Shown: one piece after another, positions 1 through 32,000 of the stretch
Numbering within the stretch: position 1 is the stretch's first letter
Layout of the letters: each line of letters starts with the position of its first letter
Source: Nanobdellota archaeon
GTDB taxonomy: Archaea > Nanobdellota > Nanobdellia > Pacearchaeales > GW2011-AR1
Assembly (NCBI GenBank): GCA_030611805.1
Contig: JAUWPB010000009.1
Coordinates: 1 to 32,000, forward strand
DNA: 32,000 bases
Direction of reading: 5' to 3'
Made by a program: the position numbers and the translations under genes
The notes under the pieces: generated by a model
Database searches by the model: none
What the model was told of the DNA's origin: nothing
The model's input: the letters and a program-made list of their open reading frames with translations, nothing else

Positions 1-179
1 CCGGAAACCTGATAAGTCTCCTGACCCTGCATTTTAACTTTTAAAACAGAAGGTTCATTAATAACTAAATTTCCATCGTCCATCTCGAAAACAACTCTCT
101 TTACCGGCAACTGCACCTGCGAAATCCCCATCTTTTTCATCATCCCCTGCATCTTCGCCGCGTTCATTCCAGGAAACAT
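1..179 (-). CDS. nac: Nascent polypeptide-associated complex protein (archaeal NAC), N-terminal part; the gene runs off the window start
   Basis: Hand translation of the minus strand from the ATG at 177-179 gives MFPGMNAAKMQGMMKKMGISQVQLPVKRVVFEMDDGNLVINEPSVLKVKMQGQETYQVSG. This matches the conserved archaeal NAC N-terminus (MFPG..MKQMM..MGI.. then the NAC beta-barrel). The ORF is not in the supplied track because it is truncated. Confidence 0.75.
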   Translation of the reverse strand, partial: MFPGMNAAKMQGMMKKMGISQVQLPVKRVVFEMDDGNLVINEPSVLKVKMQGQETYQVS

Positions 180-335
180 CTAATAAAACATCCGAAGCCC
201 AACGACGAGAACAATCACCGCAATAATCATTCCAACAACCGCACCAGGTCCGAATTTAAATTTAGAATTATATTCTTCATTATACCGCATCAATCCACCG
301 AATCCAGCCGGCATAGACATACTTTCATTCGCCAT
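180..335 (-). CDS. secG: Preprotein translocase subunit Sec61-beta/SecG (archaeal)
   Basis: The sequence MANESMSMPAGFGGLMRYNEEYNSKFKFGPGAVVGMIIAVIVLVVGL carries the G-L-x-R-Y-x-E motif followed by one C-terminal TM helix, as in Sec61-beta. I prefer the internal ATG at 333-335. The track start at 380 overlaps the serS stop and adds a hydrophobic N-terminus. Confidence 0.7.
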   Translation of the reverse strand: MANESMSMPAGFGGLMRYNEEYNSKFKFGPGAVVGMIIAVIVLVVGLRMFY

Positions 336-366
336 AAAAAAAACAATCACGCCTAGTTTATAAAAC

Positions 367-1650
367 TTACTTCCGCTCAATCTTTTTCTTTCCGCCCATA
401 TACGGTTGTAGCACTTTCGGGATGTTAATAGAGCCGTCTTTGTTTTGACTATTTTCTAGAATGGCAACCATTATTCTGGAAGTTGCAAGAGCGGTATCAT
501 TTAAGGTATGTATTATTCCACGTCTTTTTCCATCTTTTGAAGTAAAACGAATATCTAATTTTCTTGCCTGATAGTCAGTGCAGTTAGTTAATGAAACAAC
601 CTCTCCATAACCGTTGACTGTAGGTCTCCAAGCCTCCAAATCTGCACTCCGATATTTCCAATCTGCCAAATCCCCTGTGCAAATTTCCAAAACCCTATAT
701 GGTAATTCTAATGCTTTCAAAATATCCTCAGAATTTTTTAGTAACTCATCATACAATCTTTCTGAATCCTCAGGCATACAGAAAATAAATTGCTCAATTT
801 TATTAAACTGGTGAGTCCTCCATAATCCCTTTTCATTAATACCATGTGCTCCAATTTCCTTTCTGAAACACATTGAATATGAAAAATATTTTTTAGGCAA
901 ATCTGATTCTAAAATTGTATCATTTGTGTGCATTGCCAAAAGAGATTGTTCTGCAGTACCAATTAAATTAAGGTCCTCTCCTTTAATAGAATAAACTGAT
1001 TCTTCAATTGCCTCTTTATCCATTGAAGCATATATTGATTTTTCATTAAGCATTAAAGGGGCTTCAATATATTCATAACCTTTTTTTTGCATAAAATCTA
1101 TTGTAAATCTAATTAATGCTTGATTTAACAAAGCTAATTCTTTTTTAAGATAATAAAAACCCTTGCCGGAAACTTTTGCCGAAGCATCAAAATCCCCTAC
1201 TCCCAAAGTCTCGATTAACTCTACATGATTTTTCACAGGAAAATTAAACTTCTTTATTTTACCAACTTTCCTAATCTCTACATTCTCAGAATCATCTTTT
1301 CCAACAGGAACAGACTTGTGAATTATATTCGGAATCTTATACATAATCTCTCTTATTTTTTCTTCTAACTTTTTTCTTTTAACCTCTAACTTTTCAATTT
1401 TTCCAGGAATCTGTTTTGCTTTCTTTATCAAACCAGACGCATCTTTTTTTTGTTTCTTAAATTTATTAATCTCCTTAGAAATATTATTCCTTTCACTCCT
1501 TAAACCATCTTCCTTATACTTCAACTTTCTCCACTCTTCATCTAATTTTTTTACTTTATCAACCAAAGAAAGTTTTTCATCTTGAAATTTCTTTTTTATA
1601 TTTTCTTTAACCAACTCAGGATTTTCCCTAACTAATTTGATATCTATCAT
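367..1650 (-). CDS. serS: Seryl-tRNA synthetase
   Basis: 427 aa. It has the N-terminal Lys/Glu-rich coiled-coil arm (MIDIKLVRENPELVKENIKKKF...) and a class II core (GTAEQSL, CFRKEIGAHG, LNDTALATSR). Confidence 0.95.
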   Translation of the reverse strand: MIDIKLVRENPELVKENIKKKFQDEKLSLVDKVKKLDEEWRKLKYKEDGLRSERNNISKEINKFKKQKKDASGLIKKAKQIPGKIEKLEVKRKKLEEKIREIMYKIPNIIHKSVPVGKDDSENVEIRKVGKIKKFNFPVKNHVELIETLGVGDFDASAKVSGKGFYYLKKELALLNQALIRFTIDFMQKKGYEYIEAPLMLNEKSIYASMDKEAIEESVYSIKGEDLNLIGTAEQSLLAMHTNDTILESDLPKKYFSYSMCFRKEIGAHGINEKGLWRTHQFNKIEQFIFCMPEDSERLYDELLKNSEDILKALELPYRVLEICTGDLADWKYRSADLEAWRPTVNGYGEVVSLTNCTDYQARKLDIRFTSKDGKRRGIIHTLNDTALATSRIMVAILENSQNKDGSINIPKVLQPYMGGKKKIERK

Positions 1651-1732
1651 AACAAAATAAAAGAAATGTTCTATTTAAAGTTTATTGAGGGTTTTGAAAA
1701 TCTTTATAAACAATATTCACTAATTAATTAAA

Positions 1733-2413
1733 ATGGCAGAGGTAACAAATAGCACAGGACTTTTAGAGATGTATAATTTATTTGTTTCAACCATGCCTTC
1801 ATGGGCTCAAAATTTCATCAGTCTGTTTTTATTAGTTCTGTTGATTGTTCTTTATTCTGTTTTTATCTGGAAATTTTACAGATTTATTGCTACAAAAAAT
1901 ATTCTTGGATTAAATCTCAACAAATATAACACAACAACACATCCTTTTTTTACAAAACTACTTGCAGGAACTCTTTATTTTATAGAATATATTTTAATTT
2001 TACCATTCTTAATCTTTTTTTGGTTTGCAATCTTTACACTTTTTTTGATATTTTTAACAGAAGGACTGGAAATAAACGCACTTTTACTAATCTCTGTAGG
2101 AATTATCGGCGCCATAAGGATGATTACTTATATTCCAAAATATGGTGAATCCCTAGCAAAAGACCTTGCAAAACTCTTACCTTTCACTTTATTGGCTATT
2201 TCAATCCTTAACCCGGGCTTTTTCAATATTGAAAGAATCTTCAGACATTTCAGTGAACTCTCAGGATTTTTTAATGAAATAATTATTTACTTAGTATTCA
2301 TAATCACTCTTGAAATAATTTTAAGATTTTTTGATTTTATTTTTTCTCTTTTTGGATTAGAAGAAGTTCAGGCAACTGAAGAAGAAATTAAAGAAAGCAC
2401 AGAAGAAGAATAA
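1733..2413 (+). CDS. Hypothetical polytopic membrane protein with an acidic C-terminal tail
   Basis: 226-aa ORF with about 5-6 long hydrophobic segments and a C-terminal EEVQATEEEIKESTEEE. I recognise no family. Confidence 0.6.
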   Translation: MAEVTNSTGLLEMYNLFVSTMPSWAQNFISLFLLVLLIVLYSVFIWKFYRFIATKNILGLNLNKYNTTTHPFFTKLLAGTLYFIEYILILPFLIFFWFAIFTLFLIFLTEGLEINALLLISVGIIGAIRMITYIPKYGESLAKDLAKLLPFTLLAISILNPGFFNIERIFRHFSELSGFFNEIIIYLVFIITLEIILRFFDFIFSLFGLEEVQATEEEIKESTEEE

Positions 2414-2447
2414 AAAAAACTTCACATAAAATTCTATTCTAAAATAT

Positions 2448-3476
2448 TCAAACACTCAAGCTGTATTTTTTCTTAAGTTTTTCAAATTTAAAATTCTGAA
2501 TCCAGCTGATTTTTCCCTTTTCTTTTATTATCTCATTTATTTTAATCCAGTCTTGAGCATCTTTATATTCATACAAATCATTCCCTAAAGAACCTCCTTC
2601 AGAAATTAAAATCACTTCTGGCTCTGAAGATAATTTTCTCGCTCCAATATATTCATTCTGATTATTCGTAATTATTGACGGCTTAGTAGTTTCAATAAAA
2701 CAATAACCAGTATTATCTAAACTATATTTAATCGGGCATTTTATTCCAAGAGATTCATGATTCTCCACGGGATAATAAAACAAAACCACTCCATATCCTA
2801 TTTCTTTTAATAAAAAAGCCAGCAACTCAGATTTCTCTCCGCAAACTCCATATCCATTATAAAGAACTTCATAAGAATACTGAGAATAATTTACATGATT
2901 ATTTCCTATTGTAACAACTTCGTCAGATCCACCAAAAGAAATCATCTGAACAATACTTACAGCAATTCTCATTTGGTCTTCCTTGCTCTCCTCTATGTTC
3001 TGTATTTTTGTGACCAAGGGCAAAAGCAATTCTCTTTGCTCCTTTTCATTAATATTCTTAAGTTTAAAATCTCCTCTAGAAGGCTTGTCTTCTCCATTAG
3101 AATAAATAAACTTAGAAAGACCTTGAATATAATCCACCATCTCTTCATAAACCACAAAATCTATTTCTTTTTCCTCGCCTCTTAAAACATATCTAAGACT
3201 TATATTTTTTGGATTAGCCTGATATTTTGAAATGCACAACTCTCCCTCCTCTCTTAAAACTTCAGGACAACCACAAACAGATGCCTTCTCCACAAGAGTT
3301 CCATTTAAACAAAAATAAGGTTTTCTTAAAGAACAATTATCATAAAAAGTTCTGTCTCCGCAAGCAGAAGTTTTTTTATAGTATGAAGAAAAAAGGTAAA
3401 TCCCTGCAATCAGAATTAAAACTATCAAAAAAAATAAAACTATTTTTGCACATCTCTTCTTTTTTTTCCCAATCAT
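2448..3476 (-). CDS. Membrane-anchored transglutaminase-like (papain-fold) protein with an N-terminal Cys-rich module
   Basis: There is an N-terminal TM helix (IVLFFLIVLILIAGIYLF) and then a Cys cluster (CGDRTFYDNCSLRKPYFCLNGTLVEKASVCGCPE). Next come GYGVCGEKSELLAFLLKEIGY ... ENHESLGI, which resemble the Cys and His motifs of the transglutaminase-like core. Confidence 0.55.
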   Translation of the reverse strand: MIGKKKKRCAKIVLFFLIVLILIAGIYLFSSYYKKTSACGDRTFYDNCSLRKPYFCLNGTLVEKASVCGCPEVLREEGELCISKYQANPKNISLRYVLRGEEKEIDFVVYEEMVDYIQGLSKFIYSNGEDKPSRGDFKLKNINEKEQRELLLPLVTKIQNIEESKEDQMRIAVSIVQMISFGGSDEVVTIGNNHVNYSQYSYEVLYNGYGVCGEKSELLAFLLKEIGYGVVLFYYPVENHESLGIKCPIKYSLDNTGYCFIETTKPSIITNNQNEYIGARKLSSEPEVILISEGGSLGNDLYEYKDAQDWIKINEIIKEKGKISWIQNFKFEKLKKKYSLSV

Positions 3477-3510
3477 GAAATAAAATACAAAAAGAATTAT
3501 AAAAACTTAA

Positions 3511-6147
3511 CTACTCCAGATAAATCCCTGGTCGTCCAGGTTTTACTTTTTTTGATTTATTTTCCGGGTCGTATTTTTTCTTGTCATTAACTGCAAAAGG
3601 GATTATTGGAATTAGCGTCCGGGTGTAAAAAGATTCAGCATCTTGATACATTTTCAATTCCTGAGGTAAAACATAAACATATGCTTTCTTAGGTTTTTTC
3701 TTCAACAACTTAATTATCTGTCTAATATCTTCTCCTAATTTTCTAACTTTCTCTTCTGTATCTTCAAACTCCTTAACTTTTAATTCAGGCCATTTTTCTA
3801 AGCTAACAATTTTCTTTTTTCCAATTTTATTCCATAATTCTTCAGCTAAATGAGGTGTGAAAGGTTGCATCAAAATAGTAAACGTCTCTAGAATTTTATT
3901 AAAAGTCTTCTTATTAATTTTATCAACTCTTTTCAAATACCAATTAATATCAGAATATAATTCAAAATAAATCTTTTGTATAGCTGACCTGAATAAAGTA
4001 TTCTCCATAAATTCCGTTGCTTTTTTCGTATGAAGTGCTAATTTATTCTCAATCCATCTATCAATTTCCCTTTTCTCATTAATTCCTTTATTATAATATT
4101 TAGAAAGACCCAACATTGAACTAAATCTTTTTTCTAGATTCTTTACAAACATAGAATCCCAATTAGGGTCATCCATCCCTTCCCCTCCATTTAAGATAGT
4201 CAGTCTAGATGCATCAGCTCCGAATTTATCTGCCATAACACGCAAAGGAATTGTATTTCCTATACTTTTACTCATTTTTTGACCTTCAACTTTAACCCAT
4301 CCATTTACCCCAATCCCTTTTGGCCAATACTTTTCTGGAAAAATAGCAGCATGATTAAATATAAAGAAAGTGAGATGGTTCTGTACAAGATCTTTTCCTG
4401 AATTTCTAAAATCAACAGGGTACCAATATTCAAATTCTTCTTTCAAAACCCTCCATTTCTTTTTTCCTTTCCCTTTACCTAAGAATATATAATCAAAGAA
4501 CTTTTCATTTATTTCTGATAATTTAAATGTCTTAATTTTATGAGCAATAGTATAATATGCCATATAAATTGTAGAATCTGAAAGAGACTCAATCAACCAA
4601 TTTTCATCAAAAGGCAATTTAGTTCCTAGACCATATTCTCTTGAACAAGCCCAATCTTTAAGCCAATCGATCACATATTCAAACTGATCTCTTACAGATT
4701 CAGGATAAAATTTTATTTTCTTCAAAGCCCTATGAGCATCTTTTTTCCATTTTTCATCACCATACCTGATAAACCATTGGTCGCTCACAACTTTCACAAT
4801 ACACTCTGTTAAACTTCTACTTACAACCTTGCCAGTTAATTCATAAAATACTTCGATTGATTTTTTCTTCAATAAATCCTTCTTAATAATCTCCTGTCCT
4901 TTAGATATACTCATACCTTCTAAATTTTTTGAAAAACCTTTACTATAAAGTTTATTAAAAGTAGATTTTGAAAAAGTAAATGTATAAAGTTCCTTTCTAA
5001 TCTTTTCTAATTTTTCTTTTTCATTCTGAGATTTAATACAATATTTATCCAGATAAAATTGTGCAGAATTACCTTCGATACCAGGAGTATTAAAGATTTC
5101 AATCGGTTTGATTAACTTAACCTCTCTTAAATCAAGATTATATTTTTTTATTAAATTATCATCTTTTTGTATATCTCGAAGCGCAATTAAATCATCTGCA
5201 GAATCAGACGGAACAGAATGTACAATTCCTGATCCAACTTTTGGGTCAAGAAAAATGGCGGGCAAAATTAAAATCTTATTTCCATTAAATGATTCTACTT
5301 TCCTGCCAACAAACTCTGATCCTTTAACCCTCGCTCTTTCCTGAACATTAAAATTTTGGTTCTCTAATTTTTTCAACATTGGTTCAGAAACAATCCAGAT
5401 TTCACCATTAATTTTAGTTTCAATATATTCAATATCAGGATGGATATATAAATTAGTAATTCCCATGAGAGTATCATTCCTCAAAGTCGCAGTAATTATT
5501 TTTCTTCCATCATCTAATTTAAATTTAAACAAGATCATCTCTTGAGGGATTTCTCCTTCCCCTTCAACTCTATCATGATCCCCAACAGGCATATTAGTTT
5601 TAGGGTCCCATACAACAGGATGTTCTCCTTTCCCAACATAATTCTTTTCTTTTAATTTTCTAAATTGCCACCTAATAAATTCATCATAGTAAGGATTTAG
5701 TGAAGTTGTGATAAAATTTCTTCTCCAATCAATACTTATGCCCATCTTATTCAAATCATTGTGCCATTGCTTTCCAAAAACCTTTATCCAGTGCTCAGGG
5801 TCCTCGAATTTTTTTATCTCTTTGTCAGAGAATCCCTCTTTTCTAAGAGCCACTATCTGTTTTGGTTCTTTTTCTTTTACCCTATTGGCGGCACCAACTA
5901 TTGGGCTACCAGTAGCATGCCAAGCTTGTGGGAAAAGGACATTAAATCCTCTGGACCTTTTATATCTGGCGAAAGCTTCTGCTCGCATTAAGCTAAAAAA
6001 ATGCCCAATGTGAGGACCCAAGTTAACATAAGGATAAGGAAAAGTAATAAAAAACTTTTTTCTTTTATCTATCTCTGCTTCAAAAACTTTCGCCTGCTCC
6101 CACTTTTTCTGCCACTTAGATTCTATTTTTTTGAAGTTGTATTTCAT
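3511..6147 (-). CDS. leuS: Leucyl-tRNA synthetase (archaeal/eukaryal type)
   Basis: 878 aa. It has a HIGH-type motif (NLGPHIGHFF), KMSKS (GQKMSKSIGN), and a CP1 editing insertion between them. Confidence 0.95.
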   Translation of the reverse strand: MKYNFKKIESKWQKKWEQAKVFEAEIDKRKKFFITFPYPYVNLGPHIGHFFSLMRAEAFARYKRSRGFNVLFPQAWHATGSPIVGAANRVKEKEPKQIVALRKEGFSDKEIKKFEDPEHWIKVFGKQWHNDLNKMGISIDWRRNFITTSLNPYYDEFIRWQFRKLKEKNYVGKGEHPVVWDPKTNMPVGDHDRVEGEGEIPQEMILFKFKLDDGRKIITATLRNDTLMGITNLYIHPDIEYIETKINGEIWIVSEPMLKKLENQNFNVQERARVKGSEFVGRKVESFNGNKILILPAIFLDPKVGSGIVHSVPSDSADDLIALRDIQKDDNLIKKYNLDLREVKLIKPIEIFNTPGIEGNSAQFYLDKYCIKSQNEKEKLEKIRKELYTFTFSKSTFNKLYSKGFSKNLEGMSISKGQEIIKKDLLKKKSIEVFYELTGKVVSRSLTECIVKVVSDQWFIRYGDEKWKKDAHRALKKIKFYPESVRDQFEYVIDWLKDWACSREYGLGTKLPFDENWLIESLSDSTIYMAYYTIAHKIKTFKLSEINEKFFDYIFLGKGKGKKKWRVLKEEFEYWYPVDFRNSGKDLVQNHLTFFIFNHAAIFPEKYWPKGIGVNGWVKVEGQKMSKSIGNTIPLRVMADKFGADASRLTILNGGEGMDDPNWDSMFVKNLEKRFSSMLGLSKYYNKGINEKREIDRWIENKLALHTKKATEFMENTLFRSAIQKIYFELYSDINWYLKRVDKINKKTFNKILETFTILMQPFTPHLAEELWNKIGKKKIVSLEKWPELKVKEFEDTEEKVRKLGEDIRQIIKLLKKKPKKAYVYVLPQELKMYQDAESFYTRTLIPIIPFAVNDKKKYDPENKSKKVKPGRPGIYLE

Positions 6148-6154
6148 TCAAATA

Positions 6155-6457
6155 CTAAAAGTAATATGTTTTTAAATTATTTCTTTCTGAGTTTTCAAAA
6201 TTCACAGTATAAGAAACATGTGCCATGTGCATTTCAGCAGTTATCTCTATCTTATAAGTACCTTTAGGAATCTTCTGCATTTTTCGGATTAAATTAAAAT
6301 ATGGAATGCCAATTTGTTGCGGATTAACATTAAACTGTATTAATCTACGCCTATGAATCCTAAAAAAATTAGCCTTAGAGTTTCTCTTAAATCTGCGAGT
6401 AGTATTTCTTTCCTCATTAGATATAATAACATCAGAACATAAACATTCAAGAGCCAT
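6155..6457 (-). CDS. Hypothetical protein (100 aa) immediately upstream of leuS
   Basis: An open frame of 100 codons in a stop-rich, AT-rich genome, on the same strand as leuS and 7 nt from it. No motif recognised, so it could be spurious. Confidence 0.3.
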   Translation of the reverse strand: MALECLCSDVIISNEERNTTRRFKRNSKANFFRIHRRRLIQFNVNPQQIGIPYFNLIRKMQKIPKGTYKIEITAEMHMAHVSYTVNFENSERNNLKTYYF

Positions 6458-6633
6458 TTTAAAAATTAAGTATTTAATTAACAGCCCTTATAAAAGAGCC
6501 AGGACTAACACCAATCCAAGAACTAAAAAGTTTTGTGTTAATCTCATGGATAAAACAAGAAAAGCATATTTTTAAATATTATTATCCTCTATTTTAATTA
6601 TAAATTACAATTGTATTTCATATTTTATTTTAA

Positions 6634-7239
6634 TCAGTAATCTTTAAATAATTTCTTAAAAGCATCTATTTGCAAAGCAAACTCTTTAAAATAATCTTCT
6701 TCTGTTTGTTCAAAAATATTCTTCCCTGTAGCTTTAACTAAATATAAACTCCTCAAAGGAAAAAACATATCAAATTCTCCCTGTAATTTATCCGTCAAAA
6801 TATAATTCCTTTTATATTTAATTTGCCTGTGTGATCCATCTGGAAACAAAACTGTCCATCCATCTTCAAAATAAAACTCCTTTTGCCCGCCATACTTTTT
6901 TGCCAGATTAATATAAAAATTCTTCATTCTCTCTCCAATTTCCTGCTGTGTAAATTTAGATTCGTCTTCTTCACCCAGACAAATTCTTTTCACATGGGTA
7001 GGATCAAATATTTCTCCTTCAAAAAAAACCGCAGTATCCCCTGCAATCACAGGGCAAGGATATTTATTTTTATAAGGTAAAATTTTTTGCAATGAATTTT
7101 CCAAAACATCTTTCCCATTTTCTTCAACTTCAATTAATTCTGGTATGACTTCAATTATAATATTAGAATTAATTCTCTGAAATATTTTATTCATCCTTCT
7201 TAATTTTGATTTATTCCTGGATGCAAGATAAACTTTCAT
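6634..7239 (-). CDS. Divergent Ham1/ITPase-like (non-canonical NTP pyrophosphatase superfamily) protein
   Basis: MKVYLASRNKSKLRRMNKIF resembles the Ham1 N-terminus (..ATGNKGKL.E). VEENGKDVLENSLQKI and VIAGDTAVFF resemble the E-x-G-x-T-F-x-E-N-A and DDSGL segments. The similarity is weak, so the function call is tentative. Confidence 0.4.
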   Translation of the reverse strand: MKVYLASRNKSKLRRMNKIFQRINSNIIIEVIPELIEVEENGKDVLENSLQKILPYKNKYPCPVIAGDTAVFFEGEIFDPTHVKRICLGEEDESKFTQQEIGERMKNFYINLAKKYGGQKEFYFEDGWTVLFPDGSHRQIKYKRNYILTDKLQGEFDMFFPLRSLYLVKATGKNIFEQTEEDYFKEFALQIDAFKKLFKDY

Positions 7240-7320
7240 AAAAAAATATAATTAACAATCTTTAAATAATCTTCTTTGTTTTAAAATATAAGTTGTTTAA
7301 ACATTTTACAAAATCTTCGC

Positions 7321-7800
7321 TTAGATTTTTTTCTTCATTTCATAACGAGATATTTTAAAATCTAATTTATCATAAAAATTTGTGGCATTTTTGTTTTTCT
7401 TATTTACTAATAAACAAATTTCTTCATATTTTCTATTTTTAAGATTTCTAACAAACTCATTTATTAAAAATGTTGCAACTCCCTTTCTCCTAAATTCTTT
7501 TAATACAAAAATATCTCCAACATAACCCATTTTGGTACAGAGACTATTAAAGAATATTTTTTGAAGACTTTGTTTGCTAAATAAGACCCCTTGAATATAT
7601 CCTATCAGTTTACTTTTTTCTTCAGCAACAATTAATAAACTTTTTCTAGAATGTAGAATACTATAAAATTCTTTCTTAAAAATAGAATCTATTGGAGAAA
7701 TTAATTCTTTTCCAAAACTAATGAGATAATCCTCTTTTCTGTATTTTTTTAAATTTAAATATTCTTTGAAATCTTTTTGTATGGCTTTTCGTATCTTCAT
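7321..7800 (-). CDS. GNAT family N-acetyltransferase
   Basis: 159 aa with acetyl-CoA motif A (EFRRKGVATFLINEFV). Its start overlaps the stop of the upstream radical SAM gene as ATGA at 7797-7800. Confidence 0.8.
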   Translation of the reverse strand: MKIRKAIQKDFKEYLNLKKYRKEDYLISFGKELISPIDSIFKKEFYSILHSRKSLLIVAEEKSKLIGYIQGVLFSKQSLQKIFFNSLCTKMGYVGDIFVLKEFRRKGVATFLINEFVRNLKNRKYEEICLLVNKKNKNATNFYDKLDFKISRYEMKKKI

Positions 7801-8963
7801 TTTCTTAGCAAAGAATTTTGAAGTGTTTGATAATAGTTTTCAGAGGATTCTTTCCAGCGTGTTTTAGATTTTTCATAAAGTTCTGCAAAAGAATCTTTTT
7901 TAATATTTCCAAAACCTTTTAGGGGATGTTGCATTAAGTCTTCACAGAAATCCGTTACTATTCCCTCTGGACCAATTCTAAATCCACTATAATTTACTAA
8001 AGGTAAAATAGTTAAGTGAGCAAAAGTTTTCGGAGAGTCATTGATTGGGAAAAGTAAAGATGGAGCAAAATCTTCTAAAATTGCAGAATTTTGTTTTTTA
8101 AAATAACCTTGATTCCAGAGACCAGCAACAATCTCTGAATTTTCTTTGCCCATTAAATTAAGAGTTATACTTTTTATATTTTTTGAAGCATTTTTTAATT
8201 GGTCTATGGTTTTATAAAAAATATCTTGTGTTGGAATTAATGATAAATCATTATACGATGTTTCAAAACAAAATCCAACACTAAGATAATCTAACCCAGC
8301 ATTTACTAAATCAGGCAACATTTTATCAAGAGAATTAACATTATGAGTCATTGTCGTAAAATTGGCAGTTAAATTTTCTAATCCTGCTTTTTTCGCTGTT
8401 CTTAATCCTTCTAATGCTTTTTGATAATTTCCTTGTCCTCTTATTTTATCGTGATTAGGTTCATCTCCATCAAAACTTATGCTTGTGAAAGAAAAATTAA
8501 ATTGCTTCAGCCAATTAATTTCTGAAGGTATGAGCGTTCCATTTGTAAGTATCCTATAATTTAATCCCCTATTTTCTGCTGTTTCTAAAATTATTTTTGT
8601 TGTGTCTGGAGACAGAAGAGGTTCTTTGCCTACTATAGACAATGTCCTAACTCCAAAATCTTTTGCATCATAAATAAGGTTTTTCCAGTCTTGCGAAGTT
8701 AAATCATCTTGATTAGAATATTCATTTTGAATATGGGTGTCAGCAAGATAGCAATGAGAACATTTTAGGTTGCAAATTCTGTTTACATCAACTCCCAATT
8801 CCAGACCCGAAGGTATTTTATCCCCCGAATTATTTCTTGTGTCATAAATTTCCTTTATTTTATCTCTCGCATCTTTTGCTACTTTTCTAAAATCTCTTCC
8901 ATTTGCTAAATCATCCATTATTCCAAATTGGAAATCTATAAACTCGTTATGTGTTTCAGTCAT
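7797..8963 (-). CDS. Radical SAM protein (AnSME/PqqE-like core, no SPASM/twitch Cys motif)
   Basis: CNLKCSHCY is a CX3CX2C motif. GKEPLL matches the GGEPLL-type SAM-binding motif, and ILTNGTLI is present. Outside the cluster triad there are only two other Cys (VGFCFE, DFCEDL). Confidence 0.85.
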   Translation of the reverse strand: MTETHNEFIDFQFGIMDDLANGRDFRKVAKDARDKIKEIYDTRNNSGDKIPSGLELGVDVNRICNLKCSHCYLADTHIQNEYSNQDDLTSQDWKNLIYDAKDFGVRTLSIVGKEPLLSPDTTKIILETAENRGLNYRILTNGTLIPSEINWLKQFNFSFTSISFDGDEPNHDKIRGQGNYQKALEGLRTAKKAGLENLTANFTTMTHNVNSLDKMLPDLVNAGLDYLSVGFCFETSYNDLSLIPTQDIFYKTIDQLKNASKNIKSITLNLMGKENSEIVAGLWNQGYFKKQNSAILEDFAPSLLFPINDSPKTFAHLTILPLVNYSGFRIGPEGIVTDFCEDLMQHPLKGFGNIKKDSFAELYEKSKTRWKESSENYYQTLQNSLLRK

Positions 8964-9001
8964 TTTATTTTTTAATTAATTTAGAAATCATCTCTATTAT
9001 A

Positions 9002-9232
9002 TTACCTAATCTCCATATCTACCGGAATCACTGATGCGCCAAAACCTACAGAAGCAGAATGTCCACTTATATTTGGTTTAATATCTTTATTATATTTTGT
9101 ATAGCCAGTATTTTGAGGTATTACTCCTGCTCCAAAACTAATTCCGGCAGAATATCCACTTACATTTGGTTTAATTCTTTCTTGGCTCATACTTATCTTT
9201 TCCAATTTATTTATTTGTTCTTTAGTTTTCAT
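9002..9232 (-). CDS. Small repeat-containing peptide, candidate RiPP precursor
   Basis: 76 aa. The leader-like MKTKEQINKLEKISMSQER is followed by two units IKPN[VI]SG[YH]SA[GS][IV][SG]FGA[GS]VIP at aa 20-39 and 51-70 (14/20 identical). A TATA-like box lies ~27 nt upstream, and the radical SAM gene starts 38 nt downstream. Confidence 0.55.
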   Translation of the reverse strand: MKTKEQINKLEKISMSQERIKPNVSGYSAGISFGAGVIPQNTGYTKYNKDIKPNISGHSASVGFGASVIPVDMEIR

Positions 9233-9516
9233 TTAATAGTAAGTATACATTAGATTATATAAAACCTTTGGGCTTATTTTTAACCCAAAACCGAAAGATT
9301 TATTAATTACTTAAGCATTTATCCTAAATATGAAAAATAATAAAACACAAACCTCAAGAGAAGAAGGCTGGATAGTTCAACTTCCAGAACAAAGAAAAAA
9401 AATCAAACTTGACAAAAAAGACAAACTAATTCTTCAGGCTTTAACAGAAAATGCAAGAACTACTCTAAAGACTCTTTCAAAAATGACGCTTCTCTCAAAA
9501 AATAGTATTCAATCTT
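9230..9516. repeat. Copy A of a ~287-bp direct repeat (divergent promoter region plus the first ~62 codons of an Lrp/AsnC gene)
   Basis: It aligns by eye with 10410..10696 at a constant offset of 1,180 bp. Examples: acattagattatataaaacctt at 9247 and 10427; ggctggatagttca, aatcaaacttga and ctaaagactctttcaaaaatgac are shared. Confidence 0.85.
9255..9264 (-). promoter_or_regulatory. TATA box for the peptide/radical SAM/GNAT operon (leaderless spacing)
   Basis: The minus strand reads TTTTATATAA, centred ~27 nt upstream of the ATG at 9232. The element is also part of the duplicated module. Confidence 0.45.
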
Positions 9517-9533
9517 GTAAAATCTTTTTTTGA
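9330..9533 (+). pseudogene. Truncated Lrp/AsnC-family regulator paralog (HTH part only, 67 codons)
   Basis: MKNNKTQTSREEGWIVQLPEQRKKIKLDKKDKLILQALTENARTTLKTLSKMTLLSKNSIQ is nearly identical to the N-terminus of the 358-aa protein at 10510. It then diverges (SCKIFF) and stops. It could still be a stand-alone HTH protein. Confidence 0.5.
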
Positions 9534-9713
9534 AAATCTTGAATGTTTCATAAAATCTGTAGAATAGATTTCATTCTTAAGAACATCCATCATTTGATCA
9601 CATTCTCTTTTCATATTTTAATAAGAAAAAGAGGGTTGATTGATTTTTCGGTTTTCAAAAATCCTTAACTTAATGACATTGCATGCTCAATATCAAGTTT
9701 TGTTCTTATTTTC

Positions 9714-10385
9714 TTATTTTCTCGGAGCAACCAAATCTACAAGATACTCTGCCGTATTTCCATCATTGATATAAGGATTAAAACGATAAGAAGCATTTTC
9801 CCACCCAGAAGATTTAAATTTTTTAACAAAGTTCTTTTCTATAAAAATATTTGTGATATTGGAACGATAAGAATGACCACAATCTCTTTTAGGATTAACC
9901 TTTACATTCATCTCAGAAACCAATATCTTAACTTCTAAATCTTTCAAATCTTCTCGAAGTTCTTCTATTTGTCTTTCATAATAACTTTTATCAAAAGCGA
10001 GAAAACCCTTTTCATTGGTTTTATATTTATTCCTAATATAATCCTTTATCTTCATTATAGTTTTTTGTTTTGTCGCTTTTGTTTCTTTTATTGAATAGTT
10101 TTCCCACAGAAGAGATGGTTGATGCAACATAAAAGATTTTCTTACAAAAGAGGGATCATCATATCTAATTTTTAATTTTAAAAGTTGAGAATCTTCTATG
10201 TAATCTGTTCGAGATAAACTTAAATCAACATCTCTTTCTAAACTAGTTAAAATTTTTTCTGCCGATGTATAAACATAATCTTTTGAATGAGATTCAACTT
10301 CATGCTTTATTGAACTTAACTCTTTAATAATTTTATCTTCTAGTTGTTGTTTTTTCTTAATAAATAAATTGGGTGATATTGCCAT
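9714..10385 (-). CDS. Hypothetical protein (223 aa)
   Basis: A long open frame with no recognisable motif. It sits behind copy B of the duplicated divergent promoter. Confidence 0.6.
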   Translation of the reverse strand: MAISPNLFIKKKQQLEDKIIKELSSIKHEVESHSKDYVYTSAEKILTSLERDVDLSLSRTDYIEDSQLLKLKIRYDDPSFVRKSFMLHQPSLLWENYSIKETKATKQKTIMKIKDYIRNKYKTNEKGFLAFDKSYYERQIEELREDLKDLEVKILVSEMNVKVNPKRDCGHSYRSNITNIFIEKNFVKKFKSSGWENASYRFNPYINDGNTAEYLVDLVAPRK

Positions 10386-10409
10386 TTTCTTATTTTCTAT
10401 ATTTGTATT

Positions 10410-10696
10410 TACTTAATAATAACTACACATTAGATTATATAAAACCTTTTAATCAATTTTTAACCTAAACCCGAAAGGTTTATTAATTAATTAAGTGTTT
10501 ATTCTGGATATGAAAGAAGATAAAAAACAAAACCTAAAACAAGAGGGCTGGATAGTTCAGCTCCCAAAACAAAAAAAAGAAATCAAACTTGATAAAAAAG
10601 ACAAAATTATCATTCAGGCTTTGACGGAAAATGCGAGAACTACCCTAAAGACTCTTTCAAAAATGACTCTCCTCTCAAAAAACAGCGTCCAAAACA
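10410..10696. repeat. Copy B of the ~287-bp direct repeat
   Basis: See copy A. Here the repeat continues into a full-length regulator gene. Confidence 0.85.
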
Positions 10697-11586
10697 GAAT
10701 AAAAAATTATGAAAAATCTGGATTAACACACAACTCTTCAACTTTTATTGACATTCAAAAATTAGGTTTTGAAATGTACCAAATTGGAATTAAAACAAAA
10801 ATGACTTTAGCCCAAAAAGAAAAATTTATTGAACACTTGAAAAAAATAAAGTTCTTAAATCAAATAATTGTGTTCTCTTCTTCGCACTGGGATTTTTTCA
10901 TAAGATTATATGCCAAAAATTCAGAGCAATTTGATAAAATAGTCACCCAAATAGATTCATTCAAAAACATAATTCATTTTGACATCCTCCCTTGTGAAGA
11001 ATGGAATTATCATCCAGTTAAACATTTTAATGAAAGATTAGACTTAAATAAATATATAAAAAAAGAGGACACATCATTTCAAAAAACATTCGGCACAAGA
11101 AAAAAGAATCATAAAAAGATTTCATTTGACAAAAAAGATTTGGAAATTCTAAAATTCCTAAGCCATAATGCGAGAGCACCTTTAGTGGAAATCGCTTCAA
11201 AGCTTAAACTTTCTCCAGACACCATTAAATACAGAATGAAAAATTTAATAGAGCAAGGCATAATAGAAAGTTTTTTCATAAACCTAAACCCTTACTTATT
11301 TGGTTACTCTGCTTATTTCTTTTTCTTCCAAATTTTCAATAGAGAGAAAATAAAAGAAATAATGAACTATCTGGCAAGTCATTCAAAATGCACAGGAGTT
11401 ATAAAAACTAAATCCACCTGGAATTTACTCGGAACAATTTTGCTTAAAGATGTCCATGAACTTAAAAACTTTGAAGAAGAGTTTTTCGCAAAATTTGAAA
11501 ACTATATCCACAACTACGAATTTATTCAAATATTAGAGCAACCACATTATAAAATGTTTATGAGGGAAATAATTAATTTTAAATAA
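10510..11586 (+). CDS. Tandem (two-module) Lrp/AsnC-family transcriptional regulator
   Basis: There are two HTH_AsnC-like segments: LDKKDKIIIQALTENARTTLKTLSKMTLLSKNSVQNRIKNYEKSGL and FDKKDLEILKFLSHNARAPLVEIASKLKLSPDTIKYRMKNLIEQGII. Each is followed by a ~100-aa RAM-like region. I chose the ATG at 10510 by alignment with the paralog; the track start at 10495 is a GTG. Confidence 0.8.
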   Translation: MKEDKKQNLKQEGWIVQLPKQKKEIKLDKKDKIIIQALTENARTTLKTLSKMTLLSKNSVQNRIKNYEKSGLTHNSSTFIDIQKLGFEMYQIGIKTKMTLAQKEKFIEHLKKIKFLNQIIVFSSSHWDFFIRLYAKNSEQFDKIVTQIDSFKNIIHFDILPCEEWNYHPVKHFNERLDLNKYIKKEDTSFQKTFGTRKKNHKKISFDKKDLEILKFLSHNARAPLVEIASKLKLSPDTIKYRMKNLIEQGIIESFFINLNPYLFGYSAYFFFFQIFNREKIKEIMNYLASHSKCTGVIKTKSTWNLLGTILLKDVHELKNFEEEFFAKFENYIHNYEFIQILEQPHYKMFMREIINFK

Positions 11587-11606
11587 CCTTCTTTACTAAA
11601 TAAAAC

Positions 11607-12125
11607 ATGCAAAAGATTAAAGCACACATTATTGGAGAAATTATTTTTAGCAATACTTCTGAGGCTCATGCACTTTATAAAAAAAGTCGCTTCGGGGAAA
11701 AAGTCGGGGAAAAAATCCAGTACTCTCTTTCAGAAACTCTGTTTTTAGTTGAAAAAGGAAAAATGGATGTCCTCTCGAGAAATAAAAAAATTCCTAAAAA
11801 AGAATTAATGAACAAGTTCAAAAGAATAGACAAAAAAATCCAGATTAAATATCCTGTGTTTAAAGATTTAAGAGAAAAAGGTTACATTGTTAAGACAGCC
11901 TTAAAATTCGGGGCAGAATTCAGGGTTTACGACAAGGGTTCAAAACCAGGGAAAAAACATGCGAAATGGATTGTGTTCACAGACCATGAATCTAAAAAAA
12001 TAACATGGCATGAGTTCTCTGCAAAAAACAGGGTCGCACACTCAACAAAAAAACACCTGCTTTTAGCAATCCTTGACGAAGAGGGCGATATAAGTTATTA
12101 TGAAGTTAAGTGGGTGAAACCTTAA
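11607..12125 (+). CDS. endA: tRNA-splicing endonuclease (short, homotetramer-type)
   Basis: 172 aa. SLSETLFLVEKGKMDV, GYIVKTALKFGAEFRVYDKG and HAKWIV match the EndA N-terminal and catalytic C-terminal domains. Confidence 0.9.
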   Translation: MQKIKAHIIGEIIFSNTSEAHALYKKSRFGEKVGEKIQYSLSETLFLVEKGKMDVLSRNKKIPKKELMNKFKRIDKKIQIKYPVFKDLREKGYIVKTALKFGAEFRVYDKGSKPGKKHAKWIVFTDHESKKITWHEFSAKNRVAHSTKKHLLLAILDEEGDISYYEVKWVKP

Positions 12126-12176
12126 GTATTCAGATAATATCAAAAACCTTATAATCCCATTCTATTTATTTGTGTT

Positions 12177-13070
12177 ATGGTTCAGAACACATCAAACATA
12201 AAAGAAAAAATACTCTCCATTTTAAAAAGCAGGGGACCAAGTCTGCCGGTTCATATTGCAGGGGGAACAGGGTTGAGCATGCTTTTTGCGTCGGCTTTTC
12301 TTTCTGAACTTTTTTCTGAAAAAAAAATAAAAATAAGCAATATGAAAGTGGGCAATTCCCCAATATATTTTCTTCCTGAACAGGAATTCATGCTACAAAA
12401 TTTCTCGCAATTTCTTAAAAGCAAGGAAAAAGACGCATTCATACTTTTAAAGCAAAAAAAAGTTCTAAAAGATTGGGAACAAGAACCTGCAATAAGAGTT
12501 GCTTTAAGAGCAATAAAAGATTTTGCAATACCTTTTAAAAAAAATGAAGAAATTTTTTGGAGATACTTTACAGAAGAAGAAAAAGAAAAACCAAAACAAG
12601 ATATAGAAAAAGAACCCCAAATTGAAATTCAAACTCCTTCAGAAGAACCAGAAAAACTTTCTGAAAAACCACAACCCAAAGACCTTAATATTTTTGATGA
12701 AAAACCTGCACCCAAAGATAAGGGCAAAGAAAAAAAGAAAACAAAAAGAAAAAAAACTTCTCAAAAAAAGAATGAAAAATTCTTCAATAAAGTAAAGGAA
12801 CATTTATCACAAAAATCCATTGAAATTTTGGATATAGAAAGTTTCAGTAAAAATGATTTGGTTTTAAAAATTAAAAAAGATAACAAAGAAAAATTGTTGA
12901 TGGCTTACAACAAAAAAAGAATCACTGAACTTGATTTAATCAAAGCTTACAAAAAAGCTTCAGAAACAGGTCTTCCCTATGTAATTCTGAGTCTTGGAGA
13001 ACCAGCAAAAAAGCTAACAAATTTTATTAAAGCAATAAGAAATTTGGAAGAGATAAATAAGATAGAATAA
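12177..13070 (+). CDS. Hypothetical protein with a winged-helix-like N-terminal region, a Lys/Glu/Pro-rich linker and a conserved-looking C-terminal domain
   Basis: 297-aa ORF. The N-terminus IKEKILSILKSRGPSLPVHIAGGTGLS looks like a wHTH. The central region (about 12570-12790) is a low-complexity KE-rich stretch. Family not recognised. Confidence 0.6.
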   Translation: MVQNTSNIKEKILSILKSRGPSLPVHIAGGTGLSMLFASAFLSELFSEKKIKISNMKVGNSPIYFLPEQEFMLQNFSQFLKSKEKDAFILLKQKKVLKDWEQEPAIRVALRAIKDFAIPFKKNEEIFWRYFTEEEKEKPKQDIEKEPQIEIQTPSEEPEKLSEKPQPKDLNIFDEKPAPKDKGKEKKKTKRKKTSQKKNEKFFNKVKEHLSQKSIEILDIESFSKNDLVLKIKKDNKEKLLMAYNKKRITELDLIKAYKKASETGLPYVILSLGEPAKKLTNFIKAIRNLEEINKIE

Positions 13071-13110
13071 ATTCCGACATCTTTAAAAACCTTCAATCAA
13101 ACAATAAATT

Positions 13111-13317
13111 ATGGGAAAAATAAAATCAAAATTAGTGAGAAGGTCTGCACATATTTTTATGCAAAAAGGTGTTGAGTTTACTGAAAGTTTTGAAAAAAAC
13201 AAAAAAGTACTTGGAAATACAATGCCCAGTAAAAAGTTGAGAAACCAAATCGCAGGATTTTTATCAAGATTCAAAAAACAAGAAAGACAGAGTCAGCCAC
13301 AAATGCCAGAAAATTAA
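13111..13317 (+). CDS. rps17e: 30S ribosomal protein S17e
   Basis: MGKIKSKLVRRSAHIFMQKGVEFTESFEKNKKVL... has the typical S17e N-terminus and size. Confidence 0.9.
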   Translation: MGKIKSKLVRRSAHIFMQKGVEFTESFEKNKKVLGNTMPSKKLRNQIAGFLSRFKKQERQSQPQMPEN

Positions 13318-13533
13318 TTATTTCTTTCTTAGGATTTTCTTTATTTCTCCAACATCTTTAGCAAGCCGTTCAAGTTGCTTTTTCTTATTTCTGTTCATTA
13401 TGGTATTAATTATATTAAAAACTAAATAAATAATAATCAATCCTCCTATTGCCTGTAAAAAAGTTGCTAAAGAAGAAATTTGATTAATCAGCTCATTAAT
13501 TGCTTCTGCATTGACTAAATCCACTATTGCCAT
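13318..13533 (-). CDS. Small hypothetical membrane protein (71 aa)
   Basis: It has one TM helix (FLQAIGGLIIIYLVFNIINTI) and a basic C-terminal helix. Its stop directly abuts the convergent rps17e stop. Confidence 0.4.
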   Translation of the reverse strand: MAIVDLVNAEAINELINQISSLATFLQAIGGLIIIYLVFNIINTIMNRNKKKQLERLAKDVGEIKKILRKK

Positions 13534-13614
13534 GAAAATAATAAGAAAAACAGGTTTTTAAGATTTATCTCTAAGTTTTCATTATTAGCAATAAAAGTTC
13601 AATACAGCAAAAAC

Positions 13615-13622
13615 TTTTAAAT
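13615..13622 (+). promoter_or_regulatory. TATA box for tRNA-Met
   Basis: TTTTAAAT centred ~25 nt upstream of the tRNA 5' end. Confidence 0.5.
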
Positions 13623-13642
13623 TAAGTTTTTCTTCTATTTTC

Positions 13643-13714
13643 GGCTGCATAGTTCAGTGGTAGAACGCCAGTCTCATGAGCTGGAGGTCCTGAGTTCAAC
13701 TCTCAGTGCAGCCA
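13643..13714 (+). tRNA. tRNA-Met (CAT), elongator type (or the Ile2 precursor with CAU); no encoded CCA
   Basis: Hand fold: acceptor GGCTGCA/TGCAGCC, D arm GTTC..GAAC, anticodon arm CCAGT-CTCATGA-GCTGG, T arm CTGAG-TTCAACT-CTCAG, discriminator A. Confidence 0.9.
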
Positions 13715-13863
13715 TTCCCAACCTAATCTATAAAGGCAGAGGCGAGCGATTTTCGAGGCTCAATGAAATTGAGTCATCCCGTGGGATGGTAGGGACAAAA
13801 TTAAAAATCATAAATAGCCCGTGCGAGATCGCGAGTTAGAGAGTTAAATTCTCTTCAGAGCCA
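13715..13863 (+). ncRNA. GC-enriched spacer with hairpins and a degenerate tRNA 3'-end-like element; candidate structured RNA or processing signal
   Basis: Hairpins are GGCTCAAT-gaa-ATTGAGTC (~13757-13775) and CATCC-cgtg-GGATG (~13775-13788). The motif CCCGTG is repeated. The terminal AGAGA-GTTAAAT-TCTCT + TCAGAGCCA (13839-13863) mimics a T arm plus acceptor 3' strand. No class assigned. Confidence 0.3.
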
Positions 13864-13872
13864 CAATTCAAA

Positions 13873-14304
13873 ATGCAGAATCTAAAAACGATACTCACAA
13901 CAAATTCTAAAAAAATAGAAGATGCTTTTTTAATAAGAAATAAAGTTTTTACTCAGGAGCAAGGCATATCTTCTGATTTGGATAAAGACGGGAAAGATAA
14001 TAAAGCAGAGCACATCATAACATATTTAAAAAATAAGCCAGTGGGCACACTAAGAATAAGACGTATCCAAAACAAAATTAAATTGAAAAGAATGGCGGTT
14101 CTCCAAAAACAGAGGGGAAAAAGAATCGGAACAAAGATGATTAATTTTTTAATCAATTATTTTGAAAATAAAAACATTAAAGAAATATATCTTCATACTC
14201 AAATGCGAACAAAATCTTTTTATAAAAAAAATGGATTCAAAACAAGGGGAAAATCCTTTGAAAAAGTAGGAATAAAACATATAGAAATGTATAGGTTATT
14301 TTAA
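13873..14304 (+). CDS. GNAT family N-acetyltransferase
   Basis: 143 aa with motif A (QKQRGKRIGTKMINFLINYF). Confidence 0.8.
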   Translation: MQNLKTILTTNSKKIEDAFLIRNKVFTQEQGISSDLDKDGKDNKAEHIITYLKNKPVGTLRIRRIQNKIKLKRMAVLQKQRGKRIGTKMINFLINYFENKNIKEIYLHTQMRTKSFYKKNGFKTRGKSFEKVGIKHIEMYRLF

Positions 14305-14313
14305 TATTAAAAA

Positions 14314-14664
14314 TCACACACCAATCTTAAAACCATCCCCTTCTTTCCGAGGGATAATATGAAAATGAACATGCTTCACAATCTGCCCTGCTAATTCAAA
14401 ATTATTGCTTACAACATTAAACCCACTGGCTTTTTTCTCTTCTATCAACTTTAAAGCAGTTTTCTTAATGCAATCTAAAAGTTCATGTCCTAAACTACTT
14501 GGCATGTCCAAAACAGTCTCAAAATGTTTTTTAGAAATAACCAAACTATGCCCTCCCACAACTGGATTAGCATCTAAAATAGAAAAAAAATTATCATTTT
14601 CATAAATTCTTTTAGCAGGAATTTCTCCATTCGCTATTTTACAAAATAGACAATCATTACCCAT
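14314..14664 (-). CDS. HIT (histidine triad) family nucleotide hydrolase/transferase
   Basis: CLFCKIANGEIP and the histidine triad HVHFHIIPR. Confidence 0.9.
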   Translation of the reverse strand: MGNDCLFCKIANGEIPAKRIYENDNFFSILDANPVVGGHSLVISKKHFETVLDMPSSLGHELLDCIKKTALKLIEEKKASGFNVVSNNFELAGQIVKHVHFHIIPRKEGDGFKIGV

Positions 14665-14830
14665 AAGCAGGATAAAAAAAGATAATTTAAAATACTTTCT
14701 ATAGGAAATTTTGCTATCTTTATTTTTGCAAAATTTACCAAGGAGAACCCTTAAAGTTCACTTTAAGGATCCCAACTCAAATATTTTAATCTTTCAAATT
14801 GAATAAATAAAAAATAAAAATAAATTAAAC

Positions 14831-15034
14831 TTATCTTCTTCTTTTCTTTTTAACAACTCTTTTCTTCTTAACAGCTTTCTTCTTTTTGACAACCTTTCTC
14901 TTAACTTTTCTCTTTGCTGGTTTCTTCTTTGCTTTAGCACCTGCTTTTTTCTTTTGTTGTTCAAGTTTTGACACTTGTTTCTTAAGTTGTTTTATCTTCA
15001 AAGCAATCTGTTTTGGTGTTTTTGCTTTTGCCAT
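14831..15034 (-). CDS. Small, extremely basic Lys-rich protein (67 aa)
   Basis: MAKAKTPKQIALKIKQLKKQVSKLEQQKKK...KKKRRR; 35 of 67 residues are Lys/Arg by hand count. The ATG at 15032-15034 is preceded by GAGGTG (SD-like) 6 nt upstream. The track start at 15043 is a GTG. Confidence 0.5.
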   Translation of the reverse strand: MAKAKTPKQIALKIKQLKKQVSKLEQQKKKAGAKAKKKPAKRKVKRKVVKKKKAVKKKRVVKKKRRR

Positions 15035-15205
15035 ATTTTCCACCTCTTTTATTTAATTAATTATATTAAGAATAACTAATTTAAAAAACTTTGCCCTTTT
15101 CTTTTTAAATTTTTTACACAATGAGAATTAAAATAATATTAAAAATTCCTTCTGTTTAAAAACTCTGCAGTAATTTTTATTTCCCGACGACAAAAAAATA
15201 AAACA

Positions 15206-16903
15206 TTACTTTACTAACTGCCCTGCTTTTTCAAACTTAATTTCCTGATTAATTAATTTTCTTATCTCCTCTTTTAATCCGGAAATCTTTACTCTGATTT
15301 GTTTTGTTGTATCTCTATCTCTGATTGTAACATCTTTCTTTTTCAAAGAATCTCCGTCGACAGTTATGCAATAAGGAGTTCCGATTTCATCATTTCTTGC
15401 ATATCTTTTTCCAACAGAACCAGATTCATCATAATCTACATTCCAGTCTTTTTTCAAATCATTAAAAATTTCTTTAGCAATATCAATTAATTTTTTATCA
15501 GATTTTACCAGAGGAAAAATAGCAACTTTTACTGGAGCGAGTTCTGGAGGTAATTTTAAAACAATATTCTCTCTTTTCTCGTCGTAATTGTATGCTTTTG
15601 TCAAAACCGCTAAAAAAACTCTCTCCATACCAAATGTTGGTTCAATAACTTTTGGAATTATTTTTTTCTTTGTTGCTTCATCAAAAATAGATAAATCTTT
15701 TTTACTTTCTTTAATGTGTTGATTTAAATCATACTGACCCCTGTTTGCATTTCCGGCAACTTCCTTGCTTCCAAAAGGATATTCATAATCAACATCAAAA
15801 GTTGCAGAAGAATAATGTGACCTCTCTTCAGACTTATGTTCTCTTATTTTTATTTTTTCCAAACCAAGAGAATAAAACCACATAATCTGTTCAGCCAGCC
15901 AAAACCCATGCCACTCTGTCAACTTTTTCTCTTTTAACATTTTTTTAACTGTAGTTTCTTTAAGTTCCTCGCTGCCAGCTTCCTGTGTCTCAGCGTCCAA
16001 CAATTTAAATTTCAAATTCAAATGTTCCCTTGTTAATTCTTCACATTTTTCAGTATCAGGATGTAAAAAAAACTCAAACTCTCCAATATGAAATTCCCTT
16101 AATCTAAATAAAAAATCTCTTGGTGCAATCTCATTTCTAAAACATCTCCCAAGCTGGGCAATACCAAAAGGCAGTTTCATCCTCATTGAATCATGAATTA
16201 ATTTAAAATTCATAAACATCCCCTGTGCAGTTTCTCCTCGAAGATATGCCTTGCTCTTGTCCAGAGCCCCAACTTCTGTTTCAAATAACATATTAAACTC
16301 GCCGGTTTTCTCATACTCTCCTCCACAATCGCATTTAACTTTCCCAAATTCATTCACTTCTAACTTGGAAGATTTCTTGCATTTTTTACAAACAACTGCT
16401 AAATCTTTAAAGCTGTCAATATGCCCTGAAGCTTTCCATGTCCTGGGATGAGAAATTATACTCGCATCAATCCCGACCATGTTGTCATGTTTATGAACAA
16501 AATGATTCCACCAATTTTTCTTGATATTATTAAACAATTCTGTCCCTAAAGGTCCAAAATCCCAGAACCCTGTAAAACCACCATAAATATCTGAACTTCT
16601 AAAAACAAAACCTTTTCTTTTACAAAAAGCTGTAAGCTCCTCTATTGATATTTTCGTTTGCATCATTTTTCTCTTCCCTGTTTCTTTCCCCATCTCCTTA
16701 TTTTTAATAATTTTTATTTTGTCCTTCCCAACTTTCTCACTTTCCATTTTCTTTATTATTTCTTTAGCTTTTTTCTCAGCATCCTTCCTGACCTTCCCAA
16801 GATAAGCAATTGTTTTTGTTTTTACTTTTCCATCAACTCTCTTATTTTCATTAAGATAATAATATTCCCTTCCATGAATCTTTTTTTTAACAATAAATGC
16901 CAT
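15206..16903 (-). CDS. glyS: Glycyl-tRNA synthetase (archaeal/eukaryal alpha2 type) with a ~80-aa N-terminal extension
   Basis: FRSSDIYGG, RGETAQGMF, CFRNEIAPR, EPTFGMERV, and a C-terminal anticodon-binding domain. The canonical core starts near MMQTKISIEEL (aa 80). Confidence 0.93.
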   Translation of the reverse strand: MAFIVKKKIHGREYYYLNENKRVDGKVKTKTIAYLGKVRKDAEKKAKEIIKKMESEKVGKDKIKIIKNKEMGKETGKRKMMQTKISIEELTAFCKRKGFVFRSSDIYGGFTGFWDFGPLGTELFNNIKKNWWNHFVHKHDNMVGIDASIISHPRTWKASGHIDSFKDLAVVCKKCKKSSKLEVNEFGKVKCDCGGEYEKTGEFNMLFETEVGALDKSKAYLRGETAQGMFMNFKLIHDSMRMKLPFGIAQLGRCFRNEIAPRDFLFRLREFHIGEFEFFLHPDTEKCEELTREHLNLKFKLLDAETQEAGSEELKETTVKKMLKEKKLTEWHGFWLAEQIMWFYSLGLEKIKIREHKSEERSHYSSATFDVDYEYPFGSKEVAGNANRGQYDLNQHIKESKKDLSIFDEATKKKIIPKVIEPTFGMERVFLAVLTKAYNYDEKRENIVLKLPPELAPVKVAIFPLVKSDKKLIDIAKEIFNDLKKDWNVDYDESGSVGKRYARNDEIGTPYCITVDGDSLKKKDVTIRDRDTTKQIRVKISGLKEEIRKLINQEIKFEKAGQLVK

Positions 16904-17052
16904 TAATATTAACCACTACAAAAGTATTTAAAGATTTTCATAAATTACTAGTGGCAAATTTATTTATATTTTTATGCTTGTAACTTTTAAAGTAATAATT
17001 TTGCTAATTATAAAAAAGAAATTCATCAATAAATATTTCCAAACTAAAAACC

Positions 17053-17060
17053 TTTAAATA
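17053..17060 (+). promoter_or_regulatory. TATA box for tRNA-Cys
   Basis: TTTAAATA centred ~27 nt upstream of the tRNA 5' end. Confidence 0.5.
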
Positions 17061-17083
17061 CACAATCCTTGGTTCTATTATAT

Positions 17084-17156
17084 GCGGAGGTGGCACAGCG
17101 GCTACTGCAATCGGTTGCAGCCCGGTTTTTCGTGGGTTCGAGTCCCATCCTCCGCT
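17084..17156 (+). tRNA. tRNA-Cys (GCA)
   Basis: Hand fold: acceptor GCGGAGG/CCTCCGC, anticodon arm ATCGG-TTGCAGC-CCGGT, T arm GTGGG-TTCGAGT-CCCAT. The discriminator is U73, the Cys identity element. 73 nt, no intron. Confidence 0.88.
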
Positions 17157-17170
17157 TATTAAAAAAGAAA

Positions 17171-18046
17171 ATGCTCCCTTGGTATATTCTGTCACTAACA
17201 TCCGCCGTGTTCTCAGCAATGGCTGCAATAACTCAAAAAAAAGTCCTGTTTAAAGAAACAGCTCTTGGATTTTCAACACTGGTTGCAATATTTAATCTAA
17301 TCATCGCTATTCCTTTTTTCTTTTTCATAGACTTCTCAAATCTTACTTCCTCGGGATTATTCGTTTTATTTATTAAATCTATTTTAGGAGCAGTTTCATT
17401 TCTTTGTGTGATGCTTGGAATAAAAAATCTTGAAATAAGCAGGGCTCTTCCTTTGCTGGTTCTTACACCCGGATTAGTTGCATTTTTCGCATTTTTATTT
17501 TTAGGAGAATCTCTTTCTAATATTGAAATTATGGGAATGCTCTTCCTTATTGCAGGAACATATTCCCTTTCACTGAAAAAAAGACAAGAATTAGAAGACC
17601 CTGTTGAAGAGTCAATTAAACCAAAAGGGCATTATTATATTATTGCAGCTCTTATTTTATTTACAATAACTGCTATATTAGATAAAGCTATTTTAACGGA
17701 TTTTAAGGTTCCATTAAATACTTTTATGGGATTTCAACACTTATTTTTAGCAATAATATTTTTTACAATAATCATTTTTTCAGGAAAAACCAAATCCGTC
17801 AAATCCAGTTTTAAAAATTCCTGGAAGTTTATTTTATTAATTTCTTTTATTACAATCACATACAGATATACTCATTTACTGGCAATAAAAATCGCTCCTG
17901 TTGCACTTGCACTTTCTCTCAAACGGGTTTCTGTATTTATTGCAGTAGTAATCGGAGGGACATTATTCAAAGAACATAATCTTGTAAGAAAAATAATAGC
18001 AACAATAATAATGACTATCGGAGCAATATTAATTATTAATGGTTAA
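17171..18046 (+). CDS. EamA/DMT-superfamily transporter
   Basis: ~10 TM segments in two EamA-like halves. I chose the ATG at 17171 because the track start at 17069 runs through the tRNA-Cys gene. Confidence 0.8.
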   Translation: MLPWYILSLTSAVFSAMAAITQKKVLFKETALGFSTLVAIFNLIIAIPFFFFIDFSNLTSSGLFVLFIKSILGAVSFLCVMLGIKNLEISRALPLLVLTPGLVAFFAFLFLGESLSNIEIMGMLFLIAGTYSLSLKKRQELEDPVEESIKPKGHYYIIAALILFTITAILDKAILTDFKVPLNTFMGFQHLFLAIIFFTIIIFSGKTKSVKSSFKNSWKFILLISFITITYRYTHLLAIKIAPVALALSLKRVSVFIAVVIGGTLFKEHNLVRKIIATIIMTIGAILIING

Positions 18047-18870
18047 GAACTAAACTTAATACCTTTTGCTTTTTCAATAAGCCCCTTTCTTGGTTCGGGA
18101 ATATCTTCTTTTTTTGAATCTTCAAGATATTTCAAAACCTTTTTTTTCCTTGCTTCTATGCTCAGTTTTGAACTAACACAAGGTCCTCCAATACACCCTC
18201 CAATGCAAAAAAGCACATCTAAAAATCTAATCTTAGGCTCAGGATTTTTCAAAAATTTAAGCACATTTGCAATACCATCCATCACGAGTATTTCTTCTTT
18301 TTTTATGGTTCCTTTCAAATGCGCTGTTTTTCCCAAACCTCCGGAAAGAGGATAAATCTTTGTATAATCATTATAAAATTTATCAAAATAAATTCTTTTA
18401 CTATATTTTGGAATTTTAAATTTAACAAACAATTTATTCAGCTGTTTATAATCAATTACAAAATCAACATCTTTTGATTTTTCTGCTTCTATTTTTTTAT
18501 AATGACAAGGAGAAATAAAAACAGTTTTATGGTCTGGATAAAATCTTTTGCATATCTTTGCAGTTGCGACCATGGGACTATCAATCCTCGCCAAATATTT
18601 TTTATACTTTGGTATTTTAGCCTTAATAATTTCAACAATCCCCGGACAAGGACTTGCAATAACAAGCCCTTTAGAATTTTTAAGTTTCTTATAATACTCT
18701 CTATTAATCATCTTCGCCCCAAAAGTCAGCTCAACAACTTTATCAAAACCTAATTTTTTTAATCTTGAAATAATTGAAGCATAAGAAAATTCAACAACAA
18801 AACTTGGAGCCAACATTGCAATATACTTTCCTTTCAACGGAAACTTTAAATTCTCAATACCTTTTTTCAT
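18043..18870 (-). CDS. [FeFe]-hydrogenase-like protein, H-domain only (275 aa)
   Basis: Segments align with the Fe-hydrogenase large-subunit C-terminal domain: IAMLAPSF, LKKLGFDKVVELTFGA, ASPCPG (P1-like), SPM, ISPCHYKKIEAE (P2, CxxKxxE), DVDFVI, and FCIGGCIGGPC (P3, CxxxC). There is no N-terminal ferredoxin-like Cys cluster. Confidence 0.8.
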   Translation of the reverse strand: MKKGIENLKFPLKGKYIAMLAPSFVVEFSYASIISRLKKLGFDKVVELTFGAKMINREYYKKLKNSKGLVIASPCPGIVEIIKAKIPKYKKYLARIDSPMVATAKICKRFYPDHKTVFISPCHYKKIEAEKSKDVDFVIDYKQLNKLFVKFKIPKYSKRIYFDKFYNDYTKIYPLSGGLGKTAHLKGTIKKEEILVMDGIANVLKFLKNPEPKIRFLDVLFCIGGCIGGPCVSSKLSIEARKKKVLKYLEDSKKEDIPEPRKGLIEKAKGIKFSS

Positions 18871-18968
18871 TTTAAATAAAGAAAAACAACATTTATAAAA
18901 ATGCCTCTAACTAATTGTAACAGAATATTAAATTATTGTCAATTTTTAAAGAAAATAATTTGTTGGTT

Positions 18969-19805
18969 TTATTCGCCCAATTCTGTTTTGGAAACTTTTT
19001 CTTCATATAAATCCGTGAATTCATCAAAAACTGCTTGACTTTGTTTAAGGGTAATTTTATTTGTTATAGCAGAATATATTTCCTTCCTTATCCTATCAAC
19101 TTCTATACTTGGGTCTATCGCTCCCATATAAGAAGTAGCTTCATAGCATCTATTCAACATTTTTCTTATTCTCTTATCTTCTTTAATTCCTTTATCATTT
19201 TCTAAATAAAATAAATTATAAGAATTGTAGATTAAATCTGAAACTTGTGCATAAGCATTCTTCAAAAATTGTTGGCTATTCTTTAAAAAATCTTTTCCAT
19301 AAATTGGAAGGTGCCTCTTAAAAAGTGAAATGGTTGTTCTGTCAATTACTTGTTCTAACGGATTATTTTTAATATTCTGAGGATTTTTAAATCCTCTAAG
19401 ATAATTATCAACCCCTTTTATTGATATCCCTGTTTGGATATCTTCTCCATTTAAATTTAAAATAAATTCGTCCAAGAAACAAATATCTCCATTCGTAATT
19501 GCTAAAAAATCATAATCTCCAGGATTTTCTAAGAATAAAGAAGAACCAAAAATAGATGTACTCAACACCTCTAAAGTTGGATAATTTACACCCATATAAT
19601 CTAAAACCATCTCATTTAAATTCGAGAATGTTTCATTTTTTCTCTCTAAAATATTATTTCTTTGTTTATCAAATAAATAATGATAAATATTCCTTTGAAA
19701 AAGATTTGCTCTTTCTTCATTATCTCCAAAATTAATTCTATTTGTTGGATGAAAAATTTCTAAAGGATAATCCACTCTAAAAGGAATTTTAGTAAACATT
19801 TGCAT
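18969..19805 (-). CDS. Pol-beta-superfamily nucleotidyltransferase-domain protein
   Basis: IFGSSLFLENPGDYDFLAIT fits hG[GS]-x(9-13)-DxD. The C-terminal half looks helical. The gene overlaps the upstream gene by 17 nt. Confidence 0.6.
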   Translation of the reverse strand: MQMFTKIPFRVDYPLEIFHPTNRINFGDNEERANLFQRNIYHYLFDKQRNNILERKNETFSNLNEMVLDYMGVNYPTLEVLSTSIFGSSLFLENPGDYDFLAITNGDICFLDEFILNLNGEDIQTGISIKGVDNYLRGFKNPQNIKNNPLEQVIDRTTISLFKRHLPIYGKDFLKNSQQFLKNAYAQVSDLIYNSYNLFYLENDKGIKEDKRIRKMLNRCYEATSYMGAIDPSIEVDRIRKEIYSAITNKITLKQSQAVFDEFTDLYEEKVSKTELGE

Positions 19806-21123
19806 CTCCCCTTATTCCTTCGATGTTTTCTATAGTTCCTTGAAGACCTTTTCCTTTTTCATGCTCTCTCCTGATATTTCTAACAACATAATATTTTAAG
19901 GTAGCTGCTTGGAGTAATAGGGGCAATATTGAAATTTCTTCCTCTGATAAAGGTTCTTGAGAATACTTATTATATTGTTTAATTATTCTTGGCAACCCTC
20001 CATTGATATATCTGGGCTCTAAATTTTCTCCTTTCAAAAGTAAAGGAGAAATAAACTCTTTTAATTTTTTATCCAACCCAAAAGTTTCTGAATCAATTAT
20101 TATTAAATTACTTCCCCCATCAACAACATTAGAACTATTAACATCTCCATTAATTATTCTGTCGGGTAAGCTCCTCATTCTAACGCTCAAATCTCTGTTA
20201 ATTAAATCCTTAAGAAAAGGGATTAGGATGTTAGATTTAGAACAATATTTTGTTATATCTAAATACATTGAAGCCAAATTACTTTCACTAAAATTTTCTC
20301 CTTTTTTAGAAACTCCCAAGTTAAGAATTTCACTTCCAAGAGAATTATTTAAACTATTATGTAACAATGCGATTGTTTTTCCAACTTTGTCTATATAATT
20401 CAAATCTCTTTCTTTTATAGAATTCATTCTGACAAACTCCTCTAAACCATATAATCCATCACCCATATTTATCCCGTAGAAAGAAGGATTATCAATTCTC
20501 TTACGGATTTTTGGGAAATAAGAATCTAATTCAAATATAATCTCAGAATGTGATTCAATTTCTTTTTTGTTTGTTCCCTTGTATTTGAAAACATATTCTT
20601 TTCCATCAACATCACTAATAAAATATTTTCCAAACTTTGTTCTTCCAGAAGAAATTAAATTAATTCTTCTTGTGTTAACTCCATAAGATTTTTCCAAAAT
20701 TGCCTTTACTTTATTCAAGTCATGATCAAAAAGTTCTTCCCTTTTTTTAACTGCCAAAGGAACATTATAATTTATCTCATTTTCTGTTAGTATTTCAAAA
20801 CCTATTTTCTTAATTCTTTCAAAATCTGAAATAGGGGTAATTTCCACATATTGGCCTCTCGAAAAAATAAAAGAATTTTTTACACCATTTAATAAGTTAA
20901 TTTCCCTTGAAGAGACAATTAAATTATTCTCACAAATTCCCTCATAGTTTATTATTCCATTCAAAAGATAAGCATGATTACTTCCTTCCCTAAAAAAATT
21001 CCAATAGTAACCACCACTTTCAATTTTTTGTGGAGTTGTTCCTAAATCTATTGGCTTATCAAAAAGACTATTCTTATCTTCAATTCTTAATACCTTATCA
21101 CCCCTCAAAGGATTGATTGGCAT
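19789..21123 (-). CDS. Kinase-like (aminoglycoside phosphotransferase/choline kinase fold) protein with an unknown ~150-aa N-terminal domain
   Basis: EYVFKYK is a candidate ATP-binding Lys. INGDVNSSN is a Brenner-type D-x4-N catalytic loop with N in place of the usual H. LIIIDSETFG matches the D-F/S-E metal-binding segment. Confidence 0.6.
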   Translation of the reverse strand: MPINPLRGDKVLRIEDKNSLFDKPIDLGTTPQKIESGGYYWNFFREGSNHAYLLNGIINYEGICENNLIVSSREINLLNGVKNSFIFSRGQYVEITPISDFERIKKIGFEILTENEINYNVPLAVKKREELFDHDLNKVKAILEKSYGVNTRRINLISSGRTKFGKYFISDVDGKEYVFKYKGTNKKEIESHSEIIFELDSYFPKIRKRIDNPSFYGINMGDGLYGLEEFVRMNSIKERDLNYIDKVGKTIALLHNSLNNSLGSEILNLGVSKKGENFSESNLASMYLDITKYCSKSNILIPFLKDLINRDLSVRMRSLPDRIINGDVNSSNVVDGGSNLIIIDSETFGLDKKLKEFISPLLLKGENLEPRYINGGLPRIIKQYNKYSQEPLSEEEISILPLLLQAATLKYYVVRNIRREHEKGKGLQGTIENIEGIRGDANVY

Positions 21124-21154
21124 ATTAACAAAGGCTCAAATCTCTTTAAAAATA

Positions 21155-22012
21155 TTACTTTTTTCGGTTATTTTTCCAATATTCTTTTAATTTATTAAAT
21201 TCTTCTTTTGTAACTCCAAAATCCCCTATTTCTTTTCCGCCTTCTTTTTTTTCATGAAAATCTGTTCCCCCTGAAATAACTAAATTATGTTTTTCAATAA
21301 AATTTTCTAAGATTTCTTTTGTATTTTCTTGGATTGTTTCTTTTGGTTTATAATCTAATTCGATTCCATCTCCTCCCAATGAAACAAATTCATCCAATAT
21401 TTTTAGCATATTTTCGCCCAAATACCAAGGATGGGCAACAATTGCAATTCCTCCCGCATTATGAATAATTTCTATAGCTCTTTTTAATTCTGTCCCTTGA
21501 GGTTTCACGAATGCTTTCCCCTGCTTCCCTAATAATTCATCAAATACTTGTTTTCTTTCTTGAAATTTTTCAGGATATTTTCTCATAAGAATTTTTGCAA
21601 TAAATGGCCTCCCAAAATTCTCTCCTTTTGTTTCTTCAAACAATTCTTCAAAAGTTATTTCATATCCTAATTCATTAAGTTTCTCGATTATAGATTTTGT
21701 ATTTTTAATTGCATATTCTCTGTGCCTTTCAGAAATTTTTTTTATTTCTTCATCTTCAGAATCAATAAATAATCCTATAAGATGCAATTCTCTAACTCCT
21801 TCAGGAGGAGTTATTGTAATTTCTATCCCAGAAACATATCCAATTCCTTTTTCTTTTACATAAACTTTTGCTTCTTCATTTGCTGTTGATTTATCATGGT
21901 CTGTTATTGCGATAGCAGAAATACCTTTTTCAACAGCATAATCAATTAATTCTTTTGGATTTAATACTCCATCTGAATGTGTTGAATGTATGTGCAAATC
22001 TATTTTTACCAT
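21155..22012 (-). CDS. PHP-domain metal-dependent phosphoesterase (TrpH/YciV-like)
   Basis: IDLHIHSTHSDGVLNPKELIDYAVEKGISAIAITDHD plus the later VAHP and GGTDFH motifs. Confidence 0.85.
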   Translation of the reverse strand: MVKIDLHIHSTHSDGVLNPKELIDYAVEKGISAIAITDHDKSTANEEAKVYVKEKGIGYVSGIEITITPPEGVRELHLIGLFIDSEDEEIKKISERHREYAIKNTKSIIEKLNELGYEITFEELFEETKGENFGRPFIAKILMRKYPEKFQERKQVFDELLGKQGKAFVKPQGTELKRAIEIIHNAGGIAIVAHPWYLGENMLKILDEFVSLGGDGIELDYKPKETIQENTKEILENFIEKHNLVISGGTDFHEKKEGGKEIGDFGVTKEEFNKLKEYWKNNRKK

Positions 22013-22048
22013 TATCTTTAAAATAAAGTATTCTTTTTAATATTATCT

Positions 22049-22561
22049 TTAAATTTTCAGATTCATATACTTTCCAAGCATTTCATTAAATATCTTGGTA
22101 TTTTTACTTTCTAAGAAATTTATCATTAATCCCTGAGAATCTTTTGCTAAAAGTCCTCCTTCAATTTTAGGCCACCTCTCTCTATAAACCGCAGGAAAAT
22201 TATTCTTATCTAAATTTGTTATTCCTCCATATGGATCAAGACAAGCAAAAACAACTCTTGGAATTCTGTGTAAAAGAGAAGTTCCAAAACACATAAGACA
22301 AGGTTCTATTGTAGAAAATAATTCAACTAACGAACCTTTTTTTGTCTCTTCCCTTATTAATTTGGAATGGCTTTGAATCAAGTTATTTTCTGCGTGAGAA
22401 TGCCAATCCTTGTTTGTATAAAGTAAATTTCTTCCAACTCCTACCAAATCACCATTTATTGTTAAAGCTGCACCAATTGGAAAATTCCCATACTTTAAAG
22501 TGGACTTTGCTTCTCCTAATGCAAACTTCATTATTTCTTTATCTTTCTCTGAAAAAGGCAT
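22049..22561 (-). CDS. CDA-fold zinc deaminase (TadA/guanine deaminase/dCMP deaminase-like)
   Basis: HAE (WHSHAENNLI) and PCxxC (EPCLMCFGT) zinc-binding motifs. Confidence 0.8.
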   Translation of the reverse strand: MPFSEKDKEIMKFALGEAKSTLKYGNFPIGAALTINGDLVGVGRNLLYTNKDWHSHAENNLIQSHSKLIREETKKGSLVELFSTIEPCLMCFGTSLLHRIPRVVFACLDPYGGITNLDKNNFPAVYRERWPKIEGGLLAKDSQGLMINFLESKNTKIFNEMLGKYMNLKI

Positions 22562-22704
22562 ATCTTAGAGGAAATATGATGCTATTTATGTTTTTCTATA
22601 TTCGCCACAAAAGATAGAAATTATTCTATAACTGAATTTTTCTCACATTTTTTAATCAGCCCAAAACAAAAAACATAAACCCAAGGGTTCAATCCAAATT
22701 AATA

Positions 22705-22801
22705 TGCCCCGGACAGGATTTGAACCTGCGACCTACTGCTTTCTTCCTTTCTTTCCCTTTATTAGAAGGCAGTCGCTCTATCCAAGCTGAGCTACCGAGG
22801 C
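22705..22801 (-). tRNA. tRNA-Arg (TCT) with a canonical 22-nt intron after position 37
   Basis: The reverse complement folds as follows: acceptor GCCTCGG/CCGGGGC, D arm GCTC..GAGC, anticodon stem ACTGC/GCAGT, loop CTTCTA[intron ATAAAGGGAAAGAAAGGAAGAA at 22741-22762]A, T arm GCAGG-TTCAAAT-CCTGT, discriminator A. Confidence 0.88.
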
Positions 22802-22823
22802 TTAATATATGAAGAAATAATTG

Positions 22824-22832
22824 TATTTAAAA
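22824..22832 (-). promoter_or_regulatory. TATA box for tRNA-Arg
   Basis: The minus strand reads TTTTAAATA, centred ~27 nt upstream of the tRNA 5' end at 22801. Confidence 0.45.
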
Positions 22833-22844
22833 TGTTTCTATTAA

Positions 22845-23789
22845 TCAAATTTCCAAAACATCTAAATCATTAACCAAAAAAGAGTTCTTAAAAATCTTTC
22901 TCGCATCATCTAAAATCTTTTTTGGATTCTTGTCATATCTTTGGCTTATATGAGTTAAAATCAATTTTTTTGATTTTGACTTTTTTGCAATCTCTCCAGC
23001 CTGCCTTGCTGTCAAATGCAAATGCTCTCTGGCTTTATCATGCAAATCAGATCCAAAACTTGATTCACAAATTAGCAAATCAGAATCCTTGACAAAATTC
23101 ACAATGTTTTTGTTCAATTTTGTATCAAGCACAATCGCAACTTTTGTATCTCCTACCTTATAAGTTAAATTTTTAGCTAAATACTTTTTTCCTTTGTAAG
23201 AAATATTTTTGCCCTCTTTTAATTTCTTGAGCAAAGGCCCACGAGGCAATTTGGATTTTTTCAATTTCTTTTTGTCAATTCTTATCTGTCCCTTTTTAAC
23301 AAAAGTATAAGCGTTTGTAGGAATCCCGTGCTCCATACTCTCAGCTTCAAGGCAAAAATCATCAGTCTCTAAAAATTTGCCCTTAGTAAAAATATTCTTT
23401 TGAATATTTTTCGGGGTACACCCTTGGGTGCCACCAACTTCTTTAACTTTTATTTCATATTTTCGAGTAAATCTAAAAATTTTTAACAAGGCATTCATAA
23501 AATCTTTGGTTCCTTTTGGACCATAGATAAAAAGAGTCTTGTTATATCCACTCAACGCTAAAGTTGACAACAACCCTGGGATTCCAAAAACATGATCTCC
23601 GTGCCAATGAGTAATTAATAAACGAGTGACCTTGCAAGGATTCAATCTTGCTTTTCTAAATTGTCTTTGAGTCCCTTCTCCGCAATCTATCAAAATATTC
23701 TCTCCTTCATAATTAAGTAAGATCGCGGTGTGATTTCTTTTCACAGTAGGAGTTTGTGCTGCAGTCCCTAAAAAAGTTATTTTTATCAT
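22845..23789 (-). CDS. rnz: Ribonuclease Z (tRNA 3' endonuclease)
   Basis: Metallo-beta-lactamase fold with ITHWHGDH, and the N-terminus MIKITFLGTAAQTPTVKRNHTAILL...IDCGEGTQRQ. Confidence 0.9.
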   Translation of the reverse strand: MIKITFLGTAAQTPTVKRNHTAILLNYEGENILIDCGEGTQRQFRKARLNPCKVTRLLITHWHGDHVFGIPGLLSTLALSGYNKTLFIYGPKGTKDFMNALLKIFRFTRKYEIKVKEVGGTQGCTPKNIQKNIFTKGKFLETDDFCLEAESMEHGIPTNAYTFVKKGQIRIDKKKLKKSKLPRGPLLKKLKEGKNISYKGKKYLAKNLTYKVGDTKVAIVLDTKLNKNIVNFVKDSDLLICESSFGSDLHDKAREHLHLTARQAGEIAKKSKSKKLILTHISQRYDKNPKKILDDARKIFKNSFLVNDLDVLEI

Positions 23790-23827
23790 ACAAAGAAAAG
23801 GAAAAAAGAGTTTTTATTTGTTGTGAA

Positions 23828-24241
23828 TCATTTCTTCCATTCATCAAAAAAACCGCTAACAAACTTTTCAGTGGCAAATAATACTTTTGTTCCGGTAATC
23901 ATTTTCTCCCTTAAACAATCTACATCAATAAGTCTTTGAGGACTACTAGTATTTTGATAAACCTCTGCAAAAGAATCCAAATCTTTTTCACCAAATCCTC
24001 CAAAACTTTCCATTATTGGAAACAATCTTGCAATATTTGTTGCAAAACTTTCTAAACCTGCAGAACCAAGTTTAATTTCTCTTTCAATAAAATGTGGATT
24101 ATATTTTTTAGTTAAATCCATTGAAATCTTATCAACATAAAAAATTCCTCCACAAGGAGATGGAACCATCAAAACAGACTTTCCCATTTCATCAATCCAC
24201 TCCTTACATTCATTATACATTAAACTAGACATAATAAACAA
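23828..24241 (-). CDS. Hypothetical protein (137 aa)
   Basis: A long open frame between rnz and the Sm-like gene with no recognised motif. The real start may be a few codons downstream (MSSLMY). Confidence 0.5.
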   Translation of the reverse strand: MFIMSSLMYNECKEWIDEMGKSVLMVPSPCGGIFYVDKISMDLTKKYNPHFIEREIKLGSAGLESFATNIARLFPIMESFGGFGEKDLDSFAEVYQNTSSPQRLIDVDCLREKMITGTKVLFATEKFVSGFFDEWKK

Positions 24242-24342
24242 AATAACTTTTTATTTAAAAAAATTATTATCTTGAAATATATACTTTAAAGTGTCCTCTA
24301 AACAAAATAACTAAAACAAACGAAAATTAATAGTAATAACAC

Positions 24343-24594
24343 TTATTCTTTCTTCAAAGCTGTTGAAGCCGGAGAAATAAAAATTATTGTATCTCCTCTT
24401 AAAAAAGTAAGTCCAAGATTTCTTTTTATCTCATTATCTTGCATTTCTTTTATATTATCCAATACCAAGTTTATGTGAATATCAAAAGCTAACAAAGTTC
24501 CTACAAACTGTTTGTCGCCTTTCAAATGCACTAATACTTCTTTTCCTTTTGAATTATTCAATAAATCCAAAGGTCTTTCAATTCCGTTAACCAT
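24343..24594 (-). CDS. Sm-like archaeal protein (SmAP/LSm)
   Basis: Sm1 (VLVHLKGDKQFVGTLLAFDIHINLVLDN) and Sm2 (FLRGDTIIFISP) motifs. Confidence 0.9.
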   Translation of the reverse strand: MVNGIERPLDLLNNSKGKEVLVHLKGDKQFVGTLLAFDIHINLVLDNIKEMQDNEIKRNLGLTFLRGDTIIFISPASTALKKE

Positions 24595-24769
24595 TTTTAA
24601 TTTTTCCTAAAGTGGTTGTTTCCAAAATATCTTTAGGATATTCTGAACTTAACCATAATTTAAGTTTGTATAATTTGTTTATAAACATTTCGTAAGAAAA
24701 TTTCTTTAATAAAGATAAACAAAAAGATATTTAAATCAATTTTATCAAGTAATTTTATTAAAAAACAAA

Positions 24770-25132
24770 ATGCGTAAAAGAAAAAAAATATCTGGCGGAG
24801 TGTATAATAAAAAAAGAAAAAAGAAATCATATGAGATAGCTGGGCAAAAAAGAATTGTAAAAATTGGGGAAGAAAAAAGAAGGACAAAAAAAACCAGAGG
24901 TGGGAATAAAAAAACATTTTTGCTTAAAGCAAAATTTGTAAACATCCAAACAAAAGATAAGAAATCAAAAAAAGTGGTGATAAAAAAAGTTCTTGAAACA
25001 CCTTCAAATAGGTTCTTAGCAAGACAAAATATAATAACAAAAGGAACAATTATTGAAACAGAACTTGGCAAAGTCAAAATAACAAATCGCCCAACCCAAG
25101 AAGGGGTTGTTAATGGTGTTTTAGTTGAATAA
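24770..25132 (+). CDS. rps8e: 30S ribosomal protein S8e
   Basis: MRKRKKISGG..., KTRGGNKK, and the C-terminal ITNRPTQEGVVNGVLV. Confidence 0.9.
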   Translation: MRKRKKISGGVYNKKRKKKSYEIAGQKRIVKIGEEKRRTKKTRGGNKKTFLLKAKFVNIQTKDKKSKKVVIKKVLETPSNRFLARQNIITKGTIIETELGKVKITNRPTQEGVVNGVLVE

Positions 25133-25222
25133 TTAATTGACTTTTACTTCTCGTACATAACAATAAAAACCAAAAGGTTTATAAAAGAAAACTATTTATA
25201 AAGCTTACGGTTAAATTCTAAA

Positions 25223-26155
25223 ATGGCAGGAATAAAAAAATGCCCTGAATGTGGAAGCATACATTTAACTTATGATGCACATTTAGGAGAAATAATTTGC
25301 AACGATTGTGGTCTTGTAATAGAAGAAAAAATGGTTGATTCTGGAATAGACTTGCAGGGAAAATTTGACAAAGGCAAAAAAAAGGGACGGGGCGGAGCTC
25401 CAATGAGCATGCAAAAATTTGACAAAGGTCTGACAACCAATGTTGGAGAAATCTCAGATATTTACAAATTAGAACCAGGGCAAACAAGGAAATTCTTAAG
25501 ACTAAAAAAATGGCAGGAAAGAGTTTCCACAAGTATTGAAAGAAATTTGAGACTAGCCATGGCAGAATTAAGAGTTATTGCTTCTTATCTTCATTTACCA
25601 AATGTTGTAAGAGATGAATCATCAAGAATTTACAATTATGTTTTACAAAGAGGACTGGTAAGAGGTAGAAGCATGGAATCAGTAATTGCTGCTTGTTTGT
25701 ATGCTGCATGCCGTTCATATAATATCCCAAGAACACTTGATGAAATGGCAACAGCGTCTGATGTTGAAAGAAAAGAAATAGGAAGAACTTATAGATTTAT
25801 AATAAGAAAATTAGGAATTAAAGTAAAACAAAGCTCTCCAAAAGATTACATCTCACGATTTTCTTCAGTTTTAAAACTATCTCCTAAAACACAAAATGAA
25901 GCTTTGAAGGTATTAAAACAGGCAGAAGAAGTTGAGCTAACTTCAGGGAGAGGTCCTGCAGGAATTGCAGCAGCAGCATTATATGTAGCGGCTTTAATAA
26001 ATGACGAAAAGAAAACCCAAAGAGAGGTTGCAGACATTGCAGGAATAACAGAAGTAACAATAAGAAACAGATATAAAGAACTTATAGAAAGATTAAATTT
26101 AGAAGAAAAAATAAAACAAAAAGAAAAGGAATTTAGCAAAAAGAAATCATCCTAG
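25223..26155 (+). CDS. tfb: Transcription initiation factor B (TFIIB homolog)
   Basis: An N-terminal Zn ribbon (CPECGS...CNDCG), a B-reader/linker and two cyclin-fold repeats (RGRSMESVIAACLYAACR; GRGPAGIAAAALYVAA). A TTTATAAA box lies ~25 nt upstream of the ATG. Confidence 0.95.
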   Translation: MAGIKKCPECGSIHLTYDAHLGEIICNDCGLVIEEKMVDSGIDLQGKFDKGKKKGRGGAPMSMQKFDKGLTTNVGEISDIYKLEPGQTRKFLRLKKWQERVSTSIERNLRLAMAELRVIASYLHLPNVVRDESSRIYNYVLQRGLVRGRSMESVIAACLYAACRSYNIPRTLDEMATASDVERKEIGRTYRFIIRKLGIKVKQSSPKDYISRFSSVLKLSPKTQNEALKVLKQAEEVELTSGRGPAGIAAAALYVAALINDEKKTQREVADIAGITEVTIRNRYKELIERLNLEEKIKQKEKEFSKKKSS

Positions 26156-26166
26156 AATTCTAAACA

Positions 26167-26176
26167 TTTTTATATA
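26167..26176 (+). promoter_or_regulatory. TATA box predicting a transcription start near 26198, 110 nt upstream of tRNA-Leu
   Basis: TTTTTATATA. I see no comparable TATA element within 40 nt of the tRNA-Leu 5' end. Confidence 0.4.
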
Positions 26177-26197
26177 GAACCTGCTCTTTAAAATCAA

Positions 26198-26308
26198 GCG
26201 GATGCAACTCACAAGCACACTCGCGGAGTAAATAGGCTTCGCAATAAATGCTCGTGTACATTGCTCGGCCGGAGAAAGTCAAACAGGACTTTCTTTCACA
26301 GAAAATTT
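26198..26308 (+). ncRNA. GC-enriched ~110-nt leader/unknown structured RNA upstream of tRNA-Leu; it contains a degenerate copy of the tRNA-Leu D arm
   Basis: Hairpin GCGGAG-taaatagg-CTTCGC at 26223-26242. GCCGGAGAAAGTCAAACAGGAC (26268-26289) matches GCCGGAGTGGTCAAACGGGAC of the tRNA (26317-26337). The region is much more GC-rich than neighbouring intergenic DNA. Confidence 0.3.
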
Positions 26309-26392
26309 GCGGAAGTGCCGGAGTGGTCAAACGGGACAGGTTTAGGACCTGTTGGCTTAGTGCCTACGAGGGTTCGAATCCTTTCTTCCGCA
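26309..26392 (+). tRNA. tRNA-Leu (TAG), class II with a long variable arm
   Basis: Acceptor GCGGAAG/CTTCCGC, anticodon arm ACAGG-TTTAGGA-CCTGT, variable arm TGGCTTAGTGCCTAC, T arm GAGGG-TTCGAAT-CCTTT, discriminator A. Confidence 0.85.
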
Positions 26393-26443
26393 TCTGTATT
26401 TTTGATTTTCTCACCCTACGGGTTTCCCACAAGGGGATGACCT

Positions 26444-26472
26444 CTACGAGGCCGCGAATCCTTTCTTCCGCA
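26444..26472 (+). repeat. Partial duplicate of the tRNA-Leu 3' end (T arm plus acceptor), 80 nt downstream of the original
   Basis: CTACGAGGccgCGAATCCTTTCTTCCGCA versus CTACGAGGgttCGAATCCTTTCTTCCGCA at 26364-26392: 26/29 identical. The three changes destroy the T loop. Confidence 0.85.
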
Positions 26473-26537
26473 TTAAAGATATTAAGCTTACGAAATATCT
26501 TAATCAGAAAGATTCTAATTCTCAAAGTCGCTTAAAT

Positions 26538-29500
26538 TCAAAAAGCATAAAATGTATCCACAGTAATCTCAGAACCAACTATAACTTCTATTTCTGAAGG
26601 ATCATAAACTTTAAATCTGTAATGATTCTCATCATAATTCGCCATACTTTGCCGAATCAAATTAACCTCATAAGGCAGATAAAATCTTTCATTAATCTCT
26701 TTCACACTTGTTTGAAAAATAAACTTATCTACTTTGCTTCCAAAAACAGATGGATTATAAATCTCCAAAAAATAACCTTCACAATTTTCCATTGAAGTGA
26801 TATCTAACTCCACATAAACTTTCCCTGGAGAAACATCTCTTTTTCCTATAACTTGTAGGGATTTATCAACCCACCGAGCATTTTTAATGCAAGGATCATT
26901 CGCTTTTACATATTCTTTCGGAGAGTTCTCTTCTATATTCAACTCTGCAGAAATCACTTCAGATTCATCATACCAAAGCAATTCCTCATTTGAATCATAA
27001 CAATAAACTTCTGCATAAAAATCAAACACTAAACCTGAATCTTCAAGAGCAACCAACTCTTCAAGATTAAATTCAATAATATTTTCATTAGATATCCCTT
27101 CAGCTCTTTTAGAATCAGGAAATAAATTATCCAGTCCAAACAAATTTCTCCTATGAATAATATTATATTTAATTGAATCACAAATAAAATCAACATGAAG
27201 TATAAGTTTATTTGTTCCTTCCATTTGATAAAAAGAAACACTCTCGGAATCACTTTCAGATATCTGGCTTTTTGGCTCACTGGACATTTCAACTACAAAA
27301 TCTGTAGAGTACTTTACATAATATTCAAATACTTTTAAAACATAATTTTGAGTTTCTAAAGGCAAGTCATCTTTACAATCAGAAAAGTATTTCCCAGCAC
27401 ATTTTTTTTTAACTTTGGTTGGTCCAGCATTATAAGCAGCAATTGCTAACTCATTATCGGTTATTCCATAAACCTCTTGTAAACATTTAAAGTAACAAGT
27501 TCCCAAATTCACATTTGTTTTTGCTCCTTCAAAAGTGTTTTCTTTCCACTTTTCTTGATAATAATCATTACATAAAGAATAACATGGTTTGCTTGAGTCT
27601 TTGATATCATCAACTGCTCCAACTACTTTAGCTCCATTGGTTCCTCTTTCAAGCAATTGCATTAAACCAGTGCTTCCATCTGGACTAATTGCGTCTTGAT
27701 TCCAATTACTTTCCACACGAATAATCGCTTTAACCAGATTTTCATCCACATTTTGCTCTTTTGCTATCTTCTCTATCATATCCTTGTAATCTTTCATTTT
27801 CGCAATCTCTTTTTTAGCTTCCTCTACACTTCTACTATCCTCTCCATTTTCAAGCTCTCCAACCAAACCAGAATAAGCATTTCCCCTTAACAACAATAAC
27901 TCAGCTTTCTCTTTATTTAAAAACGCTTTCTTCATCACCTCCTCGCTAATCTTACTAACTGCTTCTTCAAAAAATTCCCTTTCTCCCCTACTCTTACCTT
28001 CTTCAATCAACTCTCTAATTTTTTCAACCAAATCATTAAATACACTTTCTCCAAAATATCCTCCCTCTTCTTTCAACAACTCCAATTGACTTTTTGCATG
28101 TTCTTCTAAAACTCTCTCCTCAATATCAGTATGCTTAATCACATTTTCAACACTCTTTTTATCAAGCCAGCATTTTATATTTTCCTGACCGCAATTACCA
28201 ACCTGAATCCATCTCGCACCCTCGCCATCCCAAGCCCCGTCTGTTCCTTTTCCCGGACTCTCTGTCGCACAAATCCTGATTATCCCTCTGTTGTAAATCG
28301 CAGGATTAATCATCTCATCTGCAGCTCCTTCCAAACTCGGGCTCAGCAAACTATACGCACTCACACTTCCTCCAATACACTCTTTCTCTAATTTAATATC
28401 TCTCTCACTTGCCTGCTCTTCCATATATCTTTCTCTAACATAATTAACTGCGTATGACGTCGAGACCTGCTTAAACCCGCACTCTTCCTGATTATTAACC
28501 ATGATACATAACTCCTTGTAACCAGAAGGCGCAGTAAAGTCCTTTGTCTCAGTTGCATATCCTCCTGTTGTAATATACCCAGAAGCAACATTTCTAATCG
28601 GGGTGTCTTGGTAAAACGAAGTTCCAGGCGGGCTCTTTAAATAAACTCTGTAGTAAGCCCGTGACTCTTTCCCGGCATAAATATGGTAAAACACTTTGTA
28701 GTGTGAGATTGGCGGACTTGTTGCAGTTGTAAATGGTATCTCGTCAAACCTTCCATGAAACTGGGGCGGGGAGTCTGGCTCTGTTAAACTATCAAGCAAA
28801 TTCCCTCCATCTGGATAACTTGCTGAAATAGAACTCTGGCAAACAGCGTCGCCCACTCCTTCTACAATCCTTGCCTTAAACGCCTGATAAGAACTCGCAG
28901 CATAATACTGCGCAAAATAATCTATTGATTTCTCAGCATTAGCCCACGCAGTCGCAACACCCAAATACTCTCCTCCTCCTCGCACATTCTGCCCCATTGC
29001 AATTTCCATCATTTTTGGAATAATTATTTTAGCCAAAGGCAAAGACTGTCTCCAGAAAAACTCGCACAAGTGAATGCTATAAATCTCGTCGCAGATTCCA
29101 ACCATCTTGCCAGTGTCCAGACTCTCCTGCAAACAATCCCTATAAGAAGTATAAACAGAAATCAGCCCATCAATCCCTGCCTTTATTCCAGTCAAACAAA
29201 CAGGAATTTTAACTTCAGGCCAATTAGGCAGGCACAATGCAATACTCCCAATTATCCCTGACTGAATTACATCTTTAACATGATAAGTTCCTCCAAAATT
29301 ACACCTGCTTGAAGGACACACCACAGGGTCGCAGACATTGAAAAGCAACTGGCAATCTTTCGGTGACATAAAACTCTGGCACTGCATCTCCGGCACATCA
29401 ACAGCAGGTTCACACACCCGAACACTCTGCCCATTAATCATTATACTCTTCCCTGAACTTGCTGACTTCTGTTTTCTTGAAGCTTCTGCAATAGCATCCT

Positions 29501-32000
29501 TGGCATCATTTACAATCTTCAAAGACACACTATCACTAAGACCTGAAATTTTAATTGGCTGTCCTGTTCCTGTATTTATCATAGTGCAGTCATCATCTGG
29601 ATTTCTATTTTGTTCAATTCCATTCTTTCCAACATTACAAACCCAAAAACTCTCTACTCTTCCTGACTCGCTATAAGATTTAATCCCCCCAAAAACAGGA
29701 AGTACTTGTGAAACTGAAGCATACCACCCATTTTTTAAATCAAAAGGCACAATCGCAGGAAGTCTTTTACCTGGCTCTGTCTCATAATATCTCAGACAAG
29801 GAGTTTTCTTCCCAAGAGAAGATATGTAAGGATTTTGATATGTTGAAGAATCTCGTTTTTCATAAATTAATCTCAAAGGATTTCTTTGATTATTCTTATC
29901 ATCTCCTGTATATTCTTCCAAAGTATTAATTCCCTCTTTGCTCGTAGCAGTAATCTCATAAGTTTTTTCTACAGAATTATCATCATCTAACATAAGAATA
30001 TATTCACTATTTGTTGTAGGGTCTTTATAATTCTGGACATGTTTATCATTATCTATAGTTGCTCCAGAGTATTTTTCATCCACAGAACCCCATTTTACAT
30101 CTTGGGTAAAAGGAATTTTCTTTTGTCTTTTATCAAACGACATTATATGTACTTCTGGAAAACCTGTTCGCTCAGCAAAATTAGTCATTTCTTTAGCATC
30201 TTTATTACTAACCCAGATACTTATAATATCTTTTTCAATTTTTTTATCCGCCATCTCTTTTAATGAACCAGTAAGCTGTGAATTCAAATTTAAACTTTTT
30301 AATTCACTTATTGAAACAATATCTTTTTTTAGATAATTATCAACAAAATTATTAACTTGAATTGTTGTTCCTTCATATTTAATTCCTTTAGGAAACTTTT
30401 GATTAAGATTAGTTTTTAATTTTTCAACAAAATCTTCATCATCAAGCAACTTTTCTTTAAGTTTTTCATTATTAATATTTCTTTCTCCCAACCAATTTTT
30501 TGTAGTTATTTCTGAGTCATCTTGTAAATCCTCAAAATAATCATTGTGTCCTTTTAATGCTTCATCATATTCATCAACAGCATCATTAATATACTTGCTC
30601 TTCTCAACAAAACATTCATTCAAAGTCTTATAACCCTCTTCCCCCCAATCTCCTTTTCCATTAATCGCATTTGCACACATTAAATTAATTTCCGTCATAA
30701 CTTCTTGTCTTGCAATTGCTTTTCCCCCGGTGTTTGCGAAAAAATTCTTCACAGTCAAAAAAGTCCCTGTCGCCAAACACGCTGTCTTAAGCCCTTGCAC
30801 AACCTTGCCAAGCTGTTCAGACTTTTTTTCCCAACCCTCAATTGTCTTGTTCAACTGCTCAATTTTTTCCCTTGTCTTCTCAGGAGAAAGTTTTATCGCC
30901 CTTTGCTCAATCCCAATCTTAAAACTAAAGTTCGCCTCTGTCCCTGCATTATTAATATTCGGAACAACAGAAACCTTTACTGATTTTTTCAGGTTTATTT
31001 TTGTTAAAGTGAAAATATAACCACTGCCTACACTCTCTGAAACACCTTCTTTTAAGATTTTTGTATCACTAGAAATTGTAGCTTTCTTAATTGTTTCCCA
31101 TACTCCTTCTGGAAGAAGATTAAGTTTTATTTTGGCTTCGCCATCATCTAAAGAAATAAGTTGAACAGTCTCTTTAGTGCTTTCATCTGCATCTCTAAAT
31201 TCATCTAAATAAATAATCTGGTTTTTTCCAAAAGAAAAAGATGTTGTTTTCCCATTAGGACCGCTTACTCTTATCTCAGCACTATATTCCTTCAAAGTTG
31301 GCTCATAAACTCCATCAAAAGAAATCCTTTTAACCACTCCACTAATTGAAACATCTCTGCTCGCAATTTCAGAACTTGAAAGCTTATATAAATCATCACA
31401 ATATTTTTTCAAATCCTGTTTAGAATCAGGGTATTGGTTTTTAAATTCCTTGCACAAATCAATAATTGTTTTTTTCTGCTCCGTATTCCATGCCAAAAGT
31501 ATCTTCCTATACAAGGCCTCTTCACCATAAGTTATTTTAGTATTTGAAATTTGTTCAAAAGGAAAACTTTTAATAATTAAATTATAATCTTGGTTTGCTG
31601 ATTCATAATACTCTTTCTTTTCCTCGCCAAAACCTTTATCAACTGCTCCTGCAAAACCAATTATCTCTATTTCTTTTCCTCCAATTCTTGTGGTTTTTTC
31701 TGAATAAGAAAGACGAGTAAGAGATGTTCCATCAGTTAACCATTTGTAAAAATTTGTCGCTACACCAACATAAACCTTGCCTAAATTAAACATAAAATCA
31801 GCAACTCCTACTCCTGTCACTTTTTGATATTCATAAGAATATACTAATCTATTAATAGAAGAAAGTTCATCTTCAGTTAATCCATCAATAGTTCTATGCT
31901 GAGGTATTGCAACAAAATAAAAATATAAATTTTTTAAATTTTCAGTATCTCCTTTTGTCCCAATATAACCAAGATAAACAGATTTTTCATTATCATCTGT
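26538..32000 (-). CDS. Giant (more than 1,820 aa, 5' end outside the window) Cys-rich protein with an embedded lytic transglycosylase (SLT/GH23) domain
   Basis: The 1,760-codon track ORF starts at a GTG. Hand translation shows the same frame stays open from 31821 to 32000 (...IDGLTEDELSSINRLVYSYEYQK-VTGVGV...). The SLT motif is listed as a separate feature. Confidence 0.85.
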   Translation of the reverse strand, partial: TDDNEKSVYLGYIGTKGDTENLKNLYFYFVAIPQHRTIDGLTEDELSSINRLVYSYEYQKVTGVGVADFMFNLGKVYVGVATNFYKWLTDGTSLTRLSYSEKTTRIGGKEIEIIGFAGAVDKGFGEEKKEYYESANQDYNLIIKSFPFEQISNTKITYGEEALYRKILLAWNTEQKKTIIDLCKEFKNQYPDSKQDLKKYCDDLYKLSSSEIASRDVSISGVVKRISFDGVYEPTLKEYSAEIRVSGPNGKTTSFSFGKNQIIYLDEFRDADESTKETVQLISLDDGEAKIKLNLLPEGVWETIKKATISSDTKILKEGVSESVGSGYIFTLTKINLKKSVKVSVVPNINNAGTEANFSFKIGIEQRAIKLSPEKTREKIEQLNKTIEGWEKKSEQLGKVVQGLKTACLATGTFLTVKNFFANTGGKAIARQEVMTEINLMCANAINGKGDWGEEGYKTLNECFVEKSKYINDAVDEYDEALKGHNDYFEDLQDDSEITTKNWLGERNINNEKLKEKLLDDEDFVEKLKTNLNQKFPKGIKYEGTTIQVNNFVDNYLKKDIVSISELKSLNLNSQLTGSLKEMADKKIEKDIISIWVSNKDAKEMTNFAERTGFPEVHIMSFDKRQKKIPFTQDVKWGSVDEKYSGATIDNDKHVQNYKDPTTNSEYILMLDDDNSVEKTYEITATSKEGINTLEEYTGDDKNNQRNPLRLIYEKRDSSTYQNPYISSLGKKTPCLRYYETEPGKRLPAIVPFDLKNGWYASVSQVLPVFGGIKSYSESGRVESFWVCNVGKNGIEQNRNPDDDCTMINTGTGQPIKISGLSDSVSLKIVNDAKDAIAEASRKQKSASSGKSIMINGQSVRVCEPAVDVPEMQCQSFMSPKDCQLLFNVCDPVVCPSSRCNFGGTYHVKDVIQSGIIGSIALCLPNWPEVKIPVCLTGIKAGIDGLISVYTSYRDCLQESLDTGKMVGICDEIYSIHLCEFFWRQSLPLAKIIIPKMMEIAMGQNVRGGGEYLGVATAWANAEKSIDYFAQYYAASSYQAFKARIVEGVGDAVCQSSISASYPDGGNLLDSLTEPDSPPQFHGRFDEIPFTTATSPPISHYKVFYHIYAGKESRAYYRVYLKSPPGTSFYQDTPIRNVASGYITTGGYATETKDFTAPSGYKELCIMVNNQEECGFKQVSTSYAVNYVRERYMEEQASERDIKLEKECIGGSVSAYSLLSPSLEGAADEMINPAIYNRGIIRICATESPGKGTDGAWDGEGARWIQVGNCGQENIKCWLDKKSVENVIKHTDIEERVLEEHAKSQLELLKEEGGYFGESVFNDLVEKIRELIEEGKSRGEREFFEEAVSKISEEVMKKAFLNKEKAELLLLRGNAYSGLVGELENGEDSRSVEEAKKEIAKMKDYKDMIEKIAKEQNVDENLVKAIIRVESNWNQDAISPDGSTGLMQLLERGTNGAKVVGAVDDIKDSSKPCYSLCNDYYQEKWKENTFEGAKTNVNLGTCYFKCLQEVYGITDNELAIAAYNAGPTKVKKKCAGKYFSDCKDDLPLETQNYVLKVFEYYVKYSTDFVVEMSSEPKSQISESDSESVSFYQMEGTNKLILHVDFICDSIKYNIIHRRNLFGLDNLFPDSKRAEGISNENIIEFNLEELVALEDSGLVFDFYAEVYCYDSNEELLWYDESEVISAELNIEENSPKEYVKANDPCIKNARWVDKSLQVIGKRDVSPGKVYVELDITSMENCEGYFLEIYNPSVFGSKVDKFIFQTSVKEINERFYLPYEVNLIRQSMANYDENHYRFKVYDPSEIEVIVGSEITVDTFYAF
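27400..27760 (-). other. SLT/GH23 lytic transglycosylase domain inside the giant ORF
   Basis: IIRVESNWNQDAISPDGSTGLMQL has the catalytic Glu in E-S and the GLMQ motif, with the Glu codon at 27711-27713. Downstream is AAYNAGPTKV (AYNAG motif, 27423-27440). Confidence 0.8.

Follow-up and report, generated by a model that had tools for sequence, protein, structure and literature searches.

Why would an archaeon with a reduced genome keep a gene for a short, internally repeated peptide directly upstream of a radical SAM enzyme? The genomes of DPANN archaea are minimal, and little secondary metabolism is expected of these organisms; to our knowledge, the radical SAM peptide natural products characterized so far come almost entirely from bacteria. 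The window analyzed here, a stretch of 32,000 nucleotides from a Nanobdellota archaeon (contig JAUWPB010000009.1), carries a peptide gene, a radical SAM gene and a GNAT acetyltransferase gene on its minus strand and a regulator gene on its plus strand. We consider this region probably to be a chromosomal, regulator-controlled, RiPP-like peptide-modification cassette of DPANN-type archaea, with epimerase-type chemistry the most likely. The presence of a conserved and regulated cassette of this kind in DPANN archaea suggests that its product is worth the cost to a reduced genome.

The peptide gene (9002..9232, minus strand), identified from its open reading frame and translation, encodes 76 residues: a polar N-terminal segment, MKTKEQINKLEKISMSQER, followed by two tandem units. 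The first unit, IKPNVSGYSAGISFGAGVIP (residues 20-39; DNA 9116..9175, minus strand), and the second, IKPNISGHSASVGFGASVIP (residues 51-70; DNA 9023..9082, minus strand), form a direct repeat (D2, 76% nucleotide identity) with a period of 93 nt; the units are identical at 14 of 20 residues and 45 of 60 nucleotides. When the peptide was shuffled 5000 times, the best 20-residue self-match reached only 9 of 20, so the repeat lies far beyond chance. The preliminary description had reported this 76-codon frame with its two 20-residue units, their 14/20 identity and their 93-nt period, and all were found where it had placed them. Some of its details had to be revised. The copies are genuine, but the unit that repeats is ~30 residues long, and the window lineage shares only the N-terminal ~16 residues of the unit. 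Similarly, the short polar segment that had been called a leader is present, but across loci it ranges from 7 to 28 residues and is not conserved.

Which features of the unit are conserved? Its consensus across lineages is P-N-[IV]-S-G-x-S-T-x3-Φ-G-R-G-G, with a conserved N-terminal half of P-N-[IV]-S-G-x-[ST]-[TA]-x3-Φ-G. Two glycines are the most conserved positions; the first is replaced by Ser in locus L176 and by Ala in one unit of L170, and the second by Val in one unit of L169. Two hydrophobic positions, 9 residues apart, are also conserved, each with a conserved Gly no more than two residues after it, and Ser/Thr is conserved in the unit as well, while the second glycine is preceded by a residue that is either hydrophobic or aromatic. 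Units of the window lineage bear Tyr/His and Phe/Trp, whereas elsewhere in the family the Tyr/His position is occupied by S, A, T or F and the Phe position by I, L, V or M; an aromatic residue after the glycine is limited to the window and L170 lineages. The consensus Arg is Ala in the window lineage. The likeness of FGRGG and NISG to the GGQ and NIKS motifs of release factors was set aside as probably coincidental. Structured RNA was ruled out as an explanation of the region because Rfam matches consisted of tRNAs only.

Is the small gene a true partner of the enzyme? In each of the 12 lineages for which DNA was read, the radical SAM gene is immediately preceded, on its own strand, by an ORF that bears the unit; for a 13th lineage, a three-unit peptide that matches is reported on a contig of the same length. 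A profile of the unit matches the window and all 16 family loci (E ≤ 5.5e-8); across 160 unrelated radical SAM loci it finds no match, the best value there being 0.15. These control loci came from generic radical SAM motif scans of genome and metagenome contigs, which returned AhbC-like and other SPASM loci, with no family member among the matches listed. A leave-one-out profile, built without the window lineage, recovers the window peptide with E=1.2e-9 among 41,166 ORFs. Searched by word index, the window peptide on its own retrieved only itself, and a two-unit profile found peptides on the same family contigs only. The number of unit copies per locus varies from 1 to 4 (1, 2, 3, or 3 plus a partial unit), and strains whose enzymes are 100% identical differ in having 2 or 3 copies, with the recombination breakpoint inside the repeat. 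The small ORF is conserved and, judging by a dN/dS of ~0.4 compared with 0.2 for the enzyme, under purifying selection.

These comparisons bear directly on the RiPP-like operon that the preliminary description had proposed, in which homologs of the enzyme were expected to have an adjacent, conserved short ORF with the same unit in varying number. Such an ORF is found in every lineage read, with its unit number differing even between near-identical strains. Conserved co-occurrence, copy-number variation and an enzyme that falls outside known non-peptide families all support the proposal. The family shows the adjacency and co-occurrence of radical SAM RiPP systems and has neither a recognizable leader nor a detected RRE. 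Counted against the RiPP-like reading are the undetected RRE, the short and unconserved leaders, and the lack of a conserved protease or exporter across the family loci examined.

How widespread is the family? The enzyme clade is rare and uncurated, with ~17 clusters in 1.8–5.8 billion proteins. Its 17 clusters lie at 35-45% identity, after which the score falls from 242 to 86 bits; of 1.84 billion proteins, ~17 representatives score over 260 bits. The clade includes at least one protein from a Woesearchaeota MAG, and its members, few in number, are all metagenomic. A second tier of relatives scores 192-120 bits, and none of the second-tier relatives scanned (P0107 and others) is assigned to a curated NCBIfam family. 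As read from sequence, the case for a peptide-modification system in this rare group of archaea with tiny genomes is convincing.

The radical SAM gene (7797..8963, minus strand; 388 aa) begins 38 nt beyond the stop codon of the peptide gene and contains the motifs CNLKCSHC, GKEPLL and TNGT, as first described. Pfam detects PF04055 at residues 61-210 (85.8 bits, cutoff 29.5) together with a weak Fer4_12 match, and C64-x3-C68-x2-C71 is invariant in the family alignment (A1, 17 sequences), which places the enzyme in the radical SAM superfamily. After this motif the enzyme has only two cysteines, C232 and C340. The latter belongs to an invariant D338-x-C340 motif in a family-specific C-terminal domain and is the sole invariant cysteine outside CX3CX2C among the 17 sequences; C232 is near-invariant. 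The AF2 model (pLDDT 91.3) predicts an N-terminal two-helix hairpin, a partial TIM barrel and the C-terminal domain, which in isolation is modeled poorly (pLDDT 64) and may have an RRE-like or a twitch-like fold.

The enzyme had been described as lacking a SPASM or twitch cysteine motif, and this was borne out: Pfam finds no SPASM domain (PF13186) in it, hhalign against 15 SPASM proteins confines the alignment to residues 55-236 with no SPASM detected, and just C232 and C340 follow the core. By its sequence, the enzyme is outside the SPASM/twitch subfamily, and C232, C340 and Asp ligands could conceivably form an atypical auxiliary cluster. Neither Pfam nor profile-profile alignment detects an RRE/PqqD domain (PF05402) in the enzyme. 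Nor does it belong to a characterized non-peptide family, as NCBIfam matches cover the core only and all fall far below cutoff. Scores for the haem, d1 and Moco enzymes are 93 versus 650 bits for NirJ1, 89 versus 650 for AhbC and 80 versus 325 for MoaA, and those for viperin (NF038283) and BlsE (TIGR04466) are 55.9 versus 180 and 48.9 versus 400. The PADLOC pVip model matches at 5.7e-16 but only over residues 60-186, so the enzyme is not assigned to the pVips. Among PDB sequences the core is closest to two peptide maturases, CteB and SkfB, then to BlsE and anSME. The top fold matches by Foldseek are BlsE (first, with E 1.7e-11 and TMt 0.65), SuiB, SkfB, MoaA, CteB and anSME, and viperin is also among the neighbors.

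The third gene (7321..7800, minus strand) encodes a 159-aa GNAT N-acetyltransferase. Its start and the stop of the radical SAM gene overlap in the sequence ATGA, the coupling seen earlier. The protein matches PF00583 with 55 bits (cutoff 20.7), which makes it a member of the GNAT family, and it reaches no equivalog in NCBIfam (RimI 44 versus 86; HaaN 15.4 versus 250). Of the 12 lineages read, 9 have a GNAT that is adjacent, close by or fused, but the GNATs of different loci are non-orthologous; the proposed partnership holds in that a GNAT recurs beside the enzyme, but not in that the same GNAT does. In L164 the unit is fused to a GNAT, with the unit N-terminal, and in L171 a GNAT remnant lies between two units. 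This joining of a unit to a putative tailoring GNAT resembles the OphMA-type enzyme-substrate fusions of borosins, from which it differs because the GNAT is not an N-methyltransferase, the unit is N-terminal and fusion is exceptional in the family.

What reaction might the radical SAM enzyme catalyze? Proteusin epimerases have the radical SAM cluster only, along with a single strictly conserved catalytic Cys, and PoyD, OspD, AvpD and PlpD act iteratively on a ribosomal precursor in a largely leader-independent manner (PMC8326336). At the level of sequence only, the window family resembles these enzymes in having no auxiliary Cys and one invariant Cys, C340. Considered with this analogy, the absence of auxiliary-cluster Cys, the invariant C340 and the near-invariant C232 favor an epimerase-like, redox-neutral Cα reaction. 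The two observations from which the epimerase assignment is drawn are the absent auxiliary cysteines and the one conserved cysteine. Unlike the window system, proteusins combine long leaders of the nitrile-hydratase-like or Nif11 kind on their precursors with a C-terminal RRE on their enzymes; they are bacterial, whereas the window system is archaeal. The lack of a long leader in the window precursor argues against membership in the PoyD-like proteusins.

A second system for comparison is YydF and EpeE (YydG) of Bacillus subtilis, likewise a small operon with a short precursor and a radical SAM enzyme. EpeE epimerizes Val36 and Ile44, which are 8 residues apart, with a Cys as the H-donor (PMC8326336); the conserved hydrophobic positions of the window family have a spacing of 9. 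The differences are several. EpeE has two [4Fe-4S] clusters while the window enzyme is predicted to have one, and structurally the two enzymes resemble each other in the core only (TMq 0.38). The epipeptide operon has a protease and an ABC exporter, neither of which is conserved in the window family, and YydF is a single core without tandem units.

From these comparisons we can outline how the cassette may work. A small, probably leaderless gene would encode 1-4 tandem ~30-residue units. The co-evolving enzyme encoded downstream would recognize, or act on, the conserved N-terminal half of every unit. Using its one [4Fe-4S] cluster (CX3CX2C), it would cleave SAM and take an H atom from every unit, and a Cys thiol would give an H atom back in a redox-neutral, epimerase-type Cα reaction. 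The probable reaction sites are the conserved Ile/Val or hydrophobic positions beside glycines. The GNAT, apparently recruited separately in different lineages, would then acetylate the peptide N-terminus or a Lys, and the divergent double-wHTH Lrp/AsnC regulator would control the promoter. We infer that the peptide is the substrate, since co-occurrence, whole-unit copy variation and the fusions of unit with GNAT make it the likely reactant.

Could the peptide be the substrate and yet undergo a different modification? A non-isobaric change, such as an intramolecular C-C or C-O crosslink, hydroxylation or desaturation on Ser/Thr, aromatic residues or Arg, seems unlikely; the crosslink suggested in the preliminary description falls under this heading. 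The SPASM/twitch maturases (CteB, SkfB, SuiB, PqqE and the triceptide 3-CyFEs with their HaaN GNAT) have the closest core sequences and folds and a precursor gene immediately upstream, and some of their systems combine multi-repeat precursors with a tailoring GNAT, as the window system does. The crosslinkers CteB, SkfB and SuiB among them lend weight to a crosslink here, and so do the conserved Ser/Thr, the hydrophobic or aromatic side chain that precedes the second glycine, and the Tyr/His and Phe/Trp of the window units. However, the crosslinking radical SAM maturases known to us use SPASM or twitch auxiliary clusters. The window system has no SPASM/twitch Cys motif, no detected RRE and only sub-cutoff matches to NCBIfam models; moreover, the aromatic positions are unconserved in the family, and the Arg is lost to Ala in the window lineage itself. 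We regard as highly improbable a glycine-centered chemistry, in which the Cα H of a conserved Gly is taken to give a glycyl radical, or backbone scission or amidation frees the units without a protease. The two glycines being the most conserved positions of the unit would suit it, as would the lack of a conserved protease at these loci. Glycyl radical enzymes carry an RV[SA]GY signature (e.g., RVSGYAV or RVAGYSA), which the [IV]-S-G-[YH]-S-A of the window units (VSGYSA and ISGHSA) resembles. There is also precedent in the C223A mutant of EpeE, where Cα-radical intermediates were reported to break the peptide (PMC8326336). Set against this, the Tyr after Gly is unconserved, the glycines are themselves substituted in units of L176, L170 and L169, and a peptide this short would hardly protect a stable radical. 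The RVxG[YFW] pattern is not matched across the family, and no glycyl-radical activase of the PflA/NrdG type is among the top NCBIfam, PDB or Foldseek matches of the enzyme.

Might the peptide not be the substrate at all? It is very unlikely that the enzyme acts on a nucleotide, sugar-nucleoside or cofactor, possibly in viperin-like defense, with the small ORF as a regulatory uORF or accessory protein. Small-molecule enzymes do figure among its fold neighbors (BlsE, the top match, MoaA and viperin), pVip matches its core, and RRE, protease and transporter are all missing. Yet the viperin, BlsE and MoaA matches are core-only and below cutoff, as given above. BlsE, which is not known to have an auxiliary cluster, is a cytosylglucuronate decarboxylase that acts on a nucleoside and belongs to the blasticidin cluster, whereas the window has no nucleoside-antibiotic genes, and nucleotide or cofactor pathways are not represented among the conserved neighbors of the family loci. 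The strict pairing of enzyme and repeat peptide, the variation by whole units and the unit-GNAT fusions also speak against a non-peptide substrate.

If the RiPP-like reading is correct, what would the cassette represent? Tentatively, and with some doubt, it may be the first class of RiPP-like system confined to DPANN (Woesearchaeota-type) archaea, built on an undescribed enzyme clade that lacks auxiliary clusters and acts repeatedly on self-contained ~30-residue units. Its outcome could be D-residues or unseen chemistry, such as radical release of units at glycines, and the product, controlled by a dedicated Lrp-like regulator, could perhaps function in symbiont-host or cell-cell interaction. 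We found no description of this system in the literature searched. The cassette is a small, easily cloned three-gene system for radical SAM peptide chemistry without auxiliary clusters, and the precursor and enzyme families (alignments A1-A3), which are absent from Pfam and NCBIfam, are directly usable for genome mining.

How might expression be controlled? A TATA-like box, TTTATATAA (9255..9263, minus strand), read from the sequence and putative in function, is preceded by a purine-rich AAAGG; it is centered ~27 nt 5' of the ATG at 9232, the distance given in the preliminary description. This spacing suggests a leaderless transcript for the peptide gene. The regulator (10495..11586, plus strand; 363 aa) is a double winged-helix protein with two HTH_24/HTH_AsnC domains (3e-22), which identify it as Lrp/AsnC-type, and a merely marginal AsnC ligand-binding domain (0.021). 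Regulator genes were called in all family loci and are divergent from the peptide gene in most related ones; the window regulator is 24-63% identical to the others over its full length and is orthologous throughout. This conserved regulator belongs to the system and falls beyond the coordinates covered by the preliminary description. A truncated 67-aa copy of the regulator N-terminus (9330..9533, plus strand) occupies the site of the intact regulator in close relatives (L174). The 223-aa ORF at 9714..10385 (minus strand) has no match in PHROGs, Pfam, NCBIfam or PADLOC. A second copy of the 300-nt segment of promoter and regulator 5' end (10379..10678; direct repeat D1) is 81% identical to 9199-9498 and keeps the TATA block; the duplicated promoter spans 9233-9329 in one copy and 10413-10494 in the other. 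In the second copy, TATA block and promoter now face this 223-aa ORF.

A regulator, a repeat peptide and a radical SAM enzyme form a tightly co-evolving triad, usually with a GNAT. In the window, the 76-aa peptide ORF (9002..9232, minus strand) consists of MKTKEQINKLEKISMSQER followed by two units, IKPNVSGYSAGISFGAGVIP at aa 20-39 and IKPNISGHSASVGFGASVIP at aa 51-70, which share 14/20 amino acids and 45/60 nucleotides with a period of 93 nt; the best 20-aa self-match across 5000 shuffles of this peptide was 9/20. A TATA-like box, TTTATATAA (9263..9255, minus strand), lies ~27 nt 5' of the peptide ATG, a spacing that suggests a leaderless transcript of archaeal type, provided that the box is functional. 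The 388-aa radical SAM ORF (7797..8963, minus strand) starts 38 nt beyond the peptide stop, and the start of the 159-aa GNAT ORF (7321..7800, minus strand) overlaps the radical SAM stop as ATGA. The peptide ORF, its units, the box and the gene spacing and overlap were all found as the preliminary description had them.

Is the peptide a conserved partner of the enzyme, with a variable number of units? The neighbourhoods of 12 enzyme lineages were recovered by exact-protein look-up, and in 12/12 the radical SAM gene is directly preceded, on its own strand, by a unit-bearing ORF, so that the co-occurrence envisaged at the outset holds, with one to three units plus a partial one. A single unit is present in loci L161 and L176 and in L164, where a 197-aa GNAT carries it at its N-terminus; two are present in the window, L162/L163, L165, L169, L171, L172 and L173, three in L174/L175 and L170, and three with a partial unit in L167. 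In a 13th lineage the peptide, P0086, has three units; this protein and the enzyme P0004, for each of which the longest contig is listed as 3389 nt, presumably share one contig. A two-unit peptide that is intact in L169 (779-1030) is frameshifted in L168 (3720-3972), where it reads as two ORFs; the cause is either misassembly or pseudogenisation of the allele. The consensus of the units reads P-N-[IV]-S-G-x-S-T-x-x-G-Φ-G-R-G-G-x-P-K-x-x-x-Y-[IV]; the window lineage retains no more than its first ~16 positions and has FGAGV/FGASV where the consensus has FGRGG. With 1.59 Mb searched in all, a unit HMM matched the window and 16/16 fetched family loci (E<=5.5e-8) and 0/160 unrelated radical SAM loci (best E=0.15); rebuilt without window-lineage units, it recovered the window peptide at E=1.2e-9. 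In the closest pair, L161/L162, dN/dS is ~0.40 for the peptide versus 0.21 for the enzyme. None of the Pfam and NCBIfam precursor families matches the peptide.

A Pfam scan of the enzyme itself recognised the radical SAM core at aa 61-210 and, marginally, Fer4_12, but no SPASM domain. Profile-HMM classification, proposed in the preliminary description, gave NCBIfam matches (NirJ1, AhbC, MoaA, WgkB, PapB, viperin, BlsE and others) over the core only, at aa ~52-270, all scoring 3-10 fold under their cutoffs. Among 5.8 billion clustered proteins, only 17 homologues match over the full length (35-45% identity, 242-374 bits), and the scores then fall abruptly to core-only matches at <=86 bits; the annotation of one of the 17 names a Woesearchaeota MAG as its source, and a second is encoded on an 841-kb contig. 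When 1.84 billion representatives were searched exhaustively with a profile, ~17 proteins scored above 260 bits, followed by a second tier at <=192 bits without the N-terminal helices, 0/10 of those scanned being assigned to a curated NCBIfam family. The family alignment is conserved over its whole length, the C-terminal 150 residues included; C340, in the motif D338-x-C340, is the only invariant Cys beyond C64/C68/C71, and C232 (GFCFPT) is kept in 16/17 sequences. In the AF2 model (pLDDT 91.3) a helical hairpin at the N-terminus precedes a partial TIM barrel, and a β-rich segment leads into the C-terminal helices. The closest solved folds (TMq 0.38-0.58 overall) are BlsE, SuiB, SkfB, MoaA, CteB, anSME, PqqE and viperin, with EpeE more distant; by sequence profile, CteB, SkfB, BlsE and anSME are closest, over the core only. 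Profile-profile alignment to 15 true SPASM proteins ends at residue 236. The C-terminal domain therefore appears family-specific, with no recognisable SPASM or twitch domain, as had been noted initially.

What would such an enzyme do? Across all chemistries considered, the peptide is very probably its substrate, whereas a non-peptide substrate or a defence role seems quite improbable. Most simply, the enzyme would take every unit as a substrate, with recognition built into the unit and without a long leader, in a RiPP-like logic. Known oxidative crosslinking maturases rely on auxiliary clusters; these are absent here, and a crosslink or other non-isobaric modification is unlikely. Gly-centred chemistry, weakened by the fact that neither conserved unit Gly is strictly invariant, is very improbable. 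The leading option is epimerase-like chemistry on the putative peptide substrate, in which the enzyme would abstract a Cα hydrogen and an H atom would then be returned, a redox-neutral epimerisation. We prefer it since the enzyme has no auxiliary clusters and a single invariant Cys, at the sequence level the same pattern as in proteusin epimerases, of which a radical SAM cluster only, with PoyD C372 as H-donor, is the hallmark (PMC8326336). Val and Ile residues are the targets of epipeptide and proteusin epimerases (PMC8326336).

The system works on the same plan as bacterial radical SAM RiPP cassettes. Its enzyme falls outside the SPASM/twitch subfamily, and no RRE or recognisable leader was detected. 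The peptide, radical SAM and GNAT of the RiPP-type layout first proposed were borne out; the N-terminal segment proposed as a leader is short and unconserved. The system is not present as a family in Pfam, NCBIfam or PADLOC, and full-text literature searches found no description of it. Judged from sequence, its novelty lies in the precursor family and in a radical SAM clade that lacks auxiliary clusters, both new and so far found only on metagenomic, DPANN-like archaeal contigs.

A GNAT was found in 9/12 lineages. It lies immediately 3' of the enzyme, often overlapping, in the window, L162/L163, L176, L168/L169, L170 and L172, carries the unit at its N-terminus in L164 (4421-5014), persists as a remnant between two units in L171 (598-921), and lies 2 kb off in L161. 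The L171 segments between units match the N- and C-terminal ends of the L164 GNAT (BLASTP 1e-8, 2e-6), and the arrangement looks like a decayed unit-GNAT fusion. Since the GNATs belong to at least three unrelated subtypes, acetyltransferase function looks to have been recruited repeatedly rather than by chance adjacency. No conserved protease, exporter or RRE protein was found across the loci read. Just past the L161 regulator, on the 841-kb contig, a cyclodipeptide synthase (PF16715) is accompanied by a GNAT, the two (2573-3764) making up a small cluster for secondary metabolism within a tiny genome.

Every locus has a regulator of ~320-360 aa that contains two HTH_AsnC/HTH_24 domains. Its gene is divergent from that of the peptide in all loci read far enough upstream bar L171; there, what lies upstream, on the same strand, is no more than a C-terminal end similar to the regulator. 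Over their full length the regulators are 24-63% identical to that of the window (10495..11586, plus strand), and they are orthologues of it. A 300-nt segment that takes in the 5' ends of the peptide and regulator genes and the promoter occurs twice (9199-9498 and 10379-10678), the copies being 81% identical. The copy beside the peptide operon retains only a 67-aa regulator stub (9330..9533, plus strand); in the other the regulator is intact, and the TATA and promoter face an unrelated 223-aa ORF (9714..10385, minus strand) with no family match, so that the regulator may act on this ORF as well. L167 carries a second cassette on the same plan (4698-7972): its double-wHTH regulator is a paralogue, the ORF divergent from it encodes 29 aa (MKPELESTTAESKYFELEKVTIDCTAKIE), and its radical SAM enzyme, of 672 aa, is B12-binding. 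Control of peptide/radical SAM modules may be a general role of this regulator family.

How does unit number change? The enzymes of L174 and L175 are 100% identical to that of the window, yet their peptides are 114 aa long with three units. Aligned with L174 DNA, the window is 99.85% identical over the stretch that reaches from 9175 to 6500 or lower, and ~88% identical upstream of 9175. From this breakpoint inside the repeat, we infer that 9175 is a junction at which recombination between units removed or added one 93-nt unit; L161 and L162 show the same kind of relation. The window has TAA (9002-9004) at a Gln position of L174/L175, whose peptides run on with QYNRDDF, making its peptide 7 residues shorter C-terminally.

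The window DNA is archaeal and chromosomal. It also codes for TFB, the tRNA-splicing endonuclease EndA, SerRS, LeuRS and four tRNAs, the only family found by an Rfam scan. The tRNA-Ile (22705-22801) probably contains an intron, given a 97-nt call with the anticodon at position 39, which fits EndA at 11607-12125. The tRNA-Cys (17084-17156) sits within the 5' end of a TTG-started EamA ORF (17069..18046), the real start of which is probably further downstream. The biggest ORF of the window encodes 1760 aa (26538-31820, minus strand).

Follow-up and report, generated by a model that had tools for sequence, protein, structure and literature searches.

Few DPANN archaea are as abundant and diverse as Pacearchaeota and Woesearchaeota, for which, to our knowledge, no host or partner organism has been established. 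GH23 lytic transglycosylases cleave the MurNAc-GlcNAc bonds of bacterial peptidoglycan. Large extracellular murein lytic transglycosylases of these two lineages have been described as family fam00969 (Castelle et al., 2021; PMC8204110), and such proteins were also reported in Pacearchaeota and Woesearchaeota by others (Rinke, 2013; Castelle, 2015; Vigneron, 2022, PMC9723730). They have been regarded as candidate tools to attach to or attack bacteria (PMC8204110; PMC9723730), a role that was also proposed elsewhere (PMC10936187; PMC11537232). In addition, "cell defense" has been mentioned (PMC8204110) and feeding on dead-cell peptidoglycan has been suggested (PMC11537232), while murein itself is treated in the DPANN literature as foreign to these archaea (including PMC8204110).

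The giant protein studied here shares its lineage, its giant size (up to ~3000 aa in the published proteins), its extracellular prediction and its SLT/GH23 domain with the reported giant SLT proteins (PMC8204110). As judged from lineage, size, SLT domain and predicted extracellular location, it is a member of that family (fam00969 type), which is already known and not new. The published family is defined by the SLT domain, whereas the SLT-less majority, the alternative tails, the partner gene and the locus are not described in those reports, and a search of the literature on the scaffold, on its partner and on members lacking the SLT domain returned nothing beyond the SLT reports. What is added here is a scaffold of ~1700 aa without a detectable fold relative, a swappable hydrolase tail, a pilin-like partner and a conserved locus. 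Giant secreted multidomain proteins are also reported from other DPANN lineages, namely the SPEARE proteins of Nanohaloarchaeota, which are thought to mediate host interaction; their domains are said to be of protease, adhesion and restriction endonuclease type, and their hosts archaeal. We detected no sequence relationship between them and the giant protein.

Extent, integrity and export of the giant protein

The window, which is the whole 32,000-nt stretch of DNA that was analysed, contains a minus-strand frame that stays open for 1820 codons up to its edge, as initially annotated. From the composition of the stretch, the probability that such a frame arises by chance is ~10^-72. The expectation that the true N-terminus lies outside the window was borne out: the complete protein (P0001) has 2168 aa and is 100% identical to the in-window part, so that 348 aa lie beyond the window. 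The sequence past position 32000 encodes these 348 N-terminal aa, the signal peptide among them, as well as a ~610-aa partner protein. A chimeric assembly, which the initial annotation had named as a ground for rejecting the frame, was ruled out, because an identical ORF is present in an independent Logan assembly (L002) and 120 colinear homologues of the giant protein were found. Homologues of 1.9-3.0 kaa come from MAGs of Pacearchaeota, Nanoarchaeota and Woesearchaeota, and the annotation [quoted passage not shown] occurs among homologues. The archaeal origin of the DNA was likewise upheld by the TFIIB, the tRNA intron endonuclease and the intron-bearing tRNA encoded in the window. We conclude that the ORF encodes a genuine secreted protein of 2168 residues and that its source is an archaeon of the Pacearchaeota/Woesearchaeota type.

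Recovery of the N-terminus, which had been advised as a way to look for a signal peptide or TM segment, revealed a Sec-type signal peptide. In the hydropathy analysis, the N-terminal signal MKTNNKLKLGMFFLVVILLMVSVSA was the only strongly hydrophobic segment, the call being a hydropathy heuristic and not the output of a trained signal-peptide predictor. A Sec-type N-terminus was found in 108/120 relatives. Because of this signal, the giant protein is predicted to be exported and extracellular. Outside the signal peptide, no segment of the giant protein was hydrophobic enough for a TM helix, and neither a C-terminal membrane anchor nor another S-layer hallmark was found in it. The "hydrophobic stretches" that had been pointed out in the core are indeed the most hydrophobic windows apart from the signal (KD 1.1-1.3, within aa ~1214-1424), but they fall below TM level; TM segments were ruled out there by a maximum KD of 1.33 over a 19-aa window.

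Scaffold, catalytic domain and tails

Across the 120 relatives, the conserved unit was the scaffold of ~1700 aa (aa 1 to ~1720), with 40-66% identity among relatives, followed by a variable tail; the full-length alignment of the family comprised 40 sequences. The locations of the individual regions are given in Table 1. The N-terminal scaffold (aa 349-1089) was retained in nearly all 120 relatives, and its AF2 model reached a mean pLDDT of 72.9. The core carries the motifs FNVCDPV[IV]CPSSRC and GGGEYLG and has a GC content of 0.41 (GC3 0.35), compared with 0.31 in the N part and 0.30 in the tail, in agreement with the AT-rich N part and GC-rich core noted earlier. The description of the whole ORF as Cys-rich holds mainly for the core, which contains 20/42 Cys; the protein as a whole has 1.9% Cys. 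The family-wide conserved region ends with the acidic coiled-coil-like linker predicted in the initial annotation, which was modelled as a long helix.

Table 1. Features of the giant gene and its surroundings, in window coordinates; aa numbers are those of the complete protein (P0001) unless marked otherwise
Feature	Coordinates	Strand	Remarks
In-window part of the giant protein gene	26538..32000	(-)	aa 349-2168 and stop of P0001
N-terminal scaffold, aa 349-1089	29778..32000	(-)	beta-sandwich domains alternating with helical hairpins and long helices
Most conserved scaffold core, aa 1090-1725	27870..29777	(-)	19 invariant Cys
Cys-cluster and amphipathic Gly-rich helical region, aa ~1214-1424	28773..29405	(-)	
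Ig/FnIII-like beta-sandwich domain, aa ~1424-1529	28458..28775	(-)	pLDDT 75-82
Acidic long-helix (coiled-coil-like) linker, aa ~1629-1734	27843..28160	(-)	pLDDT 82-93
SLT / GH23 family-1 lytic transglycosylase domain	27384..27779	(-)	in-window aa 1408-1539
Catalytic Glu codon, E1778	27711..27713	(-)	aligns with Slt70 Glu478
Two lineage-specific C-terminal modules, aa 1901-2168	26541..27344	(-)	near-orphans
tRNA-Leu(TAG), complete	26308..26394	(+)	syntenic between giant gene and TFIIB in relatives
Exact 18-nt copy of the tRNA-Leu 3' end	26455..26472	(+)	old att-like scar, also in relatives
TFIIB gene, conserved neighbour	25223..26155	(+)	indicates a core chromosomal locus of an archaeon

For the C-terminal 1079 aa, only a weak AF2 model was obtained (pLDDT 55.6). 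The Cys-cluster and Gly-rich region was predicted to be helical with low confidence, and since the pLDDT of the Cys-rich region was below 50, the model says nothing about its fold. The Foldseek search that had been proposed for the Cys-rich core was run on both models against PDB and on the N-terminal model against BFVD, and yielded no fold relative of the scaffold with E<=0.001. The matches of both models, including those of the Ig/FnIII-like domain, were generic Ig-like sandwiches, and no fold similarity to known S-layer proteins appeared in Foldseek. In sequence libraries, the SLT region was the sole match when the in-window part was compared with Pfam and NCBIfam and when the full protein was compared with PHROGs and PDB sequences, and matches of the family profile to PDB sequences were also confined to it.

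The SLT domain matched PF01464 with 66.6 bits (cut-off 21.3; E=1.8e-18), and the NCBIfam models Slt70, MltC, MltF and EmtA matched the same region. The catalytic Glu that had been placed here was confirmed, as E1778 (query position 44) aligned to residue 478 of the 1qsa chain. This Glu was invariant in 53/53 SLT domains of the family and the Ser of the E-S motif was present in 47/53, while GLMQL and AAYNAGP align with GLMQI and AAYNAGP of Slt70. The region was modelled as helical with moderate confidence (pLDDT ~55-80), and its Foldseek match to MltE (6gi4) had a probability of 0.98 but E=0.1, which is not significant by E-value. By sequence, this is a bona fide GH23 lytic transglycosylase domain of bacterial type in which the catalytic motifs are intact. 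It has a common catalytic domain with Slt70, MltC and MltE of E. coli, with E-S, GLMQ and AYNAG motifs on both sides. The relatedness, however, covers only ~130 of the 2168 aa; the giant protein has ~20 additional aa, Cys among them, after GLMQ and before the next motif, lacks the superhelical U and L domains of Slt70, and belongs to an archaeon without murein.

The GH23 tail was present in 53/120 relatives. A second class of tail, found in 48/120, consists of three recurring modules. One of these, module A, was extracted from 28 of the 48 three-module tails and has an invariant Cys and His and a near-invariant Asp. Its family matches were all sub-threshold and were obtained for 7/18 sequences (NLPC_P60 in 4/18, Amidase_6 in 2/18 and CHAP in 1/18); the best Amidase_6 match had E=2.8e-4, and the module A profile had no match in PDB. 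We regard module A (~28/120 relatives) as a putative NlpC/P60-like papain-fold Cys-His module. Occasional tails in relatives are of the GH73, M23, VanY, trypsin or Hint type, and the Pfam domains listed for relatives include PF01832, PF01551, PF02557 and PF13365. The two C-terminal modules that follow the SLT domain are presumed to be binding modules. They are near-orphans, with six representatives matching among 1.84 billion proteins, all to the second module, and hence give no functional clue; two modules were indeed found where two beta-rich ones had been described, but beta structure was only weakly modelled. From these comparisons, the hydrolase is seen as a swappable tail on a conserved scaffold.

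Such an arrangement is reminiscent of polymorphic toxins and effectors, such as Rhs, CdiA and the archaeal polymorphic toxins reportedly surveyed by Makarova et al. in 2019. As in these toxins, a conserved N-terminal region is combined with a variable C-terminal enzymatic module. In contrast to them, the giant protein has no YD/Rhs or FHA repeats, the tails of the family are wall hydrolases instead of nucleases or deaminases, and there is no downstream immunity gene or orphan cassette. The downstream position is occupied by tRNA-Leu and TFIIB in the window and in 3/4 relatives examined; in the remaining locus (L004), TFIIB lies directly downstream and tRNA-Leu was not detected.

Locus, inheritance and partner gene

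In relatives with identities of 42-86%, the gene order rpS3Ae ... giant gene, tRNA-Leu, TFIIB, rpS8e was kept, and the giant gene and its partner lay among the same housekeeping genes. In GTDB species genomes, 483 stretches carry the giant gene; the 80 stretches listed belong to Pacearchaeota, Woesearchaeota or Nanoarchaeota, except for one MAG that is probably mis-binned.

The initial annotation had proposed that the gene was probably acquired horizontally and may belong to an entry apparatus of a mobile element, phage or conjugation system. This explanation, by which a virus- or element-derived tail lysin, tape measure or VirB1-like protein was recently acquired through a tRNA att site, can draw on the PHROG matches to endolysins and lytic tail proteins, on the duplicated tRNA-Leu 3' end adjoining the giant gene, and on transposase and methylase insertions near the locus in two relatives. 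The PHROG matches, however, are limited to the SLT domain. The att-like fragment exists as an 18-nt copy, but the tRNA is complete and in conserved synteny, and the repeat encloses ~60 bp with the giant gene outside, so the implied att site was not upheld. The window contains no virion, conjugation or integrase genes, no relative of the scaffold was found among the 2.9 million viral contigs of IMG/VR, synteny of the locus, tRNA included, extends to relatives with as little as 42% identity, and the GC3 of the SLT region is host-like. Recent transfer or a mobile island was ruled out by the synteny, the composition and the absence from viral contigs, and an origin as a mobile-element entry apparatus is so improbable that we give it almost no weight. 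The giant gene is a vertically inherited core gene and not a mobile-element gene. The closest SLT domains outside the family are bacterial, with an identity of at most 42%; together with the synteny, the host-like GC3 and the lack of viral relatives, this indicates an SLT module that is bacterial in type but anciently resident.

The partner gene overlaps the giant gene by 4 nt and the two are therefore probably co-transcribed. It was located upstream of the giant gene in 61/80 GTDB loci (those listed, of 483 stretches), and the partner protein is very conserved, with 63-85% identity among relatives. No match to it was found in Pfam, NCBIfam or PDB. A class III signal was defined as [KR]-[GAS], then Q, then a hydrophobic helix of ~20 aa (FlaFind-type motif). 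The pattern [GAS]Q[VLIM]T[IVLM]F occurs within the first 50 aa of 116/120 partner homologues, with R/K at -2 in 100 of them, and a class-III-like motif occurs in 0/120 giant proteins. The partner thus has a candidate type-IV-pilin-like (class III) signal, as a motif match only. Immediately upstream lies a gene for a small protein with two TM segments. The genes beyond position 32000, which the initial annotation had advised to inspect for secretion, pilus or virion genes, include a protein with a pilin-like signal and the two-TM protein, but no pilus assembly ATPase or peptidase gene was found in the locus. As with the type IV pilus tip and minor-pilin complexes of ultrasmall episymbionts such as Saccharibacteria (PMC9894109), a pilin-like protein is here genetically linked to a large surface protein, in an organism with a reduced genome that presumably lives on other cells. 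In contrast to those complexes, the partner has 610 aa and matches no pilin model, and the likeness is functional only.

The coupling to a pilin-like protein could also be read as self-directed remodelling, in which the SLT domain would cut a murein-like polymer of the archaeon itself to insert a surface appendage. Specialised lytic transglycosylases serve bacterial flagella, T3SS, T4SS and type IV pili, and FlgJ, VirB1 and EtgA are such dedicated companions of envelope-spanning machines. We know of no GH23 enzyme that cleaves pseudomurein, in whose glycan N-acetyltalosaminuronic acid is bound through a beta-1,3 linkage. Furthermore, no murein synthesis genes are present in the window, the DPANN literature regards murein as foreign to these archaea, and the enzyme would sit at the far end of an extracellular protein of 2000 aa. 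We consider this role very unlikely.

Predicted role and biological meaning

The initial annotation had described the protein as a surface or injected effector that breaches a bacterial wall. Set apart from the mobile-element apparatus, which did not hold, this description is consistent with the export signal, the intact GH23 domain and the other murein hydrolases of the relatives. We infer, from sequence, a function of this kind and consider it fairly probable that an exported giant scaffold with an exchangeable tail, GH23 in this species, is used against bacterial cell walls. The role is strengthened by the fact that relatives carry other classes of murein hydrolase in the same position. The pilin-like partner would hold or assemble the giant protein at the archaeal surface, and the scaffold would project the C-terminal enzyme outward. 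Upon contact with a bacterium, the enzyme would locally cleave MurNAc-GlcNAc bonds, and the opened sacculus may then allow attachment, access to the bacterial membrane and contents, or the liberation of wall fragments that serve as nutrients. An NlpC/P60-like, GH73, M23 or VanY hydrolase would be delivered by this scaffold in other species.

Several observations count against this use against bacterial walls. Beyond GH23 (53/120) and the putative module A (~28), whose papain-like assignment is itself sub-threshold, no recognisable hydrolase was found among the 120 relatives. The pilin-like signal of the partner is a motif match only, and the SLT region was modelled with no more than moderate confidence, its Foldseek match to MltE not being significant by E-value. 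The scaffold and the partner (63-85% identity) are, moreover, far more conserved than is usual for host-specific adhesins, as would suit a core envelope structure that is linked to bacteria only secondarily.

Alternatively, scaffold and partner may make up the ordinary cell surface of Pacearchaeota and Woesearchaeota as a core, S-layer-like envelope structure. The hydrolases would then be accessories with which the cells defend themselves against, or compete with, nearby bacteria or scavenge wall debris, and would not serve host or prey interaction. The syntenic position among ribosomal and transcription genes, the occurrence in 483 GTDB stretches and the tails without a recognisable hydrolase would suit such a protein, as would the "cell defense" of Castelle et al. 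(2021; PMC8204110) and the dead-cell peptidoglycan feeding of PMC11537232. So would the very high conservation of the partner (63-85%) and the 40-66% identity of the scaffold. Against it stand the lack of a membrane anchor or other S-layer hallmark and of any detected fold similarity to known S-layer proteins. In addition, at least five classes of murein hydrolase have been recruited repeatedly to the same scaffold, which argues that acting on murein is central and not accessory. On balance, we judge a primarily structural role unlikely.

A further and more speculative extension of the wall-directed reading is that scaffold, partner and two-TM protein form an undescribed, lineage-wide surface organelle, a device for cross-domain attachment or attack with interchangeable murein-hydrolase warheads (GH23, NlpC/P60-like, GH73, M23 and VanY). 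We put this forward as a tentative possibility. In such an organelle, it might be the invariant core, which is Cys-rich, amphipathic and Gly-rich, that engages the bacterial membrane once the wall has been opened. If true, such an organelle would be the first molecular machinery through which archaea live as episymbionts on bacteria or prey on them.

That some Pacearchaeota and Woesearchaeota live on bacteria and not on archaea is hinted at, in their genomes, chiefly by the giant murein-hydrolase proteins. The present analysis rediscovers this hint and sharpens it, as the wall enzymes are interchangeable on a universally conserved scaffold that has no recognisable structural relative and is encoded by a core syntenic gene with a pilin-like partner. 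The SLT module, the partner protein and correlations of tail class with habitat can, therefore, serve as handles on the bacterial-host hypothesis in enrichment cultures.

The giant reading frame and its family

The minus-strand frame that reaches the window edge contains 1820 codons without a stop, for which a chance probability of ~10^-72 was computed from the AT-rich composition of its own stretch. Its translation is 100% identical, over the full in-window length, to a database protein of 2168 aa (P0001), and 348 residues of the product therefore lie beyond position 32000. The same 2168-aa ORF was present in an independent Logan assembly (run SRR12623521), an orthologue of 2167 aa on an ENA contig was 86% identical and colinear, and 120 homologues were colinear with P0001 across aa 1 to ~1720. 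Because these three sources agree, the chimeric assembly that the initial annotation had considered is excluded, and the open frame it described is genuine. The archaeal host it assumed is borne out by TFIIB, a tRNA intron endonuclease, an intron-bearing tRNA and several aminoacyl-tRNA synthetases in the window (GC ~0.30).

P0001 begins, outside the window, with MKTNNKLKLGMFFLVVILLMVSVSA|DY, the sole segment of the protein hydrophobic enough for a membrane helix. The hydrophobic stretches previously noted in the core are present but peak at KD 1.1–1.3, below membrane-helix level. The description "Cys-rich" suits mainly the core, which holds 20 of the 42 cysteines (the whole protein is 1.9% Cys); 19 core cysteines were invariant in a 40-sequence alignment. 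The core also showed a GC3 of 0.35–0.41 versus ~0.20 elsewhere in the giant gene, a rise that amino-acid content does not account for and that was seen in the window lineage and the 86% relative, and hardly at all in distant relatives. Recombination within the family or codon selection are possible causes.

A homology search with the giant protein returned at least 231 relatives. Among the matches listed, these measured 1.9–3.0 kaa and traced to MAGs named as Pacearchaeota, Nanoarchaeota or simply "archaeon". A subset was annotated as "transglycosylase SLT domain-containing protein", and for most no Pfam domain was recorded. When a single genome per GTDB species was scanned, relatives were encoded in 483 stretches. 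The best 80 of these belonged to Pacearchaeota, Woesearchaeota and Nanoarchaeota MAGs, with one exception: the scaffold-bearing contig L030 (DATKUW010000047.1), deposited as "Bacillota bacterium", probably through mis-binning. One Pacearchaeota MAG (JAAOYJ01) has two scaffold loci (L025, L084), either paralogues or a mixed bin.

The feature was correctly described, and this kind of protein has been reported before. Castelle et al. (PMC8204110), whose citations include earlier sightings (Rinke 2013; Castelle 2015), found the giant SLT family to be widespread in Pacearchaeota and Woesearchaeota and proposed that its members are extracellular enzymes with which cells attach to the walls of bacteria. 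In Vigneron et al. 2022 (PMC9723730), a "large lytic murein transglycosylase" is discussed as evidence of predation among Woesearchaeota, and two 2024 papers (PMC10936187, PMC11537232) restate the point. Given these descriptions, the central claim of the initial annotation was already known.

The lytic transglycosylase domain and the conserved scaffold

The Pfam SLT model (PF01464) matched in-window aa 1408–1539 with 66.6 bits against a cut-off of 21.3, and the NCBIfam Slt70, MltC, MltF and EmtA models fell on the same stretch. Searching PDB sequences retrieved Slt70, with E=4e-8 when the domain alone was used, as well as MltC and MltE. In a residue-level alignment to Slt70, E1778 was paired with the catalytic acid Glu478, and the ES, GLMQ and AYNAGP motifs were all kept, which confirms the GH23 domain and the catalytic codon proposed earlier. 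The AF2 model of the region was of moderate confidence, and its Foldseek match to MltE had a high probability and a non-significant E-value; support for the predicted fold therefore comes from the sequence and not from the model. The closest SLT domains outside the family were those of small bacterial lytic transglycosylases (named matches Nitrospirae and Aquirhabdus), at most 42% identical. The module is of bacterial type, and nothing points to recent transfer.

Judging from the alignments, the conserved unit is the scaffold and not the SLT domain. This and the points below on tails, fold and partner go beyond the papers cited here. By BLAST, aa 1 to ~1720 of P0001 aligned in essentially all 120 relatives, while aa 1750–2168 aligned in just 2–14. 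With an HMM iterated to convergence, a GH23-like domain was found in 53 of the 120, with the catalytic Glu in every one, usually within 30–40 residues of the C-terminus and at aa ~650–800 in two proteins. In these two, P0052 (aa 653–813) and P0075 (aa 648–787), the module is embedded in the scaffold's N-terminal half.

A second tail class, built from three recurring modules, was seen in 48 of the 120 relatives, of which 44 lack SLT. Its module A could be extracted from 28 of the 48. In an 18-sequence alignment the Cys and His of this module were invariant and its Asp nearly so, and seven of the 18 members gave coherent, sub-threshold matches to NLPC_P60, Amidase_6 and CHAP. It is a probable, rather than proven, papain-fold wall amidase or peptidase. 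Single relatives carried glucosaminidase (GH73), M23, VanY/LdcB, trypsin-like or Hint domains. Given this range, the scaffold bears different enzymes time and again, most of them murein-attacking.

AF2 modelled the N-terminal half well (mean pLDDT 72.9), with beta-sandwich domains and long helices strung in a chain, yet fold searches of PDB and of viral structures gave only generic Ig-like adhesin matches (E>0.03). The Cys-rich core was not confidently modelled, and no relative of the scaffold can be recognised. The last 268 aa of P0001 are nearly orphan, with six weak relatives, all to the second module, among 1.84 billion representatives. This fits, and proves nothing about, fast-evolving and possibly target-specific binding modules.

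The chromosomal locus

The 86% orthologue and three relatives of 42–49% identity, including one that carries VanY instead of SLT as its tail, share the locus order. First come rpS3Ae and an eL42-like gene. A divergent block follows, with the small two-TM protein, in some cases a ~40-aa ORF, then the ~610-aa partner and the giant gene. Last is a convergent block of TFIIB, rpS8e, LSM and RNase Z. In three of the four relatives the tRNA-Leu stands in the same place, between the giant gene and TFIIB.

Coordinates of features in the window and in related contigs
Feature	Contig	Position	Strand	Remark
Giant ORF, in-window part	window	26538–32000	−	
Cys-rich core	window	27870–29777		aa 1090–1725
Catalytic Glu codon	window	27711–27713		E1778
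tRNA-Leu(TAG)	window	26308–26394		complete
Exact 18-nt copy of tRNA-Leu(TAG) 3′ end	window	26455–26472		~60 bp past tRNA; 29 nt with 3 mismatches
tRNA-Leu 3′-end duplication	L001	11153–11250		
Partner gene	L001	17816–19678	−	
Partner gene	L003	6149–7999		
Partner gene	L004	6172–8004		
Partner gene	L005	6169–8004		
TFIIB–rpS8e insertion	L001	3503–9900		
TFIIB–rpS8e insertion	L003	15887–21788		
tRNA-Ile (ARAGORN call)	window	22705–22801	−	97 nt, intron-containing; anticodon AAT
EamA-family transporter ORF	window	17069–18046	+	mechanical call
tRNA-Cys	window	17084–17156	+	

The tRNA-Leu "fragment" of the initial annotation is real as a duplicate of the 3′ end, and the tRNA itself is complete. An att site is not implied, as the repeat pair encloses only ~60 bp, leaves the giant gene outside and recurs in related genomes (L001, L006, L010) at spacings of 80, 251 and 152 nt; it looks like an old integration scar conserved in the clade. 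No virion, conjugation, integrase or secretion genes were found in the window, PHROG similarity was limited to the SLT domain, and no scaffold relative was found among 2.9 million IMG/VR contigs. An entry apparatus of a mobile element is extremely unlikely in view of these results, the conserved chromosomal locus and the host-like GC3 of the SLT region (0.23). A recent horizontal acquisition is rejected on the same synteny and composition and on the IMG/VR absence, and the mobile-element and transfer reading of the initial annotation is judged wrong.

Two relatives (L001, L003) have an insertion of up to ~8 kb between TFIIB and rpS8e, with a DDE transposase and DNA methyltransferases in both and a DEAD/SNF2 helicase also in L001. 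Absent from L004, L005 and apparently the window, it resembles a variable island of defence or mobile genes beside the conserved locus. Elsewhere in the window, the AAT anticodon of the tRNA-Ile call is unusual for an archaeon, and its intron position may be mis-parsed. The EamA-family ORF overlaps tRNA-Cys, so its true start must be downstream of that tRNA.

The pilin-like partner and the proposed role

The giant gene and the partner gene, which lies beyond the window end, overlap by 4 nt. In 61 of 80 GTDB loci the partner was encoded upstream in the same orientation, and most of the remaining loci are on truncated contigs. The two-TM protein preceding it has 64–73 aa. The partner family comprises at least 2422 clusters, with 63–85% identity among the top 120, none annotated. 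At their start, 116 of these 120 have a signal motif of class III (type-IV-pilin-like), [KR]-[GAS]-Q-[VLI]-T-[IVL]-F, with a hydrophobic helix behind it. The motif is in none of the giant proteins, and neither curated models nor solved structures recognised the partner.

The giant protein has an export signal, a multidomain extracellular architecture and intact GH23 motifs, and its gene belongs to the core genome, differs in its exchanged tails between relatives and is coupled, as in an operon, to the gene of a pilin-like protein. We propose that the partner would anchor or assemble the giant protein at the cell surface, where a stalk would present the C-terminal enzyme; on contact, this may cut bacterial glycan strands locally, allowing the archaeon to attach, to reach the bacterial cell or to release nutrients. 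We consider this mechanism fairly probable. The main rival holds that scaffold and partner form a core envelope structure whose hydrolases are used in defence or scavenging. That the partner is so highly conserved speaks for such a structural machine; that murein hydrolases were recruited repeatedly speaks for a bacterial target. We judge this rival rather unlikely, and the two readings do not exclude one another. Self-directed wall remodelling by the SLT domain is very unlikely. The picture of a scaffold with a partner and swappable tails is a useful refinement of a known family and merits experiment.
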